In this document: in pieces, positions 1-64,000 of the stretch
Position numbering within the stretch: position 1 is the stretch's first letter
How the letters are laid out: each line of letters begins with the position of its first letter
Source: a virus
DNA length: 64,000 nt
Direction: 5' to 3' (one strand)
IMG/VR virus record: IMGVR_UViG_3300007511_000007
Coordinates: 48,372 to 112,371 of that record
Program-made: the position numbers and the translations under genes
Notes under the pieces: generated by a model
Told to the model about the DNA's origin: nothing
What the model saw: the letters and a program-made list of their open reading frames with translations, nothing else
The model's database searches: none

Positions 1-3000
1 GTTTCTTCTCGGCCTTTTGTTGTTTCTGCTTTTCGGCTACAACCTTTTCGCCCTCTTCAAGAGTAGTGAGGATTATGTCCATCGAATTCTTATCTTCGAG
101 CTTCCCAAGCAATCGCTCTGCCCTGAACTTTGCCTCTTCAAGAGCATCCTTCGCTTTCTCCGCATCCTCAATCGCAAAGGCACTTTCCAGATTACCAAGT
201 GCTTCCTCCAGGGCTGCTTTCTCCTCATCGGGGCCTTCTAATTCCGCAAGCTCCTTCTTTGCCCCGGAGACCCCTGCCTCTTCCTCTTTGGGTTCCTTCT
301 CGCTTTCACCCTGCTCATCGGCTTCATCACTTTTGTACTTCGCCTGTTCTTCAGGGCTGAGGCTGTTCCAGCCCACCTGTGTAACTTCACCGCCTTCGGT
401 TTGGTGATCAAACTTCTTGCCCACAGCCCATTCAGGAGTATCCCCGGCCATCATCAAATGCCAGAATGCCACTCTCCCCGGAGAGGGGATGTCCTCGGAA
501 ATGAGCCAACGAGATGCAATCCTCTTGTAGTTCAAGGACATGTCTTTGTCGTCACCACGATCTCCGTGGTCAACATCGGGATCATCCTCGGGTTTGACCT
601 GCTCCCGGCGAAGATCATTGCGAGGCGGCTTCTTCTTTGGTTCTGGCCGCACCAAACGTTCCGCTTCTTCGTCTTCCTTTTCCCCATGGTCTTTGGTGGC
701 TTGCTTGAACTTTTCCTCACACGACCCGCACACAGCGGGCATCTCAAGGACTTCTGCGTGTTCATGTACTCTTTGTGGACAACGGCATTGGTTTTTGTTT
801 CCGCAGATCGGGCACGTCAAACGCCAATGCTCAGGCTGCAGGATCTGCATAATCTGAGCTACAGTCTCCCCTCTCCGAACATGCAGGTCATACAAACGGT
901 CGCCCGAAGCACTCCGATAGAGCTTCAGTTTTGCTTCATAAAGGGCTGACTGGCGCACCCCTTGATCACAATCTTCCAGATAGCCTGCCGCAATCAACTC
1001 ATCCACAGCATCGTCATCCACCTGGTGACCCCGAAGAAAGTACCCTTTTGGAGTCTTCAGAATAGGCTGCTGGTGAATGTCCATGTCCTGCATAATGGCC
1101 TGTTCATATCCGGTTAGGCTGGATTGCAGTCCCAGATCTCCCCGGAGCACCCACTCATCCCCATCACCTTCTGGGCCATCGGTAGCATTGTTGATGTTGA
1201 TGATGGCAACCTTCTTTCCTTTCTGCACCGACCCGTCATGGACATAAGAATCTTCCAGCCCCGGCACCAGATAGTCGGAACGCAAGATCGAAGTTGTGTG
1301 CCCAACGATGTCTGCCACTTCCTCAAGGGCTTTCTTGAACTCTTCCTTGAGGATCTTGTCTTTTTCTTTCCTCGCATGGGGGAGGGCCGGGCCTTTCTTA
1401 CGAACTTTTCCCAGAGCCTTTCGCATCTCACGGTTAGCGTGGAAGCCTCGCATATCCTTGGCAGTGATCTCGTAAGGTTTGAGATACTCATTGATATCAG
1501 ATGCGCTCACGTCGGGGAGGACTTCTTCGTCATCTCCCTTCCCTTTGGCCGCTGCTTTCAAGGCAGAAATCAACTTTGAGTCCGTAACTTCCTTGGTGTG
1601 TTTGACCCCAGACTTGCCAGTATACTTCAGGACCGCCTTCCCTTCTTTAAAGGATATATGGCTGGCTTTCCATCCCGTAACCCCGTAGTGGCCTTTGTCT
1701 GCGGAGTCCTCATTCCCGACTCGCTCATAAGTCTCGTTGATGAGAGCAACCGCCATCGCAGTTTGTTTCTTCTTGTCGTCCTTGGCGTTGAGATCCTTCT
1801 CTACTTGCTTACGGAGCTTGGGGTATTCCTTCTCAAGCTGTTCGAGCTTCTTAGCCTTCTCCCGGTGCCGATGCTGAACTTGCCCATCTGTGTATTCATA
1901 GACGACCTGCTCATCGCCATCCTTGTTCTTGATCTTTTTCTTGTCTTTGTACTTGGCCGCAACCCGGATCGCCTGTGCTACCATTCTACCGGCTTCTTTG
2001 CTGATCCCCTCCCAGTAAGGGTCGACGGAATAATCAGAGGGCAGTTCACCCTCCTCCTTGAGCTTCTCGACTCCTCTCTCAACATAGATGTCTTGATAGT
2101 CCCGGTCATTTCGGATCACCCAAGTACAGAACTTCCACAAAGCGTCCAACTCTTCTCGTCTCGGGGGGCGAGCAATTTCAGGATGAGCCAAATAATGCTC
2201 AACGATGTCGTGAAGGGCTGGTTCAAGAATATCCGCTGGGCCGTCCCCGATCACATAACCTGCTTGATTACCTGGGTCCATCTGCAAAGTCTCAGGATGA
2301 ATTGCCCAATACCCGGCTTGCTTCGAGAAACGAATTGCTACCCTCTTCGAACTCCCCTCAACGCCCCGACGGGCCAGTTGGAAACGCTTCCCCAACTCCG
2401 GGTAGAAACTAAAAACTTCCTGCGGTACTTCTTTGCCCCCCATCAGAGCCTTTGCGATTTCCCTCTTGTGCCTTGACCGATAAAACGCCAAATCCATCTC
2501 TCGTTTAGCGTCAAGTTCCTTCTTTTCCTTGCGGTACCCCACTTCTTCAGCAAACTGTTTTTCTAGCCTCTGACGCATAAAGACCTTTTTTGCCAATCCC
2601 TTGAGAACCCCTTTCTCTCTCCTTGTTCGGTTCGGGGTCGCAAACAAAGTGCCCCCGAGAAACGTAGCGAACTCTGCCTCCGTCGCCATTTCTCTAGGGT
2701 TAATGCCCTGTTCTCTCACCCATGCATCAAAAGGCAGATCCGGGCGTCTGATCTCTCGGAGCAGTCCTGAGTCACGGATGAACTCAGGTAAGGACATCTG
2801 CCAAAACTCCTTTCGAGATGCCCCTACCCTTTTCTCCAAATGCTCGTGCATTTCAGCATTGTTACTCCCCCACCCATGCGCGAGGGGATTTGCTGGAGTC
2901 AATGAGATCTTCTCCAGCTTCGGAAGTCCCCACACCTCGATGTCCTCCACATCCCACGCCCCTGTGGGCAGCTTCCCCTTGAATTCGCTATCAACGCCCT

Positions 3001-5152
3001 CCAGATAGCCCAACGTCGTATGCGGGCGATAAATGTGCGGTGAGACATCTACAAGGTCAAAGCCTGCCTCCTGGTACGCCTCAGCAAGCCTCCAGCGTAA
3101 TTCGGAGATAGGTCTCTCAAACCGAATGTTCATATGCGGGATCGCCAAGTCTTTCTCAGCATTACGGAAATAATCGACCTGATGGAACTCGGCTTTGGTC
3201 GTCGGCGTACCCAACCCACCAGGGATGATGGTTTCGGCAATATCGAGGAATTCCTGTTCTCGCCCTTTCACATCCCCGACAATCAAGAAGGTGATATGCT
3301 CCGGGGAATCATCATTGGCCAGTTCAGGAAACTGCTTCCCGAGTTTTTCGGGAACTCGGATGAAGAATCCTGCCGATGTGGAATCCCCCGTGACGCTGCC
3401 GTCCCCACCGGCAGTCTTACGGCTTTTCTCTTCCCAATACTCTGGGGGGTTGGACCATTCGTTCGACTCTCCCAGCAATTGCTTTGCTCTCTGAGAGTAC
3501 CACCACAAAGTGGAGCTTGCAGAATCAATGAACTCTTCCACTGCTTTGGGCTTCGGTCCCGGTGGCTCATCTTTCAAACTGTATGGGACTCCAATATCAA
3601 ACCCACTGTTTTTGACCCCAATCCACGCACGCCTCAGTTCCTCCTTCTGCTCCTCAGGAAGTGCCATGACTTGCTGCATGGTCACATTGTAATGCTCACA
3701 AATGAGATCAACCCACGGATTTAGCTTTCTATCGGTGATATTTTTGATGCTCCGAAGGAGGTGGTCAACTTCCACGCCATCTATAGGTCGGCCTAATGCG
3801 TCCCGGTACTCCATGTCGATTCTGTCAATGAAGTCCCCGGCCATATCCAAGGGGCCATCCCCAGTCCAATGCCCCGCATCGGGAACCTCTGGAATTTTCT
3901 CTGGATTCAACTCCCACCATGAGGCAGTTTTCAGGAACCGGGTTGCTACCTTTTGAGCAGGCCCCCTACGCTTCGTGATTTCGTCCATGACCGCATCCGT
4001 TAGATCGGGTTTCTTTGCCAACTCGGGCTTCTCCAGCATCAACTCTCGGGCAATCTGGAATGGAATCTGTCGTTCCGGGCCTTCCAAATTATGAATCTCA
4101 AACACTAGCCGTTGATCCACAAGAGGGCGTTGCAGGAGCTTAAGGAAGTTGTCCGCTTCCTTCGGCTTCATGCCCAGAGTGATCTTACGCAACGTTTCTT
4201 GCTGCTCAGGGGACAAGAATGAGATTGGAGACCGAACCTGAATCCCCAATCCCGCAAGATCCAACAAGAGTCCGACCCCCTTATCATTCAGGTGTCCGGA
4301 AAGGTAGCTGGCAAACGCGTTGTTCTCCCGCACCATCTCAGCGATGACTTTGAGAAGCCCCAACTTCTGCATGAGCTTCAGAGAGTCTCGGGCGTTCTTT
4401 TCCCTGATAACATTCTCCACCATGAGCTTGCCGATTGCTTCCCAAGGAGCTTTCTTCATCTTGGGGGCATTGCGTTTGATAGCGGCAGCAATCTGGGGTG
4501 GAATCGTGAAACCGTACTTAGCAACAAACTTCACGGCACGCAATAAGCGAGTTGGATCATCAGAGAACGTTTTGTCTGGATCAGACGGGCAACGGAGTTC
4601 TCCTTTCTGAAGATCACGTAAGCCACATCCCGTGATATCCACGATCTCAGCTTTATCCGGCCCCTTAGCGATCTCAGCCAATTCCCACATCAAGGTATTG
4701 AGCGTAAATTCCCGCCTCAACACATCTTCTTTAATTGTCGCAGGTTCAACCGTATGGGGTTTGTACCCTTTCCCGCCCTGGCCTCCATATGACTCTTTTC
4801 GGGCATTGGCAATCTCAAGTACCTCACCCTTCATGTCATGGCCGTCCAGATCCCAATGATCCTTCACAGTAACGATAGCAACCCCGTAGTTGTTCGTGAC
4901 CACACTGGTTCTGACAGGGATCGCTTTGACCAACTGGTTCGCAAACCATGCGGAGTCTCTGCCCTTCAACGCAATTGTATCAATTACAACATCCACATCC
5001 TTGATTGGAGCTTTGAGGAGATGATTTCGAACAGCCCCACCCACGATGTAAATGTGTTTGTCTGCCCGAGATTTCTTTGCGACTGAGGCCAGAAACTTGG
5101 CGAGGATTATTGCTCGCTTGTTTCTTCCTCGAATAGCTGTTTTTGAAACCAC
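1..5152 (-). CDS. Giant multidomain polyprotein, >=1717 aa, runs off the left edge: class II CCA/poly(A)-type nucleotidyltransferase (~5152-3960), 2H phosphoesterase (~3400-2890), type IB topoisomerase catalytic domain (~1950-1230), Cys-rich Zn finger (~815-715), acidic/coiled-coil tail
   Basis: Hand translation: GTG at 5152 after GAGGTG, with an in-frame TGA just upstream and no stop down to position 1 (probably why the ORF track omits it). Motifs: YIVGGAVRN..KDVDVV, EDVLRREFTLN, FSDDPTRLLRAVKF; HITF (3298) and HTTL (3022); ERVGNE, GKSG, AKDMR, VGHTTSILRSDY (Tyr 1273); CPICG..CRC..CGSC. Confidence 0.92.
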   Translation of the reverse strand, partial: MVSKTAIRGRNKRAIILAKFLASVAKKSRADKHIYIVGGAVRNHLLKAPIKDVDVVIDTIALKGRDSAWFANQLVKAIPVRTSVVTNNYGVAIVTVKDHWDLDGHDMKGEVLEIANARKESYGGQGGKGYKPHTVEPATIKEDVLRREFTLNTLMWELAEIAKGPDKAEIVDITGCGLRDLQKGELRCPSDPDKTFSDDPTRLLRAVKFVAKYGFTIPPQIAAAIKRNAPKMKKAPWEAIGKLMVENVIREKNARDSLKLMQKLGLLKVIAEMVRENNAFASYLSGHLNDKGVGLLLDLAGLGIQVRSPISFLSPEQQETLRKITLGMKPKEADNFLKLLQRPLVDQRLVFEIHNLEGPERQIPFQIARELMLEKPELAKKPDLTDAVMDEITKRRGPAQKVATRFLKTASWWELNPEKIPEVPDAGHWTGDGPLDMAGDFIDRIDMEYRDALGRPIDGVEVDHLLRSIKNITDRKLNPWVDLICEHYNVTMQQVMALPEEQKEELRRAWIGVKNSGFDIGVPYSLKDEPPGPKPKAVEEFIDSASSTLWWYSQRAKQLLGESNEWSNPPEYWEEKSRKTAGGDGSVTGDSTSAGFFIRVPEKLGKQFPELANDDSPEHITFLIVGDVKGREQEFLDIAETIIPGGLGTPTTKAEFHQVDYFRNAEKDLAIPHMNIRFERPISELRWRLAEAYQEAGFDLVDVSPHIYRPHTTLGYLEGVDSEFKGKLPTGAWDVEDIEVWGLPKLEKISLTPANPLAHGWGSNNAEMHEHLEKRVGASRKEFWQMSLPEFIRDSGLLREIRRPDLPFDAWVREQGINPREMATEAEFATFLGGTLFATPNRTRREKGVLKGLAKKVFMRQRLEKQFAEEVGYRKEKKELDAKREMDLAFYRSRHKREIAKALMGGKEVPQEVFSFYPELGKRFQLARRGVEGSSKRVAIRFSKQAGYWAIHPETLQMDPGNQAGYVIGDGPADILEPALHDIVEHYLAHPEIARPPRREELDALWKFCTWVIRNDRDYQDIYVERGVEKLKEEGELPSDYSVDPYWEGISKEAGRMVAQAIRVAAKYKDKKKIKNKDGDEQVVYEYTDGQVQHRHREKAKKLEQLEKEYPKLRKQVEKDLNAKDDKKKQTAMAVALINETYERVGNEDSADKGHYGVTGWKASHISFKEGKAVLKYTGKSGVKHTKEVTDSKLISALKAAAKGKGDDEEVLPDVSASDINEYLKPYEITAKDMRGFHANREMRKALGKVRKKGPALPHARKEKDKILKEEFKKALEEVADIVGHTTSILRSDYLVPGLEDSYVHDGSVQKGKKVAIININNATDGPEGDGDEWVLRGDLGLQSSLTGYEQAIMQDMDIHQQPILKTPKGYFLRGHQVDDDAVDELIAAGYLEDCDQGVRQSALYEAKLKLYRSASGDRLYDLHVRRGETVAQIMQILQPEHWRLTCPICGNKNQCRCPQRVHEHAEVLEMPAVCGSCEEKFKQATKDHGEKEDEEAERLVRPEPKKKPPRNDLRREQVKPEDDPDVDHGDRGDDKDMSLNYKRIASRWLISEDIPSPGRVAFWHLMMAGDTPEWAVGKKFDHQTEGGEVTQVGWNSLSPEEQAKYKSDEADEQGESEKEPKEEEAGVSGAKKELAELEGPDEEKAALEEALGNLESAFAIEDAEKAKDALEEAKFRAERLLGKLEDKNSMDIILTTLEEGEKVVAEKQKQQKAEKK

Positions 5153-5167
5153 ACGTCACCTCTAGCA

Positions 5168-5197
5168 CCTACTTCCCTGCAAACTATCGAAGGAATA
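5168..5197 (-). promoter_or_regulatory. Phage-specific (putative late) promoter motif, copy 1
   Basis: TATTCCTTCGAT-N14-TAGG just upstream of the polyprotein; matches six other intergenic copies. Confidence 0.65.
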
Positions 5198-5198
5198 A

Positions 5199-8100
5199 CT
5201 AGAAGCGACCGCCATCATCCTTCGGCGGCTCATACTCCAAACCCAATTTCTCAGCGATCTGCTTCACAATTTCCGTACCTTCCACAAGTTTCGCAGCAAC
5301 ATCGTTGTAGACGCCCCGCACCATCTCATTGAAGGTAGGATCGTTTACTGTCCACAGATCCCGCTCCACCTTCTCACGGGTTCTTTCAGGATCAATGTTC
5401 AGAAGCTCAAGAATAATCTCGATGTCCAGCGACCCTTTCTGGTACAGGTTGAAGAGATGGTCGAACGTGTCGGAGTTGTCCCTCAAAGCCAACCGGGTAA
5501 AGGACACAGAGGGGTAGATGACATTCTCGTCATCATACTCATCAGCCTCAATGAACCCCATACGGCGGCACATTGGTTTGAAAAGTTGCTCCTCAATGAA
5601 GTCTTGAAGGATCTCACGCAAGAGCATGTATCTGGTATTGATGACCTCAAGATTGATCCGGTCTCCCGAATAGCTGGATTCTCCTGAAAGAAGACTTTCT
5701 GTGACACCCAGACCCGAATACATCTGGCGATCTGTGCGGTCATAAAGGTTCGACCAATCCGGAACTCGTGTGTCAGACCCCATCTCCTCCCAATTAACCT
5801 GGAAGTTGGTGACGATTGAGAAATCGGGGTCTGCCAGAGCCATATCAACCTGATCCCGCAATTCCTCGATATCGTCCACATCCATACCCTCGGCCCAGAC
5901 AATTCTGATGGGAGTCATGTGACGAGAAGCTATCGACGTTTCCGCCTGCCTAATCTTGTCTCGAAAAACGAGTATTCTCATGCAGTTGTGTACCAAAACC
6001 TCATGTGTTACTAGAGATTCGTCGTCTTCTACATCGAAGGAATAAACGATGCCTTTGTAATGCACTGCCTGTGTTTCCTTGATTTTTCTCAACAGCTTCT
6101 TTGATCCGGACCAACCAGTGTCTTTGCCCGCCCGATTCACTGCGGAGAGCTTACCCTCCCCTTTCACTGTCTGCTCGGCCCACTTCTTGACATCCTCGGT
6201 GGAGCAACAAGAGAGACCCCAAAAGTCTTTCTTTCCGTATTGGTATGTCTTCTCTTGCCACCCGGCTGCTGTTTTCCACTTCCGGGACCAATTACGTGCT
6301 TGCCGACTCCTTTTTTTAATCTGTGTTTTGATCCCAACACGATTACAAAGAAGATGGATCTGATGAATCAACAAGCGGTTATCGAGTTGGATTTCAATTT
6401 GCGCTGCGTTCTCATCCCAATGCAACCAACCATCTGTATCCAGCAATCCCTTAAGGAATGCTAAGATCCGTTCCTCGCCCAAATTGAAGACCCATTCAGG
6501 GACACTTTTACCCGAAGCCCCATGTCCAAACTCTTCCATGAACCATCGGGCCAAAAGCATATCTCCGATTCTGATTTGTGTGGCCTCCAGGTCCGCTTCA
6601 CCCACCCCAAACAAGTTCCCTCTGTCCAAGCCCCCGAATTGACTTAAGACGCCTTCAACTTTTTGTTTGAGTTTCTCATCTCGTTCACCCTTCCCAAAAG
6701 TCCATGCCAGACTATGCGTGTTGAGTAGAGAATCTTTTTGTGTCCAGACACAACCATCCCCCAACCAGGTTCCAACCAGATACATAAAGTCATCTGATAT
6801 AGAGATCTTGGAAACAGGGGAACTCAAACTTTTCGTGACGACTGCTCCTGGGACACGGATTTCTTTTGCTATTGGATGCCAAAGAGTTCCGTTTCCCTTT
6901 CCTCGGCCTTTGAACACCTTTTCGGTCTGCAGGCCAATTTGATTCCGCAGCCGTGAGACACAGGCACGGAGACCTGCATAGGTATGTCCAGTGATCCCCC
7001 TAATGGCTTCATAAGAAGCCTCAGTCGGTTCTTCTAATCCCTTGAGCCAATTGATCAGACGGGTAGACTTCTTGACGGCTTCTATCCGCCCTGCGTCATC
7101 CTGCTCATATTCAAAAGAAACAACAAGCTCTCCCGCTCCTGATGTGTCTGCCTCTATAGCAGTGATTTTCCGCTCCCGTCTCTCAAACCCTTTCTGGTTC
7201 TCCCTGAAGCGTCTATCAACTTCAAGTTCTTTTCCCCGCCACCAGTCGGCCAAATCAATCTCAGTAATCGGATTGGACTCAGGAACCACTTGCGCTTCTT
7301 TAACCAAATCGCCTTCTTTGAACTCTTGTGCTTCAATCCACTCTTCTGTCTCATCTTCGTTGACCCGCAGGATGCGGTGATCGGAAGTTACTGCCAAAGG
7401 CCGTTCAATACCCGCCACAGAAAGAATAGTTATTTCCTCATCTACGGGGCGAGAGCCTTTCTGAGCTTTACGGAATCTACCTTTGTGGGTCAACAGAGAA
7501 TCCACTTCAACGTCCACGTCTTCTACAGGAATTTGCTGAATGATACCGTTTCGTTTGACTGTGACCAGAGTGCCGGGTAGTAAGCAACGTTCCAGTAAGG
7601 AAGAACCCCGTGGCTCATATTGGGACTTCTTTCTGCACATGTAGTAGACAAAACTACCCGCGTCCGGATCTGTGTTCAAAGGAATGTTTCGTCCTTGAAG
7701 AATTGCAGACGTGACATCCCCCGGCATCGAATTTACAACCCGAATTGCGTCTCTGTCTCCCATATTGGCTTTCTGGATCACGTCCTTGGTCTTCGAGTCG
7801 GCTACCAACTCAATGATCTTCTCGTCCGTGAACGGGAATGCCTCCATATGAATCTGCTCAGGGGGTAGCACTCTGAGCGCAGTCCATCCTTTGTAGTTCT
7901 TCTTGAGCCACCCAACCGCCCGTGCATTGGCGTCTTCACGCAATTGCCATCGTTCAATTGCTTTGCCGTCTGGGGTCAGTTCCCGAATCGCCTCTTCACG
8001 AATCTCTTTCGGCATCTCCGGATTATTGTCCTCACAGAAAATGAAAACTTCGCCCAGCAAATGGTAGTCGTGGACAATCTCAATCAGACGATGGAGAATC

Positions 8101-8498
8101 TCATTTTTCTTGCACCACCGCTCACAAAATTCGAGGGCTTTCTCCGCAAGCGTCCGGTTCTTGGCCTTGGGCATCCCCAAACGAAGTTTGGAGAGAGGCA
8201 GTTCCGTGTGGAGGTCAATCGCCTGCCCGACAAAACAATCAGTTTTGTACCAGAACCGGTAATAGTTCCGTTGCTCGTCAATGCTCTGTGGAAGTTCAAG
8301 GAAGTCCGTGGATAACTCAGGAGAATAAAAGTTCCCCCCGGAACCCCCAACGGTACCACCTACCGTTGGGTAAGCCACCTTTGAGCGCATCGCAGAAGAC
8401 ATGATCTTGCGGGGTTTCCCCGTGGACACTTTGGGTCTCGGGGGGATCTTCTTTACCTCTACGGCAGTGTCATTCTGTGCCCGTTCTTCTTTGGTCAT
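5199..8498 (-). CDS. Portal protein interrupted by an intein (spliced product about 565 aa)
   Basis: Lies near terL; portal-like segments (FVGQAIDLHTELPLS, YEPRGSSLLER/CMRILVFRDK, SGESSYSG..NLEV); clear intein termini. Confidence 0.8.
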   Translation of the reverse strand: MTKEERAQNDTAVEVKKIPPRPKVSTGKPRKIMSSAMRSKVAYPTVGGTVGGSGGNFYSPELSTDFLELPQSIDEQRNYYRFWYKTDCFVGQAIDLHTELPLSKLRLGMPKAKNRTLAEKALEFCERWCKKNEILHRLIEIVHDYHLLGEVFIFCEDNNPEMPKEIREEAIRELTPDGKAIERWQLREDANARAVGWLKKNYKGWTALRVLPPEQIHMEAFPFTDEKIIELVADSKTKDVIQKANMGDRDAIRVVNSMPGDVTSAILQGRNIPLNTDPDAGSFVYYMCRKKSQYEPRGSSLLERCLLPGTLVTVKRNGIIQQIPVEDVDVEVDSLLTHKGRFRKAQKGSRPVDEEITILSVAGIERPLAVTSDHRILRVNEDETEEWIEAQEFKEGDLVKEAQVVPESNPITEIDLADWWRGKELEVDRRFRENQKGFERRERKITAIEADTSGAGELVVSFEYEQDDAGRIEAVKKSTRLINWLKGLEEPTEASYEAIRGITGHTYAGLRACVSRLRNQIGLQTEKVFKGRGKGNGTLWHPIAKEIRVPGAVVTKSLSSPVSKISISDDFMYLVGTWLGDGCVWTQKDSLLNTHSLAWTFGKGERDEKLKQKVEGVLSQFGGLDRGNLFGVGEADLEATQIRIGDMLLARWFMEEFGHGASGKSVPEWVFNLGEERILAFLKGLLDTDGWLHWDENAAQIEIQLDNRLLIHQIHLLCNRVGIKTQIKKRSRQARNWSRKWKTAAGWQEKTYQYGKKDFWGLSCCSTEDVKKWAEQTVKGEGKLSAVNRAGKDTGWSGSKKLLRKIKETQAVHYKGIVYSFDVEDDESLVTHEVLVHNCMRILVFRDKIRQAETSIASRHMTPIRIVWAEGMDVDDIEELRDQVDMALADPDFSIVTNFQVNWEEMGSDTRVPDWSNLYDRTDRQMYSGLGVTESLLSGESSYSGDRINLEVINTRYMLLREILQDFIEEQLFKPMCRRMGFIEADEYDDENVIYPSVSFTRLALRDNSDTFDHLFNLYQKGSLDIEIILELLNIDPERTREKVERDLWTVNDPTFNEMVRGVYNDVAAKLVEGTEIVKQIAEKLGLEYEPPKDDGGRF
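5985..7586 (-). mobile_element. Intein with LAGLIDADG homing endonuclease in the portal gene (534 aa)
   Basis: Begins CLLPGTLV, has a TSDH block B, ends VLVHN followed by Cys+1; LAGLIDADG-like LVGTWLGDG and LKGLLDTDG. Confidence 0.92.
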
Positions 8499-8505
8499 GG
8501 ATCAC

Positions 8506-8802
8506 CTATTTAGCCGCGGCTTCCCGCTGTTTAGCCCGCTCCTCTTTTCGTTTCTGACGAGCCTGCATCGCCCGCTCGTCCTCAGTAATCAAATCAGGAT
8601 CTTCCATACCCGCCATATCTCGTAGTCCCCTGACAGAATTGAAAGCATCCATCAGTCGGCCAATGTCCCGCCTGGTCTTCTTCAGAGCGGGCACTTTACG
8701 AGAAGTGCTGTTGCGGCGGGTAAATCTGGCACAAAGATCAAGGGCATCCCCGAGGGAACGTTTAGCATCCTTGAGCTTCCTGTCGATTTCGGCTTCGATC
8801 AT
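8506..8802 (-). CDS. Hypothetical protein
   Basis: ORF packed in the packaging operon; ATGA overlap with the upstream gene. Confidence 0.7.
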   Translation of the reverse strand: MIEAEIDRKLKDAKRSLGDALDLCARFTRRNSTSRKVPALKKTRRDIGRLMDAFNSVRGLRDMAGMEDPDLITEDERAMQARQKRKEERAKQREAAAK

Positions 8803-9047
8803 GTCACATCCTTCTTCGACACTATACCTGTGGAGATCGCCGCCTTCACAGTCTTCCGCAAAAGAGACATCTCATCCGTAGATCCCAGAAAGAGTTTCTC
8901 CCACGATCCCCCGGCTTTTTGGAACACTTCAGAGATCTTGTTGTATTCCTCAGCCTTGTCCAGAAATTTGCCGGGACTCACATCCAACAGCCGGGCGATC
9001 ATTCGATGATCAGCACGGGTTGGTTTTATCGCCGTGAGCGTGACCAT
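8799..9047 (-). CDS. Hypothetical protein
   Basis: ATG at 9047 preceded by GGAGGGGG; operon context. Confidence 0.65.
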   Translation of the reverse strand: MVTLTAIKPTRADHRMIARLLDVSPGKFLDKAEEYNKISEVFQKAGGSWEKLFLGSTDEMSLLRKTVKAAISTGIVSKKDVT

Positions 9048-10903
9048 GCCCCCCTCCACGCTGATCTAGCCCTTTGAACGTCTACTCTTCGAGAATCATG
9101 GCTCCCGGTACGATGCAGCCGTTTGAAGTTCGAGCTTCTTGTGCCTGCTCGACGAGCCATTCCCTGTCCCTTTCCGGTACCTTTGGACATGTACTTGGGT
9201 TGGGTGATTCTCTGTGTAGCCAACCAGATCATCCTCACCAGAGCGTCTGAACGGTCGTCGTGTTTCCCTTCAATGTTCGGAGCCTGAACCTTGGTGATGT
9301 GTTTGGAAACCCGTTCTTCCTGCAACTCTAACAACTCGGTGACATACCCACAGTGCGTTTCGCCATCGGCAATAGGCCAATCGTAGAGGACAACTCTACG
9401 ATCCCACATCATGTCTTTGAAGGTCTTGAAGATTTCTGAGTTGATAATTGGCGTCAGTTGTTTGGTCTTCATCCCTTTGACACCACGTTTCATCAACGCC
9501 TGCTCAAAGGGGATTCCGGCCCACTGGTCAAACAATCCCTCTGCAACATAGAAGCGGGACGCATGTGCTTTGACCCAATCCGCAACCTCATCGAACTCCA
9601 GGCGATCCTGTTGAGCGTATTTGCCTTCCCCGGCTTTGATCTGATCCACAAGGTCAACCACCACAACCGGCCCCATCTCGGGGTCTTGCTCGATATGCCC
9701 AATTGCGATTGCTGAACCGTCTCCTTTCAACCCAACGTCAATCCCCACGAAATGAGGTACCTTGGTGGGGCCTGATGTCTGGGGTCTGCGATCAGGGTCG
9801 ATACATGCGATCAAGTCCCGCTCGTCCTCGATCCAACCCTTGGTTCGGTCGGTAAACTCGGCTCCGTATTCGGTGAAGAACTCGGTGGGGTCTTTGAGAT
9901 ACTGCTTCATGTACTCAGCTTTGGGAACCGTGGGGTTAATTTCCCAAGTTGGTGCCTGAATACACAGCATGTCTTCCGCTACCTCACCACCCCGCATCGC
10001 CATCTGGAACTGCTTGTAGAACAACCCCTGCCGCCCCATTGGGGATGAAATCAGGATCATGCGAGCTTCAACGTTCCCAATGGGGACTCTGGGATCGTCA
10101 GGGTCTTTAGGGGAGAACGCTGACAGAGAAGGCTTGATAGCTCCATAGACGGCATCCGCACTGGACTGCCCCGATTCTACAAAGTGGGCAACCTCATCCA
10201 AGATGACAACCAGGTTACCTGCACCTCGAAGCCCCTTGGCAACACAAGACTTGAACGTCACATTGATACTGGCCTTGGCCGCAGGGTCTTCGCTGTATCT
10301 CCCAAACCGATTAATGTCCTTTGGGGTCTGGAACTTCGCATAGGACATTGTGTTGTTGGCCGTGAACGTTTTGAAGAAACCACATTGACGGAAGTGGTTC
10401 GACACCCCCTGATAGAGCAACCCCGCCTGATCCTTGTCCGTCGCTACAGACGTGATTTGGATCATATCCGAACCCGGGAGTCCGTAATATGCCTGCGGGT
10501 CTCCCTTGCTCAAGAGCTTGTACGTTTCGTAGGCTGCAATACAGGCAGAAATCAGAGTCTTCCCTGACCGTCTTCCCAATGACAAAACCATTTCCCGACG
10601 TTCATCCCCGGCGACTACTTGCCGGATATTACATCGGCCTTCATCATACATGTGACGAAGGTAAGCTGCCTCCGTCATCATCTCGATATCTTCCAGCCTC
10701 CAATCGTCGGGGACCGGGACTATCTTCTCTTTCGTGTCGAGAGGCACCCCATAGTGAGCCTTCAGAATGACTCTTTGAGCGGGGAACAACTTGAAATTCA
10801 GCCCCCACCCGGATTCAATGAAAGTGATAATGTCGACAATCTTTCGCCCTTGATCAGGGTTAATCCCACCACCAGCATGTTTGACCAGGTCACCAAGACT
10901 CAT
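9026..10903 (-). CDS. terL: Terminase large subunit
   Basis: Walker A LGRRSGKT, Walker B VVILDEVAH, motif III LISSP, nuclease GIDVG and HDDRSD; ATG 10903 overlaps the upstream stop (ATGA). Confidence 0.93.
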   Translation of the reverse strand: MSLGDLVKHAGGGINPDQGRKIVDIITFIESGWGLNFKLFPAQRVILKAHYGVPLDTKEKIVPVPDDWRLEDIEMMTEAAYLRHMYDEGRCNIRQVVAGDERREMVLSLGRRSGKTLISACIAAYETYKLLSKGDPQAYYGLPGSDMIQITSVATDKDQAGLLYQGVSNHFRQCGFFKTFTANNTMSYAKFQTPKDINRFGRYSEDPAAKASINVTFKSCVAKGLRGAGNLVVILDEVAHFVESGQSSADAVYGAIKPSLSAFSPKDPDDPRVPIGNVEARMILISSPMGRQGLFYKQFQMAMRGGEVAEDMLCIQAPTWEINPTVPKAEYMKQYLKDPTEFFTEYGAEFTDRTKGWIEDERDLIACIDPDRRPQTSGPTKVPHFVGIDVGLKGDGSAIAIGHIEQDPEMGPVVVVDLVDQIKAGEGKYAQQDRLEFDEVADWVKAHASRFYVAEGLFDQWAGIPFEQALMKRGVKGMKTKQLTPIINSEIFKTFKDMMWDRRVVLYDWPIADGETHCGYVTELLELQEERVSKHITKVQAPNIEGKHDDRSDALVRMIWLATQRITQPKYMSKGTGKGQGMARRAGTRSSNFKRLHRTGSHDSRRVDVQRARSAWRGAWSRSRR

Positions 10904-11598
10904 GAGGGTACCCCCCGGATGGTATTCTTGATTTTGTTCTTGGCCTCTTGTTCCCAATGGGCATCCATCTTCTTGGAGAGGTTATCGAACACAAGATCAA
11001 CCATCTCCGAAGGCAATCCGGATTCTCGCATAGCGTATTGGAACGTCTGCATGATATGGGAAAAGAGTGTCTTGAAAGCGGGGCTGTCGAACTCCAGGGT
11101 TGACGAATCGATCTCTTTCTTCTTCTTGAGCCACGTTTCCCCAATCGTGCGCAGAGCTTTCAGCCGACGGCTAGAAAACCCCGAAGTGCTGTCCCCCTCT
11201 CTTTCGGCCACACTCTTGTCATAGTCCAGGGACGCCGCCTCCTTAGCCATCTCCTTGAGGATGTGGTCAAGAATGTCGGTCGAGTCAGGATTCTTCCCCA
11301 TGGCTGTTACGATTGGATCATTCACGACGACGGATTCTCGTTGTCGCACCCATTCTGCCACTTCCGGATTTTTGGGGTCGGGCAAAGACACTTTCGGTTT
11401 ACCGACACCCCCCTTACGGCCGGGGAGATTCTTCATCACGATGGGTTCACCGGATTTCTTGGTCACTATCGTATCGGTTGTCTTTACCTCATCTCGATTC
11501 CGCCACCGAAGATTGCCGTCTTTATCCGTTACTTTTACTCGGAGAGCGTCCTTGGGGAGTTTGGCCGCAATCGCTTTCGCGTTTTGTTTACCCGACAT
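10900..11598 (-). CDS. Putative terminase small subunit
   Basis: Directly upstream of and translationally coupled to terL; basic N-terminus and helical C-terminus; positional inference only. Confidence 0.5.
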   Translation of the reverse strand: MSGKQNAKAIAAKLPKDALRVKVTDKDGNLRWRNRDEVKTTDTIVTKKSGEPIVMKNLPGRKGGVGKPKVSLPDPKNPEVAEWVRQRESVVVNDPIVTAMGKNPDSTDILDHILKEMAKEAASLDYDKSVAEREGDSTSGFSSRRLKALRTIGETWLKKKKEIDSSTLEFDSPAFKTLFSHIMQTFQYAMRESGLPSEMVDLVFDNLSKKMDAHWEQEAKNKIKNTIRGVPS

Positions 11599-11624
11599 AA
11601 TAACCTCACGGCTCCATAATACCG

Positions 11625-11654
11625 CTCAAAAACAGCATTTTTATAAGGTATTTA
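11625..11654 (-). promoter_or_regulatory. Putative late promoter motif, copy 2
   Basis: TAAATACCTTAT-N14-TGAG upstream of the terminase/portal operon. Confidence 0.55.
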
Positions 11655-11670
11655 GTGTGATCCGAGACGA

Positions 11671-12240
11671 TCAGGTATGGATTGCAGGGCCAATCGTGGG
11701 GGCACCAACAGTCAAGAATCCAGTCGTAGGAGCTAACACGAAGTTGGTCTTTGTCCCCAGATGTTCCACGGTGAACGGAACTAAACCACCCCCTGGTCCC
11801 ATTGGACCAGTGATGTTGATCACCCCCAATCCAGCATCCGTTCCGGTGAAACCGGGGAGATTGTTGAGCATTGTTGCCAAAGCTGCAGCCACATTCAAGA
11901 GAGTCGGATTCGGGTACGCCGCTAATGCCATGATGGGTGGGGCTGTGGCGACCTCAAACTGAATATCTCCAAGGGTGAGGTAAACAAACCCGGTACCAAG
12001 CTCACAATTCCCTGCCCCATCCGTGTTCTGTACGGTGAGAGTTCCGGTGGAGACTGCGGCTGCCCCAGTGGACATCCCCTGAACATTGATACCATCCGAA
12101 AACTCGAATACCTGATCCTGAACAGCATTTCGCCAACTACCGCTACTATGGGGGTGTGCTTGTCCTTTACCGGGATCACCACCAAATTGTCCCGTGCCCA
12201 CGAGCTTCCGAAACGGCGGTTTGTTCTTTACGGTTTTCAT
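11671..12240 (-). CDS. Hypothetical Gly/Thr-rich protein, possibly a virion structural protein
   Basis: Beta-rich, G/T/A-rich composition; ATG 12240 overlaps the upstream stop. Confidence 0.6.
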   Translation of the reverse strand: MKTVKNKPPFRKLVGTGQFGGDPGKGQAHPHSSGSWRNAVQDQVFEFSDGINVQGMSTGAAAVSTGTLTVQNTDGAGNCELGTGFVYLTLGDIQFEVATAPPIMALAAYPNPTLLNVAAALATMLNNLPGFTGTDAGLGVINITGPMGPGGGLVPFTVEHLGTKTNFVLAPTTGFLTVGAPTIGPAIHT

Positions 12241-13136
12241 TTCTGCCACTCCCCCAAACTGAACCACAGGGATTCCAGATCAGCATCTGCTGTCCGACCC
12301 CCCTGGAAATGATGCAGAGCATCTCGGAATGACGTGAAGAATGCCGAAATCATGCTGTTCGGGCCTTCCACGAACTTGAACTCTCTCGTGTAACTGCCAA
12401 AGAGCATATTACGAAGGAACACCTTCAGTCTCTTTGCCCACGGCGCATTGACCTTGGGTACCGTCTTCATGAATTTCTCAAGATTCTCTTTTGTGGGTGG
12501 CGAATAGGTCAGAGCATCCAAGCGTTTGACCGTGGAATCCCACTTCGGGTTGTCCTTCAACCACTGGATAACCGCCTTTTCCCAAACCTGAGATTCTCGC
12601 TTGAACAGAATAGCCCCGGTCTTCAAGAGAGGTTCTTCAAAATTCGCCCAACGCTGTGGACTCCCCGCACTATGCCACGCCCTTTCCCACGCAACGTCCT
12701 TATGCGCCCGCTGTTGCAACAAGTACAAGCTTTCATCGTGTTGGCTCACAAGGTCTTCGAGAAACACTTTCCACCCGGTCGGCATCTCATCAACGATCCT
12801 GCCTTTCACCATGTCCACAAAGACCAACTCGGCCTTGAGAGCACGTTCTACAGGATCAGGGATGTCCCAAAAGATCTTAAGATAGTCCGTCATCCTTTTT
12901 GCTGAATCAGGGCCGTCTACAGTTTGCCATCCAAAAAGCCCGACAATCCGTTCTGCCAGCCCGTCGATCTGGGCATCTGCCGCCTCATAAAGCCGTTGAA
13001 ACAAGAGATGATCCTGATAGAAGAATTTGCCTCTCGCCTGCCAATGGGAGGTTTGATACATCCATGAGAGCGTTCTCAGCAACCCGAGAATAAGGGCTGC
13101 GTCTCTTCTCTCAGGTTCTTTGAACGCCAGTTTCAT
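12237..13136 (-). CDS. Dps/ferritin-like domain protein with an unknown C-terminal module
   Basis: TSHWQARGKFFYQDHLLFQRLYE...IDGLAERI matches the Dps-family HW-x2-G-x5-H..D..AER pattern. Confidence 0.72.
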   Translation of the reverse strand: MKLAFKEPERRDAALILGLLRTLSWMYQTSHWQARGKFFYQDHLLFQRLYEAADAQIDGLAERIVGLFGWQTVDGPDSAKRMTDYLKIFWDIPDPVERALKAELVFVDMVKGRIVDEMPTGWKVFLEDLVSQHDESLYLLQQRAHKDVAWERAWHSAGSPQRWANFEEPLLKTGAILFKRESQVWEKAVIQWLKDNPKWDSTVKRLDALTYSPPTKENLEKFMKTVPKVNAPWAKRLKVFLRNMLFGSYTREFKFVEGPNSMISAFFTSFRDALHHFQGGRTADADLESLWFSLGEWQK

Positions 13137-15595
13137 ATCTCGAAGCCCCCACCAAAGAAGATGTCCCCGATGTCTCCGAAGTCAGGATCATCACTCAATT
13201 TGATATTATCCGTAGCAGAACCGAGATCGAACTCAGCGGGGTCATGTGCTGGGGCGAAAAGGCTCGCCGTCATCTCAGCATCACCTGCTCCTGCGGCTTT
13301 GATGTTGGCCTGTTTCACTTTCTCGATTGCCGCCCCGTCCCCGCTCTCTGCTGCTATCAATGTCTTGTTGTACTTCTGACAAACTTGGGCTTCAATGGGC
13401 TGGTCGTCTGCCCCGGTGATCAATTTGGCATTGGCGAACTTGCAGGCATGGCAACGCTCCATCTCCAGAAGCATCGGGATACCATTGACCCGATGTTTTG
13501 ACGCCCCTTTGTCACAACCCTTGGTGCCTGTCTTGCTCGCATACACATGCGGGTCAACATAAAGGAATCCAGCAGCCCCCTCATGCGCCTTCCGCAGGGT
13601 GCTGATGGCCTCTTGTGCGGCCAAACGGACATCGCTGGTAAGGCGCATCTTGATGAGGTCATCCAGATCCTTCCCAGCGGAACCCTCATTCATAGCTTTG
13701 GCTACCCACAGCAATGACGCTCGCAATTTCTTCGGCTGTGCGTTGATCCATTCCGACACTTCCTGTACGGAAGCGGTTTTCTTGGCAGCTACTTGCTTGC
13801 GCTGAGGCACTGCAGCCTCAAACCTGTGTCCTTTGTAGTCTTCTGTCTGAGCCGCATTTTTCAGACTGGCCACTACCTGCCGCCCCAGCTTGAGTGCTTC
13901 ATCCACTACCGCTGCGGGGGAACGTCCCCCTTCTTTGTACAGTTGTTTCCGCAATTCAGGGGTGATCATCACACCATTGGATTCAATGGACTCTGTGAGA
14001 AGGCGTTTTACAGCTTGAGATTGTTTGTGGTACCAGTCGAGAAACTCAGAGTTCTGCTTGATTGCAGCCCCCTTGGGACTCCGATAGGCATTCGCCTTGT
14101 AATTGCCCCCGACATATTCCTTCGTCTCCGTAGCCTGAACCCCTTTCTTCCTTACCGCCGTCAAAGCCAGCACCATCGCTTCCCGAGGGGACTTACCCAA
14201 GGAAAAGATGCGATTGACTTCAGTGGCCGAAAGCACCCCGGCTGAGACATATTTCTTTTCGAGGTATTCACGAGCTTGTTTGTTCTGTGCCGCCCACATC
14301 TCCTGAGTCTCCATTGCGGTCTTGGACTCAGCCCGGGACAAGAGTTCCCATGCATTGCGGGTTTCCCGTTCGTCCGGGGCAGCAGCAATAAACGAGACCC
14401 CGATTCCATCATACTCTTTGCTGGGTGCCGTCGCCGCAACAAGTTTGGTCGCCGCTTTGAGGACATCAGCAGGGGGAGCCGTGGATTGGAACAGACGTTT
14501 GGCGGCTTCCTGGCTCAAAAGCCCGGCCCGCATCTTCTGTGCAATCCAGCCATGCGCTTTCTTACGCTGACCTTTGATGACCCTTTGCCCGACACTCACT
14601 TGCTGGCGAGGCTCGGGAGTTGCCGCTGCGAATTGCTTCTGAGCTTCCTCAGAAGTCACGGTATCAACAGCCTTCACCTCAACCGGCTTGAAACTGTCCT
14701 TTGCTGCCGACTCACCCGGGCCAGCGAGAAATGCTTTTTTCAAAATCTCAGGCGGGGCCAGATCCCCGTCTTCGGTGAGCACATAACCCAAAGACTGGAG
14801 CTTGGGGCCGTAGTGGGCCATCGCTTCGTCCCACGGCATCACTACCACAGCTTCCTTGCCCACGACCCCCCCGACGGGGCTTCCTTCTTCCGCAATGATG
14901 TACTTGGCACTCCCGCACTTCTTACGGATTATTTCCTTCCATTTCCCATTCTTCAGCCCGGGAAAAGCTGCTGCTCGAATGAAGACCTTACCTGCCAGCC
15001 CGTGCTCATTCACGAGCCTCCTCATTGTTTGGGCGATCCTGGGGAAGTCGGGGCCAAGTTCCTCGCGGGCTTCTTTGATGATCTCCGCAATCGGGTACCC
15101 ATAAGCTGATTTCCGCATCGCCCGCTGGACGACTCGAAGCAGATCTTCCGTACTAGCCTTCTTCGCCGTGGGTGTCGAGGCGTGGCTTTCCTTGTAGGGC
15201 AAACGTTGGTTGACCCCATCTGTTCTATGCTCAACGCCCCATGCTTGCTCCAACTCTTCAATCCCTTTGTCCACGGGGTTTACCGGAAGTCGATCTGGAT
15301 CTTGCTCACCATGCAACCAGCCCAGCCCGGCAAGGCTGCCCTCTTTCATCAGTTGATCCAAATCCCCGATCTGATGGCTCGCAGACTGACTGTCTACATC
15401 CCCTTCGGGAACGGCATCTACAACCAGACCGTCAGGAAGATCTGCCAACCCGTGTACTTCAGGCAGTCTCGCATTGTCCAGGACGCCGCTTCCATACTCC
15501 GTGTCGAATTGAAATCCGTCCAGACCGTAATTGTACCCATCGGTCATGGTGAAATCATCAGACGGCATGTTGGATTTCGATTTCTTATCAGTCAT
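13133..15595 (-). CDS. Large hypothetical protein (820 aa) with acidic termini and a Cys cluster; possible head/scaffold protein
   Basis: Long ORF with GCDKG..RCHACKF..VCQKY; contains KKA and KKTA sites. Confidence 0.75.
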   Translation of the reverse strand: MTDKKSKSNMPSDDFTMTDGYNYGLDGFQFDTEYGSGVLDNARLPEVHGLADLPDGLVVDAVPEGDVDSQSASHQIGDLDQLMKEGSLAGLGWLHGEQDPDRLPVNPVDKGIEELEQAWGVEHRTDGVNQRLPYKESHASTPTAKKASTEDLLRVVQRAMRKSAYGYPIAEIIKEAREELGPDFPRIAQTMRRLVNEHGLAGKVFIRAAAFPGLKNGKWKEIIRKKCGSAKYIIAEEGSPVGGVVGKEAVVVMPWDEAMAHYGPKLQSLGYVLTEDGDLAPPEILKKAFLAGPGESAAKDSFKPVEVKAVDTVTSEEAQKQFAAATPEPRQQVSVGQRVIKGQRKKAHGWIAQKMRAGLLSQEAAKRLFQSTAPPADVLKAATKLVAATAPSKEYDGIGVSFIAAAPDERETRNAWELLSRAESKTAMETQEMWAAQNKQAREYLEKKYVSAGVLSATEVNRIFSLGKSPREAMVLALTAVRKKGVQATETKEYVGGNYKANAYRSPKGAAIKQNSEFLDWYHKQSQAVKRLLTESIESNGVMITPELRKQLYKEGGRSPAAVVDEALKLGRQVVASLKNAAQTEDYKGHRFEAAVPQRKQVAAKKTASVQEVSEWINAQPKKLRASLLWVAKAMNEGSAGKDLDDLIKMRLTSDVRLAAQEAISTLRKAHEGAAGFLYVDPHVYASKTGTKGCDKGASKHRVNGIPMLLEMERCHACKFANAKLITGADDQPIEAQVCQKYNKTLIAAESGDGAAIEKVKQANIKAAGAGDAEMTASLFAPAHDPAEFDLGSATDNIKLSDDPDFGDIGDIFFGGGFEI

Positions 15596-16409
15596 GGATT
15601 TCTCCTAATGCTCGCCGTGCAGCAACCCTACGGGCAAGGTGTCTCTCTTTTTCCCGCAGCTTATCCAACCCTGTCTTCCCGAGAAGCTCACCTACGATCT
15701 TTTTATGAAGCAGAACCTGTCTCTTGTCCCCGATCAGGATAGTCCCCCTGCCAGTCTGGAACCCTAAGATGTTCCAGTACGATTCTAGTTCCTTCTTGTT
15801 CATCCGGGACAATTGTTTCCTAACGGACTTCTCATCCAAAGAATTGCTGGCTGTCTTCTTGGTGCCGTGTTCTTCGTCCATCTCCTCTTCTTCTTCCTCA
15901 GCCCAACCCTCAGGATCAGAACGGATATCCTCAGCGTCCTCAACGATATCCTTGACTTCCTGTTTCTCCTCGGGGGTTTCCTGACGGGAGATCGCAGCCC
16001 AGTGGGGAGCTTGCACTTCATCGTAAAGGGTGTCCGAGATTGCAGACAACGCCTCTATAACATTCATGAACTGGCGACGCATGTGCGTGATCTTCATCAC
16101 ATAACCCTTGCCGCCTAAGGAACCGTCGGGAGAGATTTTGGCCGATTTGAGTTTAGCAAAAGTGCTGTAAGCTGACATCGCATGTCCCAAAGCAGCAGAG
16201 CCTGAGCGTAAAACCTGAGCCACGGGTTTCATGTGCTTGGGGTTGAAGGCGTACTCAGGAGTAATCTGTCGTTCTGTCGCCCCGGTGTCCCCAAATGCCC
16301 ATTCGTTGCCGTCGTCACTCTTATCTTTGATGAACCGGACTTCACCTGCGGTTTTGAGATTTTTCCCCTTCAAGAACCGCTCTGAAACCCGTTTTTTGAG
16401 ATCGCTCAT
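15588..16409 (-). CDS. Hypothetical tagged protein
   Basis: N-terminal KRVSERFL..LKTA, internal KKTA, C-terminal RRVAARR. Confidence 0.75.
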   Translation of the reverse strand: MSDLKKRVSERFLKGKNLKTAGEVRFIKDKSDDGNEWAFGDTGATERQITPEYAFNPKHMKPVAQVLRSGSAALGHAMSAYSTFAKLKSAKISPDGSLGGKGYVMKITHMRRQFMNVIEALSAISDTLYDEVQAPHWAAISRQETPEEKQEVKDIVEDAEDIRSDPEGWAEEEEEEMDEEHGTKKTASNSLDEKSVRKQLSRMNKKELESYWNILGFQTGRGTILIGDKRQVLLHKKIVGELLGKTGLDKLREKERHLARRVAARRALGEIHD

Positions 16410-16433
16410 ATTGACACACCGCCCATAGTCAAT

Positions 16434-16462
16434 CCTATTCATTCCATACTATAGAGGGATTA
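16434..16462 (-). promoter_or_regulatory. Putative late promoter motif, copy 3
   Basis: TAATCCCTCTAT-N13-TAGG; the 12-mer is identical to the copy at 23321-23332. Confidence 0.65.
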
Positions 16463-16468
16463 ACCGCC

Positions 16469-17314
16469 CTAGAATGCTGCCACCTGTTCAGGACGGGCTT
16501 CGACCCCCATCGCTTCCCAGTTCACAATGAACCCCTTTTTAGGAACCCATTCAAGGTAGTGGTTCTTGACTAACCAGATGAGTCGGAGAGCAATCGTAAC
16601 GGGGAGAGCACCATAACCCAACCCAAACGCCGCGGCAATGAAACCTACCCCCGACTCGGGCAATGAAGCGAAAAGTTCCCCGAGAGAGATTGATCCCGTG
16701 AACCCGGCAATGAGTCCTTCGATGTCCCACGAAATTTCCGCAACATTGAACCACACCCAGGCGAAGATGAATGCCAAGAGTGGCTTCTGGAGAGTCGGGA
16801 GATGCTTCTTCAGCATACGGTCGAGCGGATCAACAACGTTGGTTTTCACTTTGGCCAGGAGAGCTTTCATTTTGGGGGACACTTTGATAATACGAGACAT
16901 CAAATCAGTCAGCCCAGGCATCTTCTTTTTCGAGACGAAGAAGATACAAAGAGGGAAAACCTCAACGATCTTCCGCATAACTTTGCCGAGGGCCTTCTTT
17001 CCCCGCTTCGCCCATTCCTTGATCTTCTTCGGGATTTCGGTGATTTTCTCAACCCCAAGGAGAGCCTTGAACTTCGTCCAGAGTCTCGGAGCCTGCCGGA
17101 ACAAGTTAAGCAGTTTCTTCAGTCGCCTGACCAAGCCTCCGAAAGCGACTCTCCCCTCATGCGTCAAGAGAACTTCGCCCAACGCCGCCAATACCTCGGG
17201 TGTCAGATCGTCAAGGGCTGCTGTCCGGTGGAGGAAACTCTCCTCGTAGTACACCTCTCTCGCAGCTTTCAGGATGAGGTAACGATCTGAGACTGTGGCG
17301 ACAGTGGTTTTCAT
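16469..17314 (-). CDS. Hypothetical tagged protein with hydrophobic, possibly membrane, C-terminal helices
   Basis: TVSDRYL, HRTA, GRVA; hydrophobic segments LLAFIFAWVWFNV and GFIAAAFGLGYGAL. Confidence 0.72.
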   Translation of the reverse strand: MKTTVATVSDRYLILKAAREVYYEESFLHRTAALDDLTPEVLAALGEVLLTHEGRVAFGGLVRRLKKLLNLFRQAPRLWTKFKALLGVEKITEIPKKIKEWAKRGKKALGKVMRKIVEVFPLCIFFVSKKKMPGLTDLMSRIIKVSPKMKALLAKVKTNVVDPLDRMLKKHLPTLQKPLLAFIFAWVWFNVAEISWDIEGLIAGFTGSISLGELFASLPESGVGFIAAAFGLGYGALPVTIALRLIWLVKNHYLEWVPKKGFIVNWEAMGVEARPEQVAAF

Positions 17315-18036
17315 TTTGATTCTTCGAGATACCTTTTTGCCACGTTTCCTGCGAGTAGCCTCGGCCCCATGCCCAATTCTCTCTCAGGTTTCTCCCACCA
17401 GTCTTCCCGTTCCAGAATATCGATCCAGAAGGCAGGGTTCCCCATTGTTTTCTTGGCTTCCTTTTGGTACTTGGCGATAGACAGAAAGAATTTGATAAGA
17501 CTCTTTTTGGGTTTCAAGAATTGGGCAGCATTGTCGTGCAGCCACTGCACTCCAGCCCGCCGCAGCTTTTGTTCACTCCGTAAGCGTGAGACTAGGAGAA
17601 ATTTCTTCAAAGCATCACTGATCGCCCTCATATCCAGATCGGCAATATCAGTAACATAGCGGTATTCTGGTGCCGCCGATTCCCCGGTAAGACGCATCTT
17701 CAATCCCGAGTCCCGTAATACCTGAAGCTCAAAAACACGTTCATTCTCCCTGTCGACCTCGTATTCGACATCCTCATAAGCTGAGAGATCGAAATCGGCC
17801 TTAATGCTCGCCACCGGAACCCCGTAATGGGCAGCAACTGCGGCGAGCATCTTTCGGTAAGGGACTGTCGGGAAAATGACCTTCTTGGAGAGGGGGGATT
17901 TCCCCCTCTTTCGCAGCTTCATCTTATCGGCAAGGACTTCGGAAGCCGTATTCGAATAGAAGTAATGGTGGGGATTCTGCTCCAAAGAACGAAGTAGACT
18001 CTCAGAGATCGGTGTCACCACTGCTGGATCAGCCAT
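17311..18036 (-). CDS. Hypothetical tagged protein
   Basis: RBS AGGAG; C-terminal NVAKRYL. Confidence 0.72.
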   Translation of the reverse strand: MADPAVVTPISESLLRSLEQNPHHYFYSNTASEVLADKMKLRKRGKSPLSKKVIFPTVPYRKMLAAVAAHYGVPVASIKADFDLSAYEDVEYEVDRENERVFELQVLRDSGLKMRLTGESAAPEYRYVTDIADLDMRAISDALKKFLLVSRLRSEQKLRRAGVQWLHDNAAQFLKPKKSLIKFFLSIAKYQKEAKKTMGNPAFWIDILEREDWWEKPERELGMGPRLLAGNVAKRYLEESK

Positions 18037-18048
18037 CTTGTTCTCCTC

Positions 18049-18432
18049 CTACTTCTTCAACAAGGGGACAAGGTGCTTCCTCAACTCGGGCTTCTCTTGC
18101 GCCAACTTCTGAACCGCTTCCCGCAAATCAGAATCCGTGGAAGCGAACATCCCCGAGGGCAATTTGATCCCGACTGCATTTGCGGCCTTGAACACGTTAT
18201 TACGGAGCAATGAAATGTCCCACTTCTTAGCGTACTGGACGATCCCTTGCAACCGACTCAAAGCGTGTTCTGCCCCTGAACTCAAATCGAGTTCCTTGGA
18301 AATCTTGTCAAAGGTGGCATTTAACAATTCTGCCGACTGCTTGTCTTCTTTCTCGATCACTCGATAGGCATCAAAGAACTTCCGCCGCCCCCCAAGTAAC
18401 TCCCACAAAATGTCCATGCCTGAATTTGCCAT
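18049..18432 (-). CDS. Hypothetical protein with the shared C-terminal helix
   Basis: Ends LREAVQKLAQEKPELRKHLVPLLKK. Confidence 0.75.
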   Translation of the reverse strand: MANSGMDILWELLGGRRKFFDAYRVIEKEDKQSAELLNATFDKISKELDLSSGAEHALSRLQGIVQYAKKWDISLLRNNVFKAANAVGIKLPSGMFASTDSDLREAVQKLAQEKPELRKHLVPLLKK

Positions 18433-18444
18433 CGTTATTCTCCC

Positions 18445-19038
18445 CTACACCTTGAGAGGTGCGCCCGTGTCATCGAAGAGACGTTCCAGAACGTAGTCCT
18501 CTCCATCCTTCTGGAAAGACCACAGGTCTTGGGTGGCCTTGTGTACCAAGTCCTCCTCACTGGTCTTATCAAAGAACTGTGAAATGTCCCCGAGGTTGCT
18601 GGTAACAATTCTGAAGTTACTGGCGGTCTTCATTGTGCTCGGGGCAAGCCTGAGATGCTCCGGGTGCATCGTCCTGAATTCCCCGTCATCCCAGCTTACA
18701 AAAACTCGGCCATTGAAATGCGTGGTATCGCCATCTGCGGTACGAACCGCCACAATGGTGCCTAACACATGAGGCTCGGGCACATTGTCATAAGTCAGCA
18801 GGGAACCAACGTTCGAGGTAAAGGACACTCTGGTACCCGCAACAGCATCAAGAGACAATGCATTGGCGGCCCTGGCCTGATCGGTAAGATCTCGCAACGA
18901 AGTTGAATGGCTCCCCTCAAGTTGCCTCCCATCCATGCGAGTTTCCTGCGCCTCAGCCAAATGCTCCGTGAAGGTGTCGCCCCCGGTAGGAACAAAAGAC
19001 CCGGTGATAAATTGATCCCAGTATTCGTCGTGGCTCAT
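18445..19038 (-). CDS. Hypothetical protein with an SH3-like central segment
   Basis: ATG 19038; GTIVAV..VFVSWDDG..HPEHL is SH3/KOW-like; MKTA site. Confidence 0.68.
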   Translation of the reverse strand: MSHDEYWDQFITGSFVPTGGDTFTEHLAEAQETRMDGRQLEGSHSTSLRDLTDQARAANALSLDAVAGTRVSFTSNVGSLLTYDNVPEPHVLGTIVAVRTADGDTTHFNGRVFVSWDDGEFRTMHPEHLRLAPSTMKTASNFRIVTSNLGDISQFFDKTSEEDLVHKATQDLWSFQKDGEDYVLERLFDDTGAPLKV

Positions 19039-19039
19039 G

Positions 19040-19414
19040 TTAATGCCCCCATCCTGCTGCTGTTTGCGACTTCGGTTTGCCATCCCACGGATACGCCGAA
19101 GCGTAACTAGCGATGTTGAGATATGGCTCGTCTCGATACACCTTCGGGAATTTTCGCAGAGCTTTTCCAACGAACTTGCCTTTCACGGGGACGACATAAT
19201 CAGCCCCTCGTACTTCTCTCACGACCTTATTGGCCACTTTGCGGATAGCAATCGATTTGGCTCCGACCTTCACCACCTGATAGTAGTCGATGTTTGTCTG
19301 ATTGTATCCAAAACTGGCGACAAAAATGTCTCCGACCTGAATCATCTTGATAGCTTCCGTGGGAGCATTACTCAGCAACCACCTTCTAGCCACTCTCTGA
19401 AACTGGTTATTCAT
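19040..19414 (-). CDS. Small tagged protein with an SH3-like VGDIF..GYxQTN domain
   Basis: N-terminal QRVARRWL, then IQVGDIFVASFGYNQTNIDYYQVV. Confidence 0.75.
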   Translation of the reverse strand: MNNQFQRVARRWLLSNAPTEAIKMIQVGDIFVASFGYNQTNIDYYQVVKVGAKSIAIRKVANKVVREVRGADYVVPVKGKFVGKALRKFPKVYRDEPYLNIASYASAYPWDGKPKSQTAAGWGH

Positions 19415-20166
19415 TCAGCCCTCTCAGTCAGAGACGCTCGCCAACCCTTCGCAAGCTCCCGTTTACCGCCCACTAAGCTACTAACCATAGACGCAGAAAC
19501 GCCATGAGTACGGATAAATTCTTGTCGGGTACCACAAAAAACATCGTCCGAAACCTCATGCGAAAAACAATACGTCTGGTGATCGTAGTTTGGGTTCCTC
19601 TCCCCGACGTGATTGTGTTTTCCTTTACCGCTTTCACTCATCTTCTCCCGGGTTGCATGGGATCTCTTTCTACCTCTCTGGGCATCACCGATCTTCTTCC
19701 TGGTTTCCTCACTGTGGACTCTCGTAGCAGAAAACTCCCCCACCTTTCTACGCATCTCTGCGCTGTATTCCCGTCTTCTATTCGCTGCCCCGATCTTTTT
19801 CTTGTGGGCTTCTGTGAACTTCCGCCCTTTCAATGCGACACTGATCTTCTCAATCGCTTCCGGGCTAGGTCTGCCCCCATCAGGGGCATAATTCAAATTG
19901 TAGTTTGTTTCGGGCTGCTGCTCACAAATAGTCAAATACTTCTGCTCAACACTGTGCAAGTCTCTCTCGGGCACCTTCTCCAATACCACAAACTCAAAAG
20001 CCTCTTTGCCGTACTTATGCCACGCAGCAGTCAAATGACTATTGTGGTGCTCTCTCCTGCACAACTCATACTGATGTCGGCTCCATCGAACCCTCAGATT
20101 CTTGGTGCTGCCGACATAGTATTTGCCGTTTTTCCTGTTCACAATCTTGTAAATACCACTAGCCAT
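19411..20166 (-). CDS. GIY-YIG homing endonuclease with NUMOD3 repeats
   Basis: SGIYKIVN..KYYVGST..R..H; repeats such as HSEETRKKIG and FTEAHKKKIG. Confidence 0.9.
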   Translation of the reverse strand: MASGIYKIVNRKNGKYYVGSTKNLRVRWSRHQYELCRREHHNSHLTAAWHKYGKEAFEFVVLEKVPERDLHSVEQKYLTICEQQPETNYNLNYAPDGGRPSPEAIEKISVALKGRKFTEAHKKKIGAANRRREYSAEMRRKVGEFSATRVHSEETRKKIGDAQRGRKRSHATREKMSESGKGKHNHVGERNPNYDHQTYCFSHEVSDDVFCGTRQEFIRTHGVSASMVSSLVGGKRELAKGWRASLTERAE

Positions 20167-20983
20167 AGCAGTCTTCCTTTGAATCTCGGAGCAATGGCAC
20201 AATGAAAACCCTTGTCTCGGGGTTCTTCTGCGCTACTTTGACTAATGCTTCTCTCAAACAAGAATAGAAGATGTCCCCCACTTTGATTCCCATTGTGGGA
20301 TCATCGGCCAGTTTCTGCTTCGCTGTAGTCCACCTCTCTGCAACAATTCCTGCGGCCTTATCGAGTTTCGCCAAATACTGTTTGGCGATGTTGTCATACT
20401 CACTTTTGGAGGTTTTGAGGATCAACCCGTCCTCGTAGTTGCGCTGGTTCAGCCGGAAGAGACCACTATACTTGTAGGATCTGAAGATGATGCTGTCCCT
20501 CGTTACCTTCGAAACCAACCCCATGTCCCCTACCTTGAACTGATATCCGCGCCCAAAGGACATATCAGAAGTGAATTTGAAAGTGTCTCCCACTTTGAGG
20601 GGGTCAGGGATCGTCACGCCTGAGGCAAGGTACTTCTGATACTCACGATTTCCTTTTACAGCCCTAGCCACGGACGCCGCACTCATCCGACCCGAACCAA
20701 CCTTGTTATAGAGAGGAATCCACTCCGGGTTTTCATGAAACGGGAGTGCCCAATTCTCATCTTCTTCGAACCAGTAGTAGCCGCCCTGTTTGATTGCACA
20801 CTTCAATGCGGCCGGGGATAGCTTCTTTCGGGCCAACCCTTGAGCGACTCCGATACCCCCATGTCCCGCAGTATGCACTTCATTCAAACCACGACCAATG
20901 AGATACATGGTCTGGACTTTCCCCCATGGAGAATTCGGGGCTTTCCGATCATAATCGTCCCAATCTCGACGTTTCTGCGACAT
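20159..20983 (-). CDS. DUF7007-like tagged protein with a chimeric C-terminus
   Basis: SPWGKVQ..VHTAGHGGI..WFEED pattern (family recalled from memory); IVAERW; ends LREALVKVAQKNPETRVFIVPLLR. Confidence 0.65.
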   Translation of the reverse strand: MSQKRRDWDDYDRKAPNSPWGKVQTMYLIGRGLNEVHTAGHGGIGVAQGLARKKLSPAALKCAIKQGGYYWFEEDENWALPFHENPEWIPLYNKVGSGRMSAASVARAVKGNREYQKYLASGVTIPDPLKVGDTFKFTSDMSFGRGYQFKVGDMGLVSKVTRDSIIFRSYKYSGLFRLNQRNYEDGLILKTSKSEYDNIAKQYLAKLDKAAGIVAERWTTAKQKLADDPTMGIKVGDIFYSCLREALVKVAQKNPETRVFIVPLLRDSKEDCYG

Positions 20984-20986
20984 CTC

Positions 20987-22273
20987 TTAACCTCCCTGCA
21001 TCACACAATACGTGACATTCAAAGTTTGGGCGACGCCAAAGCTCACGGTGAATCCAGTGGCAAGCTTCCCTGTCACCGCAGGAAAAGCACCCCCTGCAGG
21101 GGCACCACTCACATCAAGTGCAACCGTATAGTTCGCATCCAACCTTTCCCATGGAAGAATTACAGGCTTTGACGCTTCCACGGCAAACGCCAGTGTCCCC
21201 CGGAGGACTGATTCATTCACTTTGCCTCCCCCAGCCGAGACTCCTGTTCGACAGGAGGAGTTCATAGTCAATTCAGTCCCGGCACCCACTGTGAGATTCT
21301 GAAAGGTCGAATGGTTAATTGTCCCGGTCCGATCCCCACTCAAAGCAAAGTGAGCCATACTGGGGCAACCATTGACAGCCAACACACCAGCACCTGAAAG
21401 AGTACAAGACAGGTTTCCAACCGTTCTACACTCTCCAATCGCATAGGATGAACCCACAGTGATCGGCTTCGTGGCCGCAGCATTGTCGTAGTCCAATTGG
21501 AGATGGTTGACCGCGTCGACTTCCGAGAGGTTGAATTCCGCAACCTCCTCAATCAAAGAGATCGAATCCGCATCGCTCCATTTCCACGAGCCACCTTGCA
21601 CGTAAAGATGATTGATGGCATCCGCACGAATCTGGTACCCGCCGACTCCCCGTGCTCGAATCATGCAGTCAATGATCCTGATGCCGCCAGTACCATAAAG
21701 GACACCGACTGCGGTATCCACAAGACCGACGCTGGTTGCATTTACACCGCCGCCCTGAGTGATCCTCACGCACGCGCCTGTGTCGCCTGCGGGTGTGTGC
21801 GAATTTGTAATGATAAGGTTCTGAAGGATACACTGCTTCGGGACGAAGTTGCCCGAAGATTGGATCGTCAAGGTATTGGAGGCATTGACGTTGGGGGTGT
21901 CTTCATGTGCCGATTGAATTGTAGGCCAACCAATTCCCATGAGATGCACACCATCTTTGGTGAGCGAGACATCTTCCTGATAGACCCCGGGCAGAATGAA
22001 GATAACAGCGGGAGCCGCTGCACTCGTAGTAGCCCCATTGACGGCATCAATAGCACTCTGAACCGTTGTATACTCAACGCCTGCGCCACCTTTCCCGACC
22101 ACGAAGACCTGAGTTCCTGATTTGATCCCCGCAAGCTGTGAGAGAGTCAGTGTCCCGGCAACTCCATCTGTGAACTGAAGAGAGTTATCACTGGCATTGC
22201 GAGTGATCGTGCGAGTCCCGGTGGAACCCGGTTCAATCTGTATCTGGTCTACCAACCACGGGTCTTGTGCCAT
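20987..22273 (-). CDS. Pectin-lyase-like parallel beta-helix protein (tailspike or virion surface protein)
   Basis: VVGKGG..YTTVQSAIDA..IFILPGVYQEDV is a typical beta-helix N-cap; beta-rich body. Confidence 0.72.
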   Translation of the reverse strand: MAQDPWLVDQIQIEPGSTGTRTITRNASDNSLQFTDGVAGTLTLSQLAGIKSGTQVFVVGKGGAGVEYTTVQSAIDAVNGATTSAAAPAVIFILPGVYQEDVSLTKDGVHLMGIGWPTIQSAHEDTPNVNASNTLTIQSSGNFVPKQCILQNLIITNSHTPAGDTGACVRITQGGGVNATSVGLVDTAVGVLYGTGGIRIIDCMIRARGVGGYQIRADAINHLYVQGGSWKWSDADSISLIEEVAEFNLSEVDAVNHLQLDYDNAAATKPITVGSSYAIGECRTVGNLSCTLSGAGVLAVNGCPSMAHFALSGDRTGTINHSTFQNLTVGAGTELTMNSSCRTGVSAGGGKVNESVLRGTLAFAVEASKPVILPWERLDANYTVALDVSGAPAGGAFPAVTGKLATGFTVSFGVAQTLNVTYCVMQGG

Positions 22274-22282
22274 TCGTTACCC

Positions 22283-22963
22283 CTACACAAACACATCATA
22301 GCCAACCACAGCCGTTTGCCCGACTCCGAGGGTAATCCCCAAAGTGGCCGTGAACCCTGTCTTCGATTGTGCTGAAATCTCTACCGGGAAAAATCCAACG
22401 GGACTTAATATCACCCGGTACTCGTCACTATTGAATGCCGCAGCAAACGTCACACTCTTTGATCCCGCATCCGCATCCGTGAACGTCAAGCTCCCGCCTG
22501 TCGTGCTAGTCTGTGAAGTCTTCTCCAACACCACATAGGCCACAGTGATCGGGACTGCGGGTGTCCCATAAGCCACCGGAGCCACAGCATTGAACCCAGC
22601 CGTGGTCTTGTCCTCAGTCGTGAGGATCGTTCCATCAGGCGTCGTGTATACAACCCGGTAGTTGGTGTTGTTCATCGCCGCACCGAAAACCACGGGTCTA
22701 CTCGTCTGCCCCGAGAACACAATGTTGCCGTTATCAATACTGGTTTCAGCAAGTAAATCCTCAGTCAGGTCTTTGGCGGTACCCATATCGTCAAGAACCG
22801 ACTGGGGAAGGGATGTCGTACTATCTCGGATGAGTCCCGTGGGGGCGATGATGTTCCGTACTGAGACCAGACCTTGCTCATCGACTACAATGTCGAAATA
22901 GTAGGCCACACCCCCTGATTCTGACTTGTAGGTATGCACTCCCAGAGTTCTTGTCAGAGCCAT
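22283..22963 (-). CDS. Putative virion structural protein with two copies of a ~60-aa beta domain
   Basis: Repeats V.F.AA.N...YRV....KT.(A)GF. Confidence 0.65.
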   Translation of the reverse strand: MALTRTLGVHTYKSESGGVAYYFDIVVDEQGLVSVRNIIAPTGLIRDSTTSLPQSVLDDMGTAKDLTEDLLAETSIDNGNIVFSGQTSRPVVFGAAMNNTNYRVVYTTPDGTILTTEDKTTAGFNAVAPVAYGTPAVPITVAYVVLEKTSQTSTTGGSLTFTDADAGSKSVTFAAAFNSDEYRVILSPVGFFPVEISAQSKTGFTATLGITLGVGQTAVVGYDVFV

Positions 22964-22975
22964 GCGGCATTCTCC

Positions 22976-23281
22976 TTACCACAAACCTGTCGTGAGATAG
23001 CTACGTTTGAGGAACCATTTCTCCAGAGTCTTGAGAGCAGTTCGGTTACCAGACCAGAATTCAATGGAGTCGTAGTCTTCTTTGATCCCCAGGTCAGGAA
23101 TCGGGGAAACTCCTGCCATGGCTATTTTGCGATCCCGAAAAGAACGCAAAAGACCGGCCAGATTCTTGATTTCATGCCCATGGTACACCTTCAGCCGATA
23201 CTCGGCTCGGACTTCCGCTTCAAGAAACCTCTTGGCCACGGATTTCGCCATGACAACTCGGCGTTCAGAGGGTTTCGCCAT
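22976..23281 (-). CDS. Hypothetical tagged protein
   Basis: KSVAKRFL near the N-terminus; RBS GAGG. Confidence 0.7.
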   Translation of the reverse strand: MAKPSERRVVMAKSVAKRFLEAEVRAEYRLKVYHGHEIKNLAGLLRSFRDRKIAMAGVSPIPDLGIKEDYDSIEFWSGNRTALKTLEKWFLKRSYLTTGLW

Positions 23282-23302
23282 AACAGCTACCTCACAAACA
23301 AT

Positions 23303-23332
23303 TCTACTTGTTGGGAAAAAATAGAGGGATTA
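23303..23332 (-). promoter_or_regulatory. Putative late promoter motif, copy 4
   Basis: TAATCCCTCTAT-N14-TAGA at the boundary between the replication and late blocks. Confidence 0.7.
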
Positions 23333-23342
23333 GTGGGCACCG

Positions 23343-23939
23343 CTATACGATGGCGTGAGTCACTTGCCTCTCAATCGGACTACGTTGAACCTCACGCAAG
23401 ATGTTGAGGTTCTTCGAGATCACATCGAAAACCCCAACATAGACTTTCATCCCTTTAGCTGCCCTGAGTTTCTTGATCGATCTGATAAACCGATGTCGTA
23501 CCAACCCTTGACTAACCCCTAATCGCTTGGCCACTTCTGATTGACAGGTGGTTTGGTACATCAAGGACATGATCTGGACATCCAAGGAATCCGGCAGCAC
23601 ATCTTCCAGGTCTTCTTCCATGTCTTCGATTTGAATATCAGGGAGTTGGAAGATGAATTGAATCCGGGCTGTGGCTCTTTGCAGCCGATAGCAAACGGTG
23701 GGCTGGGATACCCTGAAGATTTGCGCTATGTCTGTTTGTTTGAGGTGTCGGAAGAAATAGAGATCAATGAAGTCTGCCTCTCGGGGTGGAAGTTCATCCA
23801 TGATCCCGCGTATACGTTCAATCTTTCTTTTGTCTGCATCAGAGAGTTCAGTGAAGATCGAGTCCATAAAGCCTAAGCCATCTTCAGTGGAGAAGCGGGT
23901 TTCCATTTCAAAAGGATCTAACACATTACGACCCGCCAT
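23343..23939 (-). CDS. Protein with two sigma-70 region-4-like HTH domains
   Basis: LPPREADFIDLYFF..KQTDIAQIFRVSQPTVCYRLQRA and CQSEVAKRLGVSQGLVRHRFIRSIKKL. Confidence 0.8.
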   Translation of the reverse strand: MAGRNVLDPFEMETRFSTEDGLGFMDSIFTELSDADKRKIERIRGIMDELPPREADFIDLYFFRHLKQTDIAQIFRVSQPTVCYRLQRATARIQFIFQLPDIQIEDMEEDLEDVLPDSLDVQIMSLMYQTTCQSEVAKRLGVSQGLVRHRFIRSIKKLRAAKGMKVYVGVFDVISKNLNILREVQRSPIERQVTHAIV

Positions 23940-24483
23940 CTTCGGCCTCCACTAAAAACACACGAGGTATTTTCGCAATAATCTTCAAGGAACGCAAGTT
24001 GAAAAACACAAATGCGTGATCATCGTGCAAACCTAAGACCTCTCCACTCAGCTTTGAATACGTACCATCAACGATCTCTACATCCATCCCGGCTTCAATA
24101 CCCTCCGAGAGAATTTCCCTTAGTTTAAGGCGCATCTGATGAATACGTTGATTCGGGATTGTACTCAGGACTCGGACACCTGCAGCAGACATGCTGGTCA
24201 TGACTTTGTTGACGTAAGCTTTCTTCTCTAATCGGAAATACTCAGTTTCCTCTAACCCCGTGGCGATGAAAACGTAACCCTCCATCAAATGTGTTGTGAT
24301 TGTCTTTCCGTCTTTTCGGTAAGTTGTCGCGGGAACAAAGATTGGGTGTTCTTCAGAAAGGATCAGGTCTTTGCGGATACGGGTTTCAAGGGTACCATCG
24401 TCAACTTTGTTCTCCCCCGTCCGGGTGAGTTCCAAGACTACCCAAGTCTGGCCGTCCCTTATGTCCGCCACTGCTTCCCTCAA
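23926..24483 (-). CDS. NusG-like transcription factor (NGN + KOW)
   Basis: TWVVL..IFVP..HLMEGYVFI (NGN) and GMDVEIVDGTYSKLSGEV (KOW); start may be GTG 24471. Confidence 0.82.
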   Translation of the reverse strand: MREAVADIRDGQTWVVLELTRTGENKVDDGTLETRIRKDLILSEEHPIFVPATTYRKDGKTITTHLMEGYVFIATGLEETEYFRLEKKAYVNKVMTSMSAAGVRVLSTIPNQRIHQMRLKLREILSEGIEAGMDVEIVDGTYSKLSGEVLGLHDDHAFVFFNLRSLKIIAKIPRVFLVEAEDGGS

Positions 24484-25849
24484 GTAACTCGTTCACTCGA
24501 AGCTCAAGAAGCGCACAGAATTGAGACAGGTCAAGACCAAACTGGGATGAACCTCCCACTGAATCTTGGGGGGTTCTTCTTTTCATGGCCCGTTTATCAA
24601 CAAACACTCCACCCACGGTAACTCCATGAGTCGCTGGTACTTTACCATCAGTCTTAGTGGTTTTCTCGCTTTTTTTCTCAACTTTTCCGGAAGGTTCCGA
24701 ATCTTGCTCCTCGAATACAGTCCCGGAAGCCCCCGAAACTACGGGTTGAAGAACAATGGGCACGCCCCCTTCCAGGGAGACTCCTTCCACGACCTTTGCC
24801 AGTTGAAGAACATCGCACTCCAATGTCGAAAGGTTAGACCGTCCGGGTCGAGAAGAAAGGAAACTGACAAAGTCAATCAACTGCCTGCCATAGTGGGTTC
24901 CCAACTCTTCGACTCTTGGCCGATCCCAGTACACCGGAATCGAACTTACCCCCAGATAAGACTTGTAAGCCACCATGAAAAGCTCCGCGAGTTTCTCATA
25001 GCAGGTGACCGGGGAAATCCGCTGATTCAAAGTCTTGAGAGACTCAGCGATTTTCTTGGCGTCAGATCCAATGCTTTCAGCCAGATCGAGGTACACCGAA
25101 TGCAAATCCAAATGGAGGAACTTGTCAGTATGTACCCTGCTTACAGCCCCCATACGTGCGATCCCCTCGACAGCTTTGATCGCATCACGGATATGCGACT
25201 CACACACTTCCGCAATCAAAGGTAATGCTTCAGCTTCATACTCGAATTTCTCTTGTTCGCAGATATGCTGCAACCTTTCTGCGATCACCTTGGGCTTCAG
25301 GGTCTCGATCACAAAGGCCGGGGCACAACGAGACAAAACCGTTGACCGCATCTTCTCCGGTTCCGTCGTACAAAAGATGCAAACCAACTTCCGATCCTTA
25401 GTCTTGGCCTGACACTCTTCCATAGGCTTGAGCATCGAATCCAAAGCCCCTTTTGTGAGAGCATGGGATTCATCAAAGAGATACAGCCGCCGCTTTCCTG
25501 AGAAGCTGCAATACTGAATCTCTTCCTTGATCTTCCGAAGCTCCTCTTTCCCCGAATTGGTTGCCGCATCCACCTCGACAAAGGTCTCGCTTTGTCCCTG
25601 CTCAAGGATCGTTTTACAGGTCGTACATTGGTTACACGGATCACCCTCAGGAGAAAGATGGCTGCAGAGCATCGCTCTGGCCAAAATTCTCCCAAGGGTT
25701 GTCTTCCCGCTACCGAAGGGGCCAGCAAACAGATACGACTGTTGAAACGCCTCGCCCTTTTTCAGAATCTGACGCAAGATGGCGATGGTACCATCCTGCC
25801 CCAAAACGTCTGCAAACGTTTCCGGACGGTATTTGATGTCAAGACTCAT
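24401..25849 (-). CDS. dnaX: DNA polymerase III clamp-loader subunit gamma/tau
   Basis: KYRPETFADVLGQ, GPFGSGKTT, Zn module PCNQCTTC, EVDAAT, FDESH, TVLSRC. Confidence 0.92.
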   Translation of the reverse strand: MSLDIKYRPETFADVLGQDGTIAILRQILKKGEAFQQSYLFAGPFGSGKTTLGRILARAMLCSHLSPEGDPCNQCTTCKTILEQGQSETFVEVDAATNSGKEELRKIKEEIQYCSFSGKRRLYLFDESHALTKGALDSMLKPMEECQAKTKDRKLVCIFCTTEPEKMRSTVLSRCAPAFVIETLKPKVIAERLQHICEQEKFEYEAEALPLIAEVCESHIRDAIKAVEGIARMGAVSRVHTDKFLHLDLHSVYLDLAESIGSDAKKIAESLKTLNQRISPVTCYEKLAELFMVAYKSYLGVSSIPVYWDRPRVEELGTHYGRQLIDFVSFLSSRPGRSNLSTLECDVLQLAKVVEGVSLEGGVPIVLQPVVSGASGTVFEEQDSEPSGKVEKKSEKTTKTDGKVPATHGVTVGGVFVDKRAMKRRTPQDSVGGSSQFGLDLSQFCALLELRVNELLEGSSGGHKGRPDLGSLGTHPDGGEQS

Positions 25850-26331
25850 TACGCCTCTTCGGGATCACCGTCCTCGTTCTCTTCATCCCCGAACAACTGT
25901 TCGATGATGCTCTGTCCTTCCTCGTCGTCTGCGGGGGGAGTTCTCCAGACGCCGTGCCGTTCGATCTCTGCGAAGTAGGCCGAGAAATCCGGGGGCACGA
26001 GGTAATACTTCATCTCTGCCGTCTGCGGATCTTCGTCCCCTTTCATGGAACAGAGGTGATGATCGACCAGGGCAAACTGCTGCTTCTGAGTGAGATCATC
26101 CCACTCATCCGAGGCCAACTCCATCACGAACACGTATTCTGTGTCCCCCAACACGTTGACCAACGGCGGGGCTTTCTTGCTCTTACCCAGGATCGCTCGC
26201 CCGCCCGCTTTGGTTGCCTTCTCCTTGAACACAATCGCAATCTCGGCATTGGCCAGATGGGGATGATACTTGGACACCAGATCCAGCATGATGTCTCTTA
26301 CTTCGTCTCCTGCTTTCCACATGCTTCCCAT
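25849..26331 (-). CDS. Putative phage metallopeptidase-like protein with a degenerate metal motif
   Basis: W..L...Q.ALVDHHLC...PPDF..Y..EIERHG resembles the family, but HELxH is replaced by HHLCS. Confidence 0.6.
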   Translation of the reverse strand: MGSMWKAGDEVRDIMLDLVSKYHPHLANAEIAIVFKEKATKAGGRAILGKSKKAPPLVNVLGDTEYVFVMELASDEWDDLTQKQQFALVDHHLCSMKGDEDPQTAEMKYYLVPPDFSAYFAEIERHGVWRTPPADDEEGQSIIEQLFGDEENEDGDPEEA

Positions 26332-26342
26332 AGGTTCCTCCT

Positions 26343-27047
26343 TCAGATTGGGAAATACTCCTTGATACCTCTACCATACTTATCCCAAAGCTCCCCCGGG
26401 TCTTTGCCCCCGGAGTACGGGATATCTACACAATCTAATCCTACTCTTTTGAGAGCTTCTAGTGCTCCCATTCTCTTTCTTCCGGTGTCGTCCACCCACC
26501 CCACGACTCCCCTGCGCCCCGTGTCATCCCGGTCGTAAACCATTTTGACACGACATCGGAACCGACGTAAAAACTCGATATGCTTGCGAGTCATCGCAGC
26601 CCGGATCGAAGACAACACGACATCGCCCGCCGGGATAACCCACTCCATTGCGAACAGATCGAAAAGCCCTTCCACAACCCACGCCGTTGATCCCTGCCAT
26701 AACCGTGCGACAGAATCTCGACGCATCTCCCAAAGAGGGTTCCAGCCCGAACGGGGGCCGAGGTACCGGACAACCCTTTTCTGCACCATCGATCTCGCAT
26801 TGAATCCGATGGGAACCCCACGAGGAGACCAGATGGGGCAGATCAACATCCCCTTGAGGCGTTCCCCATGAGAACCAAATTGAGAGCAAAAGTTTGCGTC
26901 CGGGGGTGGCTCGGCTAACTCTGTCCACTCCCCCAACTCCATGTCTTGAATGGTTTCCAACTTTCCACCACGCCCCAAAAGGTATCCTTCTACCTCTTCG
27001 GTGAGGACGACGGCTTCTGACAGGGCTTCTGTTAACCACTCACTCAT
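26343..27047 (-). CDS. DnaG-type primase core (Toprim) without a Zn-binding domain
   Basis: YLLGRG, PI..GFNAR, VVEGLFD, YDRDDTG, KDPGE. Confidence 0.82.
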   Translation of the reverse strand: MSEWLTEALSEAVVLTEEVEGYLLGRGGKLETIQDMELGEWTELAEPPPDANFCSQFGSHGERLKGMLICPIWSPRGVPIGFNARSMVQKRVVRYLGPRSGWNPLWEMRRDSVARLWQGSTAWVVEGLFDLFAMEWVIPAGDVVLSSIRAAMTRKHIEFLRRFRCRVKMVYDRDDTGRRGVVGWVDDTGRKRMGALEALKRVGLDCVDIPYSGGKDPGELWDKYGRGIKEYFPI

Positions 27048-27589
27048 CTCTTGGCGATTGCCATACCTCTACTGGGGTTGTGGACAACTGAAATGATGCT
27101 GGACGAGCCGATCCGAGAGACAAAACCCAAAAGCTCTTTGTCTGTGGGTACCACAACAACATGACTGCCAGGGAGCCACTGAACCTCTGTGACCTTTTGA
27201 TCCTTGAACGTCTCCCGCAAACGATCTGCCATCTTGGACTTCGCCCGGATGAGCAATTCAAGCTCCTCAATTTCGAAGGACTTGAGATACTGAATTGCCG
27301 CCCCGATCCCCTTTAAAGAATAAGGAAAGACATTCCCCCACTGGCTCGTTGTGCCCTGTGAAGCAATCTCGGCCACGACCTCTCTGTAGAATTCCCCATT
27401 CTTGCGCACGTTTCGGCGCACCGCTGCCCGAACCACATCTCCGAAAGCCTCCGGAACCCACACCAGAGCACGGGTACTGGAAACCAAAAAGGGAGCCGCA
27501 ATCGGATCAACCCTGAACTCCATCGCCAACGGCAACCGGTTCGAGCCGATATTGATAGGCAACTCCAGAGTCTGAAGTAAATCACTCAT
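27044..27589 (-). CDS. Hypothetical protein
   Basis: Coupled ORF within the replication operon. Confidence 0.7.
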   Translation of the reverse strand: MSDLLQTLELPINIGSNRLPLAMEFRVDPIAAPFLVSSTRALVWVPEAFGDVVRAAVRRNVRKNGEFYREVVAEIASQGTTSQWGNVFPYSLKGIGAAIQYLKSFEIEELELLIRAKSKMADRLRETFKDQKVTEVQWLPGSHVVVVPTDKELLGFVSRIGSSSIISVVHNPSRGMAIAKR

Positions 27590-27595
27590 TTTGGC

Positions 27596-28039
27596 CTACC
27601 TCATGAATTTGATCCACCTCTTGAACCTGTCCCATTTCCCAAGCGGTTCTTCCTCCTCCTCGTCGATCTCTGGGAGATCCACAGATTCACTACCGCTTTC
27701 CTGTAAAACCCACCGGAGAGCAGCAATATCGGGGTAGTTCGCCGCAATCTCTGATAACTTGCCCTTCATCAAGGCTTGAAACTCAGTTTTGATCGTTTCC
27801 TTCGTCTGACGGGCCTCCCACAGACTACAAGACCTCGCTTGTTCCAGACATTCAGGGTCGCTCGGGTCACAAAAAATCCTGAACTTACTGTTAGGGTGCC
27901 CACAGAAACAACCTAACGCCTCTTTAGAGTTATGGAGACAGCGAAGGGGTGTCTTCTTGAAGTTGCTTTGTAGAAGCTTCTTGAGGTGCCGATACGTCAC
28001 CTGTTTCAGCTTCTGCTGTATTTCCCCTTCCCGTCGCAC
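27596..28039 (-). CDS. Hypothetical Cys-rich protein
   Basis: CLHN..CFC..FCD..C..C; coupled to the upstream stop. Confidence 0.68.
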   Translation of the reverse strand: MRREGEIQQKLKQVTYRHLKKLLQSNFKKTPLRCLHNSKEALGCFCGHPNSKFRIFCDPSDPECLEQARSCSLWEARQTKETIKTEFQALMKGKLSEIAANYPDIAALRWVLQESGSESVDLPEIDEEEEEPLGKWDRFKRWIKFMR

Positions 28040-28701
28040 TACTTTTTCCCCTTCCCACGTACTCGGTCCAGATGGGCAATCCCTTGTTTACCTTTCCTGA
28101 CTCGATAGGGGTTATGCCCGGCATCAACCAAAACCGTATCGTGAGTGATTAGAAGAATATCAAGCCCCATCCTTTTACAGATCGCTTCGAGGAACTTTCC
28201 GGTATTGACCACATACTCGTGGTTGATCGCAGGGAGGGCTTCGTCCAACAAAAGAAGAGGGCGCATCCCCCGTTTGACCAGAATGGTGATCCTCATCAAA
28301 ACTGATTGAAGAGTCGTTACCGCACCGCCGAAAGCATCGTTGGCCATACCTTCGACCACGGTACCATCATCTTTGCAGTCAAGCGTCTTCATCCCCACAC
28401 TAACCTTACCCCGCAAGACCTCCACTTCTCCCTTTACCGAAAGGTTCTGGTCATCAAAAACAGACTGCAACCCCTCGCTCTGAAGTTTCTCTACCGCGGC
28501 CACGCTGTCGGTAATCTCTTTGTCAATGAGGCTGCGAAACAATCCCGAGACCCGATCCAGCAAATCCCCCTCCACTTCGAGGTTGCCGATCTCTGTCTGG
28601 ATATTTTTGATCCGAGTCCGCACCGCTTCACGCAGCCCGATCACCATATCAACCCGGCTTCGGAGATTCGAAACGTCAGAGATGCCTACTTCGTCTGGCA
28701 T
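28039..28701 (-). CDS. SbcC/Rad50-like ATPase, C-terminal half
   Basis: Coiled coil, signature-like FGGA, Walker B LLLLDE, H-loop LITH; no Walker A. Confidence 0.82.
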   Translation of the reverse strand: MPDEVGISDVSNLRSRVDMVIGLREAVRTRIKNIQTEIGNLEVEGDLLDRVSGLFRSLIDKEITDSVAAVEKLQSEGLQSVFDDQNLSVKGEVEVLRGKVSVGMKTLDCKDDGTVVEGMANDAFGGAVTTLQSVLMRITILVKRGMRPLLLLDEALPAINHEYVVNTGKFLEAICKRMGLDILLITHDTVLVDAGHNPYRVRKGKQGIAHLDRVRGKGKK

Positions 28702-29852
28702 TAGACCAACCACATCAACATGCTCAAGTAGTGATCCTGCCCCCGGGTTTCCTCAACCCGGACCCAACCCCCCTGCTTCCGAGGACGGATATCGAATCGA
28801 ACATTGTCGTTCTCAGATTTCGACAACAACTTCAAGAGGGCTTCCGCATCTACAATGAGGCCGTCCTTGGGGAGATCGGGCACACCTTCATCGCTCCCCG
28901 AATCCATGAACTCCAATCCGATCTCTGCCATGTCCCCGGTACTACGATCAATCATCCCAAGAAGCAATTCCCCGTCTTTCTCATGAAGATGGAGCTTCGT
29001 GTCTCCCTCCTTCCTGAACGGCATCAAGTAGAAGATCGAATTCGTCATCCCTTCTCGGGAAACGACCCACCAATGAACTTCGCCGCCCTGCCCCAAAGTC
29101 AAGGTCGGGAACTTGCTAGGCGGTTTCGCCTCCCCCAGGAGCGCACCATCGTTGCGACGGAAGATCGCATACCGCTCATGCTCCAACACTTCGACATCGG
29201 AGTCCCCGCAAAGACCCATGAAGTTCTCTATGGTCGTGACATCCTTACCCTGCATCCGCAGAGACCCTTTTTCCGTCCCTGGCAACGTCACAACAGTTGC
29301 GATCTTTTTGTCCGTCGCATAGAAGACCCCCTTGCGCAACTCTGTCACACAAAACGCCGGGGTCTTTGTCTCCTCCGTGGAGATGAAGGTCTTGAGGAAA
29401 GCCATAGCACTTTTCAGACGGGGTGCCTCGACCGCCATCGTCAACTTGGACTCTTCTACCAGTTTATCCCAACTGAAGAAATCTTCGGGGTCCAGAGACT
29501 CAAAGTTCATGGGACGGCGGGACTTGGTTCTTTGTGTCGTGACCTTGACCAGAGCTTCATCTGCATCGTAGGAGAACTCCATGGGGGCTTCTCCGTACAC
29601 GAAATTGATCCATTGGTTCATCGTCGAAGCGGAAAGAGTGAAGGGTACAAACTCACCCTCAATGGTTCCCTTGAGGGGTGCCCGACTGAACATCCTGCCA
29701 CTCTGGGACAAAATCTCTACCTTGTCTTTTGATCCCGGCCGCAATCGAAACAGGTAATGGCGTCGAATTTCCTCGGAGGAGGTTGAAGACACCGTCAGCC
29801 CAACCACTTTCAATGCGTCTACCAGGTCATTCTTCTCAACTGTCAGTTTCAT
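28701..29852 (-). CDS. dnaN: DNA polymerase III beta sliding clamp-like protein
   Basis: MKLTVEKNDLVDALKVV N-terminus, FYATD, 383 aa, located among clamp-loader genes. Confidence 0.75.
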   Translation of the reverse strand: MKLTVEKNDLVDALKVVGLTVSSTSSEEIRRHYLFRLRPGSKDKVEILSQSGRMFSRAPLKGTIEGEFVPFTLSASTMNQWINFVYGEAPMEFSYDADEALVKVTTQRTKSRRPMNFESLDPEDFFSWDKLVEESKLTMAVEAPRLKSAMAFLKTFISTEETKTPAFCVTELRKGVFYATDKKIATVVTLPGTEKGSLRMQGKDVTTIENFMGLCGDSDVEVLEHERYAIFRRNDGALLGEAKPPSKFPTLTLGQGGEVHWWVVSREGMTNSIFYLMPFRKEGDTKLHLHEKDGELLLGMIDRSTGDMAEIGLEFMDSGSDEGVPDLPKDGLIVDAEALLKLLSKSENDNVRFDIRPRKQGGWVRVEETRGQDHYLSMLMWLV

Positions 29853-30126
29853 CTACATCCCCCTCAAACTGTTTCATGGCTGTTTCAGCCTTTTCAAGTT
29901 GCCCTTCCAGCTTGGTTACGGCTTTCCCGAGCATCCCCTCCAATCGGACAATCGTATCGTCGATCTTCTTTGGGTCGATGCCCTTCTTTTTGGCCTCTTC
30001 TTCGACTTGTTTCAAGCTATCTCTCGCATGTTCCAGCCGCCCGGTAATTCGCTGTACCCCAGCAGCCAGATCATCCCTTTTCTGAATGGCCGTATCCAAT
30101 CTGGCCGTCAATTCTTCTTGGCTCAC
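29836..30126 (-). CDS. Small coiled-coil protein
   Basis: Heptad pattern; GAGGAGG before GTG 30126. Confidence 0.68.
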   Translation of the reverse strand: MSQEELTARLDTAIQKRDDLAAGVQRITGRLEHARDSLKQVEEEAKKKGIDPKKIDDTIVRLEGMLGKAVTKLEGQLEKAETAMKQFEGDVDETDS

Positions 30127-30170
30127 TTCGTTCCTCCTCACAGAACTCTACCCCATTTCGGGAAATTCTG

Positions 30171-31088
30171 TTAAAACGTCAACTCGACGGGGCCATCAGC
30201 CCCATCAATCAAATCATCCACTTCCTTGGGTTTTCTCGCCCTCTTCTTCCGTTGCACCTGCCGTTCCGTGCAAACAGTTTCCCAATCACACCATTTGCAA
30301 TACTTCGCTACCGGATTGGGATCAAACTTCTCCTTGTCCATCGCTTTGCGAGCCTCAATAGCCCTTTGCGCCAAGCCCTTGAGATCCTCTTTGGTGAACT
30401 CCACCCAATCGATCCCGCTTTCGACTTCATCGCTGTTTTCAATGGCAGTCCCATAAGGATACCGATAGTAAATGAAGCCCAACCGGTCGGGGCTTTTCCC
30501 ATAGGCCAGATTGAAGCAGAGGGCATACCATCGGAGTTGGTCCGGGTCTGTGTACTTCCCCTTGGACATCGAATTCTTGCCGTCGTAGATGGAAACCCCA
30601 CTATCGTCTCTTCGGATAATCAGGTCAGCACGCCCCCCAATCGGAGTGTACTTGTTGACGAAACCAATCAGATCCACCTCTCCCTTGGCGTATGGCCCCA
30701 GAAGACGGTTGTGCTTCATGGTCTTCAAGTAACCCTCAACCCCACGCAAACAAACGTCATACAACTCATCCCGTGGCGGGCAGGTTCTGGCATCGAGATG
30801 GAAGTTTGCAGTCTCAATAACGAACACTTTGTCCAACTGCTCTACCATTCGCTTCTTGAGCTTTTTGGGATCTCGCCAGATCTCCTCATTGTACATCCAC
30901 TCAATGACAGCCTGGATTACCGTCCCCATGTACGCATGATGTTCTGAGCGTTTGAACGGCTTTGACTTGCGCTTACCCGGGCCATTCCCGAGATCAATAG
31001 TGCCCCACCCCCGAGACCACAAAAAGCGTTGGGGGCAGTTCTCATACGTATCTAGGCTTGACCAATAAAGCGTGAATTTCTTTGCCAT
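30171..31088 (-). CDS. PD-(D/E)XK exonuclease (RecB/Cas4-like)
   Basis: SSLDTYENCP, GRADLI..IYDGK, QLRWYA, C-terminal CKWCDW..C. Confidence 0.87.
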   Translation of the reverse strand: MAKKFTLYWSSLDTYENCPQRFLWSRGWGTIDLGNGPGKRKSKPFKRSEHHAYMGTVIQAVIEWMYNEEIWRDPKKLKKRMVEQLDKVFVIETANFHLDARTCPPRDELYDVCLRGVEGYLKTMKHNRLLGPYAKGEVDLIGFVNKYTPIGGRADLIIRRDDSGVSIYDGKNSMSKGKYTDPDQLRWYALCFNLAYGKSPDRLGFIYYRYPYGTAIENSDEVESGIDWVEFTKEDLKGLAQRAIEARKAMDKEKFDPNPVAKYCKWCDWETVCTERQVQRKKRARKPKEVDDLIDGADGPVELTF

Positions 31089-31119
31089 TTCTCTCCTCGC
31101 CTGCTCACTCTACTCCGAG

Positions 31120-32088
31120 TCAGGCGGTCTTCTCCAGATAAAGATACGCTTTCTCCCGAACATCCTCCGAGATCCCTGGCATCCCCCTCACGATATCTTT
31201 GAGACTCTCTCGATCTGTTGTCGTGAGGGCTGCTTGAATACTGTCGATAAATCCTTCCATCACCGCCGCTCTGGATTGCGTCCTTTCGCGCCCCTCCAGA
31301 TCAAAAATTTCAGCGGCCGGAGCGGTCTGCAGAGGGACTTGATCTATTTCGCAAGCCGTTTTAGAGAACTTCAAGACGGCTACAGAAGGTGTCCGATCCA
31401 CGTTGTCCTCGATCAAGGCTCCCCGAGAAATTGATCCCACATTCACGGCGTACTTGCCGGGGGCGAATTCGTAGACTCCCTGATCCCGGTGCCAGTGCCC
31501 GAAAGCAAAAACCGAGGCCGGATGGTTCTTGAGGTCTCCGTACTTGATTATGTCTTCGCCCTGGAACATGGTGCCACCGGCTCGGCTGGCCAATAAATGC
31601 GCAACAACTACCAGGTGGTCTTCATCCTTCTTCTGGATTCTCCCGAGTCGTTCGAGATCATACTCTGCACCGTGATACGGAACTCCCACCACCCGCACCT
31701 TCAGACCGCTTCGATCCGTAAAGACTGCTTCGTGTTCATCATACAGTCGCTGAAAAACTCCCGTGGAGAACAGAACCCCCAGAGGTTGTCTGTCTATGAA
31801 GCTGTAATCGCCGTAAACGCAGTCATGGTTCCCCACACAACAAAACGTAGGGCATGGGTAGTTTGCATGGGTATCTGCTATCGCCCTGACCATCTCGTGG
31901 GAATTCCTGAATGGGGACTTGGTGTCAAATACATCTCCCCCATCAAGCACGGCATCCGCTTTGTGCTGTTTTGCCAATCGCCCGATTTGGTCAAGCTTCC
32001 CCAGCAAGGTTTCCCGCCAATTGTCTTTGCGAGAACGAGGGGGCTTGTCCGAAATGTGGAGATCAGTCCTCCAAAGAAGTGTGATCAT
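31120..32088 (-). CDS. SbcD/Mre11-like metallophosphoesterase nuclease
   Basis: TDLH, GGDVFD, GNHD, GHWH, VGS. Confidence 0.88.
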   Translation of the reverse strand: MITLLWRTDLHISDKPPRSRKDNWRETLLGKLDQIGRLAKQHKADAVLDGGDVFDTKSPFRNSHEMVRAIADTHANYPCPTFCCVGNHDCVYGDYSFIDRQPLGVLFSTGVFQRLYDEHEAVFTDRSGLKVRVVGVPYHGAEYDLERLGRIQKKDEDHLVVVAHLLASRAGGTMFQGEDIIKYGDLKNHPASVFAFGHWHRDQGVYEFAPGKYAVNVGSISRGALIEDNVDRTPSVAVLKFSKTACEIDQVPLQTAPAAEIFDLEGRERTQSRAAVMEGFIDSIQAALTTTDRESLKDIVRGMPGISEDVREKAYLYLEKTA

Positions 32089-33304
32089 GCTCCTCCCCCA
32101 CAGGTCGACTACAAGTTGGGCATACCGGTAGCAGTGCCAGCACTTCCTCTACCTCAGCATTTGCCTCATCCAACTCTTGCTGTTTGTTTTCCAATTCCCG
32201 TCCATTGAATCGGATCATATCAACTAGAAGCTTTTGATCCCCCTTCAACTGCTGAACAATCCCCAATGCCTTGGCCTGTTTCCGAGCCTGTTTCACAGAA
32301 AGCCCTTCAACCGTGTTCCGGAGATTATCCACCCCTGCCAACACCGCCTCCGTCTCCTTGGCATTCGTGTAACGTTGAGATAAATCACGCAGGGACGCCA
32401 GTTCCGCAGCAGTTTCCTGAACCTCTTGTATCTCTGTCCTTGACGCCACTTCGACCTGTTCCACACCCTCAGTCGCTTCAACAACTGCCTGTGCCTCTAC
32501 AAAACGTTGCTGCAACTCTTCCGCTTCTTTCAGCGCATCTTGTTGCTTGGCGAGTTCCTTCATTTCTTTACTGGACGGGACTTTGATCCCCTCAACAGGG
32601 ACTAGGGAAGCTACCAACTCCTGCGCAGCCATAAGCTGGTCTCGGATCTTCTTGACCCCCCGCAAACCATTTTCGATTCGTTGAACCTCTTTGCTCTGTT
32701 TCTCGATCAAAGCCATCTGAGTAACCAAATCGTCCAGGCCCTCGAAACTTTCCAACTCGGTTTCGGCTTCCCGCTCATCCTCGCGCCTTACCTTGAGCTT
32801 ACTTGTCACGGCTCTTTTGTCACGGTCGGATTCTCGCAAAGCCCGATTCAAATGACCCACCCGCTCAACATCGGCAATTGCTTCGGCCAAAACCGACCCC
32901 GGCTGATCCAGCAAAAAGACTGTCCCGGTAAACTGTTCCGCCACTTGAGGCCAGATTTCCCTGCCCGCAGCTTCGATGGGAACAACCCCGAAGGCTTTCA
33001 CTTCATCAGGAACGCCTTTCCCAGGATGAATCTCCTTACCGTTCACCGTATATTTGGGTTTGATCTTCTCCCCTTTCTCCCATTTGACGTGGTTCCCGTC
33101 GTCAAAGGTGATCTCCACGATGCACTTTTCAGCACCATGCCGCACAAAATTGTGCCCCGGGGTATTCGTGAAGACACCTTTGATAGCCCTCATCACAGTC
33201 GTCTTGCCAGCGTTGTTTGGCCCAGAAACAACAGTCAACCCGTCGATCTCGACAGTGGCATCCTTGATAGCCTGAAAATCTCGTATTCTGACTGTGACAG
33301 CCAT
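32063..33304 (-). CDS. SbcC/Rad50-like ATPase, N-terminal half ending at the zinc hook
   Basis: IRDFQAI, Walker A GPNNAGKT, Q-loop, long coiled coil, CPTC near the C-terminus. Confidence 0.87.
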   Translation of the reverse strand: MAVTVRIRDFQAIKDATVEIDGLTVVSGPNNAGKTTVMRAIKGVFTNTPGHNFVRHGAEKCIVEITFDDGNHVKWEKGEKIKPKYTVNGKEIHPGKGVPDEVKAFGVVPIEAAGREIWPQVAEQFTGTVFLLDQPGSVLAEAIADVERVGHLNRALRESDRDKRAVTSKLKVRREDEREAETELESFEGLDDLVTQMALIEKQSKEVQRIENGLRGVKKIRDQLMAAQELVASLVPVEGIKVPSSKEMKELAKQQDALKEAEELQQRFVEAQAVVEATEGVEQVEVASRTEIQEVQETAAELASLRDLSQRYTNAKETEAVLAGVDNLRNTVEGLSVKQARKQAKALGIVQQLKGDQKLLVDMIRFNGRELENKQQELDEANAEVEEVLALLPVCPTCSRPVGEEHDHTSLED

Positions 33305-33306
33305 CG

Positions 33307-34515
33307 CTATGTAATCTCCAACAATTCGTCTACTTCTGCGTCCGACTCAGGCTCCGAGACATCGGTATCGTCTGCGGCTTCAATCGCTTTGATTACCAAT
33401 CCCCTGAGGATTTCGTACTTCCCCTTCTCGATGAGGAGTTTTTTGAAAGTGTCCCCCCCTTGCGCTTTCAACACTTCACCTTCAACTTCCCAATTAAGCC
33501 ACGAACCACTCTGAACCACGATCTTGTACGCTTTGGCGATCTCCATAATGGAACGGACATCGTCAATCCCAGTACCCCATTTCAAGTAAAACTCCATCTG
33601 AGATCCCTGAGACGTACTGACTTTGCACTTATCCAACTGTGAGCGAACTCTGCCGCCGACAACCCGTTCCTCGACTTTATGCGTCAGACGATTGCGGACT
33701 CGCCCTTTCTCCGATTTGACCCTGGCAAGGCTCATACGGACACAACTGTAATACTTCCAAACATCACCACCCTGGACATTTTTGCCGCCTGCGCCTCGTC
33801 CCATCGTACTGATCTTCTGACGACACTGCCCAATCGCAATGATGCTGGTTCCGGTGACCCCGATACGCTGTTTGATCTTGGGTACGAAAGACGACCACTT
33901 TGCAGCGATCAGGCCGACTCGTCCGATTTCCCCCTGTTCTTCAAGACTCTGATCGAAGATCGCTTTGGGGACTCCCGCCCCCACGGAATCGATCACAATC
34001 AAATGAACCCCACGGGACGCCGCCGCCCACATGATTTTCATCCCGTCTTCAAGGGTATTCGGCTGGGCCAGAAGAAAACGATCCGGATCTTCAATCGGAA
34101 CTCCCAATGCTTTTGCATAACTGGGAACGATCTCGTTTTCCCAATCAATGTAAATGCACTGGCCACCCATCTGACAGACACTGGCCGCAGCCGTCAAAGC
34201 CATTGTAGTCTTGCCAGAAGTTTCATGACCGTAGACCTGGACAATCCTCCCTCTCGGAATCCCGGGACACGGAGCAATCCCATATTGATTGGGCTGTCCT
34301 CCAATCTGATAGTCCAAAACGAATGACCCCGTGGAGAAGTGAGGAAGTGGCTTTTTCCAGACCGAGGCATCCAACTTGACCTCCCAATCCTTCCGCGGGA
34401 GCACTTTGTCTACGACATCTGCCAGTTGGGACAGTTTGCCACTTTTAGGTGACGGCCCCTTTTTGCCCTTCGCCTTTTTCCCTTTGGCCTTAGTTTTACC
34501 CTTATCCTTTGCCAT
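33307..34515 (-). CDS. recA: RecA recombinase
   Basis: STGS..LD, GIPRGRIVQVYGHETSGKTT, YIDWE, VIDSV, GG..KYYS.VR. Confidence 0.92.
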   Translation of the reverse strand: MAKDKGKTKAKGKKAKGKKGPSPKSGKLSQLADVVDKVLPRKDWEVKLDASVWKKPLPHFSTGSFVLDYQIGGQPNQYGIAPCPGIPRGRIVQVYGHETSGKTTMALTAAASVCQMGGQCIYIDWENEIVPSYAKALGVPIEDPDRFLLAQPNTLEDGMKIMWAAASRGVHLIVIDSVGAGVPKAIFDQSLEEQGEIGRVGLIAAKWSSFVPKIKQRIGVTGTSIIAIGQCRQKISTMGRGAGGKNVQGGDVWKYYSCVRMSLARVKSEKGRVRNRLTHKVEERVVGGRVRSQLDKCKVSTSQGSQMEFYLKWGTGIDDVRSIMEIAKAYKIVVQSGSWLNWEVEGEVLKAQGGDTFKKLLIEKGKYEILRGLVIKAIEAADDTDVSEPESDAEVDELLEIT

Positions 34516-34516
34516 T

Positions 34517-35161
34517 TCAGTCCTCCGACCACAGGAAGAATCTCTCGTCTTCTCGATACAACATACCCGAGCGAGTGATCTTTCCTGCTTTCTTGCCTCG
34601 CACATACGTGTGAATGTTAAGGAACTCTTTCTCTTCCACAGGAGTCAAATCCTCCCGTGAAAGGAGTCCATCATAGTACAACCAGAATCTCGCCGCCGAA
34701 GACGCCACCCAATAGGCATCAGCTTCGTTGTGGTTCCACCGCCCTTTACCGCCCGCCTGCGTTTTCGCTGCCTCTACCATATCAGGCTTGTTCATTTTCC
34801 AACCCTGCGGACGCTTCAGGAACTCCCTCGCATGAGCTTTCACCTGGGTCGGAGAGAAAAACACCGTATCCATTTTCTCAGTTCTCAAGGCTTCACAACA
34901 GTAGAGGAACAGGCCGTACATACCCTCTGAATAGAGATCGTTGAAGATCGGGTACTCGATCCCTACCCGGTCAGGCTTGTACTCCTGAAGCAGCTTTCTG
35001 AGTTCTTCCCGAAGATAAATGTAACGGTCAATGAAAAGAGAAGTGGGGAGGGTTTTGAAACGTCCACGAGCGATGCAAAGCCCCCTTCTCGTACTGGCCT
35101 CGGTATCGTAGATCGCCCATCCAAACTGTCTCAAAGATGGGTCGAATCCTGCGATAATCAC
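34517..35161 (-). CDS. RuvC-like Holliday junction resolvase
   Basis: IAGFDPS, VGIE, SPTQVK, NEADA. Confidence 0.85.
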   Translation of the reverse strand: MIIAGFDPSLRQFGWAIYDTEASTRRGLCIARGRFKTLPTSLFIDRYIYLREELRKLLQEYKPDRVGIEYPIFNDLYSEGMYGLFLYCCEALRTEKMDTVFFSPTQVKAHAREFLKRPQGWKMNKPDMVEAAKTQAGGKGRWNHNEADAYWVASSAARFWLYYDGLLSREDLTPVEEKEFLNIHTYVRGKKAGKITRSGMLYREDERFFLWSED

Positions 35162-35205
35162 CTGTTTCTCCGGTCACAAAAAGGCCAGTACGAAAGGGGA
35201 ATCTT

Positions 35206-35928
35206 CTATTCGTCGTCAAGCACGTCGTCGATGATCCCTTCGAGATCTTCCACACTACCCGCGCTTTCAACAGGTGACGAAAGAGCCTCGCCCATCTTCT
35301 CCCGAAGCTGATCGAGAGTCAGGTCACGGGCGATGTCATTGGGCAGACTTTCCACCACTTCCTGTGCGCCAGCGATGATCTTCTCCACCAGAGCCTTTTT
35401 CTTGCTTCCAGCAGACAAGAGCTTGCGGAGCACGCTGTCCTTGGTGGGAGTGAACGTCATCTTCTGGAACTGGGCATCGGTGCAGTGGATAGCCAGATCG
35501 TGAGCACCCATCGGGAATTCCCGGTGGACGCCTTTGATGGTTTCGTACTTGTCCGTGCTGAACGTCCAGGGCAACACCTTGAAATCCATCGACGCAATCT
35601 TGGCGGCATCGAGTTTCCCGTCGCTGCTCGTGGGCCACTGGACAATGGCAGTCGCAATTGAAGTCTTGGGCGGTTCACCACCACACTGCTTGGTGTACTC
35701 CGGTCCCTTGTTGAGGACGTAGCCCGCTCCGGGGACATAGTGCCTGCGGGCACCAATGAACTTGGGGGTGTCCGCATCCAGATCGGGAGTCCCTTCTTCC
35801 AAACCCGGCCACCACACAAAGGAAACACGGTACCGTTCATTCTCACGACCCTTGAACCGCTCCTTTTTGCCGGTGAACCCTTCGTCGCCCTGATCGAATC
35901 CCAAATCAACATAACCTTCGTTCGACAT
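35206..35928 (-). CDS. Putative single-stranded DNA-binding protein
   Basis: Acidic C-terminal tail (EDLEGIIDDVLDDE), aromatic beta-rich core, adjacent to ruvC/recA. Confidence 0.6.
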   Translation of the reverse strand: MSNEGYVDLGFDQGDEGFTGKKERFKGRENERYRVSFVWWPGLEEGTPDLDADTPKFIGARRHYVPGAGYVLNKGPEYTKQCGGEPPKTSIATAIVQWPTSSDGKLDAAKIASMDFKVLPWTFSTDKYETIKGVHREFPMGAHDLAIHCTDAQFQKMTFTPTKDSVLRKLLSAGSKKKALVEKIIAGAQEVVESLPNDIARDLTLDQLREKMGEALSSPVESAGSVEDLEGIIDDVLDDE

Positions 35929-36003
35929 GTTCTTTCCTCCATTCATTCGGCGTGTCGTTGAATCTTTCCGTTTCTAAGACGTGCCAGTTATCATGTCATC
36001 CCT

Positions 36004-36026
36004 ATATACTCCAATTTGGAGTATAT
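36004..36026. promoter_or_regulatory. Perfect 11-bp inverted repeat overlapping a GGAGTATA element
   Basis: ATATACTCCAA-T-TTGGAGTATAT, intergenic, upstream of the putative SSB. Confidence 0.6.
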
Positions 36027-36042
36027 TGTTGTCTCTTTTTTC

Positions 36043-36912
36043 TCAGCCCTCGAAATTATCCAACAAAGTGTCCAAATCTGCCTCAACAACTTCTACCGAA
36101 GCCTCAACTTCGCCCTCCCCCTCTTCAGTATCGATCTCGGTGAGGATATCATCTATGTCCTTCTCAGGCACATTCGTCGAAGTGAGCTTTTCACTCTCAG
36201 GTTCTTCAGGCTCTACTTCCTCCCCACCGATTGGGGGGTAGTCCTTGTCCTTGCTCACTGGCAGATGCGTTTCCGCTTTGTCCATTCCCTCAATGAGTTC
36301 ATCAATCTCATTAGCATCCGCAGCCGTTGCATGGCCTTGTCCGGGTTCCCACTCAGCTTGCTTGTCGCCGGGGAGCTTTGATCCCCATCTTGCCCCTAGT
36401 GTGATTTCTTCAAGACACACTTTGAATTGATCCCGCAATCGTCCCTGTATGTCTTTGAGGTCTGTGCGTTTGGCACGAACAATCTTCAAAGTGGTGTCGA
36501 GGTCAGTGGAATTGGACTCCAACATGAAGATTTGGTCAGCCAATGCCCGCAACTTCGTTTTTGCCGTTGCTTCCCGATCTGCAATGTTGCGCCCAGCCCT
36601 CACTTCGGGGTCATTTACAAACAGGCTGTCTTTCTGGATCTCGAATTTGAGTTTGGCGTTTCGATGGCGACGTTGTTGCTGATACAATTCTTGAGCGAGT
36701 TGGGTGAAGATCCGCTCACAACGGCTCAATAGGAGTCGGGTTTGGGCGATCTTTTGATTCAGCCGTTTGGGGCCATACGCCAACGGGTCATCGTCTAACT
36801 CTATTTCCATTTCCATGAGTTCCGCATACACTTTTTCAATGCGTCGGAAATCTATGGGTTCAACCTTACTACCGTTCTCTTGCTCCGAGGTGGAACTAGG
36901 ACTTGTCACCAT
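36043..36912 (-). CDS. Coiled-coil protein with an acidic tail (possible recombination mediator)
   Basis: Helical heptads; located next to SSB/RecA; function is positional inference. Confidence 0.6.
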   Translation of the reverse strand: MVTSPSSTSEQENGSKVEPIDFRRIEKVYAELMEMEIELDDDPLAYGPKRLNQKIAQTRLLLSRCERIFTQLAQELYQQQRRHRNAKLKFEIQKDSLFVNDPEVRAGRNIADREATAKTKLRALADQIFMLESNSTDLDTTLKIVRAKRTDLKDIQGRLRDQFKVCLEEITLGARWGSKLPGDKQAEWEPGQGHATAADANEIDELIEGMDKAETHLPVSKDKDYPPIGGEEVEPEEPESEKLTSTNVPEKDIDDILTEIDTEEGEGEVEASVEVVEADLDTLLDNFEG

Positions 36913-37285
36913 TCCCGTCTTCTCCTACAAGTTCCGCAAGCTGGAGCGCGTAGTTTCTTTTGATCCCGTCAATCATCTGGTCAGCCTGAGCGGGAGAGAG
37001 ATTGCCATTGGACTTGGCGTTTCGATGGGCGGCGACATCAACCTGCAACCCCAACAGGCAAGTTGCAATCTGGGCGTCCTTGAGAGCCATCGCCTGCACC
37101 GGCACGCTATCCTCGACCATCTCTTCCAAATCCTGCGTCCCATCGTTCTGGACCGTGTCCCACGCACAAGACCACCCGACAAAGTTGTCTCCCCGTGCGC
37201 CCTTGATTGAGCGGGTACAAACTACCTTCGTCACCCTCAAACGTTCCTTGATCATCTTGATTCGTTCTTTCGTTTCCTTTTTCAT
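36896..37285 (-). CDS. Hypothetical protein
   Basis: Operon-packed ORF; GGGGGA before ATG. Confidence 0.68.
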   Translation of the reverse strand: MKKETKERIKMIKERLRVTKVVCTRSIKGARGDNFVGWSCAWDTVQNDGTQDLEEMVEDSVPVQAMALKDAQIATCLLGLQVDVAAHRNAKSNGNLSPAQADQMIDGIKRNYALQLAELVGEDGNGDKS

Positions 37286-37347
37286 TACATCCCCCAGCGC
37301 AAGAAGCACAAAAGTGTCATCTATATCTACTCCATTCCGCCAGTTTT

Positions 37348-39675
37348 CTACGAAGAAAAATGCGCCAGCAAACGATCTACAAAGAGAGAGTTGCGCTCAT
37401 CTTCTTTATTGTTGTTGATCGCAGCCTCGATTGCCTTCTTGGAACCGACGAGAATCACCTTCTTTCTCGCCCTTGTGATCGCCGTGTAAAGCAAGTTCCT
37501 TTGAAGCTGGTGTCTGAATGACGGAACAATCGGCATAACAATGACATCACACTCCTGCCCCTGGAACTTATGAATCGTGCAGGCATAAGCGAGCCTGATA
37601 TAAGCCACAGCCTCCTGAAAAGAGAAATTCACAACAATAGGAGGTAATCCGTCAATCTCAATTTCGATCTCTTTGGCTTTGAGGTCGATTCGATGAACAT
37701 GCCCGATATCTCCGTTGAAGACATCCAACTTGTAATTGTTCTTGACCACCATGACCCGATCCCCCTGTCGGATCATTCCTTTGCCCAATTTCACCTCGGT
37801 GATCCCAATCTGTGGGGGATTCAAGACCTTTCGCAATTCCCGGTTGAGGATCGTCACACCAACTGTCCCTGAATGTCGGGGAGAAAGTACCTGAAACTCC
37901 TTGTCCCCATTAGACAGACGCTCCGCAAAACGAACAACTGTTGTCAGCACCTCATCTTCAGTCCCAACCGAGACCAATGAAAAATCCGATTTCATCTCTG
38001 CCTGCGGGATCAATCCATTGTGAATGTCATGAGCAGCTTGGACAATATCCGAGGTGTCTTCTTGCCTGAAAATCTCCGTCAGTCTGGTAGTTGGGAAGTG
38101 CCCTGAGGAAATGATATCCCGCAACACATTCCCCGGACCCACAGAAGGAAGTTGTGCCGCATCCCCGACAAACAAGAGCTTGCTGGTATTCGAAGTGCAA
38201 GATAACAATCGGTACAGCAATGACTGATCGATCATTGACGATTCATCTGCAATGACAAATTGAGCGGGGTAAGGGTTGTCGGCGTCATACCCCCAATCTC
38301 CATCATCGGTTCCTACTAGAAGTTGCGCCTCCCCAACGATTCCCTCATATGTGGTCTCTCGGGTATCCGCAGTATCGCTATCGATCTTGGCGGCAAACGC
38401 TCGGTGAATCGTATAGGCTTTTGATCCTGTTGCCAGAGCTAACCGTTTGGCCGCTATTCCAGTAGGGGCTACCAGCAAATAAGGAGTACCGATAGTTTGT
38501 AGGATCTTCACCAGCACTTTCAAACTAGCCGTTTTACCTGTCCCGGGAAGTCCGGTAATGACACTCACCGGAGCAGTCAGAGCATTGAAAATCCCTTCTC
38601 GCTGCTTCTCAGATAACCCGATTTTACAGAGATCATCCCATTCCGAGATCGCAGCCAAAACCGTTTTGTCTAATTCCCCTGTCTTTGCCAGTGCTTCAGT
38701 TCGCTGACCCACATTAGCCAACCGGGTGAGAAAATCCTCCTTATCTCCTTCCGCTGATTTCTCTGCTCGGTCTTTGAGCATCTGTGCCGACTCGGATTCA
38801 ACTTGATAAAACCACGGTTCGTACACAGCCTTGGTACCGGGCACCGTCTTAGCGTCTATCTTGAGCCTTCCCTTTTTGTGCAAGCTAATCAGAGCAGTCG
38901 CTACCTCCTGTTCCGTAGCTTCTGGAATGTAACGACGCACATAACCAAGAATCAAACCCGTGGAAACATACAGGTGCCCCAATGACTTCTGTGAACGGCA
39001 CCCATGCAACACGGCACCCCGGATTCGGTTCGGATTATTCTCCTGCGGCAAGCCCAAGTTAGCGGCGACCGCATCGACTTGCGAAAAAGTGAACCCATCT
39101 ATGCTCACAAGTTGCCACGGGTCTCTAGCCAGAATCTGCTCGGCGTCATCACCGAACTCTGCCCAGACTTGTTTGATCTTACTGCGGGGCACATCCAGTT
39201 CATTGAGGAACTCCACCGTCTTGAAGTTGGCTCTGGCAAACTCCCACTTCGCCACAATGTGTTTGGCACTGAATGGGGTCAAACCCTCCATTTGCATCAG
39301 TAAGCTCTCATCATGGACGGCGTCAGGGAAGCCTTCCCCGAAGTGCTCTCGAACGCTTCTAATCAGCATCTCCCCGACACCATTCGCAATCAGGATCTTT
39401 TGGATCGTATCTGCATCCCAGTCTTTGATGACTGGAGCTTTCGTGATTTCAATCTGGCGACCATATCGAGGATGATCTTTCCAGTTCCCCTCAAACCCGA
39501 ACCAGGCACCGGTTTTCACCGGGAAGCCGGGGATGTGGCCTCGGACAGTTGTGGAATTCAGGGTTTGAAAAGAATCCTCGGAAGACGAATCCAACGCCAC
39601 CTTGATAACATAGAATGCCTGTGGGCCGTTCTCATAAACTACAGCTACGACTCTTCCTGAATAGTAGGTACTCAT
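37348..39675 (-). CDS. recD2: RecD2-like SF1B helicase
   Basis: N-terminal OB and HhH region (HPRYGRQ), GLPGTGKT, DESSM, GDAAQLPSVGPG, TIHKFQGQE, LLYTAITRA. Confidence 0.92.
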   Translation of the reverse strand: MSTYYSGRVVAVVYENGPQAFYVIKVALDSSSEDSFQTLNSTTVRGHIPGFPVKTGAWFGFEGNWKDHPRYGRQIEITKAPVIKDWDADTIQKILIANGVGEMLIRSVREHFGEGFPDAVHDESLLMQMEGLTPFSAKHIVAKWEFARANFKTVEFLNELDVPRSKIKQVWAEFGDDAEQILARDPWQLVSIDGFTFSQVDAVAANLGLPQENNPNRIRGAVLHGCRSQKSLGHLYVSTGLILGYVRRYIPEATEQEVATALISLHKKGRLKIDAKTVPGTKAVYEPWFYQVESESAQMLKDRAEKSAEGDKEDFLTRLANVGQRTEALAKTGELDKTVLAAISEWDDLCKIGLSEKQREGIFNALTAPVSVITGLPGTGKTASLKVLVKILQTIGTPYLLVAPTGIAAKRLALATGSKAYTIHRAFAAKIDSDTADTRETTYEGIVGEAQLLVGTDDGDWGYDADNPYPAQFVIADESSMIDQSLLYRLLSCTSNTSKLLFVGDAAQLPSVGPGNVLRDIISSGHFPTTRLTEIFRQEDTSDIVQAAHDIHNGLIPQAEMKSDFSLVSVGTEDEVLTTVVRFAERLSNGDKEFQVLSPRHSGTVGVTILNRELRKVLNPPQIGITEVKLGKGMIRQGDRVMVVKNNYKLDVFNGDIGHVHRIDLKAKEIEIEIDGLPPIVVNFSFQEAVAYIRLAYACTIHKFQGQECDVIVMPIVPSFRHQLQRNLLYTAITRARKKVILVGSKKAIEAAINNNKEDERNSLFVDRLLAHFSS

Positions 39676-40211
39676 CCTTTCGACATCTTTTCCAGCATCT
39701 CACGGGCTTCCGCGGCCGATAGACCCATCGCCGCCAATGTCTCGGGGCTGCATGTCATCAGTTCTTCCTTCATTTTTTCCGTGTCTATGACTGTGGCCGC
39801 TGCAATACGCCCAAAATGTCCGATCATCACTTCAAAAGGAATCTCCTCCACCTTGCCCATGAAAGTACGAAGTTGCCAGACCCCATCAACCTCCTCCAAA
39901 ACCCCTGACTCACTCATGTTAAAGAAGTAGAGGGGGTCAAGATGATGTTTCGCTGGGCACCATCCCTCAGATTGCCAAATACAATTTCCCCCACCCCACA
40001 AGAAAGGGTTCATGCTAATCGGGACATGGTGCATGGAAAAGACGATCTCTTGTCCTACCGCCGGGCGAAGCACATCCACGACACGACACTGTGGCTTGTT
40101 CTCAGGTTTTACGATGACCTTTTCGGCATCTACGGAATCGAACCGTTTCGTCTTGTCCAGATCTTGTAGAGTGAATTTACCTTCCAGAAGTATCGCATTG
40201 AACTCAGGCAT
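39672..40211 (-). CDS. Hypothetical protein
   Basis: Strong RBS AGGAGG; contains C..C..HH. Confidence 0.7.
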   Translation of the reverse strand: MPEFNAILLEGKFTLQDLDKTKRFDSVDAEKVIVKPENKPQCRVVDVLRPAVGQEIVFSMHHVPISMNPFLWGGGNCIWQSEGWCPAKHHLDPLYFFNMSESGVLEEVDGVWQLRTFMGKVEEIPFEVMIGHFGRIAAATVIDTEKMKEELMTCSPETLAAMGLSAAEAREMLEKMSKG

Positions 40212-40237
40212 TTCCTCGCCTCCTCCTTTCATTCTAC

Positions 40238-43200
40238 TCAGTTCTCTGGTTTTGGCGGGACTATTTCACAAGAATCGTTGGTGCAGAACTTCTCGGTCAC
40301 CTCATGCACAGAATCGGACAGGTCAAGAGGCTTCAAGGCCGCTACCATCTCGTTGTAGGTCTCCTCATCGATCTCAATGTATGGTGCCTGCTCATACCCA
40401 TGGTCTTCAAGAGGCAATAGAGAAACTCCTTTGAGTTTTGTCTCGTAAGTCTCCAGGCATCTCTGAATGTCCTCGACCTCATGCGCCTGGAAAGTAACCG
40501 TAGCACTGACCTGATTGTCGGCCCACTCCCGTTGCAAATCCGAGACATTGGCGAATTGTTCCCAAATAGAAACATCCCTCTTTGCTCTGTCAAAGTTCTG
40601 CTCTCGGACCGGGAAACTGATTACAACTGTATCCGGAGCGTAAGTGTCTTCCTCTACGGTGTATTGCGCATCTCTGCAAGCCTGCACCAGTGGCGATGTG
40701 TCCTGCACCCTCACATTACGGATGTAGAATTCTGAGTGCGGGTAGTGTTGCCCCGGTGTTGCCCCAACCAACAATGAGATCGTTCCGGAAGGTTTCACTG
40801 TCGCCATTTTGATCGAACGAGGAATACAAAGCCATTCTGAATACACCTTATCCAAGGTAGCCATGTACCGGTATCCATCGTCGCACCAGCGAAGGTACTG
40901 ATAACGCCCCAACTTCTTCAGTGCCTGAGTAATCCCCGATTGAGAACACCCGATCCTACGATTCCTCATGGCGACCGCATTGGTACGGGGGTCATGGGTC
41001 GGGATCAGAGTTACCGTTTTTGCATAGAGATAGGCGAACTTCAGGGTTCTCTGGTAATCCTCGAAGGTGTCATGGTGAGCCGGGAAGGTCTCAACCAAAT
41101 TACACGCCTCCCTATCTTCGAGGGGGATCTCGCCACATTGGAATGTGGCAATCCCTGAAAAAGACCGTTCCGTTATGGAAGTGGCAACACACACAGTGTG
41201 GTTGTTGTCCACAGTGATGTTGTAAACGTCCTCCAGAGTTTCAACTTCTCTGACATATTTAACCCGATGATTGTACCCCTGCGCCAAACTCTCGAATTCC
41301 CGATACCCTGCCATGACATGCGGGTTTGGGGAATCCTTCTGAAACCTGACAGACACACTTCTATCCCGACAAAGACTCTCCCACTCCTTCTTAGCGGGGT
41401 TCCTGCCAAGCTGCTCTTGCAAATCTTTGTAAGCCATCATTTGCCTGTGGAGAGTCTGCCGCTGTCTATTATCAAACGCTCCCCGAACCCCCAGTTTTCT
41501 CTTCTCTGACTGAGCCAGCCTCTGCTGACTGCACGAGGTAGAACAGAAGCCCCTTTCACGCTTACCCCACGGCACTATAAAGTCCTCTGCACACATCTCA
41601 CATACCCGCACCGCATACAGACGCCCTTCTACCCACACCGTGTCTAGATCAGTAATTCTCCCTTGCCCCTCATAATAGCTTCTAAGCTCTCCCTTTCTTT
41701 GAGAAGCCATTCGTTCCGAAGATGCCTCTCTAATCTCTGGAGACTGCCCTTCAGACAATCTCTTTCGATACTCACTAGATCGACATCGCTCTTTCGCTTT
41801 CAAGCTTATCTTCTTTCGAGTCTCTGCTGATTGTGTGCGACCCCACATCGGGTTATCTTCACCTGATTGCCCAGCTAAACGGGCATGGTACGCCTGGTGT
41901 TCTTTAAAGCTCATGATCTGGAGATTGTCAGGGGAATTGTTAAACCTATTGAAATCCTTGTGATGGACAACTAAGCCGCCCGCCAGCCACCCGGACCTTT
42001 TAGCTTCATCATACATCTCAACCCACTCCACAGGAGAGTGGAACTTGGCAATCATCCTATGCTCAAAGATTTTCTTCTTAGTAACTCCTCTAGTGTCCAC
42101 ATGCACCCTGTAATATTCCGACCCTGGATCACCTGCTCGAATCCGTTCCTTCGCCTTAAAGAATCTCGGAAGGCTGTCTCCAACTTTTAGGTCTTGGGCT
42201 GACACGCTCGCCCCATTCAGCAACAGCATCTCATGCTCAGGAGTTACTCGTAAGGAGCCTCCCCCCACTAGACCGATCTCCACAAGTTTTGCGTTCTCCT
42301 GTGTCTTCCGAGGGTGCCTCCCCCATTGTATCTCCACCAAGCCCGTCTGCGGGTTTACCGAATAAACAGGAACATCCCGGCCTTCCTTGGCTAACTCCCG
42401 CAAAGACACCGCCCCTCTTCCGTCTGCCACAGCAATCAGAGTGTCCCCTGTAAAACAAGGATTGCTCCCCATCACTCTTCGGTCTCGGAAATTTGGTTTG
42501 TTCCGAATACGAGCAAACTTCTGCATGTTATCTAACCAGATGATTCCGGGTTCCCCGTTTTGGGCAATCCGCCGGGACACATCCGCATAATTCATTCCAA
42601 CCTGCCCAAAGATCGAGTTGTTACTGGCCCACCTCCGGTCAGTTAATGCCTCCTGATCCAATTTGAGATCCAAGAACTCGGCATCTTCAGGATCACCAAA
42701 CATGATCTCGGACGTTCGCCTGACACCCCCGGCCACCACTGCCTTCCCAATATAGTTGAAGATATCCACGATCTGGCTCGAACTAATGCGGTGGCTTTCT
42801 CCATCTGGAGGTGTGAGCAGCTTCGTCAAAGAGGATACCAGATCTTCAAGAGGCTTTGAGCCACTCGAAATTCCCCCGAAAGTCTTTAATGGACTCCCCT
42901 TTGGCCGCAATTGGGAGTAATCGATCTCCTTCGGATAGAAGCCTCGACCAATGAATGAATTGAGAAGCGTCTTGATCAAATCAACCCAACCCTCTCTGGT
43001 ATCTTCCACCACAAAAGGCTTTGTCGTAAAGCGAGGAGGCTGTATCCTTATTTTCCCAGCACCACGAGTATCCCCACCAACCCCAACCCCCAACATGGAC
43101 ATATCCATGAGCCAGCAGAATGGCCCCGCAAAATCCACTTCGATGTTCTCGGTCGAACAGAAAGCGCAGTTGAACAAGATTGCCGCTCCCTTCTTTTTCA

Positions 43201-43564
43201 GAGCTTCGGTACCCATCGCCCAAAGACCACGACCGGGGGGCAGAAACTTGAACTCCCACATACGGGTGAACATTTCTTGTGCCGACCCTTGTGCTTTCGG
43301 CTCATTCCAGGGGAGCTTCAAGTTCCAGCAATGCTCCTTTTGAATGTTGTAGACCCCCTCCACAACCCGTTGGCACGTCTGCCAGAATTCCTCAGTACCC
43401 CCATCCTCCAAATCCCTGGAATATGTCCTCTTGTACACAAAATAACCCAACCCGTTGTACCCCCATTCGGGTTGCTTCCCAGCAAATTCATCTATGAAAC
43501 TTTGGTTGAGAGAAAATACTCTCGCTTTCCGGCTGGCTGTTTGATCCAGATAAGTCGTGGTCAT
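40238..43564 (-). CDS. nrdJ: Class II (adenosylcobalamin-dependent) ribonucleotide reductase with intein
   Basis: YKRTYSR, PPGRGLW, FNC, GVGVG, GGVRR, NGEPG, spliced NP/CGE, CNL, TVKPSGT, C-terminal CTNDSC. Confidence 0.92.
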   Translation of the reverse strand: MTTTYLDQTASRKARVFSLNQSFIDEFAGKQPEWGYNGLGYFVYKRTYSRDLEDGGTEEFWQTCQRVVEGVYNIQKEHCWNLKLPWNEPKAQGSAQEMFTRMWEFKFLPPGRGLWAMGTEALKKKGAAILFNCAFCSTENIEVDFAGPFCWLMDMSMLGVGVGGDTRGAGKIRIQPPRFTTKPFVVEDTREGWVDLIKTLLNSFIGRGFYPKEIDYSQLRPKGSPLKTFGGISSGSKPLEDLVSSLTKLLTPPDGESHRISSSQIVDIFNYIGKAVVAGGVRRTSEIMFGDPEDAEFLDLKLDQEALTDRRWASNNSIFGQVGMNYADVSRRIAQNGEPGIIWLDNMQKFARIRNKPNFRDRRVMGSNPCFTGDTLIAVADGRGAVSLRELAKEGRDVPVYSVNPQTGLVEIQWGRHPRKTQENAKLVEIGLVGGGSLRVTPEHEMLLLNGASVSAQDLKVGDSLPRFFKAKERIRAGDPGSEYYRVHVDTRGVTKKKIFEHRMIAKFHSPVEWVEMYDEAKRSGWLAGGLVVHHKDFNRFNNSPDNLQIMSFKEHQAYHARLAGQSGEDNPMWGRTQSAETRKKISLKAKERCRSSEYRKRLSEGQSPEIREASSERMASQRKGELRSYYEGQGRITDLDTVWVEGRLYAVRVCEMCAEDFIVPWGKRERGFCSTSCSQQRLAQSEKRKLGVRGAFDNRQRQTLHRQMMAYKDLQEQLGRNPAKKEWESLCRDRSVSVRFQKDSPNPHVMAGYREFESLAQGYNHRVKYVREVETLEDVYNITVDNNHTVCVATSITERSFSGIATFQCGEIPLEDREACNLVETFPAHHDTFEDYQRTLKFAYLYAKTVTLIPTHDPRTNAVAMRNRRIGCSQSGITQALKKLGRYQYLRWCDDGYRYMATLDKVYSEWLCIPRSIKMATVKPSGTISLLVGATPGQHYPHSEFYIRNVRVQDTSPLVQACRDAQYTVEEDTYAPDTVVISFPVREQNFDRAKRDVSIWEQFANVSDLQREWADNQVSATVTFQAHEVEDIQRCLETYETKLKGVSLLPLEDHGYEQAPYIEIDEETYNEMVAALKPLDLSDSVHEVTEKFCTNDSCEIVPPKPEN
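41138..42457 (-). mobile_element. Intein (440 aa) with HNH/NUMOD3 endonuclease and a C-terminal Gln, in nrdJ
   Basis: Begins CFTGDT; TPEH block B; VVHHKDFNRFNNSPDNL; VYNITVDNNHT; ends ATFQ followed by Cys+1. Confidence 0.9.
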
Positions 43565-43711
43565 TGATATCCTGCTTCCCAATAAAGAACCTTCACGAAT
43601 TCGGATGCCGTTTACATTTGGTAACAACCCCCTCTAAGACAGTTCCACCGAACCGCCCCACCCGACTGCCTCTTTCTCTAGCCAGCCCCCAGGCGCACAA
43701 GGAGGTGTAGT

Positions 43712-44674
43712 TCACACACAACTCAATATACCACTCACAAAGACATTCCAGGGATCAATTGCCCCACTTAATACCGCTCGCTCGGTTGCCGCAAACTTCT
43801 GCAACAATTTGAACATCCGACGCTTTCCCCAATGCTTGGCAAACGGCAACACCGTCTTCTGATACCGGAACGGGTGTGCCTTCACTATGGCCGCAGCCTC
43901 TTTAGGGGAAACACCTCGCCCCGCCAACTCTGCAGCCTGCGCACATTGCAGAATCGTAGATCGAATCTGACCAAGAATCGGCATCACCTGTTTTGCACGA
44001 GTTTCAGCCAATCGCCCCAGCAATGCCGCCACCGTCTTTGAGTTCCGAGCCGCTAACGCATCAATCAGAGGCCAAAAAGACGCCTCCGAAATAACCGCCA
44101 TTGACCCCTTCAAAATCCCAGCAGTCAATTCCTTTGTCCCCTGAGCCTCAGCAAGCTCCACAGCTTTCTGAACCTCAAACGAGACAACTCCGAGATCCGA
44201 ACCAACACGATTTATCCAGGCAGCAGCCAAATCAGGAGAAATTGAAAACCCCTTTGCCTTTACTTCTGAAACACAGAAATTCGTCGCCACCTCATCGACC
44301 TCGAAGGGAGATGGAGCCGGATACTTTGCATGAGTTTTGGGAAACGCTTTGGCCAACTGACCAAAAGAAGATTTCGCCTTGGGTGTCCCTTCATAACAGA
44401 AAATGAATCCCAACTGGGGATCAGGGTTCTTGCCGAACTCCTTGATCATATCGACATCGAAATCTGCCGTGGAATTCAACAAGGCTACCCGTGACCCCTC
44501 GAACATCGCCGCAAAGCCACACAAGTAATTGTGCAACTCATCGGAATTGGCCAACTCCTCGATATCCCAACCAGCATCCTCATAACGGAAAATGATCTCT
44601 CGTAACCTGCGCCAACGCAAAAAGTGATGCCCCCCAGAGATCAACACCACCGGAGGAATCTTCAAGGTAGTCAT
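43712..44674 (-). CDS. DNA polymerase III delta (HolA)-like clamp-loader subunit
   Basis: VVLISG, RVGSDLG..FEVQK, FWPLIDAL, HPFRYQK; size fits. Confidence 0.72.
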   Translation of the reverse strand: MTTLKIPPVVLISGGHHFLRWRRLREIIFRYEDAGWDIEELANSDELHNYLCGFAAMFEGSRVALLNSTADFDVDMIKEFGKNPDPQLGFIFCYEGTPKAKSSFGQLAKAFPKTHAKYPAPSPFEVDEVATNFCVSEVKAKGFSISPDLAAAWINRVGSDLGVVSFEVQKAVELAEAQGTKELTAGILKGSMAVISEASFWPLIDALAARNSKTVAALLGRLAETRAKQVMPILGQIRSTILQCAQAAELAGRGVSPKEAAAIVKAHPFRYQKTVLPFAKHWGKRRMFKLLQKFAATERAVLSGAIDPWNVFVSGILSCV

Positions 44675-45264
44675 TCTGACACCATCGCTGCAATCACTCC
44701 CATCATCGTCGGATTCCAGTATTTGATCCCTTTGCGGAGCCGTAACCAGAACTCCCCGTAGAGATCCCAATTCCGAGCTACCCCGAAACTCACCGCCTCA
44801 AGAAGGTCGTCTATTTTGTCCTTCTGGTCAACTACAACTTGTATCGCATCTGCAATCCGACCCGCATCCAAATGCTTGAGGAGACTCTCTGCCTCCTCAT
44901 GAAGCTCAGGCACCACGAATTCACTCACTGGTGCCCAATAGGTGAGACAACGAGAACGAATCGTTTTACGCACCATCCCCGCATCTTTAGTCCAAAGAAC
45001 CAATCCCACCTCTTTCGAGTCCTCAACCGATTTCAACAAGACATCCTGAGTCTTCGGCATCGCCGTATCCATCGGGCCAATAAGAATGATCGGTAGCTTT
45101 TCGTCTGGGTAAACTGGAGGCTGATGAACCAGCACTACAACTTGTCTTGCATCATCTATCTTTAAACCATCGTCACCAAAACGACCGGCTAGTCGCCCCC
45201 AACTGTGAGCTTCCTCTTCGGCTCTCGTCTTGGCTCCCGGGCCATGAATCAAAATGCTGGACAA
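44671..45264 (-). CDS. Shortened DNA polymerase III delta-prime (HolB)-like subunit
   Basis: ILIHGPG, IDDAR, QDVLLKSVE, TIRSRC. Confidence 0.7.
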   Translation of the reverse strand: MSSILIHGPGAKTRAEEEAHSWGRLAGRFGDDGLKIDDARQVVVLVHQPPVYPDEKLPIILIGPMDTAMPKTQDVLLKSVEDSKEVGLVLWTKDAGMVRKTIRSRCLTYWAPVSEFVVPELHEEAESLLKHLDAGRIADAIQVVVDQKDKIDDLLEAVSFGVARNWDLYGEFWLRLRKGIKYWNPTMMGVIAAMVSE

Positions 45265-45314
45265 AGTAGTCCACCTCCTAAAGAGTATCTACTCCAAATG
45301 TCCGCAAAAAGAGA

Positions 45315-45491
45315 TCAGTATGTGATATGGAAAGGTCGGTTGCAAGTCAGACACCGATATCGAATCGATGTCCCGGTTGTCATCCCACCGGCGGGACGCT
45401 TGAAAACAATCACCGCCTGTTTCCCTTCACAACCCGGAGTGGCACGGCAAGAAATCCATTGTTTGTCAGTCTGTTTCACATTCTCATTCAT
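45315..45491 (-). CDS. 58-aa zinc-ribbon protein (not in the ORF track)
   Basis: MNENVKQTDKQWISCRATPGCEGKQAVIVFKRPAGGMTTGTSIRYRCLTCNRPFHITY; ATGA overlap with the upstream stop; fills an apparent gap. Confidence 0.75.
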   Translation of the reverse strand: MNENVKQTDKQWISCRATPGCEGKQAVIVFKRPAGGMTTGTSIRYRCLTCNRPFHITY

Positions 45492-46075
45492 GGTATCAAC
45501 CCCTGTTCACGATAACTCAGGATTAACTTACCATGAATGAACTGGAAGAATTCCAAATACTGGTGCCGCCGCAACATGGCTGCAACTATCGGCTCCGAAG
45601 ACTGATTGGCATCATCCTGCAAAACTGGCACCACCGCATTCTGCCAGATGTCCCATGGAACCAACATGGGAAACTGACTTCGATCCTGTGCCCGCAAAAG
45701 TCCTTTGGTACTCAAACTCACCTGAACGTATTTGGAAGGAGCGGCTCGATTCGTAGTAGGGAAATTCAAGACTGCACTCCCAGCTAACAAATAACCAACC
45801 CCAATCGCCAACTTCGCATTACCGGAAGGAGTGTCAGCAAACTCACCGGGATGCAATGTCGCATCTCGAATAATCCCGGTCCCACTTCTGGTAACATGAT
45901 CTCTTTCCAGATCCCCATCCCGATCATATGTCCCACTACCAGTTAAATCAGTAGGAGGCAAAGCAGCACCTCTGGCCATTCCCCGGCAAGCAGCATAACC
46001 CCCACGTAACCCAAGACGTTTCCCAGTTCTCGGATCAGTTGGAACCAAAGTGAATGTCTTCTTGTAAATAGGCAT
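45488..46075 (-). CDS. Hypothetical protein, first gene of the replication block
   Basis: GGAGG upstream of ATG 46075. Confidence 0.68.
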   Translation of the reverse strand: MPIYKKTFTLVPTDPRTGKRLGLRGGYAACRGMARGAALPPTDLTGSGTYDRDGDLERDHVTRSGTGIIRDATLHPGEFADTPSGNAKLAIGVGYLLAGSAVLNFPTTNRAAPSKYVQVSLSTKGLLRAQDRSQFPMLVPWDIWQNAVVPVLQDDANQSSEPIVAAMLRRHQYLEFFQFIHGKLILSYREQGLIP

Positions 46076-46161
46076 CCCGAAATTACCTCCCTCCAAAAAT
46101 GCACCACCTATGACCAAATTACCGAACCACCCAAAAAACATGCTCGCAAAAAAATGCCCTC

Positions 46162-46280
46162 CACTTTTTCAAAAATGCAAAAAGACACAACTCACTTTTG
46201 CAAAATACTCCTTTCAGGAAACAAAATCACAATTCACTTTTTGGGTTCTCGTCAGGAAATCACTTTTGAAAACTACTTTT
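46162..46280. repeat. Cluster of CACTTTT short direct repeats in an AT-rich tract (candidate origin)
   Basis: CACTTTT at 46162, 46193, 46235, 46261 and TACTTTT at 46274; CACAAYTCACTTTT at 46186 and 46228. Confidence 0.55.
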
Positions 46281-46537
46281 GATGAGGTTTCTTTTTTGGT
46301 GGGAATAGAGGATGTTTGGGGTCTTTTATAGGTTTACTATACATTTCACCTATTGGCAGCCCTCTTAGTTCAAAAAGCACAAGACCGAAAAACGGTTACG
46401 ACTCAGACTAAAAACAGAAGCGGTACAACTATCATTCTAGCGATCTTCCCAAGGTAAGATCTCTTTTAACTTAATGTCTTCTTCAACATCAGTTTCCCTT
46501 TTCGAGATCTGGACCCTCGGTTCATTTGGGTTACCTG

Positions 46538-46956
46538 ATGAATCTCTTCCAAACGGATTCTTTCCCTGATTCCAAATTCAGGGAAGAGATTCATGAGACT
46601 CCCATACAAGCCTTACCAGAGGTTCGCCTAACTTCTAGGGGAACATGGGTTAGGCAACATCGCCCACCGTGGCTCTTTTTTCCCAATAGTATCTACCCAT
46701 TCAGAAATTCAGGGTTCAATGGATTCCTCTATTGGAAACTCGGGTAGTAATTGTCAAAGAATTCGACGGGTCCAAGGTAGCGCAACGTGTATCTCTACCA
46801 GTTTTTCAACCGCACCTTCACTCGTTAAGGAATCCTGAAAAGGGATACGGACTCCTCACTCAGGCCCCATTGTGTTTCCTTTGACACACCGCAGGGCGTT
46901 TAAGGTGGCTCTTGATTTTCAACCGAGGAAGATCAAGTGGACCCGACCTACCTACA
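46538..46956 (-). ncRNA. Candidate structured non-coding RNA
   Basis: No credible ORF; many nested inverted repeats; lies just downstream of a sigma70-like promoter. Confidence 0.4.
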
Positions 46957-46962
46957 TGGGAC

Positions 46963-46992
46963 ACTATAGGGGAACGGAGGAAACGGTGTCAA
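46963..46992 (-). promoter_or_regulatory. Sigma70-type promoter
   Basis: TTGACA-N18-TATAGT pointing into the non-coding region. Confidence 0.62.
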
Positions 46993-46998
46993 GAGGTT

Positions 46999-47238
46999 TT
47001 AATCGGCCCAACGAAAAGGAAACAGCTTGATGGTTTTCCCCTTGGCTTTGGGTTTGTCAGGGGTGGTCACGAAGATAGTAGGCATACGATGTTCGTCGTA
47101 ACCCATACCAGAAATAATCCCCTTTTTGTTGCGATATTTGCCATACAAGATGCGATCTCCCTTTTTGGGTATTCTCAAACCCCCTGTGAGGAATCGAGAA
47201 GCTACTCTTTTGGCTGAAGGTTTTCTCACCGTAACCAC
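46999..47238 (-). CDS. Small tagged KOW/SH3-like protein
   Basis: KRVASRFL followed by KGDRILYGKYRNKKGII. Confidence 0.68.
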   Translation of the reverse strand: MVTVRKPSAKRVASRFLTGGLRIPKKGDRILYGKYRNKKGIISGMGYDEHRMPTIFVTTPDKPKAKGKTIKLFPFRWAD

Positions 47239-49169
47239 TTGTCCAGGAGTGGGGACGCTACTTTGTAGCCAGAATGTCCTTTGGAGAGTTCATGCTGGGT
47301 CAAAAGGGACTGCATGGTATTTTGGATGTCCTTGGATTTGAGGACTGCTTTACGGATTGCCTCAGCTACTTTAGCGATTGCCCTCCCAACGGCCATTTCA
47401 TCTTTGGATGTGACCTCCCGACCCATGGAGTACAGGATCTCACGTTTCTTCGGAGCTTTGCCGTTACGGGCAATCAAAGTCATCCATTGAACTCCGTACT
47501 CCGCGACGGCTGGTTTCATTTGATGGATGACCCGCAAACAGAAGCCACGGAGCTTTTTCCCAAGTTGATCTCTTCCGGTCAGAGCTTCTGCAATGAGGTC
47601 GTACTGGTTTTTCTCATTCAACTCGGTGTAAAGGAGAGTCGGAACATTCTGTTGGGGTTTTTGCCCTTCCATTTCCGGGTACATCTTTTTCTTCTGTCGT
47701 TTCAGAGTCTTCATGTAGGTCATAGCCCGGAAATGGGCATAAGTAACTACAGTCGGCAAAATCTTTTCAGGAGTCTCCTTCCCATTCAGAATTCGTTTGC
47801 CTCTTTTTTTGCCCACATCCCAGAAGAGGGGGAGGATCTTTTTTCCGGTCATCCCAATTCCGGCCATCGAGTTTTGAAGCAAATCCTCAGGAGGTTGTGT
47901 CATCCCCGACTTGTTGTACATGGTTTGCATTGTGCCGAGAGCCGTTTTGTAGAGATCAGTTGGCTGGAACCATTCCGGGTCTACCTCATGCTCAGACAAG
48001 AATTGTTGCGCCTTCACCAACCCTTGTCTCGGACGATTGCTCCACGTACCCGGAGTCAATCCAGCAGCCCCTTCCAATACCTGTGCCCGCGCCACCATCT
48101 CCAAAGCCTTACTCAGAGCCGCCTGGAGGTGCCTTTGGGCGAGTTTCTGTACCAAGGACGTGTCAGATGCCACCCGGCCCCTATAGGACTGTAGAACGGC
48201 TGTCAGGAGCCTTGCGAGTCGTACTCCATACTCCTTGGCCAATTCAAACCAGTATTCTTCGATGAGCTTGGTGATTTTGGGGGAGTTCTTGATAGCTCTG
48301 GGTAAAGTGCGGTGGAGCTTGGTCTTCACCCGAGAGAACATCTGTTCGACGCCTTTGTCTCCGGGTTCCCACTCGTAGCCCAATGCTTTCAAGAGAGCGG
48401 TTTGCTTCTTCGGAGCTTGAGGATTCTTTTCCACGTAATCGAACCATCGGATCGCCATCTCGGTTTCGGCACTGGAACGGAAGGTCTTGTCAATCACTTT
48501 GAGAATGAAGCTTCTGAACTCAAGACCGGCCTTGGAATTCGAGGCCATGAGTTCGCCCATGACGCGGAATGGATCAAGGTCTACCTTCTTGTAAATGTAG
48601 TCCTTCACCTTATCGACTTGTTCCTCTACGGAGATTCCCACGTCATGCTCGCCCATGGGATCGTACTCAGGACTTTGTCGTTTCTGCTGTCTGCGATATC
48701 CCTTCAGATCTCGTATTGCCCGATTCCTCGAATACTGGACAGCCACAGCCGCAGCTTTGGCAACAGTCTCCTTACCGTTCAGGATGCCCTTAGACTTGTG
48801 TGTTCCCACCGACCAGAAGATGGCACTCGTATCGGTTTGTGTCTTGCCGTCTCCCCAAAGCCCCATCATCCCATCGTTCATAATGCCGCTGGGGTCCAAC
48901 GCAGTCGCATTTCCGATAACCTTGTTGACCATACTCAAACAGTCCGAGTACATGCGGGAAGGCTGGAACCAGCTTTCATCCACCTGAGGCAATTCTTCTC
49001 GGGCTTTTTTCAAACCTCGCCGGGGATTCCGGGACCAAACTCCCATTTTGACCCCCGCAGCCCCTTCCAAAGCCTGACAGCGAGCAAGCTCGTCCAACTG
49101 CTTGGCAAAATTCCCTTGCAGGTATCTCGAAGCGACCTTGAGTATCAGCGTATGGAAAAAATCGTTCAT
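47226..49169 (-). CDS. Tagged protein with two tandem ~300-aa homologous units, weakly sigma-factor-like
   Basis: Both units contain AR.Q.LEGAAG...G.WS..PR.GL.KA, WFQP, FW.VG, ILNGKET; each follows a tag (LKVASRYL, QKLAQRHL). Confidence 0.8.
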   Translation of the reverse strand: MNDFFHTLILKVASRYLQGNFAKQLDELARCQALEGAAGVKMGVWSRNPRRGLKKAREELPQVDESWFQPSRMYSDCLSMVNKVIGNATALDPSGIMNDGMMGLWGDGKTQTDTSAIFWSVGTHKSKGILNGKETVAKAAAVAVQYSRNRAIRDLKGYRRQQKRQSPEYDPMGEHDVGISVEEQVDKVKDYIYKKVDLDPFRVMGELMASNSKAGLEFRSFILKVIDKTFRSSAETEMAIRWFDYVEKNPQAPKKQTALLKALGYEWEPGDKGVEQMFSRVKTKLHRTLPRAIKNSPKITKLIEEYWFELAKEYGVRLARLLTAVLQSYRGRVASDTSLVQKLAQRHLQAALSKALEMVARAQVLEGAAGLTPGTWSNRPRQGLVKAQQFLSEHEVDPEWFQPTDLYKTALGTMQTMYNKSGMTQPPEDLLQNSMAGIGMTGKKILPLFWDVGKKRGKRILNGKETPEKILPTVVTYAHFRAMTYMKTLKRQKKKMYPEMEGQKPQQNVPTLLYTELNEKNQYDLIAEALTGRDQLGKKLRGFCLRVIHQMKPAVAEYGVQWMTLIARNGKAPKKREILYSMGREVTSKDEMAVGRAIAKVAEAIRKAVLKSKDIQNTMQSLLTQHELSKGHSGYKVASPLLDKWLR

Positions 49170-49190
49170 TGAAGTCTCCTTACAGACCAA

Positions 49191-49220
49191 CTCAAAAAGG
49201 CACATCGCATAAGGAAAATA
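49191..49220 (-). promoter_or_regulatory. Putative late promoter motif, copy 5
   Basis: TATTTTCCTTAT-N14-TGAG. Confidence 0.6.
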
Positions 49221-49259
49221 ACGAGTTTCCGTCGAGGCGATTTTTTTGCGCGTTTTTTC

Positions 49260-49287
49260 TTGACAGCCGGTGGCGTGGTGTTACGAT
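49260..49287 (+). promoter_or_regulatory. Sigma70-type (early) promoter
   Basis: TTGACA-N16-TACGAT with extended -10 TG and upstream T tracts. Confidence 0.65.
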
Positions 49288-49384
49288 CTTCGTAGGGTAA
49301 AACGACCCGCTCGGCAAGAGCATTGTCACTAACCCTACGCTAACCCTAGCCTGAGTTGCATTGCGCAACCAAGGAGAAGGTCGT

Positions 49385-50800
49385 ATGTCATTGATTCCTT
49401 CCAACAAAAATCTGAAGTATTCGGTTTTGAAAGCTCTCGCCTGGCTGAGTGGCAAAACCCCGGGTCATGGTGTCCCCCTCAAGCAGGCCAAAGAAGCCGT
49501 TCTGCTTCTGGAGGGGATAAACCGCAACAAGCCGCCAATCCCTTTGGAGGGGAAGACTCCCCTTGGACTACATCGCAGAATCGGATTTGCTTTCCGTAAT
49601 CAGCGAGATGGTTATTGCGGAACCCAGCAACCGAAGACACAATTACTCCCCGACGGCTCGTGGGCGATCACACAGGCGGGGTTGGATTCTCTGCCCTGGA
49701 ATCGGAGGAGTGGCCCCACCCCGGCTCTTTTTCGGAAGCCCGTCTTGAAAGCTCTGGTCGTTCTTTCTGGTCAACAGGAAGAAATCGGGGTCAAGTATGA
49801 GGATATAAAGACCGAGATACTTCGTCAGTTCGGGATTGATCCTGCAACTACAAGGGTGCCCTTGAAGGGGCGGGCGGGGATCTATCGGGATATCACGCTG
49901 GCTTTTCGTGGTATGAGGGAAGGATACTGCCCGGCCGGGACGATTCCCCTCACTATGCAGATGGAGAAAAGCCTGTGGGGAGTCACGAAAGGTGGTTTGG
50001 AATCCGTATTGGGCAAGCGGTGTTGCATCACGGCTGATTGGTTAGGCAAACGGCCCCCCCAATTCCATCAGGCAATTATGAAGACCTTGAGGAAAAAGAT
50101 GCCGCAGTCGGCCCGTCTGGGGCTAATCGAGGAACACCACTCTTCGATCATTCTGAAATGGATCACCAGAGATTCATTCAGGGATCGGTTGGAAGCAAAC
50201 AAGCCGCCATCCATCACAGAATGCTGCCTTTGGGCGCATCGCTCTGCCATTTCCGACATACGAAGTGATGGGAAAGATGCTCTGGGGGTTATAAGAGGGG
50301 CGAAAACAGCCACCACGAGGGTCAAGCATAAGAAGGCCGAAGAACAGATGGAGAAGGCGACGGTACGTGAAAACCCCCTCTTGCAGGAGCCTGAGTATCG
50401 GGCAGGCTATCAGGGCGACACACTCGATTTCATGGATGTGGCGCAGGGAGATCCCTCTGAAGCCGCCGCGTTGAATGAAATGTTGGGGGCGATTTTCCGT
50501 GTGCTTGCTCAAGAGAGACCCCGATTTGCACGCCGGTACCAAAGAGTCTTCCGCAAGCATTTTCTGGAGGGCAAAACTGCCGAAGAGATCGCTGAGGAGT
50601 ACAACGTAGACCGCAAGCGGGTTCAGTTAGCGATCAGGGAAGTGCGTACTCTTTTGATAAAGGCTCGTGCCGCAGGCAAACTCGACTATTCGTTGATTGA
50701 GCAAAGAGATGCAGAACGGGCTGCAAATCAAGAGGCGTCTATGGCATCGATTTCGTCGAACATGATGGAAACTGCATCGGGTTCCCCGGCGTCATCGTAA
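49385..50800 (+). CDS. Sigma-factor-like protein with two N-terminal Mrr-N-like winged-helix repeats
   Basis: Repeats VLKAL..LSG....V...K..(I/V)L ... W.(I/V)T..GL; region-2-like WAHRSAISDIR; region-4 FLEGKTAEEIAEEYNVDRKRV; RBS AGGAG. Confidence 0.75.
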   Translation: MSLIPSNKNLKYSVLKALAWLSGKTPGHGVPLKQAKEAVLLLEGINRNKPPIPLEGKTPLGLHRRIGFAFRNQRDGYCGTQQPKTQLLPDGSWAITQAGLDSLPWNRRSGPTPALFRKPVLKALVVLSGQQEEIGVKYEDIKTEILRQFGIDPATTRVPLKGRAGIYRDITLAFRGMREGYCPAGTIPLTMQMEKSLWGVTKGGLESVLGKRCCITADWLGKRPPQFHQAIMKTLRKKMPQSARLGLIEEHHSSIILKWITRDSFRDRLEANKPPSITECCLWAHRSAISDIRSDGKDALGVIRGAKTATTRVKHKKAEEQMEKATVRENPLLQEPEYRAGYQGDTLDFMDVAQGDPSEAAALNEMLGAIFRVLAQERPRFARRYQRVFRKHFLEGKTAEEIAEEYNVDRKRVQLAIREVRTLLIKARAAGKLDYSLIEQRDAERAANQEASMASISSNMMETASGSPASS

Positions 50801-51087
50801 TCCTCGTCAGGTTGAGCGAAGTTGCCCGGGACTGCTTCGGGGTCATCAGCCACCAGGTCACGCATATCGAGGATACCATCAGGGGGATCGAATCCGGCAG
50901 CGGAAAGCCTTCTGGCCATGAGGGTGAAGATCTTTTCGATGTCGCCCATTGAGTAATCTTCACCACGTAGAGTCTTGACGAATTTGATCGTATTCATCGA
51001 TTTGGCTTTGCTGAAAAGCTGTTTCCCTGAGTACCGGGCAAAGTTGGCGTCCCACTCTTCCATCGTTTCTGGGTATTCTACGCTCAT
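50728..51087 (-). CDS. Hypothetical acidic protein
   Basis: RBS AGGAG; follows the SNF2 gene. Confidence 0.7.
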   Translation of the reverse strand: MSVEYPETMEEWDANFARYSGKQLFSKAKSMNTIKFVKTLRGEDYSMGDIEKIFTLMARRLSAAGFDPPDGILDMRDLVADDPEAVPGNFAQPDEDYDDAGEPDAVSIMFDEIDAIDAS

Positions 51088-51099
51088 GGGTTCTTTCTC

Positions 51100-54000
51100 C
51101 TACAAGGCATCGTGTGGAGTTTTCGAGTTCCCCACTTCGGGATCGAGATAGAGGGCAGCAGTGTCTTTGCTCACCTGTGAGAACTTGGCACTCTTCTTCG
51201 CCATTTCCTGCCACTCTTTGCCCAACTCGGCTCCCTGTGCTTCCTTGATCACAGAATCGAAAAGCTCTCCTTCAAGGATCTGGAAATACTTGCGGATCTC
51301 GTCTACGGTACCCTGATACACCTCTTCCTTGGCGTCCCGCCCCTCATCTGTGTCAGGAACGGAGTAAGTGGCATCAAGAGTAATCTCATCCACCTCTTGA
51401 TCTTGCCCCTGCCGCCAGGCTCTTGCTGTCCGTTGTTTCATCTGCTCTGAATTCCAGGTGTCCCGATCCAGATGGACGACCGTATTGAAGGGCTGCAGAT
51501 TATGCCCGAAAGCATACTCAGGCGCAAATAAGGAACAGGTCTTGAACTTTGCGCTGGGATTCACCATCACCTGAAAGACAAACTGTTGCCACTCGGCTTT
51601 GGGGTAATGCTGATTGTACTTATCCTTGGCGGGGAAACCAGGATACTTCTTCTTGACTCCGGGTTTGATCGGCAACGAATGGGTGACCCGACCCCCCATT
51701 TCTTTCATTCGTTCCTGTAGGACTTCACACTCTTTCCCGGTGCAAACCCCATCGATGTCTTTTTGGGAGATCCGCATGGAATAGGCTTCCATCTCGGAAC
51801 CATTACGGAAGAAGTGGATACCGTCTTTGAGCGCACCAACATGAATCCCCGGAATATCTTGAGAAACCCGCAGGGCATTCATCAGCACCAGTTTAGGATC
51901 ATCAGTGAAGTACAGGGCACGAGAACCGGGGTCTTGTCCCATCTTGTCCTGAACGACACCTACGGCTGCGTCGAGTTTGGGGTTCCCTACCCCACTGGCA
52001 ATTTCCCGCAACTCCTCGGGAGTCATCCCTTGTCTTTTCATGTAGTTGATAATGGGCTGCACCGTCTCCCACAGCTTCTCTTCTTTGCCCTGCGGGGTAA
52101 CCCGAGTGTTCGTTTCCATCCAGTCTGCAATCTCGTAGAGGGCTTGCTGGGGGCGGTTCATCAAAGAGTCGAACATCTTGAGGAGAGGCCCAAACTTGGT
52201 CATGAACATACGACTGATCCGCTCTACCATCTGGGTCGTAAGCTTCGGATTCTTGTACTTGTGGGTGATATTCCCCTCTTCATCTTCTTTGTACCCGATG
52301 AGACCCTTGTCACGAGCCAGACTCACCATACCTTCCATGACCTTTGCGAACTTCTTGGTGGTCAGCCGGTAAACCTTCTCCACCTCGGGGTTCATCTCTA
52401 CGACTCTGGTATCTGCCTTGAGTTGAGGGAGATCGTACTCAGGGACATCCGACTTGTCGGTGAAGAACATGCTTCGCTTCACCCAAATGTCCAACTCCTG
52501 ACGTAACACGGGATCGTTTTTGACCTCGGTGACTCGACCGCCGACTTTCTCGCAATAGCGATCCTTGAAGTTACTCATCTTCTTGCGGGCAAGCTTTTGC
52601 TCCTCCTTATTTTTGGAGTGCAGAGGTACATTTTGGCAAATGGCCGAAAGCACCCAAGCCTCCATGGGTTCGCGTTCCATCGGGGACGCGGTCAAACAGA
52701 TCTTGTGCGGGTGATCTAATTTGAGCGCATGTTCCGCAGCCTTGGTCTTCCAGTTGGCCATCTCCTGTGCTTCGTCGAAGTAAATAGCCACATATCGTTT
52801 GGGACTCCACAGCTTTTTCTTCCATTTCCCCGTTCGGTTGGCTGTCTTCCAATCGTCGTAGGACATGACATCGAGACGTTTCAGCAACTCCTTCATGGGA
52901 GACGCTGGCCCATCGTCCTTGGCAAAACGGGCAGCGACCTTGGCCGGGCTGGGGGTTTCCTGATCTCCCCCCACAGCATCGGAAAGGAATTTCCGGACTT
53001 CCTTGATGATATTCCCCTTCAAGGATTTGGGGCTGACAAACAAGAATTTGCCATTGGTCTTGATCTTCCTGCCTTTCTTGTTGAGGTAGAAACCGTCTTC
53101 TTCCCCTTCCCCATCCCGCAGGAACTTCTGCATAGAGGCGACCGCGATCACGGTTTTTCCCACGCCGGTGTCCAACGCCATCAATCCCCGATTCTCATTG
53201 GCATCCAACCAGGCGAGAGACTTCTTCTGTGTTGTGGAGAGCTTGGTGCCTCGTTTGAACCCCCCGAGTTCTTCAGCCGTGTAGAAACCGAGGTTTTCAT
53301 CCGCAGTTGCTTGATCCGCTTTGGAAAGCTCTGTGTAGTACGATTTCAATTCTCGTACCGCAGCACTGGACATACTGAGACTGCTGGTTTGTGCCTGAAT
53401 TGCGGCGAAATCCTTGGGTTCAAAGCAGAATGTGTTTCTCCCGGTGCCCAACTGGACAATGGTTTCCGAGGTGCCGGTTTTACGAGCCGCCTTATTGCAG
53501 GTCATGTTCTGGACATCGATCCGCATCTGATTGGTAGCCGGGGTGTGCTTCCGGGGCAATTGAAGCATGAGCTTTTTGACCTTCTTGCCACCCTCTTCGA
53601 CTTCCATTACGGTAACGTAAGGCTCATTCTCCCACACATCCCGAGTTACCGGTTTCCCTCGAACCCGTGCATTCTTGGGCGAGATTTTGTAGGTTGTTCC
53701 CTCGACCATACGACCGCTGGCACTCACAAGATTGTCCAATGGGATGCCCTTGAACCTTCCTTCCACCACAACTTTGACGCCCATCTTTTGAATTTTGCCC
53801 TCGGCGTCAGTGTACTCTGTCTCCATGACCTTGGTGGGATAAACTCGGGTCAATCTGCCGCTCTTGGCCTTATCGTCCGTCATACTGACGTATTCGACTT
53901 TTCCCCCCAAAGCGTCGATCTCGGCATCGGAGACAGTTCGCAGGCTATCTAGGTCTGGAACCGAGGGGTGTCTCATCTCCTGATAAAGGGCCTTACGTTG

Positions 54001-54813
54001 TTCTTCTCGTTCGTCCAGACGGTCTACAAACTCACCTGTCCACTTTGGTCGTCCGTTTTCACCTACAGTACGAGTGATCGGAACGGCTCCCCATGCCCGG
54101 TCATACACGGTGTACTCATCCGTGATTGGGTTTTTGCCCATGATGACAGCCCGGCCCTTGATCATTATCCGTTCTTCGACCTCTCCTTTGCGGGCGACGA
54201 TAGAGCGGTTGCGGGTATCAATCTCACCCAAACTCTGTTTCTGGGCGAGGATTGTGGCGTACATCTCGGGATCATCATCTTCCAAAACAGCTAGAGCCTC
54301 TTCCTTGGCTCGCATTTTCTGGAATTCGCTGAACCACATATTGGATGGAGTGGCTGGGCGCATCTTGAAATAGACGCTTTTGTCTCGTGCAACAGCTTGA
54401 ATCATGGAAGCAAAAACCGGGGCGATCCTTTTCCAGGTCACGGAAGTGATACGACCCATTTCGACATCTTTCAGGAACTTCCGCATCAACTTCATGCCGT
54501 CGAGAACCTGGTTCCTGGCAATTGCTGAGAGGGGTCTCTTGTCTACCCTTGTTTTGATCTTGAAGAAGATTTTGGCAAGGCGGCGAAGTTCTATGTACAG
54601 ATCGGTTTCCACGGGTGCGCCCATGGAGATACGACGCAATTGAACGTAAAAGAGGAAAAAGGGCATCCCCCGCACTCCAAACGCTTTACGGAGAATCATC
54701 CTCACACGGTTCGAGAGAACATATTCGGCTTTCTTGAGACGTTTCTCCAGATCTTCGTCGTCTTCCGTCTGAGCCTGGATGTAGCGTTCCGAGACTATCT
54801 TCAAAATGTCCAT
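51100..54813 (-). CDS. SNF2-family (SF2) helicase/translocase, tagged
   Basis: ALDTGVGKT, FVSPKSL, YFDEAQ, LTASP, GHNLQ, WN..QRTARAWRQGQ; tags KIVSERYI and AKVAARF. Confidence 0.88.
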   Translation of the reverse strand: MDILKIVSERYIQAQTEDDEDLEKRLKKAEYVLSNRVRMILRKAFGVRGMPFFLFYVQLRRISMGAPVETDLYIELRRLAKIFFKIKTRVDKRPLSAIARNQVLDGMKLMRKFLKDVEMGRITSVTWKRIAPVFASMIQAVARDKSVYFKMRPATPSNMWFSEFQKMRAKEEALAVLEDDDPEMYATILAQKQSLGEIDTRNRSIVARKGEVEERIMIKGRAVIMGKNPITDEYTVYDRAWGAVPITRTVGENGRPKWTGEFVDRLDEREEQRKALYQEMRHPSVPDLDSLRTVSDAEIDALGGKVEYVSMTDDKAKSGRLTRVYPTKVMETEYTDAEGKIQKMGVKVVVEGRFKGIPLDNLVSASGRMVEGTTYKISPKNARVRGKPVTRDVWENEPYVTVMEVEEGGKKVKKLMLQLPRKHTPATNQMRIDVQNMTCNKAARKTGTSETIVQLGTGRNTFCFEPKDFAAIQAQTSSLSMSSAAVRELKSYYTELSKADQATADENLGFYTAEELGGFKRGTKLSTTQKKSLAWLDANENRGLMALDTGVGKTVIAVASMQKFLRDGEGEEDGFYLNKKGRKIKTNGKFLFVSPKSLKGNIIKEVRKFLSDAVGGDQETPSPAKVAARFAKDDGPASPMKELLKRLDVMSYDDWKTANRTGKWKKKLWSPKRYVAIYFDEAQEMANWKTKAAEHALKLDHPHKICLTASPMEREPMEAWVLSAICQNVPLHSKNKEEQKLARKKMSNFKDRYCEKVGGRVTEVKNDPVLRQELDIWVKRSMFFTDKSDVPEYDLPQLKADTRVVEMNPEVEKVYRLTTKKFAKVMEGMVSLARDKGLIGYKEDEEGNITHKYKNPKLTTQMVERISRMFMTKFGPLLKMFDSLMNRPQQALYEIADWMETNTRVTPQGKEEKLWETVQPIINYMKRQGMTPEELREIASGVGNPKLDAAVGVVQDKMGQDPGSRALYFTDDPKLVLMNALRVSQDIPGIHVGALKDGIHFFRNGSEMEAYSMRISQKDIDGVCTGKECEVLQERMKEMGGRVTHSLPIKPGVKKKYPGFPAKDKYNQHYPKAEWQQFVFQVMVNPSAKFKTCSLFAPEYAFGHNLQPFNTVVHLDRDTWNSEQMKQRTARAWRQGQDQEVDEITLDATYSVPDTDEGRDAKEEVYQGTVDEIRKYFQILEGELFDSVIKEAQGAELGKEWQEMAKKSAKFSQVSKDTAALYLDPEVGNSKTPHDAL

Positions 54814-54823
54814 GTCCAACCTT

Positions 54824-64000: not shown

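Follow-up and report, generated by a model that had tools for sequence, protein, structure and literature searches.

A 2047-residue protein encoded beside the portal gene of a huge phage carries three enzyme modules and a recurring short motif

Results

A long reading frame downstream of the portal gene

The window that we analysed, a stretch of 64,000 nucleotides, corresponds to C1:48372-112371 of a 112-kb parent record from a marine phage whose genome we estimate at about 500 kb, as the 112 kb were rated 21% complete. A minus-strand frame opens with GTG at position 5152, 46 nt after the stop codon of the portal gene, and reaches the window edge after 1717 codons (2..5152, 3′-open). In the parent record it extends 991 nt past window position 1, to genome position 47380, where a stop codon (47380-47382) closes an ORF of 2047 aa. 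The uninterrupted frame claimed in an earlier note on this DNA was thus borne out, and it was missing from the ORF track merely since open-ended frames are not listed by default. A read-supported stop or frameshift had been named there as grounds for giving up the claim; contigs from four marine metagenome runs of two studies cover the ORF with zero insertions or deletions.

In this phage the gene array reads TerL, portal, the 2047-aa gene, two small genes and prohead protease, in agreement with the position after the portal gene that had been noted before. The intein that interrupts the portal protein matches LAGLIDADG_3 and Intein_splicing, and intein-free portal orthologs are ~565 aa long. 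An intein-free ortholog of the prohead protease matches phrog_18299 (E 2e-13); neither the prohead protease nor this ortholog had a relevant match among PDB sequences. The features of the locus, all on the minus strand, are as follows.

5199..8498 (-): portal protein, 1099 aa, interrupted by a LAGLIDADG intein; upstream neighbour (phrog_16240, E 2e-23)
5159..5162 (-): GAGG, Shine-Dalgarno-like, 6 nt upstream of GTG 5152 (read directly)
2..5152 (-): in-window part of the ORF, aa 1-1717 of 2047 (frame read; indel-free independent contigs)
3959..5152 (-): module 1 (aa 1-398), class-II CCA/poly(A)-type nucleotidyltransferase (PF01743, phrog_2244, PDB matches, motifs)
3923..3955 (-): tag 1 (aa 400-410), extended form R-F-x-K-x-A, then WW (helix of moderate to low pLDDT)
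3461..3922 (-): module M2 (aa 411-564), helical, family unnamed (AF2 pLDDT 56-80)
3404..3460 (-): disordered linker with SRKTA (aa 565-583; pLDDT <50)
2873..3403 (-): module 3 (aa 584-760), 2H phosphoesterase of LigT/CPDase type (AF2 pLDDT ~96, fold, motifs)
2354..2872 (-): module M4 (aa 761-933), helical with one long helix, family unnamed; common to relatives P0005, P0006 and L069
2315..2347 (-): tag 2 (aa 936-946), extended form, then YW (string read; internal repeat with tag 1)
1988..2314 (-): module M5 (aa 947-1055), helical at low confidence; opens with a repeat of the M2 start
1949..1969 (-): tag 3 (aa 1062-1068, IRVAAKY), directly ahead of the topoisomerase fold (alignment)
1220..1948 (-): module 6 (aa 1069-1311), topoisomerase IB (Pfam, alignment, fold)
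866..1159 (-): module M7 (aa 1332-1429), compact alpha/beta, family unnamed (pLDDT ~90)
719..814 (-): Cys cluster CPIC..CRCP..CGSC (aa 1447-1478), putative zinc ribbon (residues read; Pfam only E 0.82; AF2 pLDDT <50)
527..709 (-): M9 (aa 1482-1542), charged, with invariant P..PPR.D; the most conserved segment of the family
503..526 (-): tag 4 (aa 1543-1550, KRIASRWL), closing M9 (relatives' consensus NYKRVAxRWL)
2..271 (-): start (aa 1628-1717) of a C-terminal all-helical domain, aa 1628-2040 (pLDDT 86-97), the rest of which lies beyond the window

A contig of one run (X1) has a loose end at window position 3764, and a contig of a minor co-occurring strain variant departs at position 2308, 7 nt from tag 2.

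Three enzyme folds with intact catalytic residues

The nucleotidyltransferase, 2H phosphoesterase and topoisomerase IB that had been claimed for this one gene were all recovered by Pfam, motifs or folds. The PolyA_pol head of module 1 lies at aa 34-187 (PF01743, E 5.8e-15, above cut-off), and the module matches phrog_2244 (E 1.9e-31) and tRNA nucleotidyltransferases in the PDB (E 1.6e-17). Its motifs GGAVRN (aa 38), DVD (aa 52-54) and EDVLRRE (aa 142) are intact and agree with those of class II nucleotidyltransferases (GGxVR[DN], DxD, motif D EDxxR); the RNA-binding domain of these enzymes scored 21.3 against a cut-off of 22 bits. For the choice between CCA-adding, A-adding and poly(A) polymerase activity, the NCBIfam CCA and PcnB models all scored far below their cut-offs, for instance TIGR02692 (93.7 versus 438.8 bits).

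The 2H module folds like the CPDase 5h7f (VIA Z 15.0, rmsd 3.1, 157 aligned), with further VIA matches to 2d4g (Z 14.3) and 1vgj (Z 13.1), and has the two H-x-T/S motifs of the superfamily (HITF at aa 619, HTTL at aa 711). A Pfam search of the 2047-aa protein gave no match for the 2H domain; relatives of the module carry PF02834/PF13563. The topoisomerase was detected by Pfam Topoisom_I (aa 1093-1289, E 3.3e-27), by Foldseek (E 4e-10) and by VIA (Z 23.8, rmsd 3.8, 251 aligned). When the module was aligned to variola and D. radiodurans TopIB, the catalytic pentad (R1145, K1180, R1235, H1285, Y1294) fell on the variola residues, and these positions are unchanged in 29-50 relatives. The zinc finger proposed earlier corresponds to the Cys cluster, a putative zinc ribbon with a Pfam value of E 0.82 and an AF2 model of low confidence.

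M2 also occurs in relatives P0003 and P0006 and lacks a specific fold match, and M7 precedes the topoisomerase in relative P0020. Fold searches gave generic helical matches only for M2 and M4, none for M7, and for the C-terminal domain generic helical-bundle matches, none of which ties the core to a known virion protein; because both models are multi-domain, these results carry no weight on fold novelty. In the ESM Atlas a usable match was absent for aa 771-1058, and aa 1313-1485 (the M7 region) gave merely weak, sub-threshold leads. A Pfam search with the 2047-aa protein as a single query returned no MuF, ART-PolyVal, LPD or metallopeptidase domain at E<=1. M9 found 351 clusters at E<=1e-3; among the 144 M9 matches listed, 133 have P..PPR.D, within the first 60 aa in 56 and internally in 77.

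Relatives shuffle, split and fuse the modules

Searching IMG/VR with an alignment of the topoisomerase module, we found at least 168 huge-phage loci, on contigs of as much as 536 kb, with a relative of this module, and fetched 80 of them; a locus search with a single protein as query found nothing. The sole relative in GenBank is an unannotated, uncultured 485-kb phage record. Most of the 80 loci read TerL, portal, a variable polyvalent region, d455, d191, prohead protease, d476 and d221; the exceptions are a few with a topoisomerase match only and one subclade in which the topoisomerase lies between TerL and portal.

The 38 full-length relatives span 1140-3129 aa and have swapped-in PAP2, NUDIX, ART-PolyVal, SOD and intein modules. 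Their module order is permuted, and in many the 2H module stands ahead of the nucleotidyltransferase. In the simplest relatives the gene after the portal gene consists of the core alone (M9 plus the C-terminal helical domain), and in some the core is fused to d455, the next gene of the head module. Split versions of the gene begin or end at a tag, and stand-alone topoisomerase genes of ~350 aa carry one at residues ~11-14. Edges of similarity fall at query residues ~400, 578-585, 937-943, 1059-1063 and 1482-1485, and similarity of relatives to the 2H module begins in the SRKTA linker (HSP starts at 574-585). Of the internal HSP ends, 22.2% lie <=25 aa from a tag compared with 6.1% expected, a difference that kinship inflates. 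Had homologous domain boundaries ignored the linkers, the earlier note would have abandoned its reading; boundaries, permutations and gene splits coincide with the motifs. As relatives swap, split and fuse modules at a short helix motif, the modules look like swappable enzyme cargo.

A recurring, predicted helical tag

All linker strings quoted in the earlier note were found where it had placed them, for example SRKTA at aa 577-581 (3424-3410) and FKQA at aa 1482 (709-698). SRKTA, SKEA and FKQA did not hold up as motifs of their own, being a disordered linker and tails of the extended tag R[FYW]xKxA. What recurs is a conserved amphipathic motif, R-V-A-x-R-[YWF]-(L), predicted to be a helix. 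Most module junctions have it: it precedes M2, M5 and the topoisomerase and closes M9, and is missing from the junctions of the 2H module and of M7. Tags 1 and 2 belong to an internal repeat that a direct segment comparison detects at E 5e-9 and self-BLAST at default settings does not. In the AF2 model the tags are low-confidence helices between disordered segments, unpacked against the domains, and tag 4 is undocked on the helical domain of its own chain.

We counted 92 instances of the pattern [KR][IV]A..[FWY] in 39 family proteins compared with 7.8 +/- 2.7 in shuffles (12x), an enrichment that, like the others here, is inflated by kinship among family members. Tags are concentrated near protein ends, with 23 in the first 30 aa (4.2 expected) and nine in the last 30 aa (3.5 expected), figures that kinship likewise inflates. 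A PSSM trained on relatives only gave five matches in other proteins of the phage, compared with 0.6 in shuffles, and under a looser regular expression the carriers include an SNF2 helicase, a C39 peptidase (at the C-terminal end) and a DUF2958 protein. Terminal enrichment and presence on otherwise unrelated phage proteins are what a capsid targeting sequence, a short peptide shared by cargo, would display.

The tag is also kept in most of 50 aligned orthologs of d191, a small conserved head-module protein, and in nearly all topoisomerase modules, which overall are about 50% identical. We considered and rejected homology of M2 and M5 to d191, since the similarity is confined to the 17-residue tag (E ~0.01). 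The tag codons vary between copies, so selection acts on the peptide, and DNA microhomology was rejected as the cause of the motif on the same grounds. The peptide string RVAARY turned up in no paper of a literature search.

Discussion

A packaged polyvalent protein as the favoured reading

On balance we lean towards the view that the gene encodes a phage polyvalent head-module protein, built of tagged enzyme modules, that is packaged and released with the DNA. A conserved core of M9 and the C-terminal helical domain would have gained enzyme modules on its N-terminal side, the tag helix acting as a portable docking or addressing tag and the long protein being born by fusion of tagged cargo genes. 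Loading into the prohead would take place beside the portal, and the protein would then pass into the cell along with the DNA, a route for which P1 DarB and T4 internal proteins are demonstrated precedents. In the cell the topoisomerase could relax the incoming genome, and the nucleotidyltransferase and 2H enzyme may repair tRNA 3′ ends or cyclic-phosphate ends or, alternatively, destroy 2′-5′ or cyclic nucleotide signals. Cleavage of the chain at its tags is conceivable, but a search for a fixed cleavage residue found none. Counting against the packaged reading are the Pfam result for the hallmark polyvalent domains, a C-terminal core whose fold matches lead to no known virion protein, the undocked tag 4 of the model, and the use of topoisomerase, CCA-adding and 2H enzymes by phages for ordinary work inside the cell (PMC7824862).

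A bolder proposal, which we make tentatively, is that R-V-A-x-R-[YWF]-(L) is the consensus cargo-addressing peptide of a whole clade of uncultured huge phages from marine and other habitats, that proteins with it at a terminus or a junction are loaded into the capsid, and that in the 2047-aa protein such cargo is strung together as a freely re-assortable train, with the M9 core as its anchor beside the portal.

The earlier note had read the product as a packaged precursor that is cut into separate, injected enzymes. On this polyprotein model the prohead protease or the tagged C39 peptidase would cut at or beside the tag junctions in the prohead. Several observations speak for this: a prohead protease gene lies three genes downstream, the junction motifs match module borders with disordered segments at their flanks, and some tags have a K-x-A end with a small residue after it. 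Head proteins of giant phages and T4 are trimmed at short motifs, their propeptides acting in targeting (PMC10052503), and according to Iyer et al. polyvalent proteins have to be processed into their units (PMC5512222). We nevertheless consider such a polyprotein unlikely. The supposed explicit processing linkers are a predicted amphipathic helix rather than an extended site; across 185 distinct tag contexts no fixed flanking residue fit for P1 was present at a constant distance, no Glu-type cleavage site was found beside the tag, and the K-x-A tail occurs in a minority of tags only. The topoisomerase tag abuts its fold with no spacer, tags at the very end of stand-alone proteins leave nothing to release, and portal, TerL and protease have no tag copy. 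An addressing or docking tag fits better than a cut site because the motif is found at the extreme termini of stand-alone proteins and inside d191.

A protein that stays unpackaged, as an intracellular scaffold for DNA topology and RNA repair whose tag recruits it to a hub such as a replication or transcription factory, seems to us less probable still. Jumbo phages use enzymes of all three kinds for ordinary intracellular tasks (PMC7824862), and the tagged SNF2 helicase and other nucleic-acid enzymes are encoded far from the head genes. Against such a role speak the position of the gene, which, whole or in split pieces, adjoins the portal gene upstream of the prohead protease in most of the 80 loci fetched from diverged phages, the core-d455 fusion in some relatives, and the ART-PolyVal domains of relatives, known from injected polyvalent proteins (PMC5512222). 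That the motif is functionless of itself, a favoured linker helix or a recombination scar spread by shuffling, is very improbable: it does mark recombination borders, the strain variant departs close to tag 2, and tags 1 and 2 lie within the internal duplication, but with differing codons the copies share no DNA microhomology that could drive recombination, most d191 orthologs and nearly all topoisomerase modules conserve the peptide, and it is present on proteins other than the shuffled modules.

Significance

Knowledge of huge phages comes almost entirely from metagenomes. The family described here is widespread, as the IMG/VR loci and the core clusters attest, and occupies the site that in P1 and SPP1/Mu-type phages is used for genes of packaged proteins. 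If the bolder proposal is true, these phages would inject topoisomerase IB and an RNA-end repair kit, much as poxviruses carry their own topoisomerase IB in virions, and the tag would be the first sequence-defined capsid-targeting code common to many cargo proteins and many phages. If virions do carry topoisomerase IB along with enzymes for tRNA and RNA-end repair, this would point to early counter-defence and genome-handling steps that, to our knowledge, are undescribed for phages. Were the tag an addressing signal, it would supply a sequence rule predicting the injected arsenal of a phage clade from genomes alone, and a handle for loading foreign proteins into large capsids.

Comparison with known systems

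Topoisomerase I and CCA-adding families occur in the jumbo phages PaBG, Motura, phiRSL1 and phage G, where they are read as DNA-topology and tRNA-repair functions (PMC7824862). Unlike the modules described here, the jumbo-phage versions are separate genes not known in a head module, with no fusion or tag reported. Virion proteomics of PaBG gives no precedent either way, because the topoisomerase is unmentioned among the virion proteins.

The concept of polyvalent proteins is due to Iyer, Burroughs, Anand, de Souza and Aravind (2017; PMC5512222), and the likeness to these proteins of mobile elements seen in the earlier note is supported by close relatives that carry ART-PolyVal (P0003, P0006); DUF5661 is present in P0005 and P0006. 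Like polyvalent proteins, the protein is a very long chain with disparate activities (nucleotidyltransferase, 2H and TopIB on 2047 aa), has a domain content that is highly mosaic from one relative to another, and is encoded among late/virion genes, between portal and prohead protease with TerL upstream. The polyvalent domain list includes the 2H phosphoesterase and Pol-beta-superfamily nucleotidyltransferases (PMC5512222), whereas topoisomerase IB is absent from the domains found in that text, and text searches gave no consensus junction or terminal peptide common to separately encoded proteins.

The topoisomerases of poxviruses (variola, vaccinia; 2h7f, 1a41) and D. radiodurans (2f4q/3m4a) are the best matches of aa 1059-1319 (Z 23.8, 22.4), with the full pentad. 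Identity to these is about 20%, the phage enzyme is fused into a 2047-aa chain, and the tag takes the place of the ~55 residues with which the N-terminal domain usually begins.

T4 internal proteins and the ejection proteins of phiKZ-like phages (SPN3US) have a short N-terminal address to the prohead core, are trimmed by the prohead protease and are ejected with the DNA (PMC10052503, PMC3012670). Cleavage there takes place at motifs of 3-4 residues with a final Glu, and the targeting peptides are N-terminal only, whereas the tag described here is an amphipathic helix of 7-11 residues that may be internal, N-terminal or C-terminal.

A parallel in gene setting is DarB of P1, a giant multi-domain enzyme of 251 kDa encoded beside the portal and prohead protease genes, which is packaged into the head and thought to enter the cell with the DNA (PMC9024508). 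DarB is a methyltransferase-helicase, unlike the 2047-aa protein, and its N-terminal 30 residues are sufficient for capsid targeting (PMC9024508). For the Dar proteins, the P1 authors could identify no shared targeting consensus (PMC9024508); here one motif recurs on many proteins.

An intact gene for a multi-enzyme protein in the head-morphogenesis module

The open minus-strand frame that an earlier note had seen running from a GTG at window position 5152 to the window edge is present (1717 aa in the window), and extending it beyond the edge led to a stop at genome 47380-47382, giving a protein of 2047 aa. The GTG lies 46 nt past the stop codon of the upstream gene, with GAGG 6 nt before it. 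Logan contigs spanning the frame from four marine metagenome runs of two studies (of which just two are independent, as the others may be source samples) contained 0 insertions and 0 deletions. Substitutions were confined to a micro-diverse patch inside the frame (window 2184-2822, modules M4-M5). The gene is real and intact. In several runs the contig graph breaks within this patch. In one of the runs (X1), a minor variant contig departs at window 2308, at a distance of 7 nt from the second copy of the junction motif (tag 2), and may come from a co-occurring strain whose upstream module differs. The window takes in bases 48372-112371 of its parent IMG/VR record. As this 112,371-bp record was rated 21% complete by CheckV, the whole phage genome probably spans several hundred kb.

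A module map was built from Pfam, PHROGs, NCBIfam and PDB sequence searches and from fold searches, using two AlphaFold2 models (aa 860-2047 and aa 380-960). Unnamed modules are numbered, and copies of the junction motif R-V-A-x-R-[YWF]-(L) are called tags.

Modules of the 2047-aa protein
aa 1-398: class-II CCA/poly(A)-type nucleotidyltransferase; motifs GGAVRN, DVD and EDVLRRE all present
aa 400-410: tag 1
aa 411-564: M2, helical, unnamed
aa 565-583: disordered linker containing SRKTA
aa 584-760: 2H phosphoesterase; two HxT motifs, pLDDT ~96
aa 761-933: M4, helical
aa 936-946: tag 2
aa 947-1055: M5, low model confidence
aa 1062-1068: tag 3
aa 1069-1311: topoisomerase IB; R-K-R-H-Y pentad complete
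aa 1332-1429: M7, alpha/beta domain, modelled confidently
aa 1447-1478: Cys cluster, poor model quality
aa 1482-1542: M9, charged, with an invariant P..PPR.D
aa 1543-1550: tag 4
aa 1571-1613: small beta-hairpin unit (AlphaFold2 model)
aa 1628-2040: all-helical domain, pLDDT 86-97

Motifs and profile or fold matches confirmed the three enzymes that the earlier note had placed on one chain. The 2H module matched the D. radiodurans CPDase (Z 15.0) and YjcG (14.3) and, more weakly, viral 2'-5'-oligoadenylate phosphodiesterases and phage Acb1, and the topoisomerase module matched the variola (Z 23.8) and D. radiodurans (22.4) enzymes. For the nucleotidyltransferase (aa 1-398) there was no equivalog-level NCBIfam match, and it may be CCA-adding or A-adding. 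At the place of the proposed Zn finger the Cys cluster is there, poorly modelled. Fold searches with the multi-domain AlphaFold2 model found no specific relative of the all-helical domain.

The gene directly follows the portal gene, as had been noted, in the following minus-strand order (L002 denotes the stretch of the parent record itself).

Head-module genes
window 9026-10957, minus: large terminase (TerL), first in order
window 5199-8498, minus: portal with LAGLIDADG intein
from window 5152, minus: gene of the 2047-aa protein
between this gene and the protease: d455 (455 aa), then d191 (191 aa)
L002 6678-9362, minus: prohead protease, 894 aa, intein-containing
L002 5213-6643 (genome 41213-42643), minus: d476, EF-hand protein of 476 aa
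after d476: d221, 221 aa

The protease was identified through an intein-free ortholog matching phrog_18299, "head maturation protease" (E 2e-13). With portal, terminase and protease as neighbours, the gene is therefore within the head-morphogenesis module. d476, which occupies the scaffolding-protein position in the gene order, has a clear EF-hand calcium-binding loop (aa 230-248) and conserved N- and C-terminal ends around a variable middle. Inteins with homing-endonuclease domains sit in three essential genes, those of the portal, the prohead protease and ribonucleotide reductase (window 40238-43627, minus), and are absent from the orthologs of many relatives. Just downstream of the head-module genes, an 896-aa ORF (L002 592-3282, genome 36592-39282, minus) joins a LAGLIDADG endonuclease to part of an N6/N4 DNA methylase and has a CGNR zinc finger at its C-terminus.

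Relatives and a conserved core

Protein databases yielded 38 relatives of 1140-3129 aa on contigs of up to 438 kb, with PAP2, NUDIX, ART-PolyVal, DUF5661, superoxide dismutase and inteins as added or alternative modules; the sole GenBank relative was an unannotated 485-kb uncultured phage record (LR745208.1). Scanning IMG/VR with the topoisomerase module gave at least 168 loci. In most of the best 80 of these, on contigs of up to 536 kb, the array TerL, portal, variable region, d455, d191, protease, d476, d221 is kept; a few show nothing but the topoisomerase match. The variable region ranges from a single 3098-aa ORF to eleven listed ORFs of at least 60 aa. In one subclade (L016, L017, L064, L078-L080) topoisomerase IB is a stand-alone gene of ~350 aa between TerL and portal, and the post-portal gene begins directly with M9. 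A HMMER search with aa 1483-2047 gave 351 clusters at E<=1e-3; the M9 pattern occurred in 133 of the 144 matches listed, N-terminal in 56 and behind added modules in 77, so M9 and the C-terminal part are the conserved core and the enzymes add-ons.

In some relatives the polyvalent protein is extended at its C-terminus by a fused d455, which has a conserved KVAxDFAYRCDLLSD helix (L059-L061 around 14054-14443; P0025, P0037). Small ORFs between portal and topoisomerase in several IMG/VR loci share the N-terminal peptide LRSxLIRLAHxxPELRxHLLPIL (small-ORF examples: L005 9142-9480, L031 7885-8433, L058 7830-8465), and a second recurrent small ORF of this region bears LLPIMHPLYNLREVCKQ; such peptides may be further portable elements.

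A recurrent motif at module junctions

The linker strings of the earlier note were all found where it had placed them. None of SRKTA, FKQA and SKEA is a separate motif: SRKTA sits in a disordered linker, and the other two form the tail of the extended tag R[FYW]xKxA or lie next to it. Tags 1 and 2, each with ~35 residues downstream, form an internal repeat (E 5e-9). Across 39 family proteins, [KR][IV]A..[FWY] occurred 92 times, compared with 7.8 +/- 2.7 in shuffles. Over 185 distinct contexts the consensus was small-small-x-R-V-A-[AS]-R-[YWF]-L-x-[KRA]-[KA], with acidic, poorly ordered flanks upstream and basic ones downstream.

Domain boundaries of homologs respect the tags. Similarity to relatives breaks at the motifs, and module order differs, the 2H module lying ahead of the nucleotidyltransferase in many relatives. 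Internal HSP ends fell within 25 aa of a motif in 22.2% of cases (6.1% expected), most densely between -10 and +10, among 105 proteins whose relatedness makes these counts non-independent. Where the region is broken up into more than one gene, these begin or end at the motif. Tags are also enriched near protein termini, with 23 in the first 30 residues (4.2 expected) and 9 in the last 30 (3.5 expected). Stand-alone topoisomerases carry the motif at residues 11-14; alignment with solved TopIB structures puts it immediately N-terminal of the aligned fold, where it replaces the first ~55 residues that the N-terminal domain normally has. In both AlphaFold2 models the tags are short low-confidence helices amid disordered stretches, unpacked against the enzyme domains.

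Cutting of the protein at the tags, as the earlier note proposed, is possible, given the nearby prohead protease gene and the disordered segments flanking the tags. However, nothing in the sequences demands it: no fixed residue stands beside the tag in the 185 contexts, no spacer separates the topoisomerase tag from its fold, and cutting at a terminal tag would free nothing.

The motif also occurs on other proteins of the phage. A PSSM trained on relatives only found five extra copies (0.6 in shuffles), or three at a stricter threshold (0.1 in shuffles). Portal, terminase and protease had no copy. With a looser regular expression, the carriers include d191 and five genes lying side by side.

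Carriers of the loose pattern in window 51100-61279, all minus
SNF2 helicase, 1239 aa
862-aa protein
C39-type peptidase, 521 aa; the motif is its C-terminal end
DUF4240 protein
DUF2958 protein

Their domain types are typical of polyvalent proteins, and the run looks like a polyvalent protein broken into separate genes. In d191 the extended form RVAxAFVKKALYW is conserved in most of 50 aligned orthologs, and the likeness to the starts of M2 and M5 is limited to 17 residues. Codons vary among motif copies, so conservation acts at the peptide level. We read the motif as a putative portable docking or addressing helix, which accounts jointly for its occurrence at junctions, at the N- or C-terminus of stand-alone modules and on unrelated proteins, and for its conservation inside d191; an inert linker is less likely.

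Comparison with known cargo proteins

Polyvalent or capsid cargo proteins are a kind already known, and the 2047-aa gene fits the phage polyvalent class (PMC5512222), a likeness already suggested in the earlier note and matched by relatives with ART-PolyVal. In the literature searched we found no description of this large family from huge phages, whose head module brings together topoisomerase IB, a CCA-type transferase and a 2H enzyme, of the M9 core, or of the consensus tag at junctions and termini.

From this class and the precedents below, we read the protein as putative head-loaded cargo, with tagged modules on a conserved core; an intracellular role without packaging is less likely. Judging from enzyme families, after entry the topoisomerase would relax the incoming genome, and the other enzymes would repair tRNA 3' ends or cyclic-phosphate RNA ends or, alternatively, might destroy 2'-5' or cyclic nucleotide signals. 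The closest tested analogue is P1 DarB, a 251-kDa enzyme whose gene, like that of the 2047-aa protein, lies by the portal and prohead protease genes; DarB is packaged by way of its first 30 residues and then, it is believed, enters the cell. A search by the P1 authors for a targeting consensus shared by the Dar proteins gave none (PMC9024508). T4 internal proteins and SPN3US ejection proteins follow the same logic, with protease trimming (PMC10052503).

Follow-up and report, generated by a model that had tools for sequence, protein, structure and literature searches.

A CCA-type nucleotidyltransferase and a 2H phosphoesterase are modules of a giant huge-phage protein that may bring RNA 3′-end repair enzymes as virion cargo

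The window analyzed here is a stretch of 64,000 nucleotides of a viral genome (positions 48,372 to 112,371 of IMG/VR record IMGVR_UViG_3300007511_000007), and a head module on the minus strand lies near its start. The module opens with the large terminase gene (9026..10957; phrog_2, E 9e-22), whose product is 59% identical to that of the uncultured 485-kb phage LR745208.1; the best match in a cultured phage has 30% identity. The portal gene (5199..8498; phrog_16240, E 2e-23) lies directly upstream of a giant ORF. The portal is 1099 aa long owing to an intein at aa 306-835 (Pfam Intein_splicing and LAGLIDADG_3), and the 560-aa portals of relatives align to both of its flanks. The head cluster also includes a 476-aa protein. 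The full order is TerL, portal, giant ORF, 455-aa ORF, prohead protease and MCP, and we observe the same order in 39 of the 41 related IMG/VR loci that have the portal in range. The window contains no tRNA genes, and the one credible tRNA on the contig does not encode CCA. No RNA ligase, RtcB or Tpt1 was found on the 112-kb fragment, which represents only ~21% of the genome.

The giant ORF encodes 2047 aa on the minus strand (contig 47380-53523) and is uninterrupted, with no stop or frameshift. It occupies window positions 1..5152, from a GTG start at 5152, and extends 991 nt beyond the window start, where its last 330 codons lie. The original prediction described a nucleotidyltransferase (NTase) paired with a 2H phosphoesterase at 2890-5152. 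These turn out to be neither two paired genes nor a protein of 754 aa but modules of a single larger protein, of which the segment 2890-5152 encodes only the first 754 residues, the N-terminal 37%. Overlooked at that time were a type IB topoisomerase (TopoIB) further along the protein and a 185-aa insert between the NTase and the 2H module. We reject the idea that the ORF is misassembled or fused: a homologue from other samples (P0003, 2571 aa) is 78% identical and has the same layout, and more than 100 family members are built alike. In total, the giant protein consists of three enzymes, with complete catalytic residues in all three, and at least four modules of no assigned family.

The first module (aa 1-400; 3953..5152, minus strand) is a class II NTase of the CCA/poly(A) polymerase type with head, neck, body and tail. 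The class II motifs reported in the original prediction, including the variants RRE and DDPTR, are all in place: GGAVRN at aa 38-43 (5024-5041), DVD at aa 52-54, RRE at aa 146-148 (4709-4717) and DDPTR at aa 198-202 (4547-4561). The module matches Pfam PolyA_pol (PF01743) with 58 bits against a cut-off of 23, and phrog_2244 at E 1.4e-31. In 12 relatives, D52, D54, R146, R147, D199 and R202 are invariant, the last two being the nucleotide-templating D and R of the EDxxR motif. RRx ends in either E or D, and xDPxR varies in its first residue. The AF2 model (pLDDT 87) is matched over its full length by CCA-adding enzymes in Foldseek (E down to 2.8e-11), tRNA-bound ones among them, and aligns over ~360-440 columns to the T. 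maritima, Planococcus and B. stearothermophilus CCA enzymes. Sequence matches in the PDB include cca2, cca1, PAP and A-adding enzymes. The best matches by both structure and sequence are CCA-, CC- and A-adding tRNA enzymes, with PAP structures also matched. NCBIfam scores are far under all equivalog cut-offs (TIGR02692, 98.6 bits vs 438.8; pcnB, 89.3 vs 305.65; NF008137, which covers the head domain, 66 vs 451), with similar values for the PcnB and CCA models. By sequence, CCA-adding activity is thus not separable from that of a poly(A) polymerase.

The LigT-type 2H phosphoesterase module (aa 585-765; 2858..3400, minus strand) has both predicted HxT motifs, H619-I-T621 (3290-3298) and H711-T-T713 (3014-3022). 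Their histidines and threonines are invariant in 28 relatives, and in the alignment with 1vdx they fall on its catalytic HxT motifs. The AF2 model (pLDDT 90.4) matches LigT in Foldseek at E 1.8e-7; structure comparison with LigT/ThpR, drCPDase and YjcG yields Z scores of 15.2, 13.9 and 13.7, the highest being that to drCPDase over 160 residues. These enzymes share the fold and both HxT motifs with the module; however, they are only 12-19% identical to it, and the module is embedded in multidomain proteins. The segment has no match of its own to the Pfam 2H models (PF13563, PF02834) at E≤1, TIGR02258 scores only 18 bits, and phmmer with the single sequence gives chance-level PDB matches only. 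We place it in the 2H superfamily because its homologues P0011, P0016 and P0113 (E 1e-25 to 1e-33) do match PF13563/PF02834 and because a 2H profile matches LigT-type chains, and only those, in the PDB at E 3e-6. Searching IMG/VR with the single sequence recovered no loci; the alignment query recovered 35. Among 1.84 billion representatives, phmmer found 446 matches, none of them an ordinary cellular LigT, and we assign the module to a small phage-specific subfamily. In BFVD, some of its neighbors are actinophage proteins, of the 'capsid morphogenesis' and structural fusion kinds.

The remaining modules lie on either side of the 2H module. The insert between NTase and 2H (aa 401-584; 3401..3952, minus strand) contains a tag-like KVATRFL, the first copy of a small domain and a stretch without a family. 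The small domain is ~65 aa long, and the insert copy matches aa 936-1005 (BLASTP E 1e-9, also phmmer). In the protein atlas, aa 401-585 gave weak sub-threshold leads only, one of them an LPD39 cluster at 0.82. Behind the 2H module is a module without a family match (aa 766-935; 2348..2857, minus strand), which phmmer finds in 7 family members and which stands directly ahead of the topoisomerase in several relatives. It is followed by the tag RVAIRF with the second copy of the small domain (aa 936-1058; 1979..2347, minus strand), identified from the motif list, phmmer and BLASTP. The TopoIB module itself (aa 1059-1320; 1193..1978, minus strand) matches PF01028 with 97 bits and has an intact catalytic pentad (R1144, K1180, R1235, H1285 and Y1294) that aligns to variola TopIB 2h7f, 6z01 and 2f4q. 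Further downstream, the cysteine pattern suggests a zinc-ribbon-like stretch (~aa 1445-1480; 713..820, minus strand), with weak Pfam matches only, to Cys_rich_KTR and Zn_ribbon_Elf1 (E 0.05-0.08). The module after it (aa 1501-1620; 293..652, minus strand), which includes the tag KRIASRWL at 500-523, is conserved in 73 of 110 family members, always behind the topoisomerase. Pfam and NCBIfam gave nothing above noise in aa 401-584, 766-935, 936-1058, 1321-1500 or the C-terminus. No HD domain was found in the giant protein with Pfam, and searches for domains likewise gave no MuF, MPTase or LPD. DUF5661, which relatives often carry, is another small domain that the giant protein lacks.

An RVAxRY[LM]-like helix recurs at the module borders of the giant protein. 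This tag, roughly [KR]-[VI]-A-x-R-[FWY]-[LM], heads or ends every module of the polyprotein, heads stand-alone versions of the modules and marks ~8 other proteins of the genome. In stand-alone proteins it lies 7-11 residues from the N-terminus or 10-17 from the C-terminus. Since the tag is also found near the termini of proteins that stand alone, a docking peptide would fit better than a prohead-protease cleavage site.

The slot of the giant ORF is conserved across the huge-phage clade. More than 100 giant relatives, on huge-phage contigs of up to 511 kb, occupy it with modules that are shuffled, split or fused. Of 30 giant relatives, 22 have the 2H and NTase modules directly next to each other, and both orders occur (16 and 6 relatives); in the giant protein itself the two are non-adjacent, 185 aa apart. 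A set of 150 proteins gathered by 2H alone contained 40 with the NTase, which was adjacent in 23 of those 40; most 2H-bearing relatives lacked one. Minimal 2H-NTase proteins of ~570 aa also exist, and P0129 is a protein of this minimal form. In other relatives the NTase is fused to a HAD_SAK_1 phosphatase, a P-loop kinase, an RNA ligase or an InPase pyrophosphatase, and P0152 combines NTase, RNA ligase and 2H. We found no similar fusion in cultured phages: the phages collection gave NTase matches of ≤35% identity and a single topoisomerase match, in the uncultured LR745208.1. We also found no prior description of this large, module-shuffled family.

The giant protein fits the concept of polyvalent proteins delivered with the capsid (Iyer, Burroughs, Anand, de Souza and Aravind 2017; PMC5512222), having several unrelated effector domains in a portal-terminase phage and a virion-gene context. 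Like this family, the polyvalent proteins of Iyer et al. have many enzymatic domains per giant polypeptide, lie near virion genes of portal-terminase phage and are shuffled. The hallmark domains ART-PolyVal, InPase, PRTase and GNAT, as well as 2H, are shared between them and the relatives found here. CCA-type NTases are unmentioned in PMC5512222 (0 occurrences of 'CCA'), and topoisomerase is named in its reference list only. According to the same paper, no polyvalent 2H domain had ever been observed together with an RNA ligase; in contrast, P0152 joins an RNA ligase to both NTase and 2H.

We consider it somewhat probable that the NTase and 2H are modules of a huge-phage polyvalent protein which carries an RNA 3′-end repair kit, together with TopoIB, as virion cargo. 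Judging from the position of the gene, the giant protein would be loaded into the prohead, which the RVAxRY[LM]-like helix may mediate, and would then be ejected together with the DNA. The 2H module would act where metal-independent defence RNases have cut tRNA or other RNA, opening the resulting 2′,3′-cyclic phosphate ends. By analogy with LigT and Trl1-CPD enzymes, its product may be a 3′-OH,2′-PO4 end, as is described for 2H CPD enzymes (PMC5029449, PMC11571804). The NTase would re-add lost 3′ nucleotides, CCA or part of it, so that translation capacity could be regained before phage gene expression, and the TopoIB module would act on the incoming genome. We favor healing of RNA 3′ ends, with CCA or A then added, over anti-signalling because of the NTase-2H adjacency, the fusions to repair domains, and a 2H fold nearer to LigT, drCPDase and YjcG than to Acb1. 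Counting against repair, the giant protein has no phosphomonoesterase or ligase module, and its NTase and 2H modules lie apart.

Alternatively, the 2H module could degrade cGAMP, cyclic oligoadenylates or 2′-5′ oligoadenylate as anti-signalling cargo, with the NTase acting independently. Viral 2H enzymes of phage (Acb1), poxviruses and rotavirus do so, and VP3, ns2, penguinpox cGAMP PDE and Acb1 are all among the structural matches of the 2H model. The anti-CBASS nuclease Acb1 is likewise phage-encoded with a 2H fold, and a counter-defence role is proposed for the 2H module too; Acb1 itself is small and cytoplasmic and is not known to have an NTase as partner. The absence of an NTase from most 2H-bearing relatives also speaks for this explanation, and Iyer et al. 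preferred to see polyvalent 2H domains as RNases or as degraders of signals (PMC5512222). However, Acb1 (7t26) reaches only Z 8.3 (rmsd 4.2 over 126 residues), ranking 40th, beneath every LigT-like, AKAP18, Usb1 and VP3 entry, and cGAMP PDE reaches only Z 8.1, far under the scores of drCPDase, YjcG and LigT. The exclusively LigT-type profile matches in the PDB likewise argue against it, and it accounts neither for the preferential NTase adjacency in either order nor for the fusions that bring in RNA ligase, kinase and phosphatase modules. We therefore regard anti-signalling as unlikely. The structure comparison suggested in the original prediction shows the 2H model to be LigT/ThpR/YjcG-like (Z 13.7-15.2), with Acb1 a much weaker match.

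Even less likely is a role in host takeover, in which the NTase, as a poly(A) polymerase, would tail host RNAs and so mark them for decay, and the 2H module would work like Usb1, as a 3′ exoribonuclease or by trimming ends. In favor of this, the 2H module is structurally well matched by Usb1 (Z 12.4), on the NTase the E. coli PAP and PcnB models are about level with the CCA models, and an RNase role has been proposed (PMC5512222). Nevertheless, the best NTase matches are enzymes that add CCA, CC or A to tRNA, one of them a tRNA complex, and the ligase, kinase, phosphatase and pyrophosphatase fused to NTases in relatives make up a repair set and not a decay set. The least likely explanation is an ordinary, unpackaged intracellular enzyme that matures CCA-less phage tRNAs, with a topoisomerase for replication and an incidental position in the head cluster: huge phages often encode CCA-adding enzymes in translation gene sets (PMC7162821; PMC7824862) and the sole credible tRNA on the contig is CCA-less, but the portal-protease position is kept in 39/41 loci of a diverse clade, the polyvalent architecture includes ART-PolyVal and InPase modules, and tRNA maturation needs no 2H module.

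For counter-defence cargo and tRNA 3′-end repair, which the original prediction had put forward together with Acb1-like anti-signalling, the head-module site, the coupling of 2H and NTase and the repair fusions thus add support, while the anti-signalling part is weakened by the low Acb1 score. Several known systems resemble the proposed repair kit. The CCA-adding and repair enzyme of E. coli joins a class II NTase to an HD phosphohydrolase that can unblock the 3′ end ahead of nucleotide addition. The giant protein likewise has an NTase and a phosphoesterase; however, the latter has a 2H fold in place of HD and lies 185 aa away. In phage T4, Pnkp and Rnl1 are expressed by the phage to answer tRNA damage. 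Relatives of the NTase carry comparable modules, namely HAD_SAK_1, P-loop kinase and Rnl-type ligase, whereas the giant protein has no kinase, phosphatase or ligase and would repair 3′ ends only, with delivery proposed to be as virion cargo and not by expression. By its Pfam name, HAD_SAK_1 is presumably tied to the 'Swiss Army Knife' RNA repair proteins reportedly described by Burroughs and Aravind in 2016. The virion-packaged TopoIB of poxviruses resembles that of the giant protein in its R-K-R-H-Y pentad, in belonging to a large DNA virus and in being alignable (variola TopIB). Unlike the poxvirus enzyme, the phage TopoIB is a single module within a giant protein, and the gene position suggests that it may be packaged.

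More tentatively, the slot between portal and protease could be a hypervariable cargo cassette, with the short, portable tag helix as the address by which a customizable kit enters the capsid, to be delivered upon infection. Such a kit might comprise RNA 3′-end repair and TopoIB; relatives would add ART, pyrophosphatase, SOD, NUDIX and others. We regard this wider idea as possible although doubtful; the recurrent tag would provide a testable handle on cargo choice for the phage capsid. The coexistence of fused, split and minimal two-domain forms means that the family offers natural experiments. The proposed function would extend the polyvalent-protein concept to CCA-type NTases and type IB topoisomerases, and would link polyvalent 2H domains to RNA repair instead of signal degradation. 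If it is true, huge phages bring ready-made RNA-repair enzymes that could undo the tRNA damage of abortive-infection RNases before phage transcription, a strategy distinct from the expressed Pnkp/Rnl1 of T4.

Using the full 112-kb IMG/VR record (about 21% complete by CheckV; the window is its bases 48372-112371), we found that window positions 2890-5152 lie inside a single minus-strand open frame, which begins with a GTG at 5152 (46 nt separate it from the stop of the preceding gene), runs past the window start and reaches contig position 47380 free of stops, giving 2047 residues. The original prediction took a CCA-type nucleotidyltransferase (NTase) and a 2H phosphoesterase to be a paired unit; the region instead encodes only residues 1-754 of one protein and not two genes. 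Besides the NTase and the 2H module (residues 585-765), this giant ORF encodes a type IB topoisomerase (Topo) module (residues 1059-1320; Pfam 97 bits), in which R1144, K1180, R1235, H1285 and Y1294 align with the poxvirus catalytic pentad. A small domain of ~65 residues occurs twice (residues 401-465, window 3758-3952 minus strand, and residues 936-1005, window 2138-2347 minus strand; self-match E 1e-9, 35% identity), each copy directly behind a recurrent border motif, the tag. Pfam and NCBIfam searches assigned no family to residues 766-935 and 1321-1440, to the Cys-rich stretch, to the acidic C-terminal region or to the conserved module after the topoisomerase (residues 1501-1620), which occurs in 73 of 110 relatives. 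About 100 nt 3′ of the stop is a G+C-rich hairpin of 6 G-C pairs (locus L002:266-282, contig about 47266-47282) with a weak T run, a possible terminator.

The NTase module contains every motif read from the sequence earlier: GGAVRN and DVD (residues 38-54), RRE (146-148) and DDPTR (198-202). The last two had been presented as variants; they are present, but an alignment with 11 relatives has either E or D after RR and a variable first residue in xDPxR, so both are polymorphisms of the family rather than defects. Catalytic and templating residues are invariant in the same alignment. Pfam PolyA_pol matches the region at 58 bits (cut-off 23), PHROGs labels it tRNA nucleotidyltransferase (E 1.4e-31), and its AlphaFold model (pLDDT 87) aligns over the whole length with class II CCA-adding enzymes, among them one in complex with tRNA. 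The model also aligns with A-adding enzymes, CC-adding enzymes and E. coli poly(A) polymerase, and the module falls far under every NCBIfam equivalog cut-off, the CCA and PcnB models scoring alike. The NTase module is a full-length class II enzyme whose predicted product is CCA, A or poly(A). Inteins typically occupy conserved, functionally constrained sites, and several relatives have inteins near NTase motif B. In several related phages a ~0.8-1.3 kb insertion splits the module after roughly residue 150-250 (loci L029:6547-9126, L037/L038:3274-5784, L030/L031:7222-9144 and L036:3066-5268), and family members sharing this layout have Pfam intein and LAGLIDADG matches.

Residues 585-765 have no Pfam match of their own, and the 2H assignment comes from relatives, profiles and the modelled fold. 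Searches with this segment pick up 36 stretches in family members (E 1e-25 to 1e-45), some of which Pfam recognises as 2_5_RNA_ligase2/LigT, and a stand-alone protein of 234 residues that Pfam recognises likewise. A profile of 28 sequences retrieves the LigT-type structures 1vdx, 5h7e and 1iuh (E about 3e-6), and the two HxT motifs coincide in the alignments, which bears out the 2H domain with two such motifs. In the structure comparison that had been suggested, the model (pLDDT 90.4) gives VIA Z of 15.2 with a Deinococcus CPDase, 13.9 with YjcG, 13.7 with E. coli LigT, 12.4 with Usb1 and 11.6 with rotavirus VP3, against 8.3 with Acb1 and 8.1 with a penguinpox cGAMP phosphodiesterase. This modelled fold places the module with RNA 2′,3′-cyclic phosphodiesterases. 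It belongs to a small, specialised subfamily: 1.84 billion representatives yield 446 hits, and the module may stand anywhere in these proteins, which are 171 to 3381 residues long.

The giant ORF belongs to a family of >100 module-shuffled proteins of 1100-3300 residues, on contigs up to 511 kb, that have NTase and/or Topo in common and agree with polyvalent proteins as defined in PMC5512222. CCA-type enzymes and topoisomerase IB go unmentioned in that paper, which reports no case of a polyvalent 2H domain occurring together with an RNA ligase. Partner domains include 2H, PAP2, HAD_SAK_1, ART-PolyVal, InPase, NUDIX, superoxide dismutase, PRTase, ChaC/GGACT, C39 peptidase, GNAT, RNA ligase and inteins; in split forms, successive genes encode NTase and Topo. 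A 521-residue protein elsewhere in the window (57381-58946, minus strand) also has an N-terminal C39-like peptidase domain. The two modules are direct neighbours in 22 of the 30 giant relatives having both (2H first in 16, NTase first in 6). Among 150 proteins recruited with 2H alone, a set not biased toward NTase, 40 contain NTase, which adjoins 2H in 23; of the 26 longer than 1200 residues, 17 contain it. Minimal 2H-NTase proteins of 560-620 residues are common. Further fusions in the NTase lineage are with HAD_SAK_1, HAD_SAK_1 plus a P-loop kinase, Rnl-type RNA ligase with or without 2H, and InPase plus 2H, partners that are end-healing, sealing and pyrophosphate-removing activities.

The genomic position is also conserved. 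The same-strand order is large terminase, portal (with intein), giant ORF, a 455-residue protein of no known function, prohead protease (with intein), EF-hand protein, a 221-residue protein and major capsid protein; the closest public phage, an uncultured 485-kb genome, has the same order. We fetched 52 IMG/VR loci with a Topo or 2H module, 41 of which include the portal; the modules directly follow it in 39, and protease and capsid genes come next wherever the sequence extends far enough. The portal (1099 residues; window 5199-8498, minus strand) has an intein of ~530 residues at residues 306-835 (Intein_splicing, LAGLIDADG_3), with a similar insertion in locus L015, and relatives' portals of ~560 residues align to both its flanks. 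The protease (contig 42678-45362, L003:14678-17362, minus strand; phrog_18299) matches Hint, LAGLIDADG_3 and Intein_splicing and is likewise split in several relatives. Just beyond the capsid gene, an 896-residue protein (contig 36592-39282, L003:8592-11282, minus strand) combines a LAGLIDADG endonuclease, an N6/N4 DNA methylase and a CGNR zinc finger. An HNH or homing-endonuclease segment at about residues 494-830 of the 1129-residue ribonucleotide reductase (window 40238-43627, minus strand) is probably another intein.

The tag, near [KR]-[VI]-A-x-R-[FWY]-[LM], appears repeatedly at the edges of modules, with 147 matches in 110 family proteins versus 24 in shuffles. A stricter pattern occurs 12 times in the phage's 116 longest non-overlapping ORFs versus 0.6 expected from shuffles, mostly near termini, and 52 times in related loci versus 4.3 expected, about 16 of these being a conserved portal segment merely fitting the pattern. 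Of the 56 copies in stand-alone relatives, 21 are no more than 30 residues from a terminus versus 4.7 expected, and others lie exactly at the 2H-NTase junction; split-form NTase and Topo genes start with the tag. Enrichment and positional bias are confirmed; capsid addressing is a putative role. The 12 copies in this phage, RVAxRY[LM]-like in form, mark about eight proteins that are otherwise unrelated, one of them an SNF2-family helicase, and lie close to the N- or C-terminus (examples, all minus strand: window 15588-16442, 16469-17314, 17311-18036, 22976-23281, 47226-49205 and 51100-54819).

We somewhat favor a reading in which 3′ ends of tRNA or other RNA are healed and nucleotides are then added back, because of the adjacency of 2H and NTase, the minimal 2H-NTase proteins, the NTase fusion partners, the inteins in NTase and the end chemistry of 2H CPD domains, which in tRNA ligases are described as leaving 3′-OH,2′-PO4 ends (PMC5029449, PMC11571804). 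Opening of RNA ends by 2H would release the 3′-OH that a nucleotidyltransferase requires. Two observations weaken this reading: 185 residues lie between the two modules in the giant ORF, and neither the giant protein nor the sequenced fifth of the genome encodes a phosphatase or ligase. ARAGORN predicts an amber-reading tRNA (anticodon CTA; contig 12007-12080, plus strand, outside the window), after which no CCA is encoded (the next bases are AAAAAG), and otherwise only a doubtful tRNA-Ser on the 112-kb fragment.

The original prediction allowed both tRNA repair and anti-signalling; module coupling and fusions argue for RNA 3′-end repair, whereas degradation of cyclic signals by an Acb1-like 2H enzyme is disfavored by the low Acb1 score and appears improbable. 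Tailing and trimming of host RNA, with an NTase that resembles poly(A) polymerase as well as CCA-adding enzymes, seems slightly less probable still. Gene position and analogy suggest that the giant protein may be packaged, and unpackaged housekeeping is the least probable role. No description of this module combination and conserved genomic slot was found in the literature searched; with its proposed end healing and nucleotide re-addition, the giant ORF would combine polyvalent proteins with phage RNA repair.
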